Source: Scyliorhinus canicula | Taxonomy: Eukaryota | Reading direction: 5' to 3' | DNA: 64,000 nt | NCBI RefSeq assembly: GCF_902713615.1 | Contig: NC_052158.1 | Span: 53,042,823 to 53,106,822, forward strand | Shown here: positions 1 to 64,000 of the stretch, one piece after another | How the letters are laid out: each line of letters begins with the position of its first letter | Position numbering within the stretch: the first letter of the stretch is position 1 | Position numbers and translations under genes: made by a program | The notes under the pieces: generated by a model | Databases searched by the model: none | Told to the model about the DNA's origin: nothing | The model's input: only the letters and a program-made list of their open reading frames with translations

Positions 1-2332
1 GAGCCCCTGTAAATAAACCCCAACACAACACAGAGCCCCTGTAAATAAACCCCAACACAGAGCCCCTGTAAATAAACCCCAACACAACACAGAGCCCCTG
101 TAAATAATCCCCAACACAACACAGAGCCCCTGTAAATAAACCCCGAACACAGAGCCACTGTAAATAATCCCCAACACAACACAGAGCCCCTGTAAATAAA
201 CCCCGAACACAGAGCCACTGTAAATAAACCCCAACACAGCACTGAGCCCCTGTAAATAAACCCCAACACAGAGCCCCTGTAAATAAACCCCAACACAACA
301 CAGAGCCCCTGTAAATAATCCCCAACACAACACAGAGCCCCTGTAAATAAACCCCGAACACAGAGCCACTGTAAATAAACCCCAACACAGAGCCCCTGTA
401 AATAAACCCCAACACAACACAGAGCCCCTGTAAATAAACCCCAACACAACACAGAGCCCCTGTAAATAAACCCCAACACAGAGCCCCTGTAAATAAACCC
501 CAACACAACACAGAGCCCCTGTAAATAAACCCCAACACAACACAGAGCCCCTGTAAATAAACCCCAACACAGCACTGAGCCCCTGTAAATAAACCCCAAC
601 ACAGAGCCCCTGTAAATAAACCCCAACACAACACAGAGCCCCTGTAAATAAACCCCAACACAACACAGAGCCCCTGTAAATAAACCCCAACACAACACAG
701 AGCCCCTGTAAATAAACCTCAACACAGAGCCCCTGTAAATAAACCCCAACACAGAGCCCCTGTAAATAAACCCCGAACACAGAGCCCCTGTAAATAAACC
801 CCAACACAACACAGAGCCCCTGTAAATAAACCCCAACACAGAGCCCCTGTAAATAAACCTCAACACAACACAGAGCCCCTGTAAATAAACCCCAACACAA
901 CACAGAGCCCCTGTAAATAAACCCCAACACAACACAGAGCCCCTGTAAATAAACCCCAACACAACACAGAGCCCCTGTAAATAAACCTCAACACAGAGCC
1001 CCTGTAAATAAACCCCAACACAGAGCCCCTGTAAATAAACCCCGAACACAGAGCCCCTGTAAATAAACCCCAACACAACACAGAGCCCCTGTAAATAAAC
1101 CCCAACACAACACAGAGCCCCTGTAAATAAACCCCAACACAACACAGAGCCCCTGTAAATAAACCCCAACACAACACAGAGCCCCTGTAAATAAACCCCA
1201 ACACAACACAGAGCCCCTGTAAATAAACCCCAACACAACACAGAGCCCCTGTAAATAAACCCCAACACAGAGCTCCTGTAAATAAACCCCAACACAACAC
1301 AGAGCCCCTGTAAATAAACCCCAACACAACACAGAGCTCCTGTAAATAAACCCCAACCCAACACAGAGCCCCTGTAAATAAACCCCAACCCAACACAGAG
1401 CCCCTGTAAATAAACCCCAACACAGAGCCCCTGTAAATAAACCCCAACACAACACAGAGCCCCTGTAAATAAACCTCAACACAACACAGAGCCCCTGTAA
1501 ATAAACCCCAACACAACACAGAGCCCCTGTAAATAAACCCCAACACAACACAGATCCCCTGTAAATAAACCCCAACCCAACACAGAGCCCCTGTAAATAA
1601 ACCCCAACACAACACAGAGCCCCTGTAAATAAACCCCAACACAACACAGAGCCCCTGTAAATAAACCCCGAACACAGAGCCCCTGTAAATAAACCTCAAC
1701 ACAACACAGAGCCCCTGTAAATAAACCCCAACACAACACAGAGCCCCTGTAAATAAACCCCAACACAACACAGAGCCCCTGTAAATAAACCCCAACACAA
1801 CACAGAGCCCCTGTAAATAAACCCCAACACAACACAGAGCCCCTGTAAATAAACCCCAACACAACACAGAGCCCCTGTAAATAAACCCCAACACAACACA
1901 GAGCCCCTGTAAATAAACCCCAACACAACACAGAGCCCCTGTAAATAAACCCCAACACAACACAGAGCCCCTGTAAATAAACCCCAACACAGAGCCCCTG
2001 TAAATAAACCCCAACACAGAGCCCCTGTAAATAAACACCAACAAAACACAGAGCCCCTGTAAATAAACCTCAATACAACACAGAGCCCCTGTAAATAAAC
2101 CTCAATACAACACAGAGCTCCTGTAAATAAACCTCAATACAACACAGAGCTCCTGTAAATAAACCCCAACACAACACAGAGCCCCTGTAAATAAACACCA
2201 ACAAAACACAGAGCCCCTGTAAATAAACCCCGACACAGAGCCCCTGTAAATAAACCCCAACACAGAGCCCCTGTAAATAAACCCCAACCCAACACAGATC
2301 CCCTGTAAATAAACCTCAACACAACACAGAGC
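1..2332. repeat. Minisatellite with 27/32-bp units (GAGCCCCTGTAAATAAACCCCAACACA +/- ACACA), intron 1 of the putative MHC-like gene; runs off the left edge
   Basis: Direct reading: first unit 1-32, second unit 33-59, with interspersed 27- and 32-bp variants. Each unit reads GTTTATTTACAG|G on the minus strand, which is acceptor-like. Confidence 0.97.
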
Positions 2333-3420
2333 GACATCAAGGTGAATGAAAATTTCGAGCGCTATGTCTTCCGACAGCGTTTACAGGGTAAGGATGAACC
2401 TTTCCAGTCCTTTCTCACCCACCTCCACATCCTTGTGCAGTCCTGTAATTACGGGTCCACCTCCGACTCCATGATACGCGACCAGATCGTTTTCGGTGTT
2501 CAGTCGGACCCTCTACGCCAGCAGCTCCTCAAGGTAAAGCAGCTCACCCTAGCGATTACCATCGAGACCTGCGTGCTACATGAACACACCGCTAGTCGGT
2601 ATTCCCACGTCCAAGCGGCTGAAACAGCGCGGCAAGGTCCCCACGAGGCAGAACGGGTCCAAGCAATCAAGCAACTCCAGGGCCTCAGCCTGGATGAGGG
2701 AAGCCATTTCGTGCGCTTTTCACGGATTCCCACGCTTGCGCGGACTGAACGAGGGGATGGTGGTGTCGATGATCGCACTGCGCAGGCGTGCACCACGTAT
2801 GACCGCACCGTACATGAGCAGTGGCGCAGCGAGCGTACTGAAGCTACAACGTGCGGCAACTATGGCTCCGCCCACTTAAAGCGGCAATGTCCTGCCAAAT
2901 CCTGATGCTGCCTACAATGTGGGAAACTTGGCCACTATGCTGCTTTATGCAGGTCTGCTCAGCCTGCCACCTCTTGTCGTTCCAGCCAGCCTCGCAGGGA
3001 TGTCCGCACCATCCAACCCACGGTCACCAAACCCGATTCAGACCTGCTGCCTGATATTGACACTGAGGACCCGAAGGCACCTTTTCGAGTCGGTATCGTT
3101 ACCAAACACAGGGTGCCCCGAAGCAAACAGTCCAGCCTCTACCGGTACACAGCATTGATCCGGACGATGAGTGGTATGCCACCCTTACAGTCAAACTGTC
3201 CCAAAGCCAATTCCGCCTGGACACCGGTGCCTCCACCAATCTCATTGCGCGGTCTGACCTCCAAAGCCTTCGTGTCAAACCAGCCATCCTGCCATCAGCC
3301 TGCCAGCTACTAGATTGTATGGCAATGCCATTGCTGCCAGTGGCTCATGCCAACTTGAAGTGACGCACAGGTAACGCAAAGCCATCCGTCCCTTTGAAAT
3401 CGTGGGATCCTCTAAAGCCT
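2331..3420 (+). mobile_element. Gypsy LTR-retrotransposon internal fragment (gag, zinc knuckle, protease), decayed, no LTRs
   Basis: ORF 2342..2905 (QGKDEPFQSFLTHL..QSCNYG..IRDQIVFG..CGNYGSAHLKRQCPA), plus a degenerate protease motif (ctggacaccggtgcc, LDTGA, near 3217). Same family as the elements at 8545-15970 and 17350-21923. Confidence 0.9.
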
Positions 3421-5466
3421 CCCATTACTCACTGACTGAGGGTTAATACCCCAGTACCCAGACTGAGACCCTCTCTAACCCCATTACTCACTGACTGAGG
3501 GTTAATACCCCAGTACCCAGACACTGAGACCCTCTCTGACCCCATTACTCACTGACTGAGGGTTAATACCCAACTACCCAGACACTGAGACCCTCTCTGA
3601 CCCCATTACTCACTGATTGAGGGTTAATACCCCAGTACCCAGACACTGTGACCCTCTCTGACCCCATAACCCACTGACTGAGGGTTAATACCCTAGTACC
3701 CAGACACTGAGACCCTCTCTGACCCCATTACTCACTGACTGAGGGTTAATACCCCAGTACCCAGACAGTGAGACCCTCCCTGACCCCATTACTCACTGAC
3801 TGAGGGTTAATACACCAGTACCCAGACCAAGATCCTCTCTGACCCCATTACTCACTGACTGAGGGTTAATACCCCAGTACCCAGACACTGTGACCCTCTC
3901 TGACCCCATTACCCACTGACTGAGGGTTAATACCCCAGTACCCAGACACTGAGACCCTCTCTGACCCCATTACTCACTGACTGAGGGTTAATACCCCACT
4001 ACCCAGACACTGAGACCCTCTCTGACCCCATTACTCACTGACAGGGTTAATACACCAGTACCCAGACCAAGACCCTCTCTGACCCCATTACCCACTGACT
4101 GAGGGTTAATACCCCAGTACCCAGACACAGACCCTCTCTGACCCCATTACTCACTGACTGAGGGTTAATAACCCAGTACCCAGACTGAGACCCTCTCTGA
4201 CCCCATTACTCACTGACAGGGTTAATACACCAGTACCCAGACCAAGACCCTCTCTGACCCCATTACCCACTGACTGAGGGTTAATACCCCAGTACCCAGA
4301 CTGAGACCCTCTCTGACCCCATTACCCACTGACTGAGGGTTAATACCCCAGTACCCAGACACTGAGACCCTCTCTGACCCCATTACTCACTGACAGGGTT
4401 AATACACCAGTACCCAGACCAAGACCCTCTCTGACCCCATTAGTCACTGACTGAGGGTTAATACCCCAGTACCCAGACTGAGACCCTCTCTGACCCCATT
4501 ACTCACTGACTGAGGGTTAATAACCCAGTACCCAGACACTGAGAGCTCTGTGACCCCATTACTCACTGACTGAGGGTTAATACCCCAGTACCCAGACACT
4601 GAGACCCTCTCTGACCCCATTACTCACTGACTGAGGGTTAATACACCAGTACCCAGACTGAGACCCTCTCTGACCCCATTACTCACTGACTGAGGGTTAA
4701 TACCCCAGTACCCAGACACTGAGAGCTCTGTGACCCCATTACTCACTGACTGAGGGTTAATACCCCAGTACCCAGACAGTGACCCTCTCTGACCCCATTA
4801 CCCACTGACTGAGGGTTAATACCCCAGTACCCAGACACTGAGACCCTCTCTGACCCCATTACTCACTGACTGAGGGTTAATACCCCAGTACCCAGACACT
4901 GAGACCCTCTCTGACCCCATTACCCACTGACTGAGGGTTAATACCCCAGTACCCAGACACTGAGACCCTCTCTGACCCCATTGCTCACTGACTGAGGGTT
5001 AATACCTCAATACCCAGACACTGAGACCCTCACTGACCCCATTACTCGCTGATTGAGGGTTAATACCCCAGTACCCAGACACAGACCCTCTCTGACCCCA
5101 TTACCCACTGACTGAGGGTTAATACCCCAGTACCCAGACACTGAGACCCTCTCTCACCCCATTACCCACTGAGGGTTAATACTCCAGTACCCAGACACTG
5201 AGACCCTCTCTGACCCCATTACCCACTGACTGAGGGTTAATACCCCAGTACCCAGACACTGAGACCCTCTCTGACCCCATTATCCACTGACTGAGGGTTA
5301 ATACCCCAGTACCCAGACTGAGACCCTCTCTGACGCCATTACCCACTGACTGAGGGTTAATACCCCAGTACCCAGGCTGAGACCATCTCTGACCCCATTA
5401 CTCACTGACTGAGGGTTAATACCCCAGTACCCAGACTCTGAGACCCTCTCTGACCCTATTACTCAC
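3421..5466. repeat. Minisatellite with ~61-bp units (CCCCATTACTCACTGACTGAGGGTTAATACCCCAGTACCCAGACACTGAGACCCTCTCTGA), starting at the intron 1 donor
   Basis: About 34 tandem units with small indels. On the minus strand each unit contains CAGTGAGTAATGGGG (donor-like) and GGGTCTCAG, which matches the end of the adjacent exon. Confidence 0.97.
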
Positions 5467-5512
5467 CTGCTGAGACCCCTCCAGTAATGATCAGTAATAT
5501 TAATCTCAGCAT
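5467..5512 (-). CDS. Signal-peptide (leader) exon, MLRLILLIITGGVSA+G, phase-1 intron; probable exon 1 of an MHC class I-like gene (rest of gene left of the window)
   Basis: Minus strand GCAGCA ATG CTG AGA TTA ATA TTA CTG ATC ATT ACT GGA GGG GTC TCA GCA G|GTGAGT: n-region Arg, hydrophobic core, small residues at -3/-1 (V-S-A), consensus donor, and an upstream X/Y-box promoter. The GGVSA ending matches my recollection of shark class I leaders (not database-checked). Confidence 0.72.
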
Positions 5513-5698
5513 TGCTGCTTCCTCTGTCACACTCTGATGAAGATGGTGTGAGATATCCACTTCCAGCAGACACACTCCCTGTACTCTGACTGCCTCCTGT
5601 CCCTCCAGACTCTTACTCCGTGCAGATTACACAATGCTCATTGTCTTAAACTCAGACACTTCACAATTAACATAAACTTTCCAAATGTTATGAGGTAA

Positions 5699-5761
5699 CC
5701 AATCAGAGGAACACTGTGAACAACATTGTTAGTTGCCAAGGAGAATAATAAGTTAAGGTTT
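5699..5761 (-). promoter_or_regulatory. MHC-type SXY promoter module: Y box CTGATTGG (5706-5699), RFX X1-like CCTTGGCAAC (5741-5732), weak S-like AAACCT (5761-5756)
   Basis: Motifs read directly on the minus strand. GCAAC and CTGATTGG are separated by exactly 25 nt, and the module lies ~190 bp upstream of the leader ATG. Confidence 0.65.
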
Positions 5762-5789
5762 GAGAATTGTGCAAGAACCTGAATGTAAT

Positions 5790-6560
5790 TTGATCCAGAA
5801 CATTATTTTTATTAATTTCCGAGATGTAGGTGTCGCTGGTTGGGACGTGCATTTATTATCCGTTCCTAATTGCCCTTGAGGAGGTGGTGGTGAGCTGCTT
5901 CTTGACCCACTGAAGTCCCTGAAGCGTACGTACATCCACACCGATGTTAGGGAGGAGTTCCAGGATTTTGACTGAGTGGTGGTGAAGGAACATTTAAATG
6001 TTGTGAGCATTTTAGAGGCGATCTTGCAGGTTGTGGGGTCCCCTGGTATCTGCTGCCCTTGTCTTTCTAGATGGTTGTGGTCATGGGTTTAAAAGATGCT
6101 GCCCGCGGAGCCTTGGTGAGTTCCTGCAGTGCATCATGTGGATGGTACACATGACTGTCACTTTTCATTGGGAATGGAGGGATTGCATTTTTTTGTGACT
6201 GACTTGCCAGTCAAGTAGGGTGGTAAACGTGTTAAGTGTTTTTGGAGCTTTACTCTTCTAGGCAAGTCCTGACTTGTGCATTATAGTTGGTGAAAAAGTC
6301 TTTATGGGGTCAGTGGGTGAGTTACTCGCCGCAGGATTCCTAACCTCTGACCTGCTCTTGTAGCCACAGTATTCATATTGCTACTCCAGTTCAGTTTCTG
6401 GTCAATGGTAACTCCCAGGATGTTGATAGTGAGGGCTTCAGTGATGGTAATGCCATTGAATGTCAAGGGGAGATGGTTACATTCTCTCATTGGTGATGGT
6501 CATTGCGACATGAATGTTATTTGTTACTTGTCAGCCTAAACCTGGATACTGGCCAGGTAT
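5790..6560 (-). mobile_element. L2/CR1-group LINE 3' fragment (RT C-terminus and 3' UTR)
   Basis: ORF 6302..6490 ILGVTIDQKLNWSSNMNTVATRAGQRLGILRR is a typical RT thumb/C-terminal segment. Confidence 0.75.
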
Positions 6561-6901
6561 TGCTGCATTTGGACACGGAGTTACAGGGTCATAGAGCTTT
6601 ACAGGTCAGGAAGAGGCTCTTTGGCCCATCTTGTCTTCCTTGGCCATCAAGCACCTATCTATTATAATCCCATTTTCCAGCACTTGGTTTGTAGCCCTGT
6701 ATGCTTTGGTGTTTGAAGAGCTCATCTAAATGCTTCTTAAATGTTGTGCTGCTTCAGTATCTGAGGAAACACAAATGACAGAATGAATTAGGACGGGGAA
6801 GAAGCCATTCAGCCCTTCAGACTCTGCTATGCCATTCAATCAGATCCTGACTGATCTGGATCTCAACCATATACCTGCCTTTGCTCCACAGATATACCTT
6901 C

Positions 6902-7154
6902 TGTGGTGATATCATGGTTGTATTGTAATTCACCGACTGACCATTCGGAGTCTCATTGGTATATAAGTGAATGTTAGAGTCAGATGACCTCTGACTGGGA
7001 GCTGGGAGAGAGCGATTGCTTGTGCATGATCATACTGTTATTCATCTGTTATTTTGTATATATTTGACCCACAGTTAATGTTAATAAATTGTTTATAGCT
7101 TTAGCTAGACGTGTTCTTGTAATATAAATCCGACCATCCGACAAGAAAATTACA
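6902..7154 (+). mobile_element. Solo LTR, 253 bp, with 5-bp TSD CCTTC
   Basis: TG...CA termini (tgtggtgat...aattaca), CCTTC at 6897-6901 and 7155-7159, internal TATATAA (~6960) and AATAAA (~7084). Confidence 0.85.
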
Positions 7155-7184
7155 CCTTCATACCCCAACCCATCAACAATCAGT

Positions 7185-8544
7185 CCATAATGAAATAAAA
7201 ACAGAAAATGCTGGATAAACTCGGCAGACCCGGCAGCACCTGTGGAGAGAGAAATGGAGTTAACGTTTAGAGTTTGAATGATTCTTCTTCAGAAATGAAG
7301 ATGGGTGGAAATGTGATTTATTATATATTTGGAAATGGGGGTGGAGGAACTGGAGCAGAATAGAAAGTCAGGGATAAGTCGGAGCTAAGGAGAGGTTGAC
7401 AAAGTTATCATGGACACAAGAAAAAGGGAGTGTTAATGGTGGCATCAAGGTCTAAAGAAGGTGCTGATAATGGCACAAAGGTAAGATAGCAGAATGCATT
7501 AATAGGAGGAGAGGTGTCAGTGCTCAGGGAAAACAAAAGTAAAGAACAAGTGACAGATGGCCCTGTGGGGCACGGGGAATGTTTGAAATGGGATAAACCA
7601 AGGAAACAGAAACCAAACGGGGGAGTCAAGATGGATGGGAAAGTTCACAGTCTAAAGTTGTTGAACTCAATGTTAAGTCCTGAACATTGCAGTGTTCCTA
7701 ATCGGAAGATAAGGTTTTGTTCCATTGGTTGGCGCCGCCTTAACTGGAGCATTGCAGCAGGCCCAGGATGGACATGTGGGCATGAGAGCAAAATGCTGAG
7801 TTACAATGATGAGCAACAGCATGGTTGGAGTAATGCTTGCTGATGGAGAGAAGGTGTTCTGCAAAGCGATCACCCAGTCTGCGTTTAGTCTCTCCAATAT
7901 AGAGTAGATCACATTGGGAGCAGCAAATGCAATAGACCGGATTGAAGGAGGTGCACGTGAAGCACTGGCTCACTTGAAAAGAGTGTTTAGGCCCTGGGAT
8001 GGTGAGCAGGGAGGAGATAAAGGGGAAGGTGTTGCATCTTCTCTGATTGCAGAGGAAGGTGCCTTGGGGAGGATGAGGTGTTGGGGGTGATGGAGGAGTG
8101 AAGCAGTGTGTCGTAGGCCCCTGCCGAATATTGATTGGGGTGGGGTGGGGGGAAAGATATGTTTCATTGTGGCAGCATGTTGGAGTTGGCGGAAATGGTG
8201 GAGGATGATGCTTCGAATTCGGAGGTTGGTGGGGTGAAAAATGAGGACAAGGGGAACCCTGTCATGGCTCAGGGAGGGAGGGGAAGGGCTGACAACAGAC
8301 ATGTGGGAGGTGGGTCAGACAGGTTGAGTGTCTTGTTAACCACAGTGGGAGGAATCTTCAGTTGAGGAAGAAGGCAGACTGTCCAAAGTGCCATTTTCAA
8401 AGAGAGCATCATCAAACAGAGGTGCTGGAGTCGGAGAAACTGGGAGAATGGGATAGAGTTCTCACAGGGAATGGGATGTGAGGAGCTGTAGTTGAGGTAG
8501 CTGTGGGAATTGATGTGTTTATGATGAATATTGGTGGTCAGTCT
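7185..8544 (-). mobile_element. Penelope-like element 3' part (RT C-terminus, GIY-YIG endonuclease, terminal repeat), decayed
   Basis: ORF 7740..7973 VYCICCSQCDLLYIGETKRRLGDRFAEH (GIY-YIG); ORF 8269..8703 HSYLNYSSSHP..SIPFSQFLRL (PLE RT tail); ORF 7970..8302 VPLVLIFHP. Confidence 0.88.
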
Positions 8545-9236
8545 TGTCATAATATACATCCGGGTAAATAATGGTGCACAGACAGACATTGACACACAGG
8601 ATGACCAGTGAACACACAGAACACAGCAGCCAATCACCAGACAGGACATGACCACTATAAAGGTTTGCACTGGAGTGCTGAACTTGTTGCATTTGAGTGC
8701 CACAGTGAGAGTTTGGTGACTGAGGGAGTATAAGGGTTCATTTTTATCTAAAGTCTAGTATTTCTTTTATTTAGTTAATTAACTTAAAAGTTGCTGTTTG
8801 GTTTAGAAGAAGGTGAATTTTGAATCAGCTTTCAACAAGGTTCAACTTGAAGGTAATTGCAGCTGGAGCTTGTTAATTAGTTAATTGGATTAGGCCAGTT
8901 TTCAGAGGCTAGATTCACAGTATAAAAAAGGATCCAGCTACAGTGCGGACTTTGTTTGCACTGAGTGCTGAACTTGTTGCATTTGAGTGCTATAGTGAGT
9001 TTGGTGACTCAGGGAGTGCTGAACTTGGTGCATTTGAGTGCTATAATGAGAGTTTCGTGACTGAGGGAGTTAGGTGAGGAGGGAGTAAGGTGCTCCTTAC
9101 ATTTCATTTCCTACATTTCCTCAGATAGCGTGAAGGGAGCCAGGAGTTTACAGAGAGTACAGCTGACTGGAAGCAGAGTCGGAAGGCGGAGGTCCAGTTG
9201 GTCTACGGGACAGCTAATTCTGTAAAGTAAAAGGGG

Positions 9237-10128
9237 ATGGAGGCTAGGGCAGTTGCATGCTCCTCCCGTAGGATGTGGGTGGTGAGGGATACTACTGGTG
9301 TCCCCGCTGACTATACCTGCGGGAAATGTACCCAACTCCAGCTCCTCAGAGACCGTGTTAGGGAACTGGAGCTGGAGCTGGATGAACTTCGGATCATCCA
9401 GGAGGCAGAGGTGGTTATCGAGAAGAGTTACAGGGAGGTAGCCACATCCAAGGTACTGGACAAGAGTAGCTGGGTTACAGTCAGGGGAAAGAAAACTAAA
9501 AGAGCAGGGATCCCTCGTGGCCGTTCCCCTTCAAAACAAGTATACCATTTTGGATGCTGTTGGGGGGGATGACCTACCGGGGGAAGGCCCTAGCGGCCAG
9601 GTCTCTGGCACTGTCTGGCTCTGTGGTTCAGAAGGGAAGGGGGAGAATAGAAAAGCAAAAGTAATAGGAGATTCAATGGTTAGGAGAATAGATAGGAGAT
9701 TCTGTGGTCGCGAGCGAGACTCCCGGATGGTATGTTGCCTCCCGGGTGCCAGGGCCAGGGATGTCTCGGATCGTGTCTTCAGGATCCTAAAGGGGGAGGG
9801 TGAGCAGCCAGAAGTCGTGGTGCACATTGGTACCAACGACGTAGGTAGGAAAAGGGGTGTGGAGGTAATAAACAAGTTTAGGGAGTTAGGCTAGAATTTA
9901 AAGGCCAGGACAGACAGAGTTGTCATCTCTCGTTTGTTGCCGGTGCCACGTGATAGCGAGGCTAGGAATAGGGAGAGAGTGCAGTTGAACACGCGGCTGC
10001 AGGAATGGTGTAGGAGGGAGGGCTTCAGGTATTTGGATAATTGGAGCGCATTCTGGGGAAGGTGGGACCTGTACAAGCAGGACGGGTTGCATCTGAACCA
10101 CCAATATCCTGGGGGGGAGGTTTTCTAG
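9237..10128 (+). pseudogene. CR1 ORF1 (zinc finger, coiled coil, SGNH/GDSL esterase), frameshifted
   Basis: YTCGKCTQLQLLRDRVRELELEL; VIGDSMVR; VVVHIGTND; DGLHLN. Confidence 0.9.
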
Positions 10129-10134
10129 TACTCT

Positions 10135-12912
10135 TTGGGAGGGTTTAAACTAATTTGGCAGGGGAATGGGAACCGGATTTGTAGTCCAGCAACTAAGGAA
10201 GCCGATATTCAGGACGCCAAAGCACGTAGTGATGCAGTGGGGAAGGTAACACTGACAAAGGAGAGTACTTGCAGGCAGGGAGATGGGTTGAAGTGTGTAT
10301 ACTTCAACGCAAGAACCATCAGGAATAAGGTGGGTGAACTTAAGGCATGGATCGGTACTTGGGACTACGATGTGGTGGCCATTACGGAAACTTGGATAGA
10401 AGAGGGGCAGAAATGGTTGTTGGATGTCCCTGGTTATAGATGTTTCAACAAGATTAGGGAGGGTGGTAAAAGAGGTGGGGGGGGGGGGGTGGCATTGTTA
10501 ATTAGAGATAGTATAACAGCTGCAGAAAGGCAGTTCGAGGACGATCTGCCTACTGAGGTAATATGGGTTGAAGTCAGAAATAGGAAAGGAGCAGTCACCT
10601 TGTTGGGAGTTTTCTATAGCCCCCCCCCCCCCCCCCCCCCTCCCCGCAATAGCAGCAGAGATGTGGAGGAACAGATTGGGAAACAGATTTTGGAAAGGTG
10701 CAGAAGTCACAGGGTAGTAGTCATGGGTGACGTCAACTTCCCAAACGTTAAGTGGAAACTCTTTAGATCAAATAGTTTGGATGGGGTGGTGTTTGCGCAG
10801 TGTGTCCAGGAAGCTTTTCTAACACAGTATGTAGATTGTCCGACCAGAGGGGAGGCCATATTGAATTTGGTACTTGGTAACGAACCAGGGCAGGTGATAG
10901 ATTTGTTAGTGGGGGAGCATTTTGGAGATAGTGACCACCATTTTGTGACTTCTCACTTTAGTAATGGAGAGGGATAGGTGCGTGCAACAGGGCAAGGTTT
11001 ACAATTGGGGGAAGGGTAAATACAATGCTGTCAGTCAAGAACTGAAGTGCATAAGTTGGGAACATAGGCTGTCAGGGAAGGACACAAGTGAAATGTGGAA
11101 CTTGTTCAAGGAACAGGTAATGTGTGTCTTTGACATGTATATCCCTGTCAGGCAGGGAAGAGATGGTCGAGTGAGGGAACCATGGTTGACAAGAGAGGTT
11201 GAATGTCTTGTTAAGAGGAAGAAGGAGACTTATGTAAGGCTGAGGAAACAAGGTTCAGACAGGGCGCTGGAGGGATACAAGATAGCCAGGAGGGTACTGA
11301 AGAAAGGGATTAGGAGAGCTAAGCGAGGGCATGAAAAATCTTTGGCGGGTAGGATCAAGGAAAACCCCAAGGCCTTTTACACATATGTGAGAAATATGAG
11401 AATGACTAGAGTGAGGGTAGGTCTGATCAAGGACAGTAGCGGGAGATTGTGTATTGAGTCTGAAGAGATAGGAGAGGTCTTGAACAAGTACTTTTCTTCA
11501 GTATTTACAAACGAGAGGGGCCATATTGTTGGAGAGGACAGTGTGAAACAGACTGGTAAGCTCGAGGAGATACTTGTTAGGAAGGAAGATGTGTTGGGCG
11601 TTTTGAAAAACTTGAGGACAGACCAGTCCCCTGGGCCTGACGGGATATATCCAAGGATTCTATGGGAAGCAAGAAATGAAATTGCAGAGCCGTTGGCAAT
11701 GATCTTTTCATCCTCGCTGTCAACAGGGGTGGTACCAGGGGATTGGAGAGTGGCGAATGTCGTGCCCCTGTTCAAAAAAGGGAATAGGGATAACCCTAGG
11801 AATTACAGGCCAGTTAGTCTTACTTCTGTGGTACGCAAAGTAATGGAAAGGGTACTGAGGGATAGGATTTCTGAGCATCTGGAAAGACACTGCTTGATTA
11901 GGGATAGTCAGCACGGATTTGTGAGGGGTAGGTCTTGCCTCACAAGTCTTTTTGACTTCTTTGAGGAGGTGACTAAGCATGTGGATGAAGGTAAAGCAGT
12001 GGATGTAGTGTACATGGATTTTAGTAAGGCATTTTGATAAGGTTCCCTATGGTAGGCTTATGCAGAAAGTAAGGAGGCATGGGATAGTGGGAAATTTGGC
12101 CAGTTGGATAACGAACTGGCTAACCAATAGAAGTCAGAGAGTGGTGGTGGATGGCAAATATTCAGCCTGGAGCCCAGTTCCCAGTGGCGTACCGCAGGGA
12201 TCAGTTCTGGGTACTCTGCTGTTTGTGATTTTCATTAATGACTTGGATGAGGGAGTTGAAGGGTGGGTCAGTAAAGTTGCAGACAATACGAAGATTGGCG
12301 GAGTTGTGGATAGTGAGGAGGGCTGTTGTCGGCTGCAAAGAGACATAGATAGGATGCAGAGCTGGGCTGAGAAGTGGCAGATGGAGTTTAACCCGACAAG
12401 TGTGAGGTTGTCCATTTTGGAAGGACAAATATGAATGCGGAATACAGGGTTAATGGTAGGGTTCTTGGCAATGTAGAGGAGCAGAGAGATCTTGGGGTCT
12501 GTGTTCATAGATCTTTGAAAGTTGCCACTCAAGTGGATAGAGCCGTGAAGAAGGCCTATGGTGTGCTAGCATTCATTAGCAGAGGGATTGAATTTAAGGT
12601 GAGGTGATGATGGAACTGTACAAAACCTTGGTCAGGCCACATTTGGAGTACTGTGTGCAGTTCTGGTCACCTCATTTTAGGAAGGATGTGGAAGCTTTGG
12701 AAAAGGTGCAAAGGAGATTTAGCAGGATGTTGCCTGGGATGGAGAGTAGGTCTTACGAGGAGAGGTTGAGGGTGCTAGGCCTTTTCTCATTAGAACGAAG
12801 AAGGATGAGGAGCGACTTGATAGAGGTTTATAAGATGATCAGGGGAATAGATAGAGTAGACAGTCAGAGACTTTTTCCCCGGGTGGAACAAGGGGACATA
12901 AATTTAAGGTAA
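10135..12912 (+). pseudogene. CR1 ORF2 (AP endonuclease and reverse transcriptase), broken into 4 ORFs
   Basis: VYFNARTI, VAITETW, MGDVN, SDH; [43 protein letters not shown] (degenerate FADD). Confidence 0.93.
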
Positions 12913-13091
12913 ATGGTGGAAGATATAGGGGGAATGTCAGAGGTAGGTTCTTTACCCAGAGAGTAGTGGGGGCATGGAATGCACTGTCTGTGGAAGTAGT
13001 TGAGTCAGAAACCTTAGGGACCTTCAAGCGGCTATTGGATAGGTACATGGATTAGGGTAGAATAATGGAGTGTAGATTAATTTCTTCTTAA

Positions 13092-13308
13092 GGGCAACAC
13101 GGTAGCATTGTGGATAGCACAATTGCTTCACAGCTCCAGGATCCCAGGTTTGATTTCGGCTTGGGTCACTGTCTGTGTGGAGTCTGCATATCCTCCCCGT
13201 GTGTGCGTGGGTTTCCTCAGAGTACTCCGGTTTCCTCCCACAGTCCAAAGATGTGCAGGTTGGGTGGATTGGCCATGATAAATTGCCCTTAGTGTCCAAA
13301 ATTCTATG
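13092..13308 (+). mobile_element. V-SINE (HE1-like), internally deleted, embedded in a CR1 3' UTR
   Basis: tRNA-like head with A/B boxes and V-domain GGTTTCCTC..CTCCGGTTTCCTCCCACAGTCCAAAGATGTGC; ends GTGTCCAAAATTCTATGA. Confidence 0.92.
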
Positions 13309-15074
13309 ACCTAAGACAAAAGTTAGGACAAAAGTTTGGCACAACATCGTGGGCTGAAGGGCCTGTTCTGTGCTGTATCTCTCTTAAAAAAAAAGCCAGA
13401 GGGCACTAGTTTTCCTGCTCGCTTGGGATCCAGCCCCTGGGACAGTCAGAGCTTGTGAGCAGCGACTAGAACATACACCATGTGGTAGTAAGATAGTCTG
13501 GTCAGGTTAGCCTCAGGTCTCCAGTCAAGTCAGCATAGTGTCGACCCACAGTTATAGCATGTATTACAGCTAAGTGTTCAATAAAATCGAGTTGCATTTC
13601 TTCAAGTGTTGGAAGCCTGTCTCCCTCACTGCTGCAGTAAACGCAGCCCTCGTAGACCCAGCTTACCCAACACATCATGGTACCAGTGAGTTATGCTTGA
13701 GTTTGACAGACCTACTGTGAGATAATCTGCCTTCGACCAGCGATCAGCCATCCGGTAACATGGACAGCGTCCGCCCTCCCCCGCCGCTCCGCATCGCCGG
13801 CAACCTCGGTGCAAACTGGAAGATTTTCAAGCAGAAGTTCCAGCTCTATCTTGAAGGAACTGACCTTGAGGCCGCATCGGATGCCAGTAAGCTCGCTCTC
13901 TTCCTTTCAACTGCCGGGACCTTTGCTGAAGGCGAAGACAAGACGAACTTTAAAACAGTCCTGCTGAAGTTTGACAGCCACTGTGACATTGAGGTGAATG
14001 AGAGCTTTGAACGGTAGGTTTTTCAGCAGAGGCCTCAGGGTAAGGATGAACCTTTTCAGTCTTTTTTAACCCATCTCCGTATCCTCGCGCAGTCCTGCAA
14101 CTATGGCTCCACTTCCGATTCCATGATCCGGAATCAGATTGTTTGCGGGGTCCACTCTGATCCCCTTCACCAGCAGCTCCAAAAGGTTAAGCAGCTCACC
14201 CTCACCATCGCGACCTGTGTCCTCCATGAGCGCGCTAACAACCGGTACTCCCATATCAAAGCGACAGAAATGGCACAGCAAGGCCCCCACGATGCAGAAC
14301 GGGTGCAGGCCATCAAACAAATGCAGGGCCTGAGCCTGGATGAGGGCAGCCATTTCGCATGCTTTTCCCGGACTCCAGCGCATGCGCGCCACGACCGAGG
14401 AGACGGCGAGACTGACGACCAAACCGTGCAAGTGCGCACGTTATCCGACCACACTGCGAATGCGCGGTGGTGCACGGAACGTCTGGACGGCGGCGCCATG
14501 ACGTGTTCCAACTGTGGCTCCGCCCATTTAAAGCGAAAATGTCCCACAGAATCTCGACGCTGTCTCCAGTATGGCAAGCTCAGCTACTACGCAGCCCTTT
14601 GCAGATCTGCTCCACTGCCCGGCATTCGGCGATCACAGCCACAGCGCAGGAGCGTCCGGTCTGTACAGCGACACATCGCAGACTCCGACCCCGACAGTCT
14701 ACCAGATCCCGACACTGAGGGCCTCACATCCCCATTCCGGGTGGGCATCGTCACCAAGCATACACTGCCTTTATCAACGATGGTGAAACAACTCCCAATT
14801 CTGAGCATTGATCCGGACGACGAGTGGTGTACCATCCTCACAGTCAACAAGGCTTGCATACGCTTTCGGCTGGACACCGGAGCTTCGGCAAACCGCTTTT
14901 CAAAGTCTGACCTCGACACCATCCATGTCAAGCCAAGCATTGATCCACCGGCCTGCCAGCTCCTCGACTACAATGGCAATGCCATTGCTGCCAGTGGCTC
15001 ATGCCAACTTGCGGTGTCCAATAGATCATTAAAAGCAACGCTGCGATTTGAAATCGTAGGAACCGCACGGTTCA

Positions 15075-15411
15075 GGGCAGCACGGTAGCATGGTGGTTAG
15101 CATAAATGCTTCACAGCTCCAGGGTCCCAGGTTCGATTCCCGGCTTGGGTCACTGTCTGTGCGGAGTCTGCACGTCCTCCCCGTGTGTGCGGGGTTTCCT
15201 CCGGGTGCTCCGGTTTCCTCCCACAGTCCAAAGATGTGCGGGTTAGGTGGATTGGCCATGCTAAATTGCCCGTAGTGTCCTAAAAAGTAAGGTTGGGGGG
15301 GGAGGTTGTTGGGTTACGGGTATAGGATGGATACATGGGTTTGAGTAGGGTGATCATTGCTTGGCACAACATTGAGGGCCGAAGGGCCTGTTCTGTGCTG
15401 TACTGTTCTAT
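15075..15411 (+). mobile_element. V-SINE (HE1-like) inserted in Gypsy A protease region
   Basis: GGGCAGCACGGTAGCATGGTGG head, B box GGTTCGATTCC, V-domain, CR1-type tail GGGCCGAAGGGCCTGTTCTGTGCTGTACTGTTCTAT. Confidence 0.95.
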
Positions 15412-15971
15412 GAACCAACAGAGCTTCCCTGCTCGGTGCTCGGGCCTGCAAACTCCTGAACCTGGTGCAGCGGGTTCACACCATGTCGTCCGCGGAGGCA
15501 ACGGCCTTGCCAGATGTTAACTTCCAGGCCCAACTCGATGGGATCATTGCACAATACCATACTGCCTTCGAAGGTACACTCCCCTACCAATACAAAATCC
15601 TGTTGAAGCCAAATGCCACCCCTGTGGTTCACGCACCGCATCGGGTGCCGGCACCCCTTAAGGACCGCCTCAAGCAGCAGCTGCAAGACCTCCAGGACCA
15701 GGGCGTCATTTCTAAGGTCACGGAACCCACGGACTGGGTCAGCTCCATGGTTTGTGTCAAAAAGCGATCAGGGGAACTTTGAATCTGTGTCAACCCCAAA
15801 GATTTGAACCGCAACATCATGAGGCAACACTACCCAATGCCTAAATGAGAAGAGTTGACCAGCGAGATGGCTCATGCCAAATTTTTTACGAAGCTGGACG
15901 CCTCCAAGGGGTTTTGGCAAATCAAGTCGAAAGCTGTGCATATTCAACACCCCTTTCGGTCATTACTGTTG

Positions 15972-17290
15972 CAAGTCGTGGTCCACATAGGTACCAACGA
16001 CATAGGTAGGAAGAGAGATGGGGATTTGAGACAGAAATTCAGGGAGCTAGGGTGGAAGCTGAGAGCTAGAACAAACAGAGTTGTTATCTCTGCCACGTGC
16101 CACGTGCTAGCGAAGTGAGAAATAAGGAGAGAGAGGAGTTGAACACGTGGCTACAGGGATGGTGCAGGAGGGAGGGTTTTGGTTTCCTGGATAATTGGGG
16201 CTCATTCTGGGGTTGGTGGGACCTCTACAAACAGGATGGTCTTCACCTGAACCAGAGGGGTACCAATATCCTGGGGGAGAGATTTGCTAGTGCTCTTCGG
16301 GGGGGTTGAAACTAATTCAGCAGGGGGATGGGAACCTAAATTGTAGTCCCAGTGTACAGGATGTTGAGAGTAGTGAGGTCAGGGATAGGGTTAAAAGTTC
16401 GAAAGAGGGCACTGGCAAGCAAGACGCTGGTTTGAAGTGTGTCTACTTCAACGCCAGGAGCATCCGGAATAAGGTGGGTGAGCTTGTAGCATGGGTTGGT
16501 ACCTGGGATCTCAATGTTGTGGCGATTTCGGAGACATGGGTAGAGCAGGGACCGGAATGGTTGTTGCAGGTTCCAGGATTTAGATGTTTCTGTAAGACCA
16601 GAGAAGATGGTAAAAGAGGGGGGGGGGGTGTGGCATTGTTAATCAAGGAAAGTATTACGGCGGTAGAAAGGACGTTTGAGGACTCGTCTACTGAGGTAGT
16701 ATGGGCCGAGGTTAGGAACAGGAGAGGAGAGGTCACCCTGTTGGGAGTTGTCTATAGACCTCCGAATAGTTCCAGAGATGTAGAGGAAAGGATTGCAAAG
16801 ATGATTCTCGACAGGAGCGAGAGTAACAGGGTAGTTGTTATGGGGGACTTTAACTTTCCAAATATTGACTGGAAATACTATAGTTCGAGTACTATAGATG
16901 GGTCAGTTTTTGTGCAGTGTGTGCAGGAGGGTTTTCTGACACAGTATGTAGACAGGCCAACAAGGGGCGAGGCCACATTGGATTTGGTACTGGGTAATGA
17001 ACCCGGCCAGGTGTTAGATTTAGATGTAGGTGAGCACTTTGGTGATAGTGATCACAATTCGGTTATGTTTACTTTAGCAATGGGCAGGGATAGGTATATA
17101 CTGCAAGGCAAGAATTATAGCTGGGGGAAAGGCAATTATGATGCTATTCGGCAAGATTTAGGATGTATAGGATGGGAAAGGAAACTGCAGGGGATGGGTA
17201 CAATCGAAATGTGGAGCTTTTTCAAGGAACAGCTACTGCGTGTCCTTGATAAGTATGTACCTGTCAGGCAGGGAGGAAGTTGTCGAGTAA
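15972..17290 (+). mobile_element. CR1 internal fragment (ORF1 esterase end, ORF2 APE), truncated at both ends
   Basis: VVVHIGTND; ORF 16306..17313 APE motifs; ends abruptly at GTCGAGTAA with no 3' tail. Confidence 0.92.
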
Positions 17291-17349
17291 TAGTTCAATG
17301 CTGTGTGCCCTAGCAAACACCTCCCAACTCAGAAATTAAAAGAGAAATT

Positions 17350-20300
17350 TGAAATGTTGGCTAGTGTAGACTTGAGAGATCAACAGACATTACCAACACT
17401 GAGGAAGGTTCAACTCAATTTTATTAACTAACTTCTAACTAACTAACACACGATGGCTCTGGGTCTAAATGATGCTAACTTAAACTAGAGACCTAAGCCT
17501 TGTCCAAACCAGTTGATTCTCTCAGCACGTGGTGTGAGTCCGTGCTGGGCTGGATGAGTTCTTGTTCCACTGAGAGGCAGCACCCAGAATGAGCGGGAAC
17601 CGTGGTGCCCTCTGCCTTTATAGTGTGTGTATTCTAACTGGTTATTGGCTGTGGTGTTTGTACATGTTGATTGGTCCCTGTGTGTGTCCATCAGTGTGTG
17701 TCTGCACCATCATATATTGGTATATATTATGACATCTCCCCTTCTATAAAAAAATGTTGATGTAGGCATGTGCTAATAAATAGTGTGGGTGTGTGAAGAA
17801 TGTACCTAACCATGTGTGAGGTGCAAAGACATTTACAAAGTTATATACAGGAAACAAGACTATGTACAAAGGAAGGTGCCTGGTGCAGATATTTAACATG
17901 AACTGGAACAACCAACAAAGCTATTTACAAATCACTGGAGAACGAATTCAACAAGGAATGAAAAAAAAACATCTCAGAAAGTTCATAAGTTCAGTCTCTG
18001 AGGTGGACGATGAAGTCTGGTTGACTGCCTCAAGTGTGGGGCAATAGCTGACGCATCAGGAGCCAGGAGGGCTGCAGCATAGTCAGGGGCGGGCAGAGTG
18101 ACCAAAAACTCTGCACAGTCCACGGCGGGATCATTAGCAAAGCTGGTCAGCAGGCTCCAAGGTCCACAGCTTCACAGCTCCAAGGTCCCAGGTTCGATTC
18201 CCGGCTGGGTCACTGTCTGTGTGGAGTCTGCACGTCCTCCCCGTGTGTGCGTGGGTTTCCTCCGGGTGCTCCGGTTTCCTCCCACAGTCCAAAGATGTGC
18301 GGGTTAGGTGGATTGGCCATGCTAAATTGCCCGTAGTGTCCTAATAAAAGTAAGGTTAAGGGGGATGTTGTTGGGTTACGGGTATAGGGTGGATACGTGG
18401 GTTTGAGTAGGGTGATCATGAATCGGCACAACATTGAGGGCCGAAGGGCCTGTTCTGTGCTGTACTGTTCTATGTTCTATGTTCTATGGTCGGAGGATCC
18501 CATGACAACTCTGGAACAAGGCGAAGGGCACGCCAATTGCGGCGCCGAATGGATCCATCCGGTAAGCGGACCAGGAATGAGCAGGGGGCCACCTGCCTTA
18601 GAACGACAGCAGGCGCAGACCAGCCACCATCCGGGAGGTGGATGCAAACCGTGTCGTGTGGATGGCTGTCGGGAAGGTCAGCAGCCCGTGAGTCGTAGGA
18701 AGTTTTCTGCTGCAGTTGAGACATGTGCATGCGGTGGAGCACGGGGACATAATCAAGGTTGTGGGTGAGAATTGATGGCACCGTCGTTCTGAGGGTGCGG
18801 TTGATTAGTAGCTGAGCAGGCGATAGGCCGGTGGAGAGCGGGGCGGAGAGATAGGCTAACAGAGCAATCTGAGCCGGCGTCGGCGGCTTTGCTGAGGAGC
18901 CGCTTGACGATGTGGACCCCCTTTTCCGCCTTCCCATTGGATTGGGGGTACAGGGGACTAGACGTGATGTGCGCGAAGCTGTAGTGTCGGGTGAAGCCGG
19001 CCCATTCCTGCCTCACGAAACAGGGGCCATTGTCTGACATGACTGTCAACGGAATGCCATGGCGGGCAAACGTCTCCTTACACGACCTGGTCACAGCCGA
19101 GGATGTGAGATCATGCAGCCTGATGACCTCCGGGTAACTGGAGAAGTAGTCGATGATGATGATGACGTAGTCCCTGCCCAATGTGTGGAACAGGTCAATG
19201 CCCACTTTGGTCCAAGGCGATGTGACGAGCTCATGGGGCATCAGTGTCTCCTGTGATTGGGCGGGCTGAAAACGCTGGCAAGTAGAGCAGTTGAGTACCG
19301 CATTGGCGATGTCATTGTTAATGCCCAGCCAGTAGACAGCTTCTCTGGCCCTGCAGCGACATTTCTCGATTCCTAAATGGCCTTCATGGAGTTGCTCCAA
19401 CAGTAGCTGGCGCATGCTTTGTGGAATGACGATGCGATCCAATTTCAGGAGCACCCCGTCGACAACTGCCAGGTCATCACGGGCATTGTAAAATTGTGGG
19501 CATTGGCCCTTGAGCCACCCGTCTGACATTAAACGCATCACACACTGCAGAAGTGGGTCAGCCGCTGTCTTGCGGCGAATTTGCATCAGTCACGCATCCA
19601 AAGCTGGCAAATGGGAGGCTGCAAGCTGAACTTGAGCATCTATTTGGCAGACAAAGCCTTCGTGATCACACGGAGTTGTGATCGACCTTGAGAGGGCATC
19701 GGTAACGGCAAGGTCCTTGCCAGGGGTATAGATCAGTTGAAAGTCATACCTGCGCAGCTTGAATAGGATACGCTGGAAGGGAGGCGTCATGTCATTCAAG
19801 TCCTTTTTGATAATATTTACAAGCGGGTGGCGGTCGGTTTCAACCGTGAACTGTGGAAGTCCATAGACGTTGTCATGGAACTTCATGACTCCAGTGAGAA
19901 GGCCGAGACACTCTTTTTCAATTTGCACATAGCGCTGCTCTGTGGGGGTCATCGCCCGTGATGCATACGCAATGGGGGCCCATGACGAGGCCTCGTCTCG
20001 TTGCACAGCTCCAATCCCCAACTGACTGGCATCAGTAAAGATTTTGGTCTCATTGGTCGGGTCGAAAAAGGCCAACACTAGGGCCGTAGAAAGCTTGGCC
20101 TTCAGCTCCCGCCATTCAAGCTCGTGAGCAGGGAGCCATCGGAAATCTGTGGTTTTGCGAATCAGGTCTCTGAGGGCTGTGGTGTGTGAGGCGAGATTCG
20201 GGATGAACTTCCCGAGGAAATTCACCATGCCCAGGAACCGGAGGACCACTTTCTTGTCCTCGGGCATCTTCATGGACGTGATTGATGCAACCTTGTCCTC

Positions 20301-21923
20301 GTCCGGACGCACACCCTGGTGGGAGTTGTGATCCCCCAGAAACTTAATGTTCGACTGGTGAAGGAGAATTTGGCCCTATTGAGGCGGAGGCCGTGTTCAT
20401 GAATGCGCCTGAAAACACGCTTCAGGCGGGCAATGTGTTCCTGCTGGTTGACCAGATAATAATGTCGTCGACATGTACCCGGATGCCGTCGATTCCCTCC
20501 ATTATCTGCTCCATTATTCGATGGAAAACGTCGGACGCAGAAATGATGCCGAATGGCATCCGGTTGTAGCAGAACCTGCCAAAGGGTGCGTTGAACGTAC
20601 ACAGCTTCCTGCTTGACTCATCTAGTTGGATCTGCCAGAAACCCTTCGAGGCATCCAGTTTTGAGAAGAGTTTGGCGTGGGCCATCTCAGACGTGAGCTC
20701 CTCACGTTTTGGAATCGGATAGTGCTCCCGCATGATATTCTGATTCAGATCTTTAGGATCTATACAGATCCGCAGCTCGCCGGACGGTTTCTTAACGCAG
20801 ACCATGGAGCTTACCCAGTCTGTGGGTTCCGTGACCCTAGAAATAACTCCTTGGTCCTGGAGGTCCTGGAGCTTTTGCTTGAGGCCATCCTTAAGGGGCG
20901 CTGGGACTCTGCGAGGTGCATGAACGACAGGCATGGCGTTGGGCTTGAGTAAGATTTTATATGTTTACAGGAGTGTGCCCATGCCCTTGAAGACATCATG
21001 GTGTTGCTGGATGATGGAGTCGAGTTGCGCCCTGAAGTCTGTGTCAGAGGATGCAGACACATCGCTTGGAGAGAGAGTGTGACCCGTAGTTGCAGGACTG
21101 CGCAAGGACACGGAGGTGGGTGATAAAGGACTGGAAAGGCTCGTCCTTACCCTGAATTCGCTGCTGGAACATGTGTCTCTCGAAGCTCTCTTTAACATCG
21201 ACCTCGCAGTGGCTGTCGAACTTTAGAGTGACGGTCTTGAACTTCGATTTGTCCTCCCCCTCAGCGAAGCTGAGCGAGTTGAAGATGTGTAGAGCATGGT
21301 CCCCGGTTGTGGAGAGGAAGAGAGCAATCTTCCGTGCGTCCGAGGCAGCTTCCAGGTCCATGGCCTCGAGGTACAGCTGGAAGCGCTATTTAAAAAGCTT
21401 CCAGTTAGCGTCCAGATTCCCGGCAATGCGGAGGCGAGCGAACGGAGTCCATTCTGTAGGATGGCACGAGACTGGTGGAAGGCAGATCACTGAAAGGTAG
21501 GTCTCGGAAGTGCGAGCATCCCTCAACTTCTGGTACCATGAAGTGTTGGCTAGTGTAGACTTGAGAGATGAACAGACACTACCAACACTGAGGAAGGTTC
21601 AACTCAATTTTATTAACTAACTTCTAACTAACTAACACACGATGGCTCTGGGTCTAAATGATGCTAACTTAAACTAGAGACCTAAGCCTTGTCCGAACCA
21701 GTTGATTCTCTCAGCACGTGGTGTGAGTCTGTGCTGGGCTGGATGAGTTCCTGTTACACTGAGAGGCAGCACCCAGAATGAGCGGGAACCGTGGTGCCCT
21801 CTGCCTTTATAGTGCATGTGTTCTAACTAGTGATGGGCTGCGGTGTTTGTACATGTTGATTGGTCCCTGTGTGTGTCCATCACTGTGTGTCTGCACCATG
21901 ATATACTGGTGTATATTATGACA
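17350..21923 (-). mobile_element. Gypsy element B, both 385-bp LTRs (17350-17734, 21539-21923), 5-bp TSD AAATT, PBS, PPT; internal gag-protease deletion
   Basis: TG..CA LTRs; AAATT at 17345-17349 and 21924-21928; PBS TGGTACCAGAAG (21538-21527); PPT AGAAGGGGAGA (17745-17735); RT (20422..20934), RNase H (19590..20312), integrase H-H-C-C and DDE (18753..19586). Confidence 0.96.
18168..18487 (+). mobile_element. V-SINE (HE1-like), head slightly truncated, inserted after the Gypsy B integrase
   Basis: B box, V-domain, tail ending (TGTTCTA)n. Confidence 0.93.
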
Positions 21924-22932
21924 AAATTGAAGAAGTTAACTGTTATACTTGGAACAGATTACAGGAACTACAGGGAAATATTAGACATTATGTTTAATGG
22001 ACACATGATGAACTTCAAATGGGTCACTAGAGATGTAACTGTTTCAGACATAGAGCTGTGCCTGAAGGGAGGTTCCCTTCAGCCATTGACCATCTGAATC
22101 CAAGGTCCAGGAGACACACAACTGAAGGTCAATGAACAGGTAACCACTGAACCTCAGTACAAAGGAAAATGAACTTAAGAACATTTACATTGATCCAAAT
22201 CCAGGAGTTTTTACTGTTAAGCCAAAGAACTTGTGCAGATCTATAAAGTAGGAAAACTGGAAAGCCAAGACAGAATTCAGGACAGACTCTCTAAACTTCT
22301 CCAGAATTGAAAACAGGCTATCACATCGTGTTGAGACCTGATACCAAACCCGTGTGCTGAATTACCCAACAAAAGTTCCACACCACTTTGACAGGAGGTG
22401 AAACAAGAGATTGTGTCTCAGGGAGTCACCTCTAACCAAACCACAAATTGGTGTTCAGGTCTGTTTCCAGTACTGAAGCCAAAAGGCTCGCTGTGAATCT
22501 GTATTAACCTCACACAGTTAAACCGTGGAAACGGAGATCCACCCAATGGCATCTATGGATGAGAGTCTGCCAAAGCAGCAAAAGACACAATTGTTATCAA
22601 ACTAAATTCAGACTGTGGCTTTTGACGGATCTTTGGACGGCACATACAAATTGTTGACACTTGTGACATGATTTGGGAGATTTGGCTTCAATCTCCCTTT
22701 GGCATTACATCACCACAAGAGACTTTACAGTAATATCAGGCATTTTACAAGAATTAGTAAGGGTCATCTGCCATATGGATGACTTCCTGATCCATGGGTC
22801 TTCTACACCCCCCTCTGCCCCACAGTCTCTCTCCAGTATCTCCACCCCACTCTTCAACCCCAACCCAGCAGGCCTCACCTCCCCTCCCCACTCTGAGACT
22901 CCCCAAAACCTGCCTGGTTCTGGACTAGGAGT

Positions 22933-23355
22933 CGATGATTTCCTGATTCATGGGACTTCTTCCAGAGCAGGATGATTTCCTGATCCATGCATCTTCAACA
23001 CTGGAGCATGAAGATTTCATGATCTATGGATCCCCTACACCGGAACATGATGATTTCCTGATTCATGGGACTTCTTCCGGAGCATGATGATTTTCTGATC
23101 CATACAACATTGGAGCATGAAGATTTCATGATCCACGGATCTCTACGCCAGAGCAGGATGATTTCCTGAACCATGGATCTCTACACTGGAACACAGTGAT
23201 TTCCTGATCCATGGATCTCTACAACGGAACACTATGATTTCCTGAGCCATGGATTCCCTACACTGGAACATGATAATTTCCTGACCCATGAATCTCTACA
23301 CCGGAACATGATGATTTCCTGATCCAAGGATATCTACACCGGAACCCGATGATTC
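22933..23355 (+). repeat. Diverged minisatellite, ~11-12 units of 33-39 bp (GATGATTTCCTGATCCATGGATCTCTACACTGGAACAT), derived from the Gypsy RT catalytic motif
   Basis: Each unit begins with DDFLIHG-type codons, matching ATGGATGACTTCCTGATCCATGG at ~22776-22798. Confidence 0.85.
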
Positions 23356-23359
23356 ACCT

Positions 23360-25447
23360 TGGGATGGAGGGGCAGCTGGTTCGAGACCGGGCTGCCCCTG
23401 TGTCGTCTGGACCTGCCAGAACTAGCAGTTCCCAATGGTCACATCATTGTGTCGACGCCCTCAGTGATGCTCCTCAGTGACTGGGACAAGCTCCTCAGTG
23501 CCTCGGCCATTCCCATCTGAGAGCTGGACGTGTCCTCATCAAAATAAGCCTGGTCCATCCCTTGAGCGAGGCGAACATTCTGCCAAGACCGTCAGCCGTA
23601 GCCGTCACTGACTGCCCGACACCTTGGACACCTTCAATAATCGTGCATTAGGCTCCCCACTTAGGTTGTCACCATAGCAGCGTTGGCCTCGGTGTCACAC
23701 ATTGCCGATGACATCTCCTGCGCCCGTAGCCTCTGGGACTCCTTCAAGCAGCTATGGATCTGGTGGAGTGATGCTGACATCTCCCTCTGAATGTCCCAGC
23801 CACACCCTAATATCTACATGACCTCCGGAATGACTTCTTCCACAGGCTCAAGCATCAGGCTGGGACCCACCTGGGATCCAGCAGACCTCTGACTGCTTTC
23901 TCGCCTGGGGGTTCCTGCCTCCACCTGATGTACACCAGCAGTTGTGTGGTGCCCCCGAAGCCTGACCACTAACGTTTCCCACTAAGGTGTGTGTATCTGC
24001 GCTGGTGGAAGGTGGGAATGACAGCTGTGATACAAATATTACGGTGGCATCCTCGGAGCTGGCGTCCGTGGTGTTCCCCTGGGAGGCTGGAGAGGGGGCT
24101 ATCCAGGATGGGCCGGTGCCGCTGGCTTGAGGACCTGTGGGAGAATGGACATGTGGTCTATGGGAGGGATGGGTCAGTCAGTAAGGCAATAACAACTCGC
24201 GTTTGACAGGTCCTCCGGGTGGAGCCCGGTGGTTACTCACCTCTGCAGCATCTGCCAGCCTCCACATGGGTGACCGCCCTGTCCTCAACCACATCAGTCA
24301 CCTCCAGGCATGCTCCTCGAAAGTGGTGAGGATTTTGATGTCAGGCACCCAACCGTCAGTCTGGGCCCTCTCCCGGAGATTATGGGAGAGCTTTTCCTGA
24401 AGAGACGCAGAGAGGACATCGTTAGCCATACGCATGGTTCATAGTGGTGGGAGGGGGGCTGTGAAGGAAGGGTTGGGTGTGTTGAAGGGAGAGGGGATGG
24501 AGGGAGGGTTGGGGGTCACCTAGAGAGTTGGGGGCTGGATGCTCCCTTGGGGATGGAAGTGTCTCAGAGACTCGGGGGGTTGGGCGTTGATTTCTACTCA
24601 CTCGTGCTGCCTGATGTCGGTCATTGACCTTTTACTGGCACTGGAGGCCAGTCCTCTGTAGTGATCCTTCCATGGGTATGTACAGAAGGGGCTGATGGGT
24701 AATGGAAAGACCACCAGGCGGCAACACTGCCGTGTATAAAAGTGGGACGCAGACAGCCCTCCCCCTCTCTTTGGCTGATGTGACTGTGAGGAGAACAGGA
24801 ACAGAAATTTAGCTCAGGGCTGCTAGTGTGGTCAGGCCTAGTTGCTGAGCATAGAAAAGTTGTAACCTTTTTACTAGTGCAGTTCTTTAAGAGCTCATGG
24901 AGTTATTTAAGTTGTGTTGCTCAATAAGCCTTCTATCAAACTTCTGGACGACTTTGAGCCTTCTTCCAGAGCGTCTACTGTTGCTGAGTTGAGCAGCACA
25001 GATTACCATCTCTAAAGGTAACAAAACACCCTCCTGGTCACACTCCAGGTACTCACAGCTGCCGCCACCTCGTCCCAGGCAGCACTAGTTGTCCTATAGT
25101 TGACCCTCTGCGACCCTCTGGGAACAGAACATCCCTCCTGGCCTCCACAGCGTTTTGTCGCCTCCCCAGGTCTGGATCCCCAAATCCTGGGGCCGGCTCC
25201 TGGGCGCCATTGTTGTGAGATGGCTCAGCAAGTGCTGCTTATGCGCTGCCCGTCCTTGTTAGTGTGAGCGGGGTGCCGGCGAATCAGCTGGCGAGCCTTC
25301 ATTTGTGACGAGAAGCCCGTGAGGCTTCGTTATGTGGACCAATTAACATTGAATAGCGTTGCTGGCCTTGCTCGCCTGAGTGTCGGGAAGCTCGCAGCAG
25401 TTCCTGCTCGCGACAACACTCAGAAATCTCTCTGGGGAATTGCACCC
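23360..25447 (-). mobile_element. Harbinger transposon remnant: spliced Myb/SANT-like gene, decayed
   Basis: ATG GCG CCC AGG at 25210; EVAAAVS..VTRR|TGLQC..KVND helix motif; donors GTGAGT at ~24600 and ~24238, acceptor TCTCTTCAG ~24395; TIR-like end ~25435-25447. Confidence 0.75.
24657..25028 (+). mobile_element. Solo LTR (372 bp) interrupting the Harbinger Myb/SANT exon
   Basis: TGTAGT...AAAACA termini; 5-bp TSD TCCTC/CCCTC (1 mismatch); removing it restores the VTRRTGLQC frame; TATAAAA at ~24734. Confidence 0.8.
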
Positions 25448-26674
25448 CTAATCTTTAAAATAGTCCAGGCAATCAAAGATTATCCACCACCCCCAAAGCA
25501 GAGCATCATGGGAATGGTGAATCAAGCAGGACAGTTCGTACCTCATTTGACCCATCTGAATGAACCATGGTGACAACTGCTGAGACAAGGCTAAGCATGG
25601 TGTTGGGGAGAAAATCAATAGGTTAAAAGGATATTTCACCAGACATACTGGCTCACTATGATCTGGAACTGCTGACAGTAGTTGCTGCAGATGCCTCATT
25701 GACTGGACTGGGAGCCATATTCTTTCAGACTCAGAATGATGGTCAATACAAATCAGCAGACTGCACATCTCACTCAGACAGCAAAGCTACACTAATTATA
25801 ATGGAAGCATTAGAGGCCAGATGGGCTTGTGACACGTTTGTTGACTATGTTTTATGCCCAAGGTTAGCTATGTTAGAGTGACCACAAACATTAGGTTACA
25901 TTATTAAATGCTGAAGAACTAGCACGGATACCGCAGAGGCCCAGATATTTCATTTGAGATTAATGAGGCGACAACCAAATGCATCAAATTGTAGTTGACA
26001 CATTGTCGCTCACTCCAGTTGAAAGCTGAAGAAGAGGTCACACATTTTGTTGAAGATGGGGAGTCCTAAAAAAAAGATGGGAAGTCCTATACTACGTTGA
26101 CCACAACAATGCTACCAGCAATAACACAGGCGCACAATGAAATTTGAAAGGCACTAAAATCAGTTGAAGATGTTCAAATTCAGGAATATTGCTTCCAAGG
26201 ATGGCTAAAATATGTTGCAAATAATCTCATCCTGTGTAAGTTCTTGTACTATTTGAACTTAAATTCAATTTCGTTCATTTCAGACTTTAACCAGAAAAGG
26301 CAACAGGAGAACACGGTGAAGTAAGTCAGGAACCCTTAAATTAGGAATTATTACTAAACGAAGCAGGGCAGTGACTTGATGAAAGCTCTTGCTTTCTGGT
26401 TCAGTTTAGGTGCGGGGCAACACGCGGCTTCCGTTCCCTCCCCGTAACCCCGGCGGGTCTTCTGCTTCCCTCTGGACAGCAAACTCAGAAAAGTTCACTT
26501 TCAAACTTGGTGCGCGTCTTTCACACTGCTGTTTATTAACCCTTTCCAAACCACAACCACAGCATGATCCATGATGTCATTGTTTCCTGATTGGCCTGAA
26601 GGAGGCAAGGGTAAATCTCAATTGGCTTAAGGGGTGTGTGATTGGTCTAGGCAGGCATGATCAATTTCTGGCAA

Positions 26675-26830
26675 GCATCTGTAGGGAGAGAAAAGAGCTA
26701 ACGTTTCATCTGGACTCAAAACATTAGCTCTTTTCTCTCGCTACAGATGCCGGCAGACCTGCTGAGATTTTCTAGCATTTTGTCTTTTGGTTTCAGATTC
26801 CAGCATCCGCAGTAATTTGCTTTTATTATG
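26675..26830. repeat. Penelope terminal-repeat fragment forming a ~32-bp-arm inverted repeat (26675-26750)
   Basis: GCATCTGTAGGGAGAGAAAAGAGCTAACGTTT-catctggactca-AAACATTAGCTCTTTTCTCTCGCTACAGATGC; similar to 7190-7290 and 32785-32870. Confidence 0.75.
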
Positions 26831-27029
26831 ATCAATTTCCAATTGGTTTCCGAAAGGTGATGGCCACCTATTGATTTATTTTCCCACCATCTTGTGACAG
26901 GCCGTCTAAGGTGTCAATTACTTCTGAGACCATCCTTCCCTTAAAGTTTGTTTAGTCACCCTCCTGCTAAGATCAAAGGATGGCACCTCCCTTGCCCATT
27001 GTTTAGGAAAGAGGAAGCATGTTATCTTA

Positions 27030-29452
27030 TCGTTTGAGTACTTTAGATGGATCCGTTTTTGTCCAATGCGTGCAGGAGGGTTTCCTGATGCAGTATGTAG
27101 ATAGGCCAACAAGAGGCGAGGCCCTATTGGATTTGGTACTGGGTAATGAACCAGGACAGGTGTTAGATTTGGAGGTAGGTGAGCATTTTGGTGATAGTGA
27201 CCACAATTCGATTACGTTTACTTTAGCGATGGGAAGGGATAGGTATAAACCGCAGGGCAAGAGTTATTGCTGGGGGAAAGGCAATTATGATGCGATGAGG
27301 CAAGACTTAGGATGCATCGCCTGGAGAGGAAAACTGCAGGGGATGGACAAAATGGAAATGTGGAGCATGTTCAAGGAACAGCTACTGCGTGTCCTTGATA
27401 AGTATGTACCTGTTAGGCAGGGAGGAAGTGGTCGAGTGAGGGAACCATGGGTTACTAAAGCAGTTGAATCACTTGTCAAGAGGAAGAAGGAGGCTTTTCA
27501 CAGTAACTTCATTGAAGCCTACTCGTGACAATAAGCGATTTTCATTTCATTTCATTTCATTTCATTTCATTTCATATGTGAAGATGAGACGTGATGGTTT
27601 AGTTGCGTCGCTTGAGAGTTACAAGTTAGCTAGGAAGGCTCTAAAGAGAGCTAAGAAGAGCCAAGCGAGGACATGAGAAGTCTTTGGCAGGTAGGATCAA
27701 GGATAACCCTAAAGTATATCAGGAATAAAAGAATGACTAAGGTAAGAGTAGGGCCAGTCAAGGACAGTAGTGGGAAGTTGTGCGTAGAGTCTGAGGAGAT
27801 AGGAGAGGTGCTAAATGAGTATTTTTCGTCAGTATTCACACAGGAAAAGACAAAGTTGTCGAGGAGAATACTGAGTACAGGCTACTAGACTAGAAGGACT
27901 TGAGGTTCATAAGGAGGAGGTGTTAGCGATTCTGGAAAGTGTGAAGATAGATAAGTCCCCAGGGCCGGATGGGATTTATCCGAGGAGTCTCTGGGAAGCT
28001 AGGGAGGAGATTGCTGAGCCTTTGGCTTTGATCTTTAAGTCATCTTTGTCTACAGGAATAGTGCCAGAGGACTGGAGGATAGCAAATGTTGTCCCCTTGT
28101 ACAAGAAGGGGAGTAGAGATAACCCTGGTAACTATAGGCCAGTGAGCCTTACTTCTGTTGTGGGAAATGTCTTGGAAAGGTTTATAAGAGGTAGGATGTA
28201 TAATCATCTGGAAAGGAATAATTTGATTAGAGATAGTCAACACGGTTTTGTGAAGGGTAGGTCGTGCCTCACAAACCTTATTGAGTTCTTTGAGAAGGTG
28301 ACCAAACAGGTGGATGAGGAGTTGATGTGGTGTGTATGGATTTCAGTAAAGCGTTTGATAAGGTTCCCCACGGTAGGCTATTGCAGAAAATACGGAGGCA
28401 TGGGATTCAGGGTGATTTAGCAGTTTGGATCAGAAATTGGCTAGCTGATAGAAGACAAAGAGTGGTGGTTGATGGGAAATGCTCTGACTGGTGTCCAGTT
28501 ACTAGTGGTGTGCCACAAGGATCTGTTTTGGGGCCGTTGCTGTTTGTCATTTTTATAAATGACCTGGAGGAGGGCGTAGAAGGATGGGTGAGTAAATTTG
28601 CGGATGACACTAAAGTCGGTGGAGTTGTGGACAGTGCAGAAGGATGTTACGAGGGACATAGATAAGCTGCAGAGCTGGGCTGACAGGTGATTCATTTTGG
28701 AAGGAATAACAGAAAGGCAGAGTACTGGGCTAATGGTAAGATTCTTGGTAGTGTGGACGAGCAGAGAGATCCCAGTGTCCATGTCCATAGATCCCTGAAA
28801 GTTGCCACCCAGGTTGAGAGGGTTGTTAAGAAGGCGTACGGTGTGTTAGCTTTTATTGGTAGAGGAATTGAGTTTCGGAGCCATGAGGTCATGTTTAGCA
28901 GTTGTACAAAACTCTGGTGCGGCCGCATTTGGAGTATTGTGTGCAGTTCTGGTCGCCACATTATAGGAAGGATGTGGAAGCATTGGAAAGGGTACAGAGG
29001 AGATTTACAAGAATGTTGCCTGGTATGGAGGGAAGATCATATGAGGAAAGGCTGAAGGACTTGAGGCTGTTTTCATTAGAGAGAAGAAGGTTAAGAGGTG
29101 ACTTAATTGAGGCATACAAGATGATCAGAGGATTAGATAGGGTGGACAGTGAGAGCCTTTTTCCTCGGATGGTGATGTCCAGCACGAGGGGACATAGCTT
29201 TAAATTGAGGGGAGATAGATATAGGACAGATGTCAGAGGTAGGTTCTTTACTCAGAGAGTAGTAAAGCCGTGGAATGCCCTGCCTGCAACAGTAGTGGAC
29301 TCGCCAACACTAAACGCATTCAAATGGTCATTGGATAGGCATATGGATGATAAGGGAATAGTGTAGAGGGACTTTAGAGGGGTTTCACGGGACGGCGCAA
29401 CATCGTGGGCCGAAGGGCCTGTACTGCGCTGTAATGTTCTATGTTCTATGTT
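27030..29452 (+). mobile_element. 5'-truncated CR1 (APE end, RT, 3' tail) with internal deletions and a SINE-tail/(TTTCA)n insertion at ~27498-27574
   Basis: [33 protein letters not shown]; tail GGGCCGAAGGGCCTGTACTGCGCTGTAATGTTCTATGTTCTATG. Confidence 0.93.
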
Positions 29453-29644
29453 TGAATGGTGACTTGAATTCATCTCGTTATGGAATTTGCTTAAGTAGTG
29501 CAGGCTCCTCAATAAATCAAATCCTGATCAGTGACTGCTTTCGAGGCCCTGACCTTTATCTATAGCTGTTGGGTCTGGACTAAGTCACTTTAATATTAGA
29601 ACAAAGACTAAAGTGGTAATGTTGCTTAAAACTTAAAACTGTTA

Positions 29645-30527
29645 GTGCGATCTACCCAAATGGACGCACAGAGTCCCATAATGCGCACAGTTAGCCAGGT
29701 GTTTCCCGGTGCTTGGAGCATGGAGAAACACCACGCTACCAAATGGCCATTCCGGTAGATTGGGGGCCTCAATGGGGAACGTGCAAACAAGGCCCCACTT
29801 AGTCCTGTTTAACAGAAGAGCTCCGCTCGCTAGAACTTCTCGGTGCAGGATGAGATCAGGATACCATTTTTAACCCCAGTAGATCTCAAACCCCCCCCCG
29901 TCGCAACACCCGAAACACCCTCAAGCCGCAACTCACAAAAGGGGATTCTTAGGCCCCCCTGTACCCCTCTGCACCTGCACAGGGCATCCCAGGCTCGATC
30001 CACAGCTTGGGGAAAATGCCAGTTTGGCAACTTGGCAGTGCCAGCTTGGGACCACCTCTGCCAGTACCAGCCTGGCACCCAGATGGTACTGCCAGGGTGC
30101 CAGTCCCAATGTGCCAGGCTGGCACCAGAAGTGCTAGGGTACCACCCTCACCAGAGGACAAGCACCTGGGGGCCTGTGATCTCCTGGGTGACCCACCACG
30201 AGTGCTGTTCCATTTGGTCCCTGTTTGTGGGGACCAGCATTAAACGGCTCTCGCCGAAGATCTCCAAGGTGAAGGAGTTAGATCCCAACGCCTTGGTTAC
30301 CTCAGGGAACTGCATATCTAAGTGAGAGAGCTATCTCGCTCTAATATGTGATTTGCTCAAAATGATCCCGCCCACAATGGGTGGGTTCACATCGCGGTGT
30401 CTCAGAAGATTGCATTAAATCTTGCGAGGTGAAGCGAGTCGGGCAGATTCCGGAAGAGGGATCGCCTGCCATCTACCGGTCACATGGTGCAGCCTTTTGG
30501 GCATGATGTGGTCGATAGATCTCGCCC
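29645..30527. mobile_element. Non-autonomous Harbinger-type element (MITE-like)
   Basis: Imperfect TIRs GTGCGATCTA / GGGCGAGATCTA, related to other GGGCG-ended elements in the window; no real ORF; TSD not clear. Confidence 0.5.
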
Positions 30528-30672
30528 TGCATATCTAACACAGAATACTACAAGTTACTAATACAGAAAGTTACAAACCAAGTCGCACCTAAAGTTAGAC
30601 AGAGTGAGTATACAATTTAAATGTATAGTATTGGTCCCTGTTTAAAATGTGACATTCTAAACCAGTCTCACA

Positions 30673-31132
30673 GAACATAGAGAAATACAGCACAGAACAG
30701 GCCCTTCGGCCCACGATATTGTACCGAACTTTTGTCCGAGGTTAATCATAGATTATCATAGAATTTTGGACACTAAGGGCAATTTATCATGGCCAATCCA
30801 CCCAACCTGCACATATTTGGGCTGTGGGACGAAACTGGAGCGCCTGGAGGAAACCCACGCACACACGGGGAGGGTGTGCAGACTCCACACAGACAGTGAC
30901 CCAAGCCGGAATCGAACCTGGGACCCTGGAGCTGTGAACCAATTGTGCTATCCACAATGCTACCGTGCTGCCCTTAAGAACAAATTAATCTACACTCCAT
31001 TATTCTACCCTAATCCATGTACCTATCCAATAGCCGAAGGTCCCTAACGTTTCTGACTCACTACTTCCACAGGCAGTGCATTTCATGCCCCCACTACTCT
31101 CTGGGTAAAGAACCTACCTCTAACATCCTCCT
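30673..31132 (-). mobile_element. 5'-truncated CR1 3' end carrying the same embedded V-SINE (30757-30973) as 12930-13385
   Basis: Reverse complement aligns colinearly with 12930-13380, including the TTAATTTGTTCTTAA|GGGCAGCAC junction and the GTGTCCAAAATTCTATGA SINE end. Confidence 0.92.
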
Positions 31133-31519
31133 TATACATTTAGTTTATACATAGTTTTGAATAATAAAAATCTGAATAATTGTTCTATTAAACGAATCAC
31201 ACACTATCACAAAGTTCAACTCTAATACAAAGTTAAAGATAATTCTCAACAACTTAGAGCTAAACTAATGTAAGGAACATCTGTTGTTGTACTTCCTCTC
31301 TCACCACAGATTTCTGCTAACCTTTTTACTGATAACTAACATGAGCTACCCATTCAACCTTGAAGGCAGTTTCTGTGCATACCTCATCCATACTTAGCTT
31401 TGTTCTGCCTAAAATCTCAAGATGCAATGTCCTGTCAACTAAAGCTCAGAATAGCCACTGAACTAAAACCATTCATGTGACATCAATTTAGTTAAGGAAT
31501 CACAAAACGTTAATCTGCA

Positions 31520-31960
31520 GACACAGCAAGTCATTAGGAAGGCAAACAGTCTATTGGTGTTTATTGTGAGGGGAATGGAATATACAAATAGTGAAGTTTT
31601 ACTGCAGCTGTACAGGGTCTTGGTGAGACATCATCTGCAATGCTGAGTACAGTTTTGTTCTCCTTATTCAAAAAGGAGATCAGTAGCAGGTCAGAGAGAG
31701 TTCACGTTACTGATTCCCAGGATGGAGGCGGGGGTTATCTTAGGAAAGGGTTAACAGGTTGCGATACTCATTGGAGTTTTGAAAATAAGAGGTTATCTTA
31801 TTGAACGTACGACATCCTGAGGGAATTTGACAGGGCATTTGAGGCTGGAACTAAGGGAGGACAGTTTGAGAAAGGTTGCCCTTTTAAGACAGAGATGTGG
31901 AGAAAGAGTATTGAGTGGCAGATCCAGCTCCGAAGGGCTAAATGGCCTGCTCCTGTTTTA
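31520..31960 (+). mobile_element. Old degraded CR1 3' fragment
   Basis: Remnants of RGMEYK..LYRVLVR..LQ..VQF..P and a CR1-like 3' tail. Confidence 0.6.
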
Positions 31961-33654
31961 CTTCTGCTGTGTTGATCACCTTGTTGATTTATGACAAGAG
32001 ATTAGTTGTACCTAGATTCCTCAGATCCTTCAGAGAATACACCACGGACACATGGGCATTGCAAGGTGATGTGCTGGAGCATAAAATCCCATTTGGTGGC
32101 CAGGGATCTCAAAATAATTGACAGAAATTATTTAAAATTACATTAGCTGCCTGATCCATCGGCAGAAATGAAGGGAACCATTGATGAATCCTCATTTCCA
32201 TCCTGAACATGGGAATATCTTGGAATGGATATTTATAAGCTCAGGGGGAAGACATTCCTTACAAGTGTTTAGCCTTACTCCAGATGGATTGAGGTTAAGT
32301 ATCTACATGGTCCCAGCTCAGAACCTGTCAATAAATTACTGAAAGAAATGTTTGCAGCACTCAACATTCCAGATCCAGCTATTTTAGACGGTGGCCCACA
32401 GTTTGCAAATGAATGGTGTAAGCAGTTCACAGAAGACTGTGGCCAGAATGTTTTGGTTCTCCCGCTGGTGGGAAATTCCAGACCCCTCCCCTCCCCCCCT
32501 CCCCCCAAGTGGTGGCCTGCGAGCATTGCAAATGCTATTGACTCCGGAAGATCTTGGCGGCGGCCAATGGCGATCTGTCTCCATCGCTGGAAACATCCAT
32601 TGCAGCGAGTGCTGTAAAATGTGCTGTCTATGGGTTTATCCGCATGACTAGCTCACCCAGATCCCCACACACCGATGGGGTGGCTGAAAGAGGAGCAAAA
32701 ACAATAAAGGCTTTGGTGAACCAAAATGACAATATCAACTTGGCACTGTTGAGCTCTTGTCCCACATCATTCCAGAATGGTCTGAAATTAAAACAGAAAG
32801 TGCTGGAAAAACTCAACAGGTCTGGCAGCATCTGTGGAGAGAGAAACAGAGTTAACATTTCAAGTCTTCAATATTTAGATTTTATTCCAAAATGGTGTGG
32901 TTCAGTCTGAACTTCTAACAGGAGGATCACTGCGGATTCAACTTCCTGCTGTTCTGCCCATGCATACATACACCGTGTTTCAACGCAGCAGGTATACAGA
33001 GTAAAGGAGAAGGTGGGTGACTATCCTCCAAATCCAACCAGAAACTATAAACAGCAGCATAGAGTACACAGCTTAGCAAAACTCAGCCAGGGTAGTCCAT
33101 GAGCAAAACTGTGAAGGCCAAGTTTTGGAAAAATCTCTACCTCTGAAATTTTATCTTGTGGAGACTGAAAATGGGACAGTGACGGGAAACAGAAACATGC
33201 CCATATCTACAAGGAGAATATTAATGGAATGGACCAACTATCCAGGGAATCAGGAAGACAACCTCAACAGGAGCTGGTGGTCTCTGATGATTCATATATG
33301 ACTCAACAGAGTTTGAGAGAGAGAGAATGTGGAGAACCTGAATCCTCAGAGAGAGAGCTGAGAATAAGGTCAGGGAACTTGCGAAGCCACCACAATGATT
33401 ATCTCTGTGAACGAGGGGTGAAGGCAGAGCTTCTGAGTAGAAAGGGGGACGGGGGTTGTAGGATAATGTAAATAATTTATTCAGTAGAGTCAGAGACTGG
33501 GGGGGGGGAGATGCAGTGTAAAGGGCTAATGCTAAATATGTGACGAGATCATCAACATTGTCAGTGATGTAAGATTACATTGTAAATGGAGATAGCTCCA
33601 TGCGAAGCCTCGTACTAAGCCTTGTTCTCTATATCATTAGGAGAATGTTAATGA

Positions 33655-34470
33655 AAGTAGGTAATGAAGAAGGCAAATGGAATTTTGTCCTTCATTGCGA
33701 GAGGGATGGAGTTTAAAAACTGGGAGGTTATGTTGCAGTTGGTACTGGTGAGGCCACACCTGGAGTAATGTACTGGCACTAGAGGGGTGCAGAGGAGATT
33801 CACTAGGTTGATTCCGGATTTGAGTAGACTGGGGCTATACTCATTGGAATTTAGAATAATACAGAAACATATAAAATTATGACTGGAAAAGTTAAGAAAG
33901 GATCAGGGAAGTTGTTTCCATTGGCTGGTGAAACTAGGATTAGGGGCATGGCCTCATAATAAGGGGGAGCAGATTTAGGACTAAGTTGAGGAGGAACCTC
34001 TTCACCCAAAGGGTTGTGAATCTGTGGAATTCCTTGCCCAATGGAGCAGTTGAGGCTATCTCATTGAATGTTTTAAAAAAAAATTTAGCATAGCCAATTA
34101 TTTTTTTCCAATTAAGGGGCAATTTAGCGTGGCCAATCTACCTACCCTGCACATCTTTGGGTTGTGGGGGTGAAACCCACACAGACATGGGGAGAACGTG
34201 CAAACTCCAGACAGACAGTGACCCAGGGCCGGGGTTCGAACCCGGGTCCTCAGCGCCGTAGGCAGCAATGCTAACCACTGTGCCACCGTGCTGCCCTTCA
34301 TTGAATATTTTTAAGGCAAAGATAGATATATTTTTGAACAGTAAAGGAATCAAGGGTTAATGTGAGCGAGCGGATAAGTGGAGCGGAGTCCACAAAAAGA
34401 TTAACCATTATCTTATTGAATGATGGAGCAGGCTTGAGGTGCCAGACGGCCTACTCCTGCTCCTCATTCT
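33655..34470 (+). mobile_element. CR1 3' fragment with a short-subfamily V-SINE inserted antisense (~34070-34296)
   Basis: ARGMEFKNWEVMLQL..VRPHLE; SINE head GGGCAGCACGGTGGCACAGTGGTTAGC on the minus strand with a shortened V-domain. Confidence 0.8.
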
Positions 34471-34476
34471 TATGTT

Positions 34477-34930
34477 CATAACATTTACAGTGCAGAAGGA
34501 GGCCATTCGGCCCATCGAGTCTGCACCGGCTCTTGGAAAGAGCACCCTACCCAAGGCCCTCTTCGCCATCTAAGGGATTTAAACATTTTCTCATTTTTAG
34601 ATAGGGAGAAACTGTTCCCACTCACAAAAGGATCAAGAAGAGGAGGGCACAGATTTAAAGTGAAAGAAGTAAATGTGATGTGAGATAAAAATGTTTTCAT
34701 AAAGCGAGTGATTGGGGGCTGGAATGCACTGTCTGGGAGTGTGGTGGAGGCGAGTCCAATCAAGGCTTTCAAGAGGGAATGAAATGATTATTTGAAAAGA
34801 GACAATGTGCAGGGGCAAGGGGAAAAGTCAGGGGAATGACCTTAAGTCATGGTGCTCATTGGGAGAGTTAGTGCAGGTACTGATGGGCCAATGGCCTCCT
34901 GCTGTGCTGTAGCAGTTCTATGATTCTGTG
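34477..34930. mobile_element. SINE tail fragment (minus, ~34477-34556) fused to another CR1 3' fragment (plus)
   Basis: CAGTGCAGAAGGAGGCCATTCGGCCCATCGAGTCTGCACC tail; CR1-type 3' UTR ending GATGGGCCAATGGCCTCC. Confidence 0.65.
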
Positions 34931-35845
34931 TTGGTGGATGTGAATTCCTCTGATGACTGGTCCCCACAAAAACTGTCTTGGTAAATGCTAAAACAGCCAT
35001 AACTACTGTAGCTGGTTCACCCAAATGTCTGCAATCTGATCAAGATGGCGCCTTTTGTCTCCAGAGTTTTCAGAGACTTCTATGAATACTGGGCATGTGG
35101 GTTAGAAGACAGCACGCCAGGCTTTCTGCAGTTGGCGAAGCTAGTTAAACACAAAAGCCAGGAGGTTAAAAAAAACTATTGGTAAAAGTGGTATTGGTGA
35201 AACTATTTCAAATAAGGTGAAATAAATAGTCAGCTATCATTCGAGAAGTGGTAATGTGCCCTCATATACATCAGGAACTGTATCCCCTAAAACTCCATTT
35301 TATCTAATGTATTTTAAAGCTGAGATACATACACTTGCCCACAGTTACTTTCTTGCCTCTGAACATTCCGACTCCTATACTGATATTAGCAGCTAGATTT
35401 AGAACAAGAAATTACAGATTAGGTTTATAAAATTGATCAGACAATAAGGGAGACAAATGACCAAAACTAATGGAATAAAAAAGCATGATAACCTGTAACA
35501 GGAGAGGGCTCAGGGACCGAAGTTCGATCAAAAGCATAGCTTAAGGCCGAAGTGGTCAGATACATGAAGCTATTCATGAACAAACTGAACAAATATTTGT
35601 TAATCAGCCACATGGTGAGCAACCTATAAAGACTGTCATCATGGACAATCTGTAAAAGTGTTTGTGAAGGGCACAAGAACAGAACAACAATGCAAAGTTC
35701 ACTGGGACACAGTCTCCCAGGGTCCAGCTTAGAAGTCAGAAGTCAAAGAGATGAAGTTGACAATGTTGGTGCTGTCCAACATTGCAACACCTCAGGAGCT
35801 GGCCTCCCAAGGAGCCATGGACAAGACAAGTAAGTTTAATAAAGG

Positions 35846-36103
35846 TGTGGGGAGTCGGACGAGTAAACAAAAGAAGGTATTTATTTAGACAGACAACTAT
35901 TTATATAGGGCCCGGTTATACATCACCCTTACATAGGGCCCGGTTATACCTCACCGGGTCCTCTCCCTGTGTCGGTTCCTAACTGGCCGACATTTTAGAC
36001 AACATGGTTAGCAGCCGTGTGGTTAGCAGGGGAGCTCATAATCCTCGAGCCACAAGGGGAAAACAGTCAACCCCACCCTGTGTGCCCCAGGCAAGTTATT
36101 ACA
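35846..36103 (-). mobile_element. Probable solo LTR
   Basis: TG..ACA termini, TTTATT on plus strand (AATAAA on minus), short internal direct repeat TAGGGCCCGGTTATAC; no convincing TSD. Confidence 0.4.
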
Positions 36104-36709
36104 ATAAGAAGCAACATCTTGACACAACAGAAGAGAAAACACACCCAGGGCATGAATGAAACACTCAAATATTTCAGGCAGGGTTCGAAAGAAGAAAAAG
36201 AGATAGAGGTCCTCAAAACTCACCCCCAGCTGAGGAAAAAGCTGAGATGCTGTTGCCTCACATCAGCTATACTTATCCTCATACTCATTAATCACCAACC
36301 CTGTGGACTGATGGTGAAATAGGATTTGTATATACAGACTCGAGAGAGAGAAGACTTGTTTCAAAGCAACGATAGCAGTGAAAACACAACTGCTAATTCT
36401 ATGATCCACACCAGAAAGCATTGTGTTACAACAGTTCATAACCACACATCAATCCAGAGAAAAATAAGTACAACATTGTCAAATTTCAGTAGCAATCAGT
36501 AGTTTTGGCACCAGTAATATTGGAGTTTATTTTAAAAACAGGTACAAAAGCAGCTCGGACAGGTTCTACCGGTTCCTTTCATTTCTGAGCTTCAATGATC
36601 TCACCTTCTGGTGAAGTTTCACTTCCTTTTGGCATCATTTCAGCAGATCAATCACTTGCAGATTCACACGGCTCTGCACAAGTCAAGCCGCATTCCACAA
36701 TATTGGTTA

Positions 36710-37000
36710 GAATAATAATAATGTTTATTGTCACGTAGGCTTACATTAACATTGCAATGAGATTACTCTGAAAAGCCCCTAGTCGCCACATTCGGCGCCT
36801 GTTTGGGATCACGGAAGCAGAATTCAGAATGTCCAGGTTACCTAACAGTGATTGTGGGAGGAAACCTGAACACCTGGAGGAAACCCATGCAGACACGGGG
36901 AGAACGTGCAGACTCTGCACAGACAATGACCCAAACTGGGAATTGAACCTCGGGCCCTGGTGCTGTGAAGCCACAGTGCTAACCACTGTACTACCGTGCC
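36710..37000 (-). mobile_element. V-SINE subfamily with alternative (TTA)n-ending tail
   Basis: tRNA-like head and V-domain; tail ..CATTGCAATGTTAATGTAAGCCTACGTGACAATAAACATTATTATT differs from the CR1-type tails. Confidence 0.85.
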
Positions 37001-37384
37001 ACCTGGAGAGGCTAAGCCTCTCGAATTCAACTTCGTGCAAAAGGAAAGTGAACAAATCAGAAGGTTCAAAGTAATCATGTGAAAACTTAGGAAAGAACAC
37101 TTTCAGATGTCAGCTGCCTGGGGAGAAGACAAAAAATGAGAAATGCTTTGAAGAAGTTGGGACAGGTTTATCTCATTGACCGGGCTCTGCAAAAAAGCTA
37201 TCCTCAGACTGACGGGTTTGGGAAGCATCCCCGATCTGCCCAGCAAAATCATGCTTCACATATGACTACTGTATAATCATAATGCAGACATAATAAACAC
37301 AGTTTTTTCACGGCGTTGCACCTGGAGCCCAGGAGTAACAGGCCACACCAGGGAGAACTCGCCCGGACGCTGATTCGCACTAGA

Positions 37385-38969
37385 ACAAAGAATAAAGAAC
37401 AGTACAGCACAGGAACAGGCCCTTCAAGCCTGTACCGGTCCTGATACCAACCTTGGCCAAAACCCTCAGCACTTCCTTGTGACGTATCCCTATATACCCA
37501 TCTTATCCATGTATTTGTCAAGATGCCTTTTGAACACCGTTAATGTATCTGCTTCCACAACCTTCACTGGCAACACGTTCTAGGCACTCACCACCATCTG
37601 CATAAAAAACCTGCCTCGCACATCTCCTCCAAACTTTGCCCCACGGACCTTAAACCTATGCCCCCTGGTGACTGACCCTGGGAAAGAGCTCCTGTCCATC
37701 CACTCTATTCATAGAATTTACAGTGCAGAAGGAGGCCATTCGGCCCATCGAGTCTGCACCGGCTCTTGGAATGAGCACCTTACCCAAGCCCATACCTCCA
37801 CCCTATCCCCATAACCCAGTAACCCCACCTAACACTAAGGGCAATTTGGACCCTGAGGGCAATTTAGCCTGGCCAATTCACCTAACCTGCACATCTTTGG
37901 ACTGTGGGAGGAAACCGGAGCACCCGGAGGAAACCCATGCACACACGGGGAGAACGTGCAGACTCCACACAGACAGTGACCCAAGCCGGGATTCGAACCT
38001 GGGACCCTGGAGCTGTGAAGCATTTATGCTAACCACTATGCTACCGTGCTGCCTATTCATGCCCTCATAATCTTGTAGACCTCTATCAGGTCACCCCTCA
38101 ACCTCCATCATTCTATTGAAAACAGTCACTGTCTGTTCAGCCTCTCCGCATAGCTAACACCCTCCAGACCAGGCAACATCCTATGTAAACCTCCTCTGCA
38201 CCCTCTTCAAAGGCTCCACAGCTTTCTGTTAGTGTGGTGACCAGAATTGTGCACAATATTCCAAGTGCAGCCTTATCAAAGTTCTCTACAACTGCAGCAT
38301 GACTTGCTAGTTTTTATACTCGATGCCCTGTTCAATAAAGGCAAACATTCCGTGTACTTTCTTGACTACCTTGTCCACTTGTGTTGCCACTTTCAAAGAT
38401 CTGTGGAGCTGCCAGATCTCTTTGACTTTCCATATTCCTAAAAGTTTTGCCATTTACAGTATATTTCCCTTCTATTCTGGACCTACCAAAATGCATTACC
38501 TCACATTTGTGTGGATTAAACTCCATCTGCCATTTCTTTGCCCGTCTCTAACCTATCGATGTCCTGCTGCATCCTTTGACAATCCTCAACACTATCTGCC
38601 ACTACACCAACCTTGCTGTCATCCACGAACTTACTAATCAGACCAGCTACATTTTGCTCCAAATCGTTTCTGTACTCTGCAAACAACAGAGGTCCCAGCA
38701 CAGATCCCTGTGGAATTCCACTCGCCGCAACCTTCCATTCAGAAAAGCACCCTTCTAATGCGATACTCTTTGCCTTCTGTGACCGAGCCAGTTCTGTATC
38801 CACCTTACCACCTCACTTCCGATCCTATGTGACTTCACCTTTTGTACCAGTCTACCATAAGACACCTTGTCAAAGGCTTTACTGTAAACAACATCCAGCG
38901 ATCCCCCCCCACCCCCTCATCAATCTTTCTCACCTCCTCAAAAAACTCAATCAAGTTAGTGAGGCATGA
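37385..38969 (-). mobile_element. 5'-truncated CR1 (RT and 3' end) with a V-SINE at 37709-38052
   Basis: ORF 38516..38803 [23 protein letters not shown]; CR1 tail at 37385-37430; full SINE on the minus strand. Confidence 0.9.
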
Positions 38970-41377
38970 CTTCCGGTGGCGGCCATGGAGGAGTAGGTCG
39001 CACATTTTATAGCTCCCGCCTGTGACGGACTTTTGGACCTCTTTCTCCGTTTTTTTTCTGGATTTTATTGGATGAATTGGTAGAGAGTGAAAGGTGAGGA
39101 GAAATCCCCCTCCAGTGCATGGAGAATTGGACCAGAAATGGCCGTGTGAGAAGACAAAGTTTTACAAGAAAGACGCGAGCAGAGCCAGCAATGCGGGAAA
39201 GCATGGTGGAGAAGCAGGGCCGCAGGGAGACGGCACAGTGGTCGACGGAGCAGCTAGTGAAGTTTTTTGAAGATTGTTACGCTAAGCTGGACCCGATAAA
39301 GGCTTCAATTGATCAGGTGGTGCAGAATCAAGAAATCCACGGAAGAACGATCCAGGAGGTGGAGAAAAAGGTGTCCGAGCATGAGGAATACATAACCGTG
39401 CTGGAGACCAAGGTGGAGATGATGAATGACCACCAGAAAAGAATGCAGGAGAAGCTGGAGGACCTGGAGAACAGGTCCAGGAGGCAGAACCTGAGAATCG
39501 TCGGCCTCCCTGAAGGCAGTGAAAGATCGGATGCGAGGGCCTATGTGACAAGCATGTTGGAGATGTTGATGGGAGCTGAGACGTTCCCACGGCCCTTAGA
39601 AGTGTATAGATCGCATAGAGCACACACAAAGAATCCCCGAGCGAACGAGCAGCCGAGGGCGATGGTGGTACGTCTGCACGGTTCCTGTACATGGAACACA
39701 TTCTGCGCTGGGCCAAGGAAGAACGGAGAAACAGGTGGGAGAATTGTGAGCTGTGGATTTATCAAGACCTGGGCGCGGATTTGGCCAAGAGGCCTTCTTT
39801 AAGAAAGGGGCTATCAGATCAGCTAGGTCAGCTGGAACAATGGGGGACGGACAGGTGATAAGCTTGAGCTTGATATGGGGGGTTGGGTTTCTGGTGCAGT
39901 TACGAGGCGGGAGGGAAGGGGGAGCTGCTTTGCTGACAGGGGAGGAAGTGCTATAAGGGGACAAATGGGAGGTCGGGGATGGCGAATGCCCAAGGGCGGG
40001 CTTGAGGAGGCTGGGGACGTGAGCTGGAGGCTGGCCTAAAAAGGGCGATCGCTAGTCGAAGGGGGAGGGGGGGGGGGGGGGTGGCGGCGGGAAGGGCGAC
40101 CAGGCTGATTACATGGAGGGGGCTGAATGGGACAGTCAAGAGGGCTCACGTGTTCATGCATCTGAGGGGGCTGAAGGCGGACATGGCAATGTTACAAGAG
40201 ACACACCTAAAGGTTACAGACCAGACTAGATTGAGGAAGGGGTGGGTTGGCTAAGTATTCCACTCAGGGCTGGACTCAAAGACTGGGGGATAGCCATTCT
40301 GATTAATAAACGGGTGGCATTTGAGGCAGGGAGAATCGTGTCAGTTACGGGGGGGCAGGTACATAATGGTGAATGGGAAGCTGTAGGGCGTGCGGGTGGT
40401 ACTCGTGAACATATATGCTCCGAACTGGGACGATGTGGAATCTATGAGGCGGGTGTTAGGTTAGATCCCAGACTTAGAATCACATAACCTGACCATGGTG
40501 GCGGGGGAATTTTAACACAGTCATTGATCCGGAATTGGACCAGTCAAAATCCAGGACAAAATCCCAGGCAAAGGAATTGAAGGGGTTTATGGAACAGATG
40601 GGGGGAGTAGACCCATGGAGGCTTTGACAGCCAAGTGCGAGGGAGTTTTCTTTTTTCTCCCATGTACACAAGGTATACTCTTGCATCGACTCACATGGCT
40701 CTAATACCGGGGGTGGTGGGTACTGAGTACTCGGCAATCGCAATGTCGGATCATGCCCCACATTGAGTGGATCTATGGGTTAGTGTGAAGAGAGGACAAC
40801 GCCCGCTATGGAGGCTGGATGTGGGGTTGCTAGCAGACGAAACGGTCTGTGGGCGGGTTAACAAGTCCATCCATAACTACCTGTAAACAAATGATACGGG
40901 GGAGGTCTCTGCAGCGACTGTCTGGGAAGCTTTGAAGGCAGTGGTCAGAGGGGAATTAATCTCGATACGGGCCCACAGAGAAAAGCGGAATGAGCTGAGA
41001 GGGATAGGCTAGTTGGGGAGATACTCCAGGTGGGCAGGTGATACTTGGAAGCCAGTGACGCGGGGTTACTGAAGGAGCGGTGGAAGTTACAGGTGGAATT
41101 TGGGCTGTTGATGACAGGGAAGGCGGTAGAACAGCTGAGGAAGGCAAGGGGGGAATATCTATGAGTATGGGAAAAAGGCAAGCAGAATGTTGGCGCACCA
41201 GCTCAGGAAAAGGGAGGCAGCCAGGGAGATGGGGAGAGTAAAGAGGTGGGATCACGGTCCTGGACCCAGTGGGGATGAATGAGGTGTTTAAGGACTTTTA
41301 CAGCAGATTATATGAGTCGGAACCCCCAGTTGGGATGGAGGGGATGGGGCAGTTCTTGGGTCATTTGAGGTTCCCTG

Positions 41378-41708
41378 GGGGCAGCACAATCGCTTCACAG
41401 CGCCGGGGTCCCAGGTTCGATTCCGGCTTGGGTCACTGTCTGTGTGGAGTCTGCACATCCTCCCTGTGTGTGCATGGGTTTCCTCCAGGTGCTCCGGTTT
41501 CCTCCCACAGTCAAAAGATGTGCAGGTTAGGTGGATTGGCCATGATAAATTTCCCTCAGTGTCCAAAATTGCCCTTAGTGTTGGGTGGGGGTAATGGGGA
41601 TAGGGTGGAGGTGTTGACTTTGGGTAGGGTGCTCTTTCCAGGAGTCGGTGCAGACTCGATGGGCCGAATGGCCTCCTTCTGCACTGTAAATTCTATGACT
41701 TCTATGAT
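41378..41708 (+). mobile_element. V-SINE (HE1-like) in L1 ORF2
   Basis: Head (partly deleted), V-domain, tail GATGGGCCGAATGGCCTCCTTCTGCACTGTAAATTCTATGA. Confidence 0.93.
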
Positions 41709-42043
41709 TCCCGAGGGTGGATGAGGATCTGGTGGAAAGGCTGGGAGCCCCAATTGAAATTGAAGAAATAATGGAGGGGTTAGAGGGCATGCATTCGGGC
41801 AAGACCCTGGGGCCTGACGGCTACCCGGTGGAATTCTATAATAACTTTTCAGAGATATTGAGCCCACTGCTGGTGAGTGCATTTAATGAAGCAAGAGAGA
41901 AGGGAGTCCTCCCACCAACAATGTCGCAGGCCTCGGTTTCATTGATCCTGAAACGGGAGAAGGATCCAGAGGAATGTGGGCCATACAGGCCAATTTCTCC
42001 ACTGAATGTGGACGCCATAATTGTTGGCTAAGATACTGGCTAC

Positions 42044-42970
42044 TGTTGGTCGTTCTGGGTGAGTGTACACTCAATTTGGCTCTGTTTCTTTACTTAGCTC
42101 TGGAGTCGCCAGGTATCGTTAAGATACCGCCACAAGTTCAAGGTGAAGTTCAAAGCAATAAAATCATACACCAATTAGTAAGTTTAAACAACTGAGTTTA
42201 TTATAATACAATTATAATAACTACCCATGCACACGCTAAAAGGATTAAGCTATTCCTACCACTAAATAAACTAATACTTATCTCGAAGGAACTGCCGGGT
42301 CAGGGAACAAGGCCTCTTGCTCTGCTCTGCAGACTTCAGTATAAGTTAAAAGGGGTCAGGAGTGTCTATCTCTGGTAGCGCTCGTTGTGAGACACTTACT
42401 TGCTGGCGGCTGCCTTCCGAACCTCTCTCTCTCTCCTTCAGGGTCTTCTTGGCAAAAGCTGGTGGAGATGCTGGTCCACGGAGGAGTGCTGGTCAAGGAG
42501 AGAGGAGGGCTGGACGAGAAGACTGAACCATGTGTGGAACCTTTCTTTTATAGGTCCCAGGGATCCGCGCCCCTTTGGGCGGACTCCCTTACCTGCTTGG
42601 AATCGATTGGGTCTCTTCCCAATCGATATGTTTCAATCCCCCCAATACTGAGGCTGTTCCTTAGCTACTGGGCGGGCTCCCAGGCTCTTTGTTTTCGAAC
42701 CCTGTTGGTGCCTGAGTGTCTGGTATCCTTTACAATGTTGCAGTTGCTTCCCCATTTGTGTCCATTGTATCTGGAATCGTTCCATTAACATGCTAATTAT
42801 CCTCATTAGTATGCAGAATGTTCGTTTCGGTGCTGTCTGATTTCTTAGCAGACAGAATCCACACCTGCTAGGTGCAGCCTGCTGGCGCTGCAAACATTGT
42901 CCATTTTATTCTATATGCTTTGCGTTCCTCCATTTTGTATTCAGGGAAATGGCCAACTTCGGTAGCTACA
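42044..42970 (-). mobile_element. Solo LTR (927 bp), related to the retrovirus-like element at 58735-62069
   Basis: TG..CA termini; 4-bp TSD CTAC/CCAC; removal restores L1 KILATRIE; strong similarity to 61124-62069. Confidence 0.88.
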
Positions 42971-44597
42971 CCACAAGGATAGAGGATTGTGTCCCGGGGG
43001 TGATAGGGGAAGACCAGACGGGATTTCTAAAGGGCAGGCAACTCACGGCCAATGTTCAAAGACATTGTTATTATGTTATTATGATGCCCTCAAAAGGAGG
43101 GGAGATGGAGGTGGTGGTTGCGATGGATGCGGAGAAGGCTTTTGATCGGAGTGGGATTACTATGATGATAGGGGGAGGGTGAAGGGGTGAATCTAAAAAG
43201 GAGGGTGCCAGAAGGGCTGGAATTGAAAGGGGCGGCCATAAAAGTGAGGGGCCCTCAATAACTGTGGCAGATTATGAACCCTACTGGGGGGGGGGGGGGG
43301 GGTGGTGCCCTCATGCCCATGCTGATGAATGGGTGCGGGGCTGGATCACCTTCATAGCCAATTGGTGGGGAGTGGGGGGAGTATTATGCAGACTTTTCAA
43401 GATGAAGGGGAAATTGCCCCTTCGGGGTCGAGGGTTGGGGGTATTGTCCATGTCTGCTCAAGGGGTCATAATGCCCATGGGTGGGTGGGCCTCACCCTCA
43501 CTTTGTCATCGGCAGACATCCTGATCTCTGAGGAACTGGTCTCCCCACTCCAGAAAACAATTCGAAGGGCAGATTTAATGGGCGCATTGCGTTTGGGCGA
43601 GAGCGCTGTGCCACCCCCTGGATCATGTATACCTGTTAACACCAGCCCCTGCCCTGCCTGTCTGTCCCACCGACCACCCATAACTCCGACTAACCCCGTA
43701 TGCTTCAGGCCGCCTGGTTGAAGGCTCTTGCTTCTAGGGAATTGGCAATCGTAGTTAATTGAGCACTTCACAGCTCTCAAATGGATTGCTTTGGGAAGGC
43801 AGACCGTGTGCCTGAACACTGCAGGAAGGAACACCAGCAGGATTCGCCACTATCGGCAGATGCCCCAGGTCCAGGGGACATCTCCATGACCAGAGGGTGA
43901 GTGTGCGCACCGGTGAGGGGACCAGCGTCCTGTCCAGGTAACATTATGTGCGGGTGTTTGGGAAACAGGATGTAGGGTCACTGCTGCAGCCGGGGGAGTG
44001 TGACTGGGCGTGTCAGATGGCAGAGGATGTGGGGGGGGGAGAGAGCAATGGGGAATGATGGGTCCCAGGGTGGAAGTCACTGCTGGTTGTCAGTCTCCAC
44101 CCTCTTGACCCCACGGAAGCTGCCCTCGTGATGCTGCTGGCAGGCTAGGTGACCAGAGCCAGAGAAGTGGCAGCAGCAGTTTGACAGACACTCAAGATGG
44201 TGGCCCATGTGCAGGGCCCTGCCTCACACCATCAACACCCGGCTGCCCATCGGGCCAGGGAAAGAGGGGGAGGCCAACAATGGCACAAGGTGTCCGGACA
44301 CACTGGTTCTTCGATAGACAGTGTGTGTCACAGAAGGCTCCGACTCAACAAGGGGACAGTGCTGCACCTGTGCCATGACCTCGCCGACTTGGCACCATAT
44401 GGACGAGGAGGACACCCACTCCTGGTGGCTGACAAGGTCACTGCAGCTCTGAACATCTACGCCTCAGGATTATTCCAGGGCTCGAACGGGGACTTGTGTG
44501 GCATATTACAAGCTATAGACCACAAGTGCATTCAGGAGGCCATGGATGCCCTGTTTGCCTGGACAGCGAACTATATAAGCTTTGCCATCGACCATAC

Positions 44598-44953
44598 CGG
44601 GCAGCACGGTAGCATTGTGGATAGGACAATTGCTTCACAGCTCCAGGGTCCCAGGTTCAATTCCGGCTAGGGTCACTGTCTGTGCGGAGTCTGCACATCC
44701 TCCCCGTGTGTGCATGGGTTTCCTCCGGGTGCTCCGGTTTCCTCCCACAGTCCAAAGATGTGCGGGTTAGGTGGATTGGCCATGCTAAATTGCCCTTAGT
44801 GTCCAAAATTGCCCTTAGAGTTGGGTGGGGTTACTGGGTTGTGGGGATAGGGTGGAGGTGTTGACCTTGGGTAGGGTGCTCTTTGCAAGAGCTGGTGCAG
44901 ACTCGATGGGCTAAATGGCCTCCTTCTGCACTGTAAATTCTATGATCTATGAT
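44598..44953 (+). mobile_element. V-SINE (HE1-like) in the Harbinger nuclease gene
   Basis: Full head, V-domain and tail. Confidence 0.94.
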
Positions 44954-45579
44954 ACCCATCAAGATGCTCGGTCAGCAGGATTCTTTGCTGTCGCCGGGAT
45001 GCCCCAGGTCCAGGGGCATGCATGTTGCCTTGCGCTCACCGGACTGACCATGACATCAATAGGAAGAGGCTCCAGTCCCTGTATGTCATGCACATGACAC
45101 CCGCGCTGTCATTGAGCAATGCATCGGATTGCTCAAAATTCAGTTTTGATGCCACGACCGCTCTGGTGGTGCACTGCAGTACATCCAGAGGGTCACCTGC
45201 TGTGCCCTCCAAAACCTGGCATAGTAGCGGGGCAACATGCTGAAGGGGGAGGGGGAGGAACATGTGACAACGATGAGGAGGCACCGGACCAAGAGGGGCT
45301 GGAGGACGAGCTCTAGGAAGATCTACAGGACTAACTGGAGGACGGGCGGCAGCAGCGATGGTCCATCAAACTCGGAGGGCTAGGAACCTCACCCGCTTCA
45401 CCTACGTGGCCTCGTCCATCATCGCACCCCATTCCCTCTCTCTCCCCCCCACCCATTCCTCCTCCCATTCCTCCCAATCCCCCTTCCCCTATCGCTCCTT
45501 CCCCTACCCATTTCTCTCCCCCCCACCCAGAGCCCTGTTCCACCCTCCCAGGGTCTGTTATTCTGGAGTGTCCCAGCAA

Positions 45580-45895
45580 TGCCCACCTGTGACTGGGACA
45601 TGTTCTGGCGTGCCGTGGCAATGCCCACCTTCGACTGGGACATGTTCTGGAGTGCCGTGGCAATGCCCACCTGTGACTGGGCCATGTTCTGGAGTGCCAT
45701 GGCAATGCCCACCTTCGACTGGGACATGTTCTGGAGTGCCATGGCAATGTCCAACTGTGACTGGGCCATGTTCTGGAGTGCCATGGCAATGTCCAACTGT
45801 GACTGGGACATGTTCTGGAGTGCCATGGCAATGCCCAACTGTGACTGGGCCATGTTCTGGAGTGCCATGGCAATGCCCAACTGTGACTGGGACAT
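45580..45895 (-). repeat. 42-bp coding tandem repeat (MSQSQLGIAMALQN)n in the Harbinger Myb/SANT C-terminus
   Basis: ORF 45419..45895 shows ~7-8 in-frame 14-aa units. Confidence 0.85.
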
Positions 45896-45946
45896 GCTCT
45901 ACAATGTCTCATACAAGCCCAACTTGGGGCTGGGACATGTCCCCCG

Positions 45947-46304
45947 TGTGACATTATAGGAAATGTACAGATGACAAAGGGTTAATGTCATATTATAATT
46001 AACCACTAGACGGAACTGGATGCAGGACTATATAAAGCAGTGACTCACAGATCTCTGGGAGAGAGCTGGAGAGGAGAGCTAGAGAGAGCAGTGATAGAGT
46101 TCAGTTCAGTTTTAGATAAAGTGGTAAGATTAGTGTAGTTGAGTATAGATTATAGTTAGATTCTTGTTTACTTTAGGAGTAAGTGATCAAGCTTAATTTA
46201 AGTAGTGTAAATAAATGTTAGCTTTGTTTATGAACTTAGCTTCTGTGGTCTTTGTGAACACTACAGCATTCATCCTGAGAACAAGAATCACAAATAACAC
46301 CACA
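45947..46304 (+). mobile_element. Probable solo LTR in the Harbinger Myb/SANT gene
   Basis: TGTGAC...CACCACA termini, TATATAAA ~46030, AATAAA ~46210; AT-rich block inside a GC-rich host; TSD not evident. Confidence 0.65.
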
Positions 46305-47946
46305 GCCCTCGGCCATGGCCATCATGACAGCCATACCTTGGACACTTCCACTCATGCTGCTGACATTGTGCACCAGGCTTTCCACTGCGGTCGCCACCCT
46401 GGTAGTGTTGGTCTCGGTGCTATGCATTGCCGGCGCTATCTCCTGTGCCCATAGTCTCTGGAAGTTCACCAATCACCTACAGACCTCCTGGATTGTCACT
46501 GACATCCCCCTCTGAATCTAACGGCTGTACCCTATCAACTGCATCAGCTCCGGGTACATCTAGTTCACATGCTGAGCATCTGGCTGGGACCCAGCTGGAT
46601 CCTGGGATCCAGCAGACTTCCAACTGCTGTCAAGCCTGGGGGTTACTGCCTCCACCAGATCTGCATCTGCAACAGTGTGGTGCTCACCAGAATGTGACCC
46701 AGAAGACTGTTGCCCAACAAGGTGTGTCTCTGCACTGATGGAGTGTGGGTATGATAGCTGTGCTGTAAATATGATGGTCTTCTCGGAGCTCCCCTCCAAG
46801 GTTTTCTCATGGGAGGCGGAGCAGGGAGGGTGGGTCCATGCTGGATGGGCCGGCAATGTCGAATGGAGATCCTGCAGGAGAATGGACATGTGGTCAGTGG
46901 GAGGGATGGGTCATCATGCTGGCATTAACAACTCACCTGCGACAGATCATCCGGTGGGGGCAAGTGGATCCTCACCTCTGCGCCGTATGCCAAGCTCAAC
47001 ATCGCTGACCAACCTGTTCTCGGCCATACCCATGACCCTCAGGGCCCATTCCTCACAGGGGGTGAAGACTCTGATGCCTGGTACCCGCCAGTCGTCTGGG
47101 CCCTCTACCATCTGTTGTGGGCCAACCTCTCCTCTGGGCACATGGGGGGGGGCATCGTGAGCTGCACGCGTCGTTCATCGTAGAGGGAGTGGCAAGCGGA
47201 GGGGGGAAGGCAGGGGGGTTGAAGGGGAGAATGGAGGGAATGGGGAATATTGGAGGGGGGTGGGGGGGTTGCGGGCTGGCGTGGGCTGGACATGGGTGGG
47301 CCAGGGCACGGTACAGTGCTGGGCGGGGATGCATCCTGGTGCATGCTTGTGGGGAGGGGGATGGTGGGCAGGGATGGTGCCAGGAGGCTGGTACCAACCC
47401 ATCCATGTGCCCGGTGGAGGTTCTTGATTTTCTTATGGCACTGGGTGCCGGTCCTCCTGGTGCTGCTCCCTGACCTGACGGTCACTGTCACTCCCCCAGG
47501 CACATGAGCTGCTTGTGGCTGACCCTCCAAATTCCTTGGGGAACAGGGCATGCCGTCTGGTCTCGACGGTGTCCAACAATCTGGCCAGGTCGGCATCCTC
47601 GAGTCGTAGGGTTGGTCTCCTCGGTGGAATGGTTGTGAGCTGTGTGGCGTCTGCTCTGCGGGATCTGTTTAAATGCAGCTCCGCCTTGTTGGTGGAGAGC
47701 TGGCGGCCACGGTCCCGGTTAATCAACTGGTGGGACCATCATTTATGGCCTTGTTAATTGGACCAATTAACTTTTGATACTGGTGATGGCCTTGCCGGGT
47801 CAAGTATCGGGAACAGCGCAGCAACTCCCGTTCACTACTTAGAAACCTTTCCATTAAATCACACCCTAAGTATGGTATTTACCAGTGAGAAACTCCCCAA
47901 ACTCCCAATAAAATGATTAAGGGCGCAACCGTACCAAAACAATATA

Positions 47947-48134
47947 GGGCGGGATTCCCTCTCCCGCCGTACTCGTTTTTTAGTGCGATGCACCCCACTG
48001 GCAGTAGGATACTCCGTCCTGCCAGCCAGCAAATGGTATTTCCCACTGTGGGCATCCCCACGCTGTAGAGAAGTCCATGAGCGTGAGTCTGCTGCTGGCG
48101 AAATGGAGGATCACGTTGATGGAGAATCCGACCC
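47947..48134. mobile_element. MITE, 188 bp, 3-bp TSD ATA
   Basis: TIRs GGGCGGGATTC / GGGTCGGATTC; ATA at 47944-47946 and 48135-48137. Confidence 0.7.
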
Positions 48135-49229
48135 ATAGATTGCTTTCTGGGCGGGATTAGTGGGGTCATTCCTGCAACATCCCAGCACTTTTTCCTCGTC
48201 CACACGAGGACGGTTCGCCATTGTCCAGAAGCGAGATATTCTGGTCCCACCGTTGTCAATGGTGATTTCTGTTGCGGGGTTGTGCATCGTCAGTGGGACT
48301 GAAAAGAATGGCTGGAAACTTCCGCTCCATTAATCCAGTGTGTTTGAATCCTGTTTCCCAATTTGAAAATTCGTCCCTGCTAATTCATTTCAACTTTGGA
48401 AATTTTACAAACCTATGCTTCTACTCATTTGGCAAAGGAATTCCTTACAATTCAACGATATTTTCCTCCAAATTTATTATTTTATTCCATTCAGGCCTAA
48501 GGGTGATGCTTAAAAATCCTGACAATTGGATGGCCTCCATGATAAACATTCCTTCGTGCAGAAGATTATATCAATCAAGGCTTTTGAGTCTGACTGGAAT
48601 GGGAAATATTTAAACAATGTAGACGATGTTCGGAAATTGCACACTGCCTGTCATTTCTACATTTGCTGAACCAAATTACTGGCAATATGTTGTTTCTAGA
48701 GTTGGATCCAATGCAGATATTTCCACCTCCAGGTGTTTCAACTGGGGTTGGATTTCGGTACCTGTGCGATAACATCTGCTGATATTACAAGATGTGGAAA
48801 CAATGGGCGAGAATTTACACAACTGTTTGCAATAGGAGGGAATGAAGTCGGGGGCGGGGGGGAGGGGGGGGGATGTGCAAAATACCACGGTTGCCAAGGA
48901 TTTACAACGGTAAGATTTCCCGCACAAATATCCTCAGCCCCCTCTATTGGCATTGATGTAGTTCCCACCGAGAAAGGCGGGGGCGGGGGGGGGGGGGGGG
49001 GGGGGTTGTGGGGGAGAACCCGTTTGAATTCATTACTATATCTTTCGCAGAATGTCTCACTATAACCTACCCCGGCTTGATAATGTGACTCTGATGTTGT
49101 GACGTCATGCTGGTGGGTTTTGCAACAGTTTTTTAAAAACGGAAACCTGACAGCCTCACTTCCGAAGGGGTTAAGAGGTAAGCGGACATTGAGCTCAGGT
49201 AGCGGGTTTATGAGGAGATATAATAATAA

Positions 49230-49763
49230 CTTTTTAAAAAATTTACAGTACCCAATTATTTTTTTTCCCAATTAGGGGACAATTTAGCGTGGCCAATCCA
49301 CCTACCCTGCATATCTTTGGGTTGTAGGGGTGAAACCCACACAGACACTGGGTGAATGTGCAAACTCCACATGGACAGTGACCCAGGGCCAGGATGCAAA
49401 CCCGGGTCCTCAGCGCCATAGGCAGTAGTGCTAACCACTGTGCCGCCATGCTGCCTTAGATATTGTAATAATAATAATCTTTATTGTCAAAAGTAGGCTT
49501 ACATTAACACTGCAATTAAGTTACTGTGAAAATCACATTCCAGCGCCTGTTCGGGTACACAGAGGGAGAATTCAGAATGTCCTAAATTACCTAACAGCAT
49601 GTCTTTCAGGACTGTGGGAGGAAACCGGAGCACCCGGGGAAAACCCATGCAGACACGGGGAGAACGTGCGGACTCCACACAGAGAGTGACCCAAGCCGGG
49701 AATCGAACCTAGCACCCTGCCGCTGTGAAGGCGCAGTGCTAACTACTGCTACCGTGCTGCCCA
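49230..49763 (-). mobile_element. Two tandem V-SINEs: short subfamily (~49230-49455) and (TTA)n-tail subfamily (~49462-49763)
   Basis: Two GGCAGCA(T/C)GG heads on the minus strand, matching the copies at 34070-34296 and 36710-37000 respectively. Confidence 0.88.
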
Positions 49764-49993
49764 AGAGAGCAACAGTAATGTTTAATACATTGGCAAATTC
49801 GGTTTAATCCTTACATAAGTGTTCGCTATCTACAATTCCTGAACACCAGTGCCCACTCGGTGCAACAAAACTCTTTCCACCTTCCTAAACCCACCTCTAC
49901 ATTTCGGTGTCTGCCCAGGATCCACAGCAAAAGTGGAGGCAACCTTCTGTCTGCGGCACCCTGTTGTCTGTGTTGACATTGGCGGTTGTCCTC

Positions 49994-52900
49994 TGTTAGA
50001 CGTTTTAGTTGCTGTGGCATGAAGAGTCAAAAGTTCTGTTCCTTTTTCACCAACATTTATTGCATTCCAACTGACTCTGCACAAAACTCTAACTACCCAT
50101 CACCAGACCCAGAGGCCACCTGAAGCCCCTTTACATATCAGTGTCAATTATTAGATACTTAACATAAATGAGACAACTAATTGCAATGTCTCTTAACCAT
50201 TACTTAACAGTCTCCCCTTCCTTGGAGAAAAAAAATAATTAGGTGAAAACAAAATTTCAGGAAACTCAAAAACACACACGTGATTTCCCCCTCCCCTCTT
50301 TTTTAATTTTTGTTTGGAAGAGAAAGAAAAAAAACAGTCACAGAAAGAAGCACCCTTCATTAACAATATCCAAAAGTTTCTGGGAACTAGCCCCTCTTTT
50401 CGTAAAACAATCTGACAATTAATAGCTACTGTCGACCCATTTAATTTTTGTTATTTCCCCTCTGTCCAACATCTGCTTCAAACTTGCGATGTCTATCCGT
50501 AACCTCTTTTCATTGAAACTTTTTGGAGAGTGTACATTTTCTCACAGGGATTTATTGTCAATGTGACAGTCAATAGGTATATTACCCAAATCCCTTAATC
50601 CAAAATTTTTGTCACTACCTGATTTATATAAAAGGCCATATCCACCGCCTCTACAAGGCTTAACGTCTCAGCAGAGAAAGTGCTTTTCACCACTCTCCTT
50701 CTTTTCTTTGTTTCCCACATAAGAGAGCAACATTTACCATTGTTCCCCAAAAATAAAAATATAAAACCTCCTGCGCTTCAAACCCCATCACATAAATTTG
50801 CATAGGACACATCACTATAAACTGAGTTTCAAATGCCTAGGATCACCTAAGACAGGGAACTTCAAAACACACATTTTCAAAACAAGCATTTTTAGTTTGG
50901 CCAACGCTTTATTTGCTCTTATTATGTCTTCCACTTTGGGATCATTCATTTTTGTACTCAACTCTAAGACATCAAAACTCAGGTCCGGTCGAGTCTGTCT
51001 ACCTAACCAGTTCAGTTGCCCAATTAAACTTCGCAGTTGCTCTTTTTGTACCTTTGAAACCATTGCACCTTTTTGTGAAACTTGGCCATGACTAATTGCT
51101 ATTGGGCTGGTGCTTTCCAAATAAGATTGCTGACGTAAAGTCTGTCCGATTTCCAGTCCAAGATTTTTAAATGCACCGGAAGCCTGACTTCCAACCCTGA
51201 ATTCTTTCCTCAAACCAGAGATTACAATAGCTTCAAAATCACTAGGCGACCCCACAAAAAATCATCGACATGCATCATAAAGATGGCAGAAAGATTTCCT
51301 CTATAGTGCCAGTAAAACATTGCAGGATCTGCTTTCAACTGGCAACAGCCTAACTTTAACAAAACTGACCTTACCGAAAAACACCAGATTCTAGATGCAT
51401 CATTTAATCCAGATACACATTTGTTCAACTTCCAGAGTACCCCTTCTGTGTTAGCTGCTTCTTTAGGAGGACGGAGAAAAATGTCGCTCTGGAGCTGATG
51501 CCCCTGCAGAAAGGCAGCTTTTATATCTATAGATTTGCATTCCCATGCCTTTGTAGCTATTGGGCCAAGATGATCTTTAAAATAACCTTTCCTGCTGTCA
51601 GTGAATCTACCCTTAAATCCTGATCTTCTAAGTTTTCTTCAAATACCCTTGCCACAAGCCTGGCCTTTGCCTTATAAGTTCCATCCGGAAGAACCTTTTC
51701 CGTGCAAATCCATCTGTGGGATAGAGCTCTTTGTCCCCTATCCAGTACTTCCGTGTGTACCCCAAATTCACTCCAACTATTCAATTCTTGCTGTTTAGCA
51801 TCTTTGATAACTTTTTCATTGAATTTATTTGTAGCCGCCAAAATCCCACGTGCAAGTGGGCTTTTACTCCTATTTGTATTCGTAGTCTTACTCATGTTCC
51901 GAGACCTTGATAAACTACGTCCCCTCTCCTGCCTGGTATCTCGTTCTGTACTGCGACTGCTTGATCTTTCCCTTCTACTGTGGGATGTCCTTTCAATAGT
52001 TCTGGACCTTTTCCTGTGAACCTGTTCACTATCCGATGTACTATCTGAACTGGCAGTGTGTTTCTGTGCCCTGCATTTTTGAACTTCGTGTTCCCAAACC
52101 ATTGTCTTGGCTCCCTCCCCTGAATGCTGTATATTCAACCAATGTTTATACTTTCCAGTGGCCTTCCCTGCTCCACAAATAACAGTTGTATCCTTCCATT
52201 GACTAGACCCTTCAGGCAAGAATGTCACTTTTGTACCAACTTTTGGCAGTTGTCCTTTCGGAAAAATGGCCTGTTCTAATTCATCAGAAGTGTTGTGTTC
52301 CTCTCTAGAAGCCCTGTCGATATCAGTTAACGGGTCCTCATAGTTCTGTAACAAGAGTACATGCTCTGACTAAATTTGAAAATTTGTAATCAGTACCCAT
52401 TATCCTTGATGAATGTACCCTAACAGTTTGATTGCCATGCTGCAAAATAATTGTTTTGTCATCCATGCCTATGATCTTCCCTGGACCTTTCCATTCATTA
52501 AAATTCTCTCTCTTATAGTGTACCATGTCTCCTTGCTGGAAAAAGATATTTGATGGCCATACATTATGCCTTAAACCTCTGTGAATTCTTTCAGAGACTT
52601 CTGTTTCCAAAAAGGCTTTTCTACCACTATGCAATGCACTTAAATGTTCAGCAAAACCAGAGCTAACTGTAGTTCCCTCCCAAGCTGGAGGCTGGTCATC
52701 CAAAATGGATGGAATTTTAGGATTTCTACCAAACACTAATTGATAAGGACTATAGCCCCCAAGCAGCTGCAATGCATTCTTTGCATGTACCGCCCATGCT
52801 AAAGCTGAACTTAGCCTGCAGTTTGGTCGATCTGCCAAAATTTTCCAAAGCATGTCATCGATGACAGCATGATTTCTTTCATAGACACCATTACTAAATG

Positions 52901-55900
52901 GGCTTTCTGCAGCCGTATTCATAACTCTGATACTCACGTTTTCACGCATATCCCTAAACTCATCATTAGCAAATTCTCCCTCATTGTCCGTAAGGAATTT
53001 TGCCGGTGGACCCATTCCTGTCCCTATCCATTTTTCCACCATTTGATCCAGAATTACTCTCTTTTCTTTACTTAGTACAGTCGTTGATTGACTAAATCTG
53101 GTTGCTAAATCTACAAAATGCGAAATAAATATATTATTGGCTTAAATCTTTCAGCCTCCGAGGAGATGGATGTGCAACTTGCCCATGCAGTTTTAATACA
53201 ACAAGCTTCTTATCAGCTAAAGTCTCATTTTCAACTGCCATTAACACATCCTTAACCACTCTAATTGAAATATTATTTGTCAGTAATGGAGTACAATAGT
53301 GTCCCGACTGTGTAAATTGTAAGTCCACCGTCTTTCCAAAAACTGTTGCCGTATCCTGTTCCATATCCAGTTTCATGTGTGCTTTCTTCATCGACAGTCT
53401 GCTCAGAAGAAAAAGTATCTCACTTGATAAAACATCCGTGCTAATGAAATGATTCACTCCGGCAATATTACAAGAGATCACCACTCTTTTCAGTGACTTC
53501 AGAGTATTATCTTTTTTTTTTTTTATTTTTTTTTTTTTATTTTTTTATTGGAATTTTTTGCAGAAAATATAACAAAAAGTATAGCCAAAAGCGGTAATAT
53601 GCAACTAACAGCCCCATAACACCCACAATTCCCCCCATACCGTAACATCACATGTATCACATTCCCCCACCCCCCCCCAAACAAGAGAACTTAACCATAA
53701 ATTAAAATTAGATAAATCAAATTTAAATAAAATAAGCTAAGATAATCAACGCCCCCCCCCCCCCCCCCCCCCCCCCACCCCGGGTTGCTGATGCTACTGT
53801 CCCAGTACCCTATCGTTGAGCCAGAAAGTCGAGGAAAGGTTGCCACCGTTTAAAGAACCCTTGCACCGATCCTCTCAGGGCGAATTTAACCTTCTCAAGC
53901 TTAATAAAGCCCGCCATGTCATTGATCCAGGTCTCCACGCTTGGGGGCCTCGCGTCCTTCCACTGTAGCAAAATCCTTCGCCGGGCTACTAGGGACGCAA
54001 AGGCCAGCACACCGGCCTCTTTCGCCTCCTGCACTCCCGGCTCTACCCCAACCCCAAAGATCGCGAGCCCCCATCCTGGCTTGACCCTGGATCCCACCAC
54101 CCTTGACACCGTCCTCGCCACCCCCTTCCAGAACTCCTCCAATGCCGGGCATGCCCAGAACATATGGACATGGTTCGCTGGACTTCCCGAACACCTGGCA
54201 CACCTATCTTCACCCCCAAAGAACCTATTCATCCTCGTCCCAGTCATGTGGGCCCTATGCAGCACCTTGAATTGGATGAGGCTAAGCCGCGCACACGAGG
54301 AGGAAGAATTTACCCTCTCCAGGGCATCAGCCCATGTCCCGTCTTCGATCTGTTCCCCCAGTTCCCCCTCCCACTTCGTTTTCAGCTCCTCTACTGACGC
54401 CTCTTCCTTCTCCTGCATAAGCTTGTAGATATCGGATATCTTCCCCTCCCCGACCCAGACCCCCGAGAGCACCCTGTCACTAACCCCCTTCGCGGGGAGC
54501 GCAGGGAATCCCTCCACCTGCCGTCTAGCAAATGCCTTTACCTGCAGATATCTAAACATGTTTCCCGGCGGGAGCCCAAATTTCTCTTCCAACTCCCCCA
54601 GGCTCGCAAACCTTCCGTCGATAAACAGGTCCTTCAGCTGTCTAATGCCCGCTCTATACCATCCCCGAAATCCCCCATCCATGTTCCCCGGGACGAACCG
54701 ACTTCAGAGTATTATCATCCCCAAACCTGAAACTTGTGGAACTTTCAAATTCCTTAACCTTGTTACGATTTTTAGCATTCAAGGCGTCCAGATAACATTT
54801 TAGCCAGTCAATCCCACACACAGTAGAGGTACAGCCACTGTCCAATACAGCACAGTTGAAGGATTTTGCAAACAACACCCTCATTACTGGCATAAAACTG
54901 CTTGTTAATAGGACAATGCCTTCTTTCTGATCACTATCTTTTTCCTCTTATGACTCTTCCATGTCATGTGTCGCTTCAAACACTCTATCATAAAGAGTTG
55001 GACAGTTTAAAGCATAATGGTATTGAGAGTCACATCAAAAACATCGATTTATCATGCCCTGTGCATTTCTGGGGTTCATCTTCCTATTGTAGGTTCTAAC
55101 TGGGTTTCTGTCTTCATAATTTTCTTGACACGGTCTCCTTCTATAGTCTTGAGCCCAGTTCGTAGCCATACGATTTTGCCATCCTGTTAGTAGTGTATCT
55201 TCCATATTCTGCCTTATTGCAGGCTGACCTATTTGGGTCATCAGAGCCATTGGAATCTAATGTTTCCCCGGAAAGTTTTGTAAAGCGTTTGTCATCTGTT
55301 CAAATAAGGTATCCTTATCCATAAACTGAACTCCTGTCAAAACCAGGAGCCTACCCATGTTGCTCACTCTAGCACAGTGGAAATTCCAGGTTATGTTTCT
55401 GCAGCCTTTTACATAGTCTGCCAAATTCCATTATATCGTCTTCCATGGAGAAATCCTCCATTTTCCGGAACATCAAAATTCAACCATGCTTCATACGCAC
55501 TTAACAAGTCATATTTCTTATAAATCTTATCCATATAATGTAATAAAGTCACCAGACCTTCTTCTGAGTCTAACTCTTCCAATTCCAGCTCAGAAACTGC
55601 TTTGTTTTGGATTTTACAGCCATATGGTACAGAAAGAGCCAATACCATGCCTTGTTTTCTCTTTCCCAAAGCAGTTACCTTAGTCCACATAACTACTGCA
55701 CTTCTCCATTGGTCGTACGATTCCCTTTGAGAAAATATCCCTTTGAGATAGTCATATCCAGCCATCTTTATCCGAGGTTCAGCCATATATTCCTTTTTTT
55801 TCACTCACTCCTTGGTTTGATCTGGAAAAGTATCTTTCAACCCTTCACATTTACACAGCAACCATCCTCTGCTACCAATTGTTAGAAGTTTTAGTTGCTG

Positions 55901-56100
55901 TGGCATGAAGAGTCAAAAGTTCTGTTCCTTTTTCACCAACACACATTTATTTCATTCCAACGGACTCTGCACAAAACTCTAACGAAACAACACCAGACCC
56001 AGAGGCTAGCTGAAGCCCCTTGACATATCAGTGTCACTTATTGGATACTTAACATAAATGAGACAACTAATTGCAATGTCTTTTAACCCATTACTTAACA
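49994..56100 (-). mobile_element. Copia (Ty1) LTR retrotransposon, GalEa-like; LTRs 49994-50209 and 55880-56100, 5-bp TSD TCCTC, iMet PBS; decayed ORF
   Basis: Domain order gag - protease (AVLDSGCTSTVCG) - integrase (TDNEGEF, ESPFSNGVYERNH) - RT (RWICTEK..KAKARLVARVF) - RNase H; PBS TGGTAGCAGAGGATGGTT (55877-55860); PPT ~50210-50224; TCCTC at 49989-49993 and 56101-56105. Confidence 0.93.
53512..54699 (-). mobile_element. 5'-truncated L1 with poly(A) tail and perfect 17-bp TSD, inserted in the Copia protease region
   Basis: GACTTCAGAGTATTATC at 53495-53511 and 54700-54716; uninterrupted 290-aa ORF2 C-terminus (53810..54682) with zinc finger CARCSGSPANHVHMFWAC. Confidence 0.96.
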
Positions 56101-56105
56101 TCCTC

Positions 56106-57095
56106 TGGGGAATCTGAGGCCTAGAGTGCCCCAGGATGCATTTGGGGTGCTGTAATGTGGCAGCGTTACCCTCCTCGTTGCGCAAGGTTGGAGAGGGAAT
56201 GGTCAGAGAAGGTAGGGGTCAGATGGGCTGGACACTCCCAGAACCTCCCGAGTGGAAGACCTTGGCCGACAGACCTTCTCTCTGAGGGTGCTCTGAGGGT
56301 GCTCTGGGCCCTTGGCTTCCAGAAGAACCGCTGCAGTGAGATGCAGAAGCCTGGCCATCCTCTGGCACTGACATTCATGGATGTTCACACTGTCCACCAT
56401 GGAAGTCATGGCCTCCATTAGAGCAGGTCAGACGTCCTGCAACAAAGTCTCTACTGTGGGATCCACCCTCGCAGTATTGCCTAGCTGCCTCGGAGTGGCA
56501 CGAGTGTATGGAGACAGCATGAGTATATAAGAGAATGCATAAGGGTTTGGTGAGCTGGGCGATCAGATTCGGGGTCCTCACTTTTATTTTTCTTGCTCAG
56601 TGTCCCCTCAGTGTAGGAGTAGTCCTATCTTTCCCCGGCAGGCAGGATGGCTCATTCCTTAAATTCTGTTAGGAATTTCAACTTGTCCACTCATCTATGC
56701 TCTCTCCCAGCAGCTGTGAGTGAGCTTTTCCTGCAAGGGAACAGATGGGGAGAGTGTGAGCAGATCATGGACCAGTTGTACGTCCACATGTGCGTGAGGT
56801 TGATGAGAACAGCGAGTTACCCTGACTGAGTGGAGGAGGTGATTCATTCTCTTCCTGCACGACACTCCCAACCTTATGTGCAGGGAGTTGGTACTTACCA
56901 GCGCTGCCACGACCGCCCGTACTGGGTTTGTGACCTCGCTGGAGGGGCTCCTTCCCGACCGAGGGTAAAGGTTCCAGAGTCTCCAGTATTCTGGTCAGTT
57001 CTTGGTCTGGAAACTTTAGCGCGGACTTACTGGCAGCCATTCTCTGCTTTGAGCTTGGAACAGGATCTGGGGAAGTGCTTAACTGTAGCTCCCCA
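56106..57095 (-). mobile_element. Harbinger Myb/SANT-like gene remnant
   Basis: ORF 56765..57127 MAASKSALKFPDQELTRILETLE..VVQEENE resembles the other two Myb/SANT remnants; donor-like GTAAGT/GTGAGT sites. Confidence 0.6.
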
Positions 57096-57099
57096 CGGG

Positions 57100-57411
57100 A
57101 GCAGCACGGTAGCACAGTGAATAGCACTGTGGCTTCACAACTCCAGGGTCCCAGGTTCGATTCCCCGCTGGGTCACTGTCTGTGCGGAGTCTGCACGTTG
57201 TCCCCGTGGATGGGTTTCCTCCAGGTGCTCCGTTTCCTCCCACAGTCCAAAGATGTGCAGGTGTGTGGATTGGCCATGCTAAATTGCCCTTAGTGTTCAA
57301 AAAGGTTAGGAGGGGTTAGTGGGTTACAGGCATAGGGTGGAAGTGAGGGCTTAAGTGAGTCGGTGCAGACTCGATGGGCCGAATGGCCTCCTTCTGCATT
57401 CTATGTTCTAT
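57100..57411 (+). mobile_element. V-SINE (HE1-like)
   Basis: Head, V-domain, tail ending (TATGTTC)n. Confidence 0.93.
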
Positions 57412-57727
57412 GTTCACTCAGCCTGAAGACGGGCCGGGTCAATCAGATTCCGTTCACCGCCTGGCAGACGTAAAACTCGAGAATTTTCTTTTGGTGGTCT
57501 CAGTGGCTAAAGATCCGGCAGGAAAAATTGCTACCTGTGGGCAACACACCAGTTTTCCCGTTCGACTTGACACTTTGACAAAAGATCAGAAAGTTCCGCA
57601 TGTTATGTTAAATCCTCTAGATTTAGAAATTCCAATGTGCTGTTTATATTCAGCTCAGCAAACTGGATGCTTTATTCAGTTGCAGGGTGTGGAACTGATT
57701 TTTACCGTTACCAGTTTCTCAGTCAAA

Positions 57728-57916
57728 GGGCAGGATTTTCCGCACCCCCTGTGGTGTGTGTTGCAGAGGCGGAGACAGCCCGCCATTGGCCGTGGTGGGA
57801 ATTTCTGGCCCCGCCGTTGTCAACGGGCTTCCCTTTTATATGGCACCTCGCTGCCAGGTTCGCTATCGGCTGGACTGGGAAATCCCACCAGCATGAACGT
57901 CTGGACAATTCCGGCC
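57728..57916. mobile_element. MITE, ~189 bp, 3-bp TSD AAA
   Basis: TIRs GGGCAGGATTTTCC / GGCCGGAATTGTCC; AAA on both flanks; similar in size and ends to 47947-48134. Confidence 0.6.
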
Positions 57917-58049
57917 AAAGAAACTGTTTCGAGAGCACAACACTTTGTCACAACTTTGCGAAAGTTCAAATGGCTTCAGGCTAGAGGTCGAAGCATCACT
58001 GAGGTAATGTTAGCTTCTGTCACCAACTCTGTTGTTGATTGGATCACTG

Positions 58050-61000
58050 TGTCATGTTTACATAGAATTTACAGTGTAGAAGGAGGCCATTCTGCCCATC
58101 GAGTCTGCACCGGCTCTTGGAAAGAGCACCCCACCCCCTATCCAAGGTCAACACCTCCACCCTATCCCCATTACCCAGTAACCCCACCCAACACTAAAGG
58201 CAATTTTGGACACCAAGGGAAATTTATCATGGCCAATCCACCTAACCTGCACATCTTTGGACTGTGGGAGGAAACCGGAGCACCCGGAGGAAACCCACGC
58301 ACACACGGGGAGGATGTGCAGACTCCGCACAGACAGTGACCCAAGCCGGAATCGAACCTGGGACCCTGGAGCTGTGAAGCGATTGTGCTATCCACAAGGC
58401 TACCGTGCTGCCCGTACCTTTGTGAGAGTACCTTTAAGCAATGGATGTTTAAGCAATGTACCTTTAAGAAATGGAGCAGCTCATATTACTGAAGTGATGT
58501 CAGAGGGGGGAGCTGAGCTGAGATCACTTCTGCTTTTAGTTTCAGTTTGAGAAAGCGGCTGAAAAGTGCCTGGCTGATATGCTGTGAGCTGTTTAGAAAG
58601 GAGAAAGCCAGTTTGTAGGAAAAGAGCTTGGGTGTGTCTGTGATTTGCAGGGAGCTGGATTTTCTGTGATCTCTGCCATGAAAAACTATCTCTGAATCAT
58701 TTGGGTGATTTAAACTCACAATAGTAATGTCTTTTGTTGCTCGTTCTGGGTGAGTGCGCTTTACACTCAAGTTGCTCTGTTTTATTCCTTAGCTCTAGAG
58801 TCGCCAGGTATCCTTATGATTCAAGATTCAAGTTCAGATCAATGACTCAATACACCAGTTAGCAAGTTCAAACAAGACACGTTTATTATTACACAGTTAT
58901 TTACTACTCATGCACATAATACTAAGACTAAACTGTTCCTACCACTACTAGGCCAATACTTATCTGAAATAAGGGAACTGCCGGATCAGGGAACAATGGC
59001 CTCTTGCTTTGTCCTGGATCCGCAGGGTTCCAGTTGGTGTGGACTAAAGGGGTCAGGAGTGTCTACTCTCGTAGCGTGCGTTGTATGACACTTACTTGTC
59101 GGTGTAGCAATTAGCCAGGCCTCTCCTTCTCACGTTCACGGTCCTGGAGAGCTGCTGCAAAGGTGTTCTGCTGGGAGGGCCGGCTAAGAGCGAGGAGGGC
59201 TGGCTAAGAGAGCCTGGCTAAGAGAGAGCTGGGGTCGGGGTCTCTGTCTTATACGGTTTTCCTCTGTGGGGGCTGTTCTGTCCCCCATTTACCCATGCGG
59301 GGTTTTGGTGAGCTCTTACTGCTTGGATGTCTACCTCGGTTTGCCCCTCCTCGGGCTTCTTAAATGCTATCTTACCATGAATAGATTGCTCCCAAGCGCG
59401 GGACAATCTTTTCAAGACCCATTTTTAATTACGGGCCTCTTCTGAGGGGGTCGTAATTAGAGCAGGCTTTCTATCCTGCCTCTGTGGCGTGGGAGATAAT
59501 AGTGCGGGTCCATTTAACCATGTTATCTTGGGTCAAATGTGCACGGTCTAATTCACCAAAAACTGCAGTGAAGTGAATCCACAGCCTTCCTGCAAATGCT
59601 GTGGGGTGCTCGGTCTTTTTCTGCCTACATCTGTTTAGGCCTTCTACTGGGTCTCCTCTGTTGTACCCTATCGCATCCAAAATAGCTGTATGCATCTCTT
59701 CGAGGGTGCCTCCTCCAACATTCTGTGGGTCGGGGAGGGCTGCAACTACTGATGAGTCTAAACTCAAAACTGTGAGCTTAACCTGCTCTCGCGCATCAAG
59801 GCCGTACATGGTCGCCTGCTGTTTAACTTTTGCAAAGAATTGGTGGGAAGTGGGGAGGAACGGGGTGATTTTCTCACACGCGTCCCTTAGTTGAGTCACG
59901 GTTAAGGGGGTGGTGTAGGTGATCTTGGGTGCGCCGTCTGCGGTTGCTTTTCGTTGGGTGGTGACTGGGTTCATTGGTGCGGGTGCTATCTGATCTGTGG
60001 GGGGTTGGGGCGCTTCCCTTTTCTGCTGCGTTTTGAGCGCACATGTTCCCTGAACATATCGGTGCGCTGTCTCGCTTAACTCCTGCCAATCTGGTGCATT
60101 CTCTTCCTGTAATTGTGTTCCAAAGGTTTCTTGGAAGCCATTCTGCACAGAAAGCAGAGATTGCAGCTCCGCAATCTGCTTCCTACACTTAGCATGGTCC
60201 ACCTTTGCTCAGTGGTGGCAGCATGGAGTATCCTTAAAGCTGCCTTCAGGTCGCTACACTGCTTCTTCAGTGTCTCTACCTGCTTCTCTGATTCTTGTCT
60301 TATCAAGACTGCACGCTGCACATCCTGATAGGCTTTTTTGTATTGTACCTGGGAGCTGCTCAGATGGGCTAGACAAGTCTGGTGTGCCCTCTTGGCATCA
60401 TCCACCTCTCTATCCTTATCTGCCAACTTCTTTCTTAATTCTAGATTCTCTCTCTGACATCCACTTTACTCATGCGATGCCTTTCCTCTAATTCTGCTCG
60501 GATCGTCCTGGCGACCTCCTCTGTGCCTCGCAATTGTGCCAACCAGGACACAATTGCCATCGGCTTACGTGCTTTACCTAAATTCCTTTTGTGAATTACG
60601 CTCAGGTCCTCCCACCAAGTATGTCCTGTACTCCCGAGGCCTGTTTCCTCATTTGAACAGAATTCGCTCCAAAGGGGCCATCCTTTCCCTTTGAGGTACT
60701 TCCTGATCTCTTGTTCCCAAACGGGACACTGACCTACTCTGCTGGTCGCTGCGACCACAAACTCTTGTGGGTGCATGAGGCGTTCCATTGCCTGCATGGC
60801 CATCTCTTTCTCAATGCTCTCTCTTAAATTTAGAACAAGAGATGCTAAGGCGGTGTTAGAAAATACGGGTACGGCTTTCGCTATTTTCCGAAGTATAAAC
60901 TCCCGACAGTTTGTCGCTACAAAAATCTCTCAGTTTTACTTTATAACCCTGTTAGTTACGCATGCAAAAACACACTTCCGAATTATGAGGATTGATGTGA

Positions 61001-62386
61001 ACTACTTGTGGTTTTTCCTTTTCCCAATTGGATTTCTGATTCAGATTGCTGGGTTCTCTCGGAGTGGGGGGGGGGGGGGGGGGGGGCAGTTCTAGTCGAG
61101 TCCCGTCAGAGTTCGCCACTAAATGTTGCCCGTTCTGGTGAGTGCGCTTTACACTCAATTGACTCTGTTTTATTCCTTAGCTCTAGTGTCGCCAGGTATC
61201 CTTATGATACCGCCACAAGATTCAATTTCAAGTCAGATCAATGACTCAATACACCAGTTAGTAAGTTCAAACAAGATATGTTTATTATTACACAGTTGTT
61301 TACTACTCATGCTCATGATACTAAGACTAAACTGTTCCTACCACTACTAGGCCATACTTATCTGAAATAAGGGAACTGCCGGATCAGGGAACAATGGCCT
61401 CTTGCTTTGTCCTGGATCCGCAGGCTTCCAGTTGGTGTGGACTAAAGGGGTCAGGAGTGTCTACTCTCGTAGCGTGCGTTGTATGACACTTACTTGTCGG
61501 TGTAGCAATTGGCCAGGCCTCTCCTTCTCACGTTCACGGTCCTGGAGAGCTGCTGCAAAGGTGTTCTGCTGGGAGGGCCGGCTAAGAGCGAGGAGGGCTG
61601 GCTAAGAGAGCCTGGCTAAGAGAGAGCTGGGGTCGGGGTCTCTGTCTTATACTGTTTTGGGTTTCGCGCCCATCTGGGTGGACCCTCTATAAACTTGCAA
61701 TCGATTGGGTCTCTTCCCAATCGATTGATTTGAATTTCCCCAATAACGGGGCTGTTCCTCGATCACTGGGCGGTTCCTTCCACCTTGTTTGTGTCCTTTT
61801 GTTTCAGACTCCACTGGCGCCGGGATGTCTGACCTCCTATAGAATGTTTCAATCTCTTTTAATTGTTGTGTCCATTGTGCCTGGGAATCACCGGGAATCG
61901 CTCACTTAATATGCGCAGCTTGTTAGTTTCTGTGCTGTCTGGTTTCTTCACAGACAGAATCCACAGAGAGGTTCTGCAACCTGCTTGCCTCTCTGTCATT
62001 GTCCAATTTTCCCTGCATGCAACCCAATGTTCCATTTTATGTCAGGAAGTGGCAGCTTCGGTGGCTACACTTTAACCTGATGTGTTTCTGTTTAAAGGTG
62101 TTAAGTCTTTTGGAGGTTTGAAGGAACATTTTGAGGGTTATTTAGTGTTGTTATTTTTTCCGGGTTATCTTTGAAGGGGTGTTAAGGGATGCAATGTTTA
62201 TTTAAGAAGGTTAAGTTGAATTCATAGAATAATCATTGTTTTGTGTTTAAAAACCCACGTATTCATAATTGTAATACCACACCTGGAGACCAAGCCGTGT
62301 GCTCCAAAAGCAACAATACATTAAAGTGAGGGTTGGTTGAACTCCGTGATACATTTTGGGGTTCTGAAAATGCCGCTCCCATAACA
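58050..62386 (+). mobile_element. Solo LTR hosting a V-SINE (58061-58413, minus) and a retrovirus-like element (58735-62069)
   Basis: TGTCATG start, GTACCTTTAAG subrepeats, CCCATAACA end; the sequence rejoins across both inserts; possible 4-bp TSD ACTG/AATG. Confidence 0.6.
58735..62069 (-). mobile_element. Retrovirus-like LTR element: 946-bp 5' LTR (61124-62069), tRNA-Arg(UCU)-like PBS, gag, deletion to a partial 3' LTR (58735-59252); 4-bp TSD CTTT
   Basis: CTTT at 58731-58734 and 62070-62073; 61098-61118 GAGTCCCGTCAGAGTTCGCCA resembles the tRNA-Arg(UCU) 3' end; gag in three frames 60803-59471 with coiled coil and MHR-like Q..EHPTAFAGRL; no pol or env. Confidence 0.85.
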
Positions 62387-63074
62387 AATGACACTATTTC
62401 AGCTGTATTTGGAAGTTTCCTTGGTACCCTTTCGTATTCCAGTCCTCCTCAAAGTAGGGTTTGTGACCCTCTTTGTTGTCAACTCATCACTTCTGTGGTA
62501 GTGTGGCCCCTTTAAGCGGCCACACTACCGCTGCCACAATCCTCACGACCGGTTCAGAGCCAATTGTGCAGGAGTACGCAAACCTAGGTCAATGGAGAGT
62601 TTGCACGGGACCCCGGGCAGTGTGGACTAGGGAGCTGAAGTGTTACCACCTGTTGTATAGTGGTCTATGTCTGTTATCTAACTGCCTTTGCTTTTCATTA
62701 ATCAGCCCTTTGTTAACCACTGAAATCCTCCAGTAAATATGTCTTGAACCACCACATTTAGGATGAGGTAAAGATTTTGATCGCAGCAGCCAGCAGTCAT
62801 CATGAATCGAGGGGGGAAGGGAGGAACAGTTGAGAAAGTAGAGAAGCTCGATACAGAGTCGGAATCATTAGACCATGAGAGAGATTGCCTATCCTTGGTA
62901 CACTAGACTTGTTTGACTAAGGGGTTGAGTCCTGGAGTAATAGATCGAACGGCTCTGTTTCTTCTTTATCGCAAGCAAGATCACAGGTGTGAACAAGCAG
63001 AAGGTGCAGGCCCCAAACCTATAATTTGATTAGGAACCTCATGTCCCCAGATGCACCTGACTCAATGACCTTTG

Positions 63075-63395
63075 GCCTCACGGTAGCATGGTGGTTAGTA
63101 TCAATGCTTCACAGCTCCAGGGTCCCAGGTTCGATTCCCGGCTGGGTCACTGTCTGTGTGGAGTCTGCACGTCCTCCCCGTGTGTGCGTGGGTTTCCTCC
63201 GGGTGCTCCGGTTTCCTCCCACAGTCCAAAGATGTGCGGGTTAGGTGGATTGGCCATGCTAAATTGCCCGTAGTGTAAGGTTAATGGGGGGATTGTTGGG
63301 TTACGGGTATACGGGTTACGTGGGTTTAAGTAGGGTGATCATTGCTCGGCACAACATCGAGGGCCGAAGGGCCTGTTCTGTGCTGTACTGTTCTA
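63075..63395 (+). mobile_element. V-SINE (HE1-like)
   Basis: Head, B box, V-domain, CR1-type tail. Confidence 0.94.
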
Positions 63396-63419
63396 AATCT
63401 AAATCTAAAACCTTTGACT

Positions 63420-63720
63420 AGATAGTGAAATTGGTTAAAGAACATTCCCAACCCAAGACCCTCGATTATCCTCCAACGTTGTAAGTTTAACTCTGCAGTG
63501 AGGGACCATGAAGAGTCTGTCTCAGCCTTCAGAACCAGGCTTTGCCAGTTTGCTGAGCACTGTGAGTTTGGAACCACGCTTAGGGACATGTTGCGTGACT
63601 GACTGCTTTGTGGGATCCATAACCTTAATATCCAGAAGAAGCTTCTGGTGGAGACTACAGTTACATGGGGAAAAGTGATTGAGATTACTCAGGTGATGGA
63701 GTGTGCCGGAAAAAGGGAAG
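63420..63720 (+). mobile_element. Gypsy gag fragment, decayed
   Basis: Manual translation, with frameshift/stop: LVKEHSQP..IILQRCKFNSAVRDHEESVSAF..FAEHCEFG..LRDMLRD.LLCGI. Confidence 0.7.
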
Positions 63721-64000
63721 GTAACGAAGGGCTGAAGGGAGGGTAACGAAATGTGGGGTGGTATGGCCATGAGGCCTGTGGCAGTATCAACAGGCACAGC
63801 ACAGAGCCAGACACAACCCTCGGGGCAGGACCAGAATCCAAGAGCGGGAAGGAATCGGGGAATCAAACTGAATCCCAGGTGGATGGCTTTCTGTTATATA
63901 TTTGTTATTAGCTGCAAAGTGAAAAAGATGTAGAGGTGCCAAGCTTTAAGTTTGTAACATAGTGCAGGGTTTATTAAGAGATGTTACTTCTGCAGGGTAA

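What the first reader, a model, noticed from the sequence alone, without database searches (positions are those of the whole stretch)
5467..5512. Hidden leader exon of a probable MHC class I-like gene, absent from the ORF track
Seen: minus-strand ATG..GCA G|GTGAGT encodes a 15-aa signal peptide (MLRLILLIITGGVSA) ending in a phase-1 intron, within ~300 bp of unique sequence between a minisatellite and a LINE. Known: MHC class I and many IgSF genes have a leader-only first exon with a phase-1 intron. Recalled, not checked: shark class I leaders end in GGVSA. Inference: the alpha1-alpha3 exons lie left of position 1. Shark class I lineages are diverse and incompletely catalogued, so this could be an unannotated or non-classical paralog.
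Basis: partly seen in the sequence, partly recalled or inferred. Interest (0 to 1): 0.85.

Follow-up and report, generated by a model that had tools for sequence, protein, structure and literature searches.

The report
Real leader exon, catshark class I-like gene
The short minus-strand exon is real, transcribed and spliced as predicted, and it starts an MHC class I-like gene next to the catshark's antigen-processing genes that is very probably already annotated and published as "MHC-Ia like".

Summary
On the minus strand, ATG at 5512 opens a 15-codon signal peptide (MLRLILLIITGGVSA). It ends at 5467 in CAG|GTGAGT, phase 1.

Assembled RNA contigs from three runs cover 5467 to about 5621 without a mismatch. 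All stop fitting exactly at 5467. All continue with the same 30 letters, which are absent from the window and read on in frame as V-PHSWLVMYT. That resembles the start of a class I alpha1 domain (mouse H-2Kb: GPHSLRYFVT).

Exon 1 is therefore about 5621-5467, with a 109-nt 5'UTR and no upstream ATG. A TATA-like box lies at about -29 and an X1/Y (SXY-like) module at about -80 to -120.

Distances to other notes of this scan, compared with the published catshark chromosome 13 gene table, put the window at about 53.04 Mb. That is the 5' end of LOC119976123 (minus strand, 69 kb), labelled "MHC-Ia like" by Verissimo et al. 2023. This scan had already noted the gene's alpha2 exon junction about 20 kb downstream.

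So the MHC call holds. "Unannotated" very probably does not. I could not retrieve the alpha1-alpha3 exons or the protein.

Side observation: intron 1 opens with 34 copies of a 61-bp unit seeded at the exon/intron junction, each copy keeping a donor-like GTGAGT or GTGGGT.

The parts
5467..5621 (-). Exon 1 of the class I-like gene: about 109 nt of 5'UTR (5621-5513) plus the leader coding part. The 5' end is taken from RNA contig ends at 5621, 5618 and 5603.
   Evidence: minus-strand contigs in X1 (727 nt, depth 48), X2 (192 nt, depth 21) and X3 (723 nt, depth 60) fit 5467-5621/5618/5603 with 0 other letters. Depth is 0 in these runs over the unique flank 5627-5856.
5467..5512 (-). Leader coding sequence: ATG plus 14 codons plus the first base of the split codon (MLRLILLIITGGVSA, then G|TT = Val after splicing).
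   Evidence: translation; the only such signal-peptide-like phase-1 exon in the window, with 0 in shuffles. It is the first ATG of the transcript (read).
5461..5466 (-). The 5' splice site GTGAGT that is used, preceded by CAG.
   Evidence: contigs of all four runs stop fitting at 5467 and carry the same loose end (plus strand CAGTGTACATGACAAGCCAAGAGTGAGGAA), which is not in the window.
3421..5474 (-). 61-bp minisatellite of about 34 copies at the start of intron 1. Its first unit is the real exon/intron junction. Later units keep TCA|GTGAGTAAT or TCA|GTGGGTAAT.
   Evidence: TRF: period 61, 34.3 copies, 91% matches. (units listed in register with the donor).
5644..5650 (-). TATA-like TTTAAGA, about 23-29 nt upstream of the contig 5' end (inference from position only).
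   Evidence: Sequence read; 5' end.
5697..5741 (-). X1-like box (CCTTGGCAACTAAC, 5741-5728) and Y box/CCAAT (CTGATTGGTT, 5706-5697). This is an SXY-like module about 80-120 nt upstream of the transcript start.
   Evidence: TTGGCAAC-N(18-28)-CTGATTGG occurs once in the window and 0 times in 100 shuffles. That the motifs resemble the MHC SXY module rests on my own knowledge. Binding was not tested.
1..2332 (.). 32-bp satellite of about 76 copies, further inside intron 1.
   Evidence: strong GC and AT skew.
2309..2902 (+). Open frame between the two satellites that resembles the open frame at 14018-15085. It is probably a retroelement fragment inside intron 1, not an exon of this gene.
   Evidence: shared motif QGKDEPFQSFLTHL.IL.QSCNYGSTSDSMIR.QI; no Pfam hit.

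Best explanation
Positions 5621-5467 (minus strand) are the first exon of an expressed MHC class I-like heavy-chain gene of the small-spotted catshark. Transcription starts near 5621, downstream of an X1/Y (SXY-like) promoter module and a TATA-like box. The first ATG (5512) opens a 15-residue signal peptide with a VSA cleavage motif. The exon ends in phase 1 at CAG|GTGAGT and is spliced, across an intron longer than 5.4 kb that begins with two satellites, to an exon outside the window. That exon starts (V)PHSWLVMYT, the position and motif of a class I alpha1 domain start. By position the gene is LOC119976123 on chromosome 13 (52,979,427-53,048,437, minus), the 'MHC-Ia like' gene next to TAP2 and the partial MHC-Ia models. 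Shown here: the exon, its transcription, the use and phase of the donor, and the first ten residues of exon 2. Inferred: the class I identity of the remaining exons, the identity with LOC119976123, promoter function, and signal-peptide cleavage after Ala15.
For: Exon and donor as described; unique and not expected by chance. RNA contigs of three runs cover exactly the exon with no mismatch, while the unique upstream flank has zero depth. All break at 5467 with one shared continuation, which is absent from the window and reads in frame as V-P-H-S-W-L-V-M-Y-T. Mouse H-2Kb mature heavy chain starts GPHSLRYFVT (printed in PMC12811252), so P2, H3, S4 and T10 are shared directly after the signal peptide. 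The X1-like plus Y-box pattern is unique in the window. An earlier scan note places tandem copies of an alpha2 exon end and its donor 19,951 nt before the window start, which is downstream on the minus strand. With the window start at about 53,042,817, scan notes on class I and class II features fall inside genes labelled MHC-Ib or MHC-IIA in the published table: LOC119976116, LOC119975565, LOC119975562, LOC119976356 and LOC119975904. The next best anchor fails. The table has no other gene in 53.05-53.20 Mb, and the rest of the window holds only retroelement frames and no tRNA.
Against: Only 30 nt (10 codons) of the next exon could be read. No alpha1, alpha2 or alpha3 exon or protein was retrieved. 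Four of ten residues is a weak match on its own, and Tyr7 of classical molecules is Val here. The run kinds are guessed ('RNA?'), and contigs carry no strand. The identity with LOC119976123 rests on distances between unchecked AI notes and on setting the transcript start equal to the annotated gene end. One note (an alpha2 exon predicted at 39,538,518) falls about 0-270 nt outside its presumed gene, so the anchor may be off by a few hundred bases. In four 2026 raw-read RNA runs the exon is almost silent (1 read). In run X7 the junction contig covers only about 5467-5511, which I cannot explain.
Confidence: 0.85

Rival explanations
1. The exon is real but leads a non-MHC secreted or membrane gene (for example another IgSF gene). 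The PHS...YT start of exon 2 would then be a coincidence.
For: Only ten residues of exon 2 are known. Leader-only exons with phase-1 introns are common in IgSF genes (general knowledge). No protein or domain hit could be obtained.
Against: The xPHS motif directly after the signal peptide, plus T10, matches a class I alpha1 start. There is an SXY-like promoter, an alpha2-junction note 20 kb downstream, and mapping to a gene labelled 'MHC-Ia like'.
Confidence: 0.06
2. The exon belongs to a class I-like gene that is transcribed but decaying. It would be an expressed pseudogene or a truncated paralogue in the class Ia region, not a working antigen-presenting molecule.
For: Two neighbouring models are listed as 'MHC-Ia (partial)'. 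The gene spans 69 kb with satellite-filled introns. Expression is near zero in four of the runs examined. Residue 7 is not Tyr.
Against: Contigs of 723-727 nt continue 569-586 nt past the junction at depth 48-60, as expected for a stable spliced mRNA. The leader, start context and donor are intact. The authors labelled the gene 'like', not 'partial'.
Confidence: 0.15
3. The RNA contigs come from an identical or near-identical duplicate of exon 1 elsewhere in the genome, and the copy in this window is silent.
For: Class I genes are multicopy on this chromosome, and another scan note describes a duplicated class I promoter and leader elsewhere. Contigs cannot tell identical copies apart.
Against: There is no mismatch over 137-155 nt in three runs from three studies, including 109 nt of 5'UTR. 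The break lies exactly at this copy's consensus donor. A promoter module sits in the right place.
Confidence: 0.05
4. The ORF is a chance product of the minisatellite edge and not an exon.
For: The last 8 nt of the exon and the donor belong to the first unit of the 61-bp array.
Against: There are spliced RNA contigs in four runs. No comparable site appears in shuffles.
Confidence: 0.01

Closest known systems
LOC119976123 of Scyliorhinus canicula (sScyCan1.1, NC_052158.1:52,979,427-53,048,437, minus), labelled 'MHC-Ia like' in Supplemental File 2 of Verissimo et al. 2023 (PMC10751288)
   Same: It has the same strand, and its 5' end coincides with the transcript start if the window begins near 53,042,817. 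It has very long introns. It neighbours TAP2 and partial MHC-Ia models. No other gene is annotated in the span the window would cover.
   Different: Identity is inferred from distances, not from sequence. I could read neither the RefSeq model nor its protein, so I cannot say that its first exon is exactly 5621-5467.
Leader exon of classical MHC class I heavy-chain genes (HLA-A/B/C, H-2K/D; shark UAA)
   Same: It is a leader-only first exon and a phase-1 intron, and the next exon starts with xPHS...T (H-2Kb GPHSLRYFVT). An SXY-type promoter module lies upstream (motif level).
   Different: Intron 1 is longer than 5.4 kb and filled with satellites. In mammals it is about 130 bp (my own knowledge). 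The residues at alpha1 positions 5-9 (W L V M Y) differ from L R Y F Y/V, including Tyr7.
Elasmobranch non-classical class I lineages UBA, UDA, UEA, UFA (Almeida et al. 2020, 2021; Verissimo et al. 2023)
   Same: They are class I-type genes on the same chromosome. Several were noted in this scan to carry minisatellites seeded at exon/intron junctions.
   Different: Those clusters lie at about 32 Mb (UBA) and 38-41 Mb (UDA/UEA/UFA). This gene sits at about 53 Mb in the class Ia region. Lineage assignment needs the alpha1-alpha3 sequence.

Membership tests
MHC class I heavy-chain gene | The first exon encodes only the 5'UTR and signal peptide, and ends in a phase-1 intron | tested here: met
   the exon ends after the first base of a codon, and the donor is used in RNA contigs.
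MHC class I heavy-chain gene | Exon 2 opens the alpha1 domain with the xxHSxxYxxT-type N-terminus | tested here: inconclusive
   One search gives V-PHSWLVMYT. Compared with H-2Kb GPHSLRYFVT, it shares P2, H3, S4 and T10. Only 10 residues are readable.
MHC class I heavy-chain gene | Alpha1 and alpha2 domains of the MHC_I fold (Pfam PF00129), with the alpha2 disulfide | not testable with these tools
   These exons lie outside the window. Protein searches seeded with the leader found nothing. Only an unchecked scan note mentions an alpha2 exon end 20 kb downstream.
MHC class I heavy-chain gene | Alpha3 C1-set Ig domain, transmembrane and cytoplasmic exons | not testable with these tools
   They lie outside the window. 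No C1-set-like or alpha-domain-like frame was found in the window by motif scan.
MHC class I heavy-chain gene | Location in the elasmobranch MHC, where all class I genes are reported to map | tested here: met
   The test is indirect. Distances to scan notes fit the published chr13 table with the window at about 53.04 Mb, beside TAP2 and the MHC-Ia models.
MHC class I heavy-chain gene | SXY-type promoter module (X1/RFX site and Y/CCAAT box at fixed spacing) | tested here: inconclusive
   The X1-like and Y motifs are present, unique in the window and about 80-120 nt upstream of the transcript start. S and X2 were not assessed, and binding was not tested.
Classical (class Ia, peptide-presenting) class I | Conserved peptide-terminus-binding residues (Tyr7, Tyr59, Tyr84, Thr143, Lys146, Trp147, Tyr159, Tyr171) | tested here: not met
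   Only position 7 can be read. It is Val in an ungapped alignment with H-2Kb. The other seven are outside the window. This is one residue from a ten-residue alignment and is weak.

The most novel reading that the evidence does not exclude
Catshark class I genes repeatedly carry minisatellites seeded at an exon/intron junction. Here 34 copies follow the leader donor. By scan notes, about 27 copies follow the alpha2 donor of the same gene, and similar arrays occur in other class I genes. These arrays of donor-like GTGAGT sites may not be neutral slippage products. They could act as clustered U1 snRNP binding sites that protect the very long introns from premature cleavage and polyadenylation, or that tune splicing. 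Separately, this 'MHC-Ia-like' gene beside TAP2 may be a distinct, still undescribed class I lineage with an altered pocket A (Val at position 7).
Probability: 0.12. Interest if true: 0.55.

Novelty: already known. Interest (0 to 1): 0.25.

Why it matters
The result shows that a reader working from raw sequence alone can locate a 46-nt coding exon that no ORF finder lists, and that public RNA data confirm its donor to the base. Biologically it adds little. The gene is very probably LOC119976123, already annotated and mapped as 'MHC-Ia like' beside TAP2 in the catshark class Ia region. Three things may be worth keeping. First, the anatomy of its 5' end: transcript start, first ATG, and an SXY-like module at mammalian-like distance. 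Second, the hint that its alpha1 lacks Tyr7. Third, the observation that intron 1 begins with a donor-seeded minisatellite, a pattern this scan has now noted at several class I exon junctions in this genome.

Tried and rejected

(2) The same tool with the 52-residue open frame of 5'UTR plus leader found no candidate sharing three words. Its length window of 29-91 aa excludes full-length proteins.

(3) The search of protein representatives with the 53-residue frame returned one hit, P0001. This is a translated tandem repeat that matches only the UTR part, so it is a chance match.

(4) phmmer of the 25-mer against PDB gave no hit.

(5) I considered padding the query to full length by aligning it with an unrelated 356-aa protein (A1). 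I simulated this locally: a perfect target scores only about 10 bits and fails HMMER's filters. I ran no further search on it.

(6) Exact and fuzzy search for the 30-nt exon-2 start in the window found nothing, and motif scans of all six frames found no alpha1, alpha2 or C1-set-like frame.

(7) A full-text search for 'GGVSA' gave no relevant paper.

(8) The search of earlier findings by sequence with the 30-mer came back blank.

(9) Raw-read runs X12-X15 gave no junction reads.

(10) I tested LOC119975604 as an alternative anchor for the window. It misplaces the class II and class Ib notes, so I rejected it.

Full report
**Observation.** On the minus strand the window reads ATG CTG AGA TTA ATA TTA CTG ATC ATT ACT GGA GGG GTC TCA GCA G|GTGAGT. 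The ATG is at 5512, the last exon base at 5467 and the donor GT at 5466-5465. The peptide is MLRLILLIITGGVSA:
- a basic residue near the N-terminus;
- a hydrophobic core, LILLII;
- small residues at -3 and -1 (V-S-A).

The exon ends after the first base of a codon, so the intron is phase 1. If unspliced, the frame stops at once (GGT GAG TAA).

The string is unique in the window. A script looked on both strands for ATG, 12-30 open codons, a hydrophobic core, small -1/-3 residues, no acidic residue and G|GTRAGT. It found this site only. It found none in 30 shuffles and none in the reversed sequence.

The exon's last 8 nt and its donor lie inside the first unit of a 61-bp minisatellite that TRF places at 3421-5474.

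**Transcription and splicing.** The look-up of sequencing runs listed runs of one organism that hold about a fifth to a third of the sampled words of 5476-5860. I laid Logan contigs of X1, X2, X3 (kind guessed as RNA) and X7 (kind unknown) on 5420-6100.

| Run | Contig length | Window span | Depth | Other letters |
|---|---|---|---|---|
| X1 | 727 nt | 5467-5621 | 48 | 0 |
| X2 | 192 nt | 5467-5618 | 21 | 0 |
| X3 | 723 nt | 5467-5603 | 60 | 0 |

- In X1, X2 and X3 the unique flank 5627-5856 has zero depth. That serves as the silent-stretch control and argues against DNA contamination.
- In all four runs the fit stops exactly at 5467.
- On the plus strand those letters are CAGTGTACATGACAAGCCAAGAGTGAGGAA.
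- Reverse-complemented and joined to the exon, the mRNA reads ...GTC TCA GCA G|TT CCT CAC TCT TGG CTT GTC ATG TAC ACT G. That is A-V-P-H-S-W-L-V-M-Y-T in the leader's frame.
- These 30 letters are not in the window, even with six errors allowed.

In four 2026 raw-read RNA runs (three oligo-dT bulk, one single-cell) the exon is almost silent. There is one read in X14 and no junction read, with about 1-34% of each run read. Expression therefore depends on the sample.

**Anatomy of the 5' end.**
- The contig ends put the transcript start near 5621, which gives a 109-nt 5'UTR.
- The UTR holds no ATG, so 5512 is the first start codon. It has a purine at -3 (read).
- The UTR is open in the leader's frame back to a TAA at 5629-5627. 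I used that only to build search queries.
- TTTAAGA lies at 5650-5644, about 23-29 nt upstream of the start.
- CTGATTGGTT, a Y/CCAAT box, lies at 5706-5697.
- CCTTGGCAACTAAC, an RFX/X1-like site, lies at 5741-5728.
- The combined pattern TTGGCAAC-N(18-28)-CTGATTGG occurs once in the window and in none of 100 shuffles.

No binding was tested. Upstream of about 5800 a retroelement tail begins.

**Is exon 2 a class I alpha1 exon?** Only ten residues are known. The mature mouse H-2Kb heavy chain, printed in PMC12811252, starts GPHSLRYFVT. The catshark sequence is VPHSWLVMYT. Pro2, His3, Ser4 and Thr10 are shared, directly after a signal peptide and across a phase-1 intron. That is the class I arrangement. 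By rough background frequencies, my own arithmetic and post hoc, four such matches at fixed positions have a chance of about 1 in 100,000. Positions 5-9 differ, and Tyr7 of classical molecules is Val. Taken alone this is suggestive. The context makes it strong.

**Context.**
- A follow-up note of this scan names the genome as the small-spotted catshark.
- Another note (s1-253662) reports about 27 tandem copies of 'the alpha2 exon end and its 5' splice site' 19,951 nt before the window start. That is downstream of the leader on the minus strand. I could not read that DNA.
- Verissimo et al. 2023 (PMC10751288) list the genes of catshark chromosome 13 (NC_052158.1, NCBI annotation release 100).

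Their class Ia region:

| Gene or label | Position (strand) |
|---|---|
| tap1 | 51.63 Mb |
| psmb9a | 51.74 Mb |
| 'MHC-Ia (partial)' | 51.95 Mb |
| TAP2 | 52.44-52.56 Mb |
| 'MHC-Ia (partial)' LOC119975604 | 52,909,688-52,921,675 (minus) |
| 'MHC-Ia like' LOC119976123 | 52,979,427-53,048,437 (minus) |

If the transcript start (window 5621) is the 5' end of LOC119976123, the window begins at 53,042,817. With that anchor the scan's other notes fall where the table has matching genes:

| Offset from window start | Predicted position | Gene in the table |
|---|---|---|
| -10,320,252 | 42.72 Mb | MHC-IIA LOC119975904 |
| -13,310,228 | 39.73 Mb | MHC-Ib LOC119976116 |
| -13,668,625 | 39.37 Mb | MHC-Ib LOC119976112/LOC119976115 |
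| -13,862,712 | 39.18 Mb | MHC-Ib LOC119975565 |
| -14,501,108 | 38.54 Mb | MHC-Ib LOC119975562 |
| -20,888,282 | 32.15 Mb | MHC-Ib LOC119976356 |

- Anchoring on LOC119975604 instead shifts everything by 127 kb into gene-free or unlabelled stretches.
- One note (-13,504,299) lands 0-270 nt beyond the end of LOC119976118. The anchor may therefore be off by a few hundred bases.
- The table shows no other gene between 53.05 and 53.20 Mb. In agreement, the rest of the window holds only retroelement frames and no tRNA: LINE endonuclease and reverse transcriptase at 10129-12034 and 16291-17310, and integrases at 18756-19589 and 52341-53141.

**What the exon does.** It supplies the promoter-proximal 5'UTR, the start codon and the ER signal peptide of the class I-like heavy chain. 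Splicing at 5467 joins it in phase 1 to the alpha1 exon. Cleavage after Ala15 would leave a mature N-terminus VPHSW. Cleavage is inferred from the -3/-1 rule and was not predicted with a dedicated tool.

**The junction minisatellite.** Listed in register, the first unit is the real junction...ctcagcag|GTGAGTAATAGGGTCAGAGAGGGTCTCAG. It is followed by copies of ...ccctcagtca|GTGAGTAATGGGGTCAGAGAGGGTCTCAG. About two thirds of the copies have GTGAGT and one third GTGGGT. Upstream of the donor the unit still resembles the exon end (TACTGG...GGT...CTCAG). The array was therefore most likely seeded by duplication of the exon 1/intron 1 junction.

The RNA contigs examined show use of only the first donor, CAG|GT. 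The copies have A at -1. Scan notes describe similar arrays at alpha2 junctions of this and other class I genes. Whether this reflects local instability or has a role in handling very long introns is open. I give it as the novel case at low probability.

**What I could not do.** I could not obtain the rest of the transcript or the protein. The leader is too short for the word-indexed search. The 52-53-residue UTR-plus-leader frame found nothing relevant. PDB gave nothing. A padding trick was simulated locally and dropped. In X7 the junction contig covers only about 5467-5511. This could be an allelic break in the assembly graph or an alternative 5' end. It remains unexplained.

**Verdict.**
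- The MHC class I-like reading is supported by splicing, by the exon-2 start, by the promoter motifs and by position.
- The 'unannotated paralogue' reading is very probably wrong. The gene is in RefSeq annotation and in a 2023 supplement as 'MHC-Ia like'.
- Novelty: already known. Interest: low to moderate.

Noticed in passing
window 3421-5474: 61-bp minisatellite (about 34 copies) whose first unit is the real exon 1/intron 1 junction. Every later unit keeps a donor-like TCA|GTGAGTAAT or TCA|GTGGGTAAT. Scan notes report similar junction-seeded arrays at alpha2 exons of class I genes in this genome.
   Followed up: partly
window 1-2332: 32-bp satellite (about 76 copies, 90% matches) with extreme strand asymmetry (GC skew about -0.55, AT skew about +0.6). 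It runs off the left end of the window, inside intron 1.
   Followed up: no
window 5697-5741: X1-like (CCTTGGCAACTAAC) and Y-box (CTGATTGGTT) motifs 35 nt apart (start to start), about 80-120 nt upstream of the RNA contig 5' end. The pattern is unique in the window. It is the subject of a separate first-reader note (s1-268261).
   Followed up: partly
window 5467-5511 in run X7: In X7 the contig that carries the splice junction covers only the coding part of exon 1. Depth drops to 0 upstream of about 5512, whereas X1-X3 cover the whole 5'UTR. Possible causes are an allelic break, an alternative 5' exon or a paralogue.
   Followed up: no
window 2309-2902 and 14018-15085: Two plus-strand open frames share a long motif (QGKDEPFQSFLTHL.IL.QSCNYGSTSDSMIR.QI) and have no Pfam hit. 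They are probably gag-like parts of one retroelement family, one copy lying inside intron 1.
   Followed up: no
window 10129-12034, 16291-17310, 18756-20375, 51560-53141: Retroelement frames: LINE endonuclease (Exo_endo_phos) and reverse transcriptase, plus LTR-type integrases (rve, Integrase_H2C2). No cellular gene other than the leader exon was found in the window.
   Followed up: partly
window 45561-45900: 42-bp tandem repeat (8 copies, 91% matches) with open frames on both strands. Not examined.
   Followed up: no
window 5865-5898 and 6046-6087: Very high contig depth (hundreds to thousands) in all runs over short pieces of the retroelement tail upstream of the promoter, with many different loose ends. 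This is a highly repeated, transcribed element family and is unrelated to the gene.
   Followed up: no

What the first reader, a model, noticed from the sequence alone, without database searches (positions are those of the whole stretch)
5699..5761. SXY-like promoter with mammalian X1-Y spacing in a shark
Seen: minus strand CCTTGGCAAC, 25 nt, CTGATTGG, with AAACCT 19 nt upstream of GCAAC. Known: MHC I, MHC II and B2M promoters use RFX (X1), CREB (X2) and NF-Y (Y) at fixed helical spacing for CIITA/NLRC5 enhanceosomes. In the HLA-DRA promoter as I recall it, GCAAC and CTGATTGG are also 25 nt apart. No X2/CRE match is visible, and no ISRE or kB element lies directly upstream because a LINE begins ~30 bp beyond. 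Inference: deep conservation of enhanceosome geometry, possibly in a gene with reduced interferon inducibility.
Basis: partly seen in the sequence, partly recalled or inferred. Interest (0 to 1): 0.7.

Follow-up and report, generated by a model that had tools for sequence, protein, structure and literature searches.

The report
Shark MHC class I-like SXY-type promoter
The motifs are real and lie about 80-145 bases upstream of where a shark MHC class I-like gene starts being transcribed, in the order and spacing that mammalian MHC genes use for their RFX/NF-Y switch; this is an expected but, as far as I could find, undescribed extension of that switch to sharks.

Summary
Observation confirmed. 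The minus strand reads AAACCT (5761-5756), 19 nt, GCAAC inside CCTTGGCAAC (5741-5732), 25 nt, CTGATTGG (5706-5699).

- **Chance:** the strict X1-Y pair is expected 0.003 times per 64-kb window. A lax version is expected about 0.001 times in a 300-bp promoter.
- **Promoter:** it is a working promoter. Transcript-like contigs from two studies begin at about 5621 and 5603, run through the leader exon (ATG 5512) and splice at 5467. TTTAAG lies at -29. The Y box is at -85/-78, X1 at -124/-111 and the S-like box at -147/-135.
- **Related copies:** a DNA run holds at least two. They align without gaps across the X1-Y block and keep a 13-mer around AAACCT between diverged flanks.
- **Absent:** no X2/CRE, ISRE, GAS or kappaB site in about 880 bp upstream, which is mostly transposon. 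The promoter is AT-rich with no CpG.
- **Gene:** the spliced message begins MLRLILLIITGGVSA|VPHSWLVMYT, which looks class I-like and probably nonclassical.

Most likely this is a genuine S-X1-Y (RFX/NF-Y) module. Factor binding, and comparison with other shark MHC promoters, could not be tested. It is a new member of a known kind, of moderate interest. Earlier notes of this scan had already shown that the leader exon is real (s1-268227).

The parts
5756..5768 (-).
   Evidence: Sequence. The 13-mer is kept exactly in related copies of DNA run X1 while both flanks differ (loose end, aligned).
5732..5745 (-). X1-like box TTCTCCTTGGCAAC: an RFX half-site GGCAAC with a pyrimidine-rich left half; -124 to -111
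   Evidence: RGYAAC match. Only one other CCTTGGCAAC lies in the window, and it has no CCAAT partner.
5707..5731 (-). 25-nt X1-Y spacer, where X2 would lie. It has no CRE-like sequence and holds a direct repeat TGTTCA-cag-TGTTCC.
   Evidence: no CGTCA/TGACG and no TGAYGYMA match.
5699..5706 (-). Y box CTGATTGG (inverted CCAAT, NF-Y type); -85 to -78
   Evidence: The same 8-mer is printed in an HLA-DRA promoter primer (PMC4501648).
5645..5650 (-). TATA-like TTTAAG at -29 to -24
   Evidence: Its position fits the 5' end of the RNA-like contig.
5603..5624 (-). Approximate transcription start zone, given by the 5' limits of transcript contigs. A5621 in a CA dinucleotide is taken as +1.
   Evidence: the X10 contig (727 nt) lies on 5467-5621 with 3 further letters; the X12 contig (723 nt) lies on 5467-5603. 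RNA depth is zero from 5635 to 5844.
5467..5512 (-). Coding part of the leader exon (MLRLILLIITGGVSA plus the first base of the next codon), followed by a GTGAGT donor
Evidence: Both RNA-like contigs leave the genome at 5467 with the same continuation, translated.
5800..6490 (-). 3' part of a high-copy retroelement (LINE-like tail), in the same orientation as the gene, abutting the promoter
   Evidence: Depth is 32-63 at 5800-5844 and above 20,000 from 5845 in DNA run X1. The open frame 6302-6490 has no Pfam hit. 'LINE' is my reading of its sequence, not a test.

Best explanation
This is the core of the proximal promoter of a catshark MHC class I-like gene, probably a nonclassical one. It is built as an S-X1-Y module. 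An RFX-type X1 box (TTCTCCTTGGCAAC) and an NF-Y-type Y box (CTGATTGG) lie 25 nt apart, so their centres are about 33 bp or three helical turns apart. An S-like box lies 19 nt upstream of GCAAC. The module sits 78-147 bp upstream of a TATA-like-directed start.

Inferred mechanism: RFX and NF-Y bind cooperatively on one face of the helix and form a platform for an NLRC5- or CIITA-type coactivator, as in mammalian MHC genes.

Shown here: the motifs, their geometry, promoter activity at this place, and retention of the block in related copies. Inferred: which proteins bind, and coactivator dependence. X2/CREB input and the interferon and NF-kappaB elements of classical class I promoters are absent. 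A retroelement replaces the usual upstream region.
For: - Motifs and spacing are exact.
- Chance expectation is 0.003 per window for the strict pair and about 0.001 per 300-bp promoter for a lax pair.
- RNA-like contigs from two studies start at about 5621 and 5603, cover the leader exon and splice at 5467. No RNA lies upstream of 5635.
- TTTAAG lies at -29.
- In DNA run X1, a 39-nt contig lies ungapped on exactly 5699-5737 (GGCAAC to CTGATTGG) with 4 differences, at about twice single-copy depth.
- That contig adjoins two variant contigs on 5710-5748. Their continuation keeps AATTCTCAAACCT exactly between diverged flanks, with one extra base before X1.
- SXY boxes have fixed order, orientation and spacing (PMC7866136). 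S-X is 16 bp and X-Y 20-22 bp in NLRC5 targets (PMC4374748).
- Teleost classical class I promoters keep SXY (PMC6797598).
- The whale shark has CIITA and NLRC5 orthologues (PMC8455134).
- The message begins with a class I-type alpha-1 start, xxHSxxxxYT.
Against: - No X2/CRE-like sequence in the spacer.
- The S box is poorly defined even in mammals, so the S-like match is weak on its own.
- The motifs were picked by eye after the fact.
- The positions of the 4-5 differences in the related copies are unknown, so they could fall inside the boxes.
- The related copies may be alleles rather than paralogues.
- No other shark MHC promoter could be fetched, and no position-weight-matrix library was available.
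- The transcription start rests on contig ends, which cannot fix a start precisely. The one raw-read RNA run gave no reads on the gene.
- The human spacing used for comparison is partly from memory.
Confidence: 0.65

Rival explanations
1. It is an ordinary TATA/CCAAT promoter. The Y box is a generic NF-Y site at the usual distance of about -80, and the X1-like and S-like matches are coincidences with no RFX or coactivator role.
For: CCAAT boxes near -80 are common in many promoters (general knowledge). X2 is absent. Each motif alone is at or below chance frequency in the window. Salmon nonclassical L-lineage class I genes have CCAAT boxes but no SXY (PMC6797598).
Against: An RGYAAC half-site at 27-29 nt from ATTGG is expected only about 0.001 times in a promoter-sized stretch. 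The spacing is exactly that of HLA-DRA. The gene is an MHC-family gene, for which the prior of SXY is high. The 13-mer around AAACCT and the ungapped X1-Y block persist in related copies.
Confidence: 0.22
2. The X1-like site is used by a different RFX family member (RFX1-3 or RFX7 type) together with NF-Y. This would give constitutive or tissue-specific expression without NLRC5 or CIITA.
For: TGGCAAC is a perfect half of the palindromic RFX1-3 site as I recall it. X2, which helps stabilise the mammalian enhanceosome, is missing. The gene looks nonclassical.
Against: The left half-site is degenerate, as in MHC X1 boxes. The fixed spacing to a Y box and an S-like box is the hallmark of the MHC module (PMC7866136). 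Sharks carry CIITA and NLRC5 orthologues.
Confidence: 0.08
3. The stretch is not the working promoter. Transcription starts elsewhere, for example in the retroelement upstream, and the motifs are bystanders.
For: Contig ends cannot prove a start. The raw-read RNA run gave no reads on the gene.
Against: Two independent transcript contigs end within 20 nt of each other, 24-29 nt downstream of TTTAAG, and RNA depth is zero between 5635 and 5844.
Confidence: 0.05

Closest known systems
HLA-DRA type MHC class II proximal promoter (W/S-X1-X2-Y, octamer, TATA)
   Same: The Y-box 8-mer CTGATTGG is the same (printed in PMC4501648). The X1 core GCAAC is the same, and the left half shows the same purine/pyrimidine pattern (DRA X box printed in PMC4806502). 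GCAAC-to-CTGATTGG is 25 nt, though the DRA value is partly from my memory. Both are AT-rich, CpG-free TATA-type promoters. A weak octamer-like ATGTTAAT lies at -52/-45.
   Different: There is no X2 (TGCGTCA) after X1. The module lies about 10-15 bp further from the start. The gene is class I-like, not class II. The S-like box differs in letters and lies 19 rather than 20 nt from GCAAC, although related copies have 20.
Mammalian MHC class I / B2M SXY module used by NLRC5 (Ludigs et al. 2015, PMC4374748)
   Same: S, X and Y lie upstream of the start of a class I-family gene, with tight spacing (S-X 16 bp, X-Y 20-22 bp between box edges). The S-like core AAACCT resembles the CAACCT that I recall from HLA class I promoters; this is from memory only.
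   Different: No enhancer A (kappaB) or ISRE lies upstream, and there is no X2. The promoter is not a CpG island. S-box identity, which decides NLRC5 specificity in mouse, cannot be judged here.
Teleost classical MHC class I promoters (trout, salmon, carp, catfish)
   Same: They are non-mammalian class I promoters reported to keep a full or partial SXY module (PMC6797598; PMC6523485).
   Different: Those promoters carry at least one ISRE; this one carries none within about 880 bp. I saw no teleost sequences, so the spacing could not be compared.

Membership tests
MHC SXY (W/S-X1-X2-Y) enhanceosome module | Boxes in the order S, X1, (X2), Y, all in one orientation, upstream of and pointing toward the transcription start | tested here: met
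   S-like at -147/-135, X1 at -124/-111 and Y at -85/-78 on the gene's strand. The start is estimated from RNA-like contigs.
MHC SXY (W/S-X1-X2-Y) enhanceosome module | X1 box with an RFX half-site (RGYAAC, as in CCTAGCAAC) | tested here: met
   GGCAAC lies at 5737-5732 within TTCTCCTTGGCAAC. This is a consensus match only; no weight matrix and no binding data.
MHC SXY (W/S-X1-X2-Y) enhanceosome module | X2 box (CRE-like, TGCGTCA/TGACGCG) directly after X1 | tested here: not met
   No CGTCA/TGACG or TGAYGYMA match anywhere in 5460-6500. The spacer reads TAACAATGTTGTTCACAGTGTTCCT.
MHC SXY (W/S-X1-X2-Y) enhanceosome module | Y box is an inverted CCAAT (CTGATTGG) | tested here: met
   Exact 8-mer at 5706-5699.
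MHC SXY (W/S-X1-X2-Y) enhanceosome module | Fixed X1-Y spacing (25 nt GCAAC to CTGATTGG in HLA-DRA; 20-22 bp between box edges in NLRC5 targets) | tested here: met
   25 nt here, and ungapped in related copies. The reference values are PMC4374748 and DRA oligonucleotides joined by 5 nt from memory.
MHC SXY (W/S-X1-X2-Y) enhanceosome module | S box about 16 bp upstream of the X box | tested here: inconclusive
   AAACCT lies 14 nt from CCTTGGCAAC, and 15 nt in related copies. The mammalian S consensus is loose and was not available as a matrix. Retention of the 13-mer in related copies supports a constrained element.
MHC SXY (W/S-X1-X2-Y) enhanceosome module | Recurrence in paralogous and orthologous MHC promoters | tested here: inconclusive
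   At least two related copies in DNA run X1 cover the block at 87-90% identity without gaps. Their letters inside the boxes are not visible, and no class Ia, class II or B2M promoter could be fetched.
MHC SXY (W/S-X1-X2-Y) enhanceosome module | Occupancy by RFX5/RFXAP/RFXANK and NF-Y, and transactivation by CIITA or NLRC5 | not testable with these tools
   This needs ChIP, EMSA or reporter assays. The only support is that CIITA and NLRC5 orthologues exist in a shark (PMC8455134).
Classical MHC class I promoter (enhancer A + ISRE + SXY) | kappaB (enhancer A) and ISRE upstream of SXY | tested here: not met
   No GGGRNNYYCC, GAAA-N1-2-GAAA or TTC-N2-4-GAA match in 5460-6500 on either strand. The upstream DNA is retroelement from about 5800.

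The most novel reading that the evidence does not exclude
The bare S-X1-Y arrangement seen here has no X2/CREB site and no ISRE or kappaB element, sits in an AT-rich class II-like promoter, and drives a class I-like gene. It could reflect the ancestral minimal MHC enhanceosome platform that class I and class II shared before they acquired separate inputs. On that reading X2 and the interferon elements would be later additions in bony vertebrates.
Probability: 0.1. Interest if true: 0.7.

Novelty: new member of a known kind. Interest (0 to 1): 0.4.

Why it matters
If the module works as inferred, the RFX/NF-Y geometry that recruits NLRC5 and CIITA was already fixed in the common ancestor of sharks and mammals. 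That would give a concrete, short (about 70 bp) element for testing shark NLRC5/CIITA function. It would also allow asking whether X2 and the interferon elements are ancestral or were added later. The result is expected rather than surprising. Reviews already call SXY conserved across vertebrates (PMC7281430), teleosts have it, and sharks have the coactivator genes. I found no paper describing it in a cartilaginous fish, but the library is incomplete.

Tried and rejected
- **Second copy of CCTTGGCAAC (48890-48899):** it has no CCAAT partner and lies in low-complexity DNA, so it is chance.
- **Other MHC or antigen-processing genes in the window:** a six-frame scan shows only transposon-like frames, so there is no in-window promoter to compare.
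- **Copies of the upstream repeat inside the window:** none found.
- **Pfam on upstream frames:** no hit for the LINE-like frame. There is a GIY-YIG (Penelope-type) hit at 7743-8261 and a weak gag hit at 2309-2902.
- **Fetching shark class Ia, class II or B2M promoters:** not possible. The DNA collections hold no shark genomes, the leader exon is too short for protein look-ups, and I did not type proteins from memory.
- **Earlier findings by sequence:** blank.
- **Full HLA-DRA and HLA class I SXY sequences in print:** only two DRA oligonucleotides and HLA primers containing part of the class I X box turned up. Old scanned papers listed by the search did not show the sequences.
- **Raw-read RNA run X22:** no reads on the gene, so no read-level start.
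- **Weak matches I do not claim as sites:** the octamer-like ATGTTAAT at -52 and the GTTACC that overlaps the Y box.

Full report
**Observation**

On the minus strand the window reads AAACCT (5761-5756), then 19 nt, then GCAAC (5736-5732) inside CCTTGGCAAC (5741-5732). Exactly 25 nt follow (5731-5707), then CTGATTGG (5706-5699).

GCAAC-N15-35-CTGATTGG occurs once in the window against 0.05 expected from shuffles. Each motif on its own is not enriched. Markov simulations give these expectations:

| Pattern | Expected |
|---|---|
| Strict pair at 25 nt | 0.003 per 64-kb window |
| GCAAC-N28-ATTGG | 0.0004 per 300-bp one-strand promoter |
| RGYAAC-N27-29-ATTGG | 0.0013 per 300-bp one-strand promoter |
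| Same, plus RAACCY 18-21 nt upstream | 0.00002 per 300-bp one-strand promoter |

So the composite, at this place next to a gene start, is well beyond chance, even allowing for the motifs having been chosen by eye.

**What lies around it**

An ATG at 5512 lies 187 nt downstream of the Y box. It opens a 15-codon hydrophobic leader (MLRLILLIITGGVSA) that ends one base into the next codon at 5467, followed by GTGAGT. The rest of the gene lies before the window's start. The in-window part of intron 1 holds:
- a 61-bp tandem array (3421-5474);
- a retroelement gag fragment;
- a 32-bp array (1-2332).

I laid four public runs of the same species on 5440-5880. Two transcript-like contigs from different studies cover 5467-5621 (X10, 727 nt, with 3 further letters) and 5467-5603 (X12, 723 nt). 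Both leave the genome at 5467 with the same continuation. No RNA depth lies between 5635 and 5844. The joined message translates as leader plus VPHSWLVMYT. This has the xxHSxxxxYT pattern of a class I alpha-1 start, with valine where classical molecules have the peptide-anchoring Tyr7 (my knowledge). That suggests a nonclassical class I gene.

I take A5621, in a CA dinucleotide, as the approximate start. Positions relative to it:

| Element | Position |
|---|---|
| TTTAAG | -29/-24 |
| Y box | -85/-78 |
| X1 | -124/-111 |
| S-like 13-mer | -147/-135 |

The 180 bp between the start and the upstream repeat are 35% G+C and hold no CpG.

**Upstream region**

Read depth in DNA run X1 is single-copy (about 5) up to about 5800, rises to 32-63 at 5800-5844, and exceeds 20,000 from 5845. 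The open frame 6302-6490 reads like the tail of a LINE reverse transcriptase to my eye, but it has no Pfam hit. A Penelope-type GIY-YIG frame follows at 7743-8261.

Across 5460-6500, on both strands, there is no match to any of the following (the ISRE and GAS consensus forms are those used in PMC6797598):
- ISRE (GAAA-N1-2-GAAA);
- GAS (TTC-N2-4-GAA);
- kappaB (GGGRNNYYCC);
- Sp1;
- CRE half-sites.

**Related copies**

Run X1 also holds short contigs that lie on the module at 87-90% identity.
- One 39-nt contig covers exactly 5699-5737, from the last G of CTGATTGG to the G before GCAAC. It has 4 differences, no gap, and depth 8.2 against about 5 for the locus itself.
- Two variant contigs (depths 3.9 and 7.3) cover 5710-5748 with 5 differences. 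They overlap the first contig by 30 nt, as neighbouring unitigs built from 31-letter words would.
- Their continuation beyond 5748, aligned, keeps TTCTTG and then the 13-mer AATTCTCAAACCT exactly. The three bases between these differ, and so do the 7-8 bases toward X1. One extra base makes AAACCT-to-GCAAC 20 nt instead of 19.

So at least two related promoters (paralogues or divergent alleles) keep the X1-Y block at the same length and keep an island around the S-like box. I cannot see which letters differ inside the block, so this supports constraint without proving it. Multicopy nonclassical class I families are mapped in the catshark MHC (PMC10751288). That paper never uses the word 'promoter'.

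**Comparison with the known module**

- Reviews state that W/S, X1, X2 and Y occur in fixed order, orientation and spacing (PMC7866136).
- In mouse NLRC5 targets, S-X is 16 bp and X-Y 20-22 bp between box edges, and the S box sets NLRC5 specificity (PMC4374748).
- The HLA-DRA X box is printed as CCTAGCAACAGATGCGTCATCTC (PMC4806502).
- The DRA Y region is printed as ATTTTTCTGATTGGCCAAAG (PMC4501648).
- The five bases that join these two pieces I know only from memory.
- The shark X1 (TTCTCCTTGGCAAC) and the DRA X1 with its left flank as I recall it (CTTCCCCTAGCAAC) agree at 9 of 14 positions. Every difference is a transition.
- X2 is clearly absent. In its place is a direct repeat TGTTCA-cag-TGTTCC of unknown meaning.

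Teleost classical class I promoters are reported to keep SXY plus at least one ISRE, while salmon nonclassical L genes lack SXY. A whale-shark genome paper reports direct orthologues of CIITA and NLRC5 (PMC8455134), so the coactivators exist in the lineage.

**Reading**

The most likely explanation (0.65) is a genuine S-X1-Y module in a TATA-type, CpG-free promoter of a nonclassical class I gene. It would work through cooperative RFX and NF-Y binding and recruitment of an NLRC5- or CIITA-type coactivator, without CREB, interferon or NF-kappaB inputs. The rivals are:
- a generic CCAAT/TATA promoter with coincidental X1 and S matches (0.22);
- use of the X1 site by another RFX protein, without the NLR coactivators (0.08);
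- transcription starting elsewhere (0.05).

Shown here are the motifs, the geometry, promoter use and persistence in related copies. Protein binding and inducibility are inferred.

**Novelty and score**

I found no description of SXY elements in any cartilaginous fish in the searchable library. A review does call the module conserved across vertebrates. This is a new member of a known kind. It is a useful anchor for experiments on shark MHC regulation, but it is what specialists would predict. Interest 0.4.

**Limits**

- No other shark MHC promoter could be fetched.
- No matrix library was available.
- The transcription start rests on contig ends.
- Parts of the human comparison are from memory and are marked as such.

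Noticed in passing
window 5467 and beyond (RNA contigs X10 and X12): The spliced message continues VPHSWLVMYT after the leader. This is a class I alpha-1 start with Val at the position of the peptide-anchoring Tyr7 and no LRYF motif, which points to a nonclassical class I gene.
   Followed up: partly
window 3421-5474: 34 copies of a 61-bp tandem repeat begin only a few bases after the leader exon's splice donor and fill 2 kb of intron 1.
   Followed up: no
window 1-2332: 76 copies of a 32-bp tandem repeat with strong strand skew run off the window start, still inside intron 1.
   Followed up: no
window 5707-5731 (minus): The X1-Y spacer, where X2 would sit, holds a direct repeat TGTTCA-cag-TGTTCC. 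It resembles steroid-receptor half-sites. Its meaning is unknown.
   Followed up: no
window 5666-5673 (minus): ATGTTAAT at -52/-45 lies where HLA-DRA carries its octamer, but it differs from ATGCAAAT at two positions. I regard it as a weak match.
   Followed up: no
window 5694-5699 (minus): A reverse RFX-type half-site GTTACC overlaps the 3' end of the Y box (CTGATTGGTTACC).
   Followed up: no
window 7743-8261 (minus): An open frame has a GIY-YIG domain (Pfam PF01541, E 6.5e-5). It is a Penelope-like element about 2 kb upstream of the promoter.
   Followed up: no
runs X19, X26-X30: RNA-like runs of three other coded organisms hold a few identical 31-letter words of the 5' UTR and leader stretch. 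This suggests close relatives carry the same gene family.
   Followed up: no
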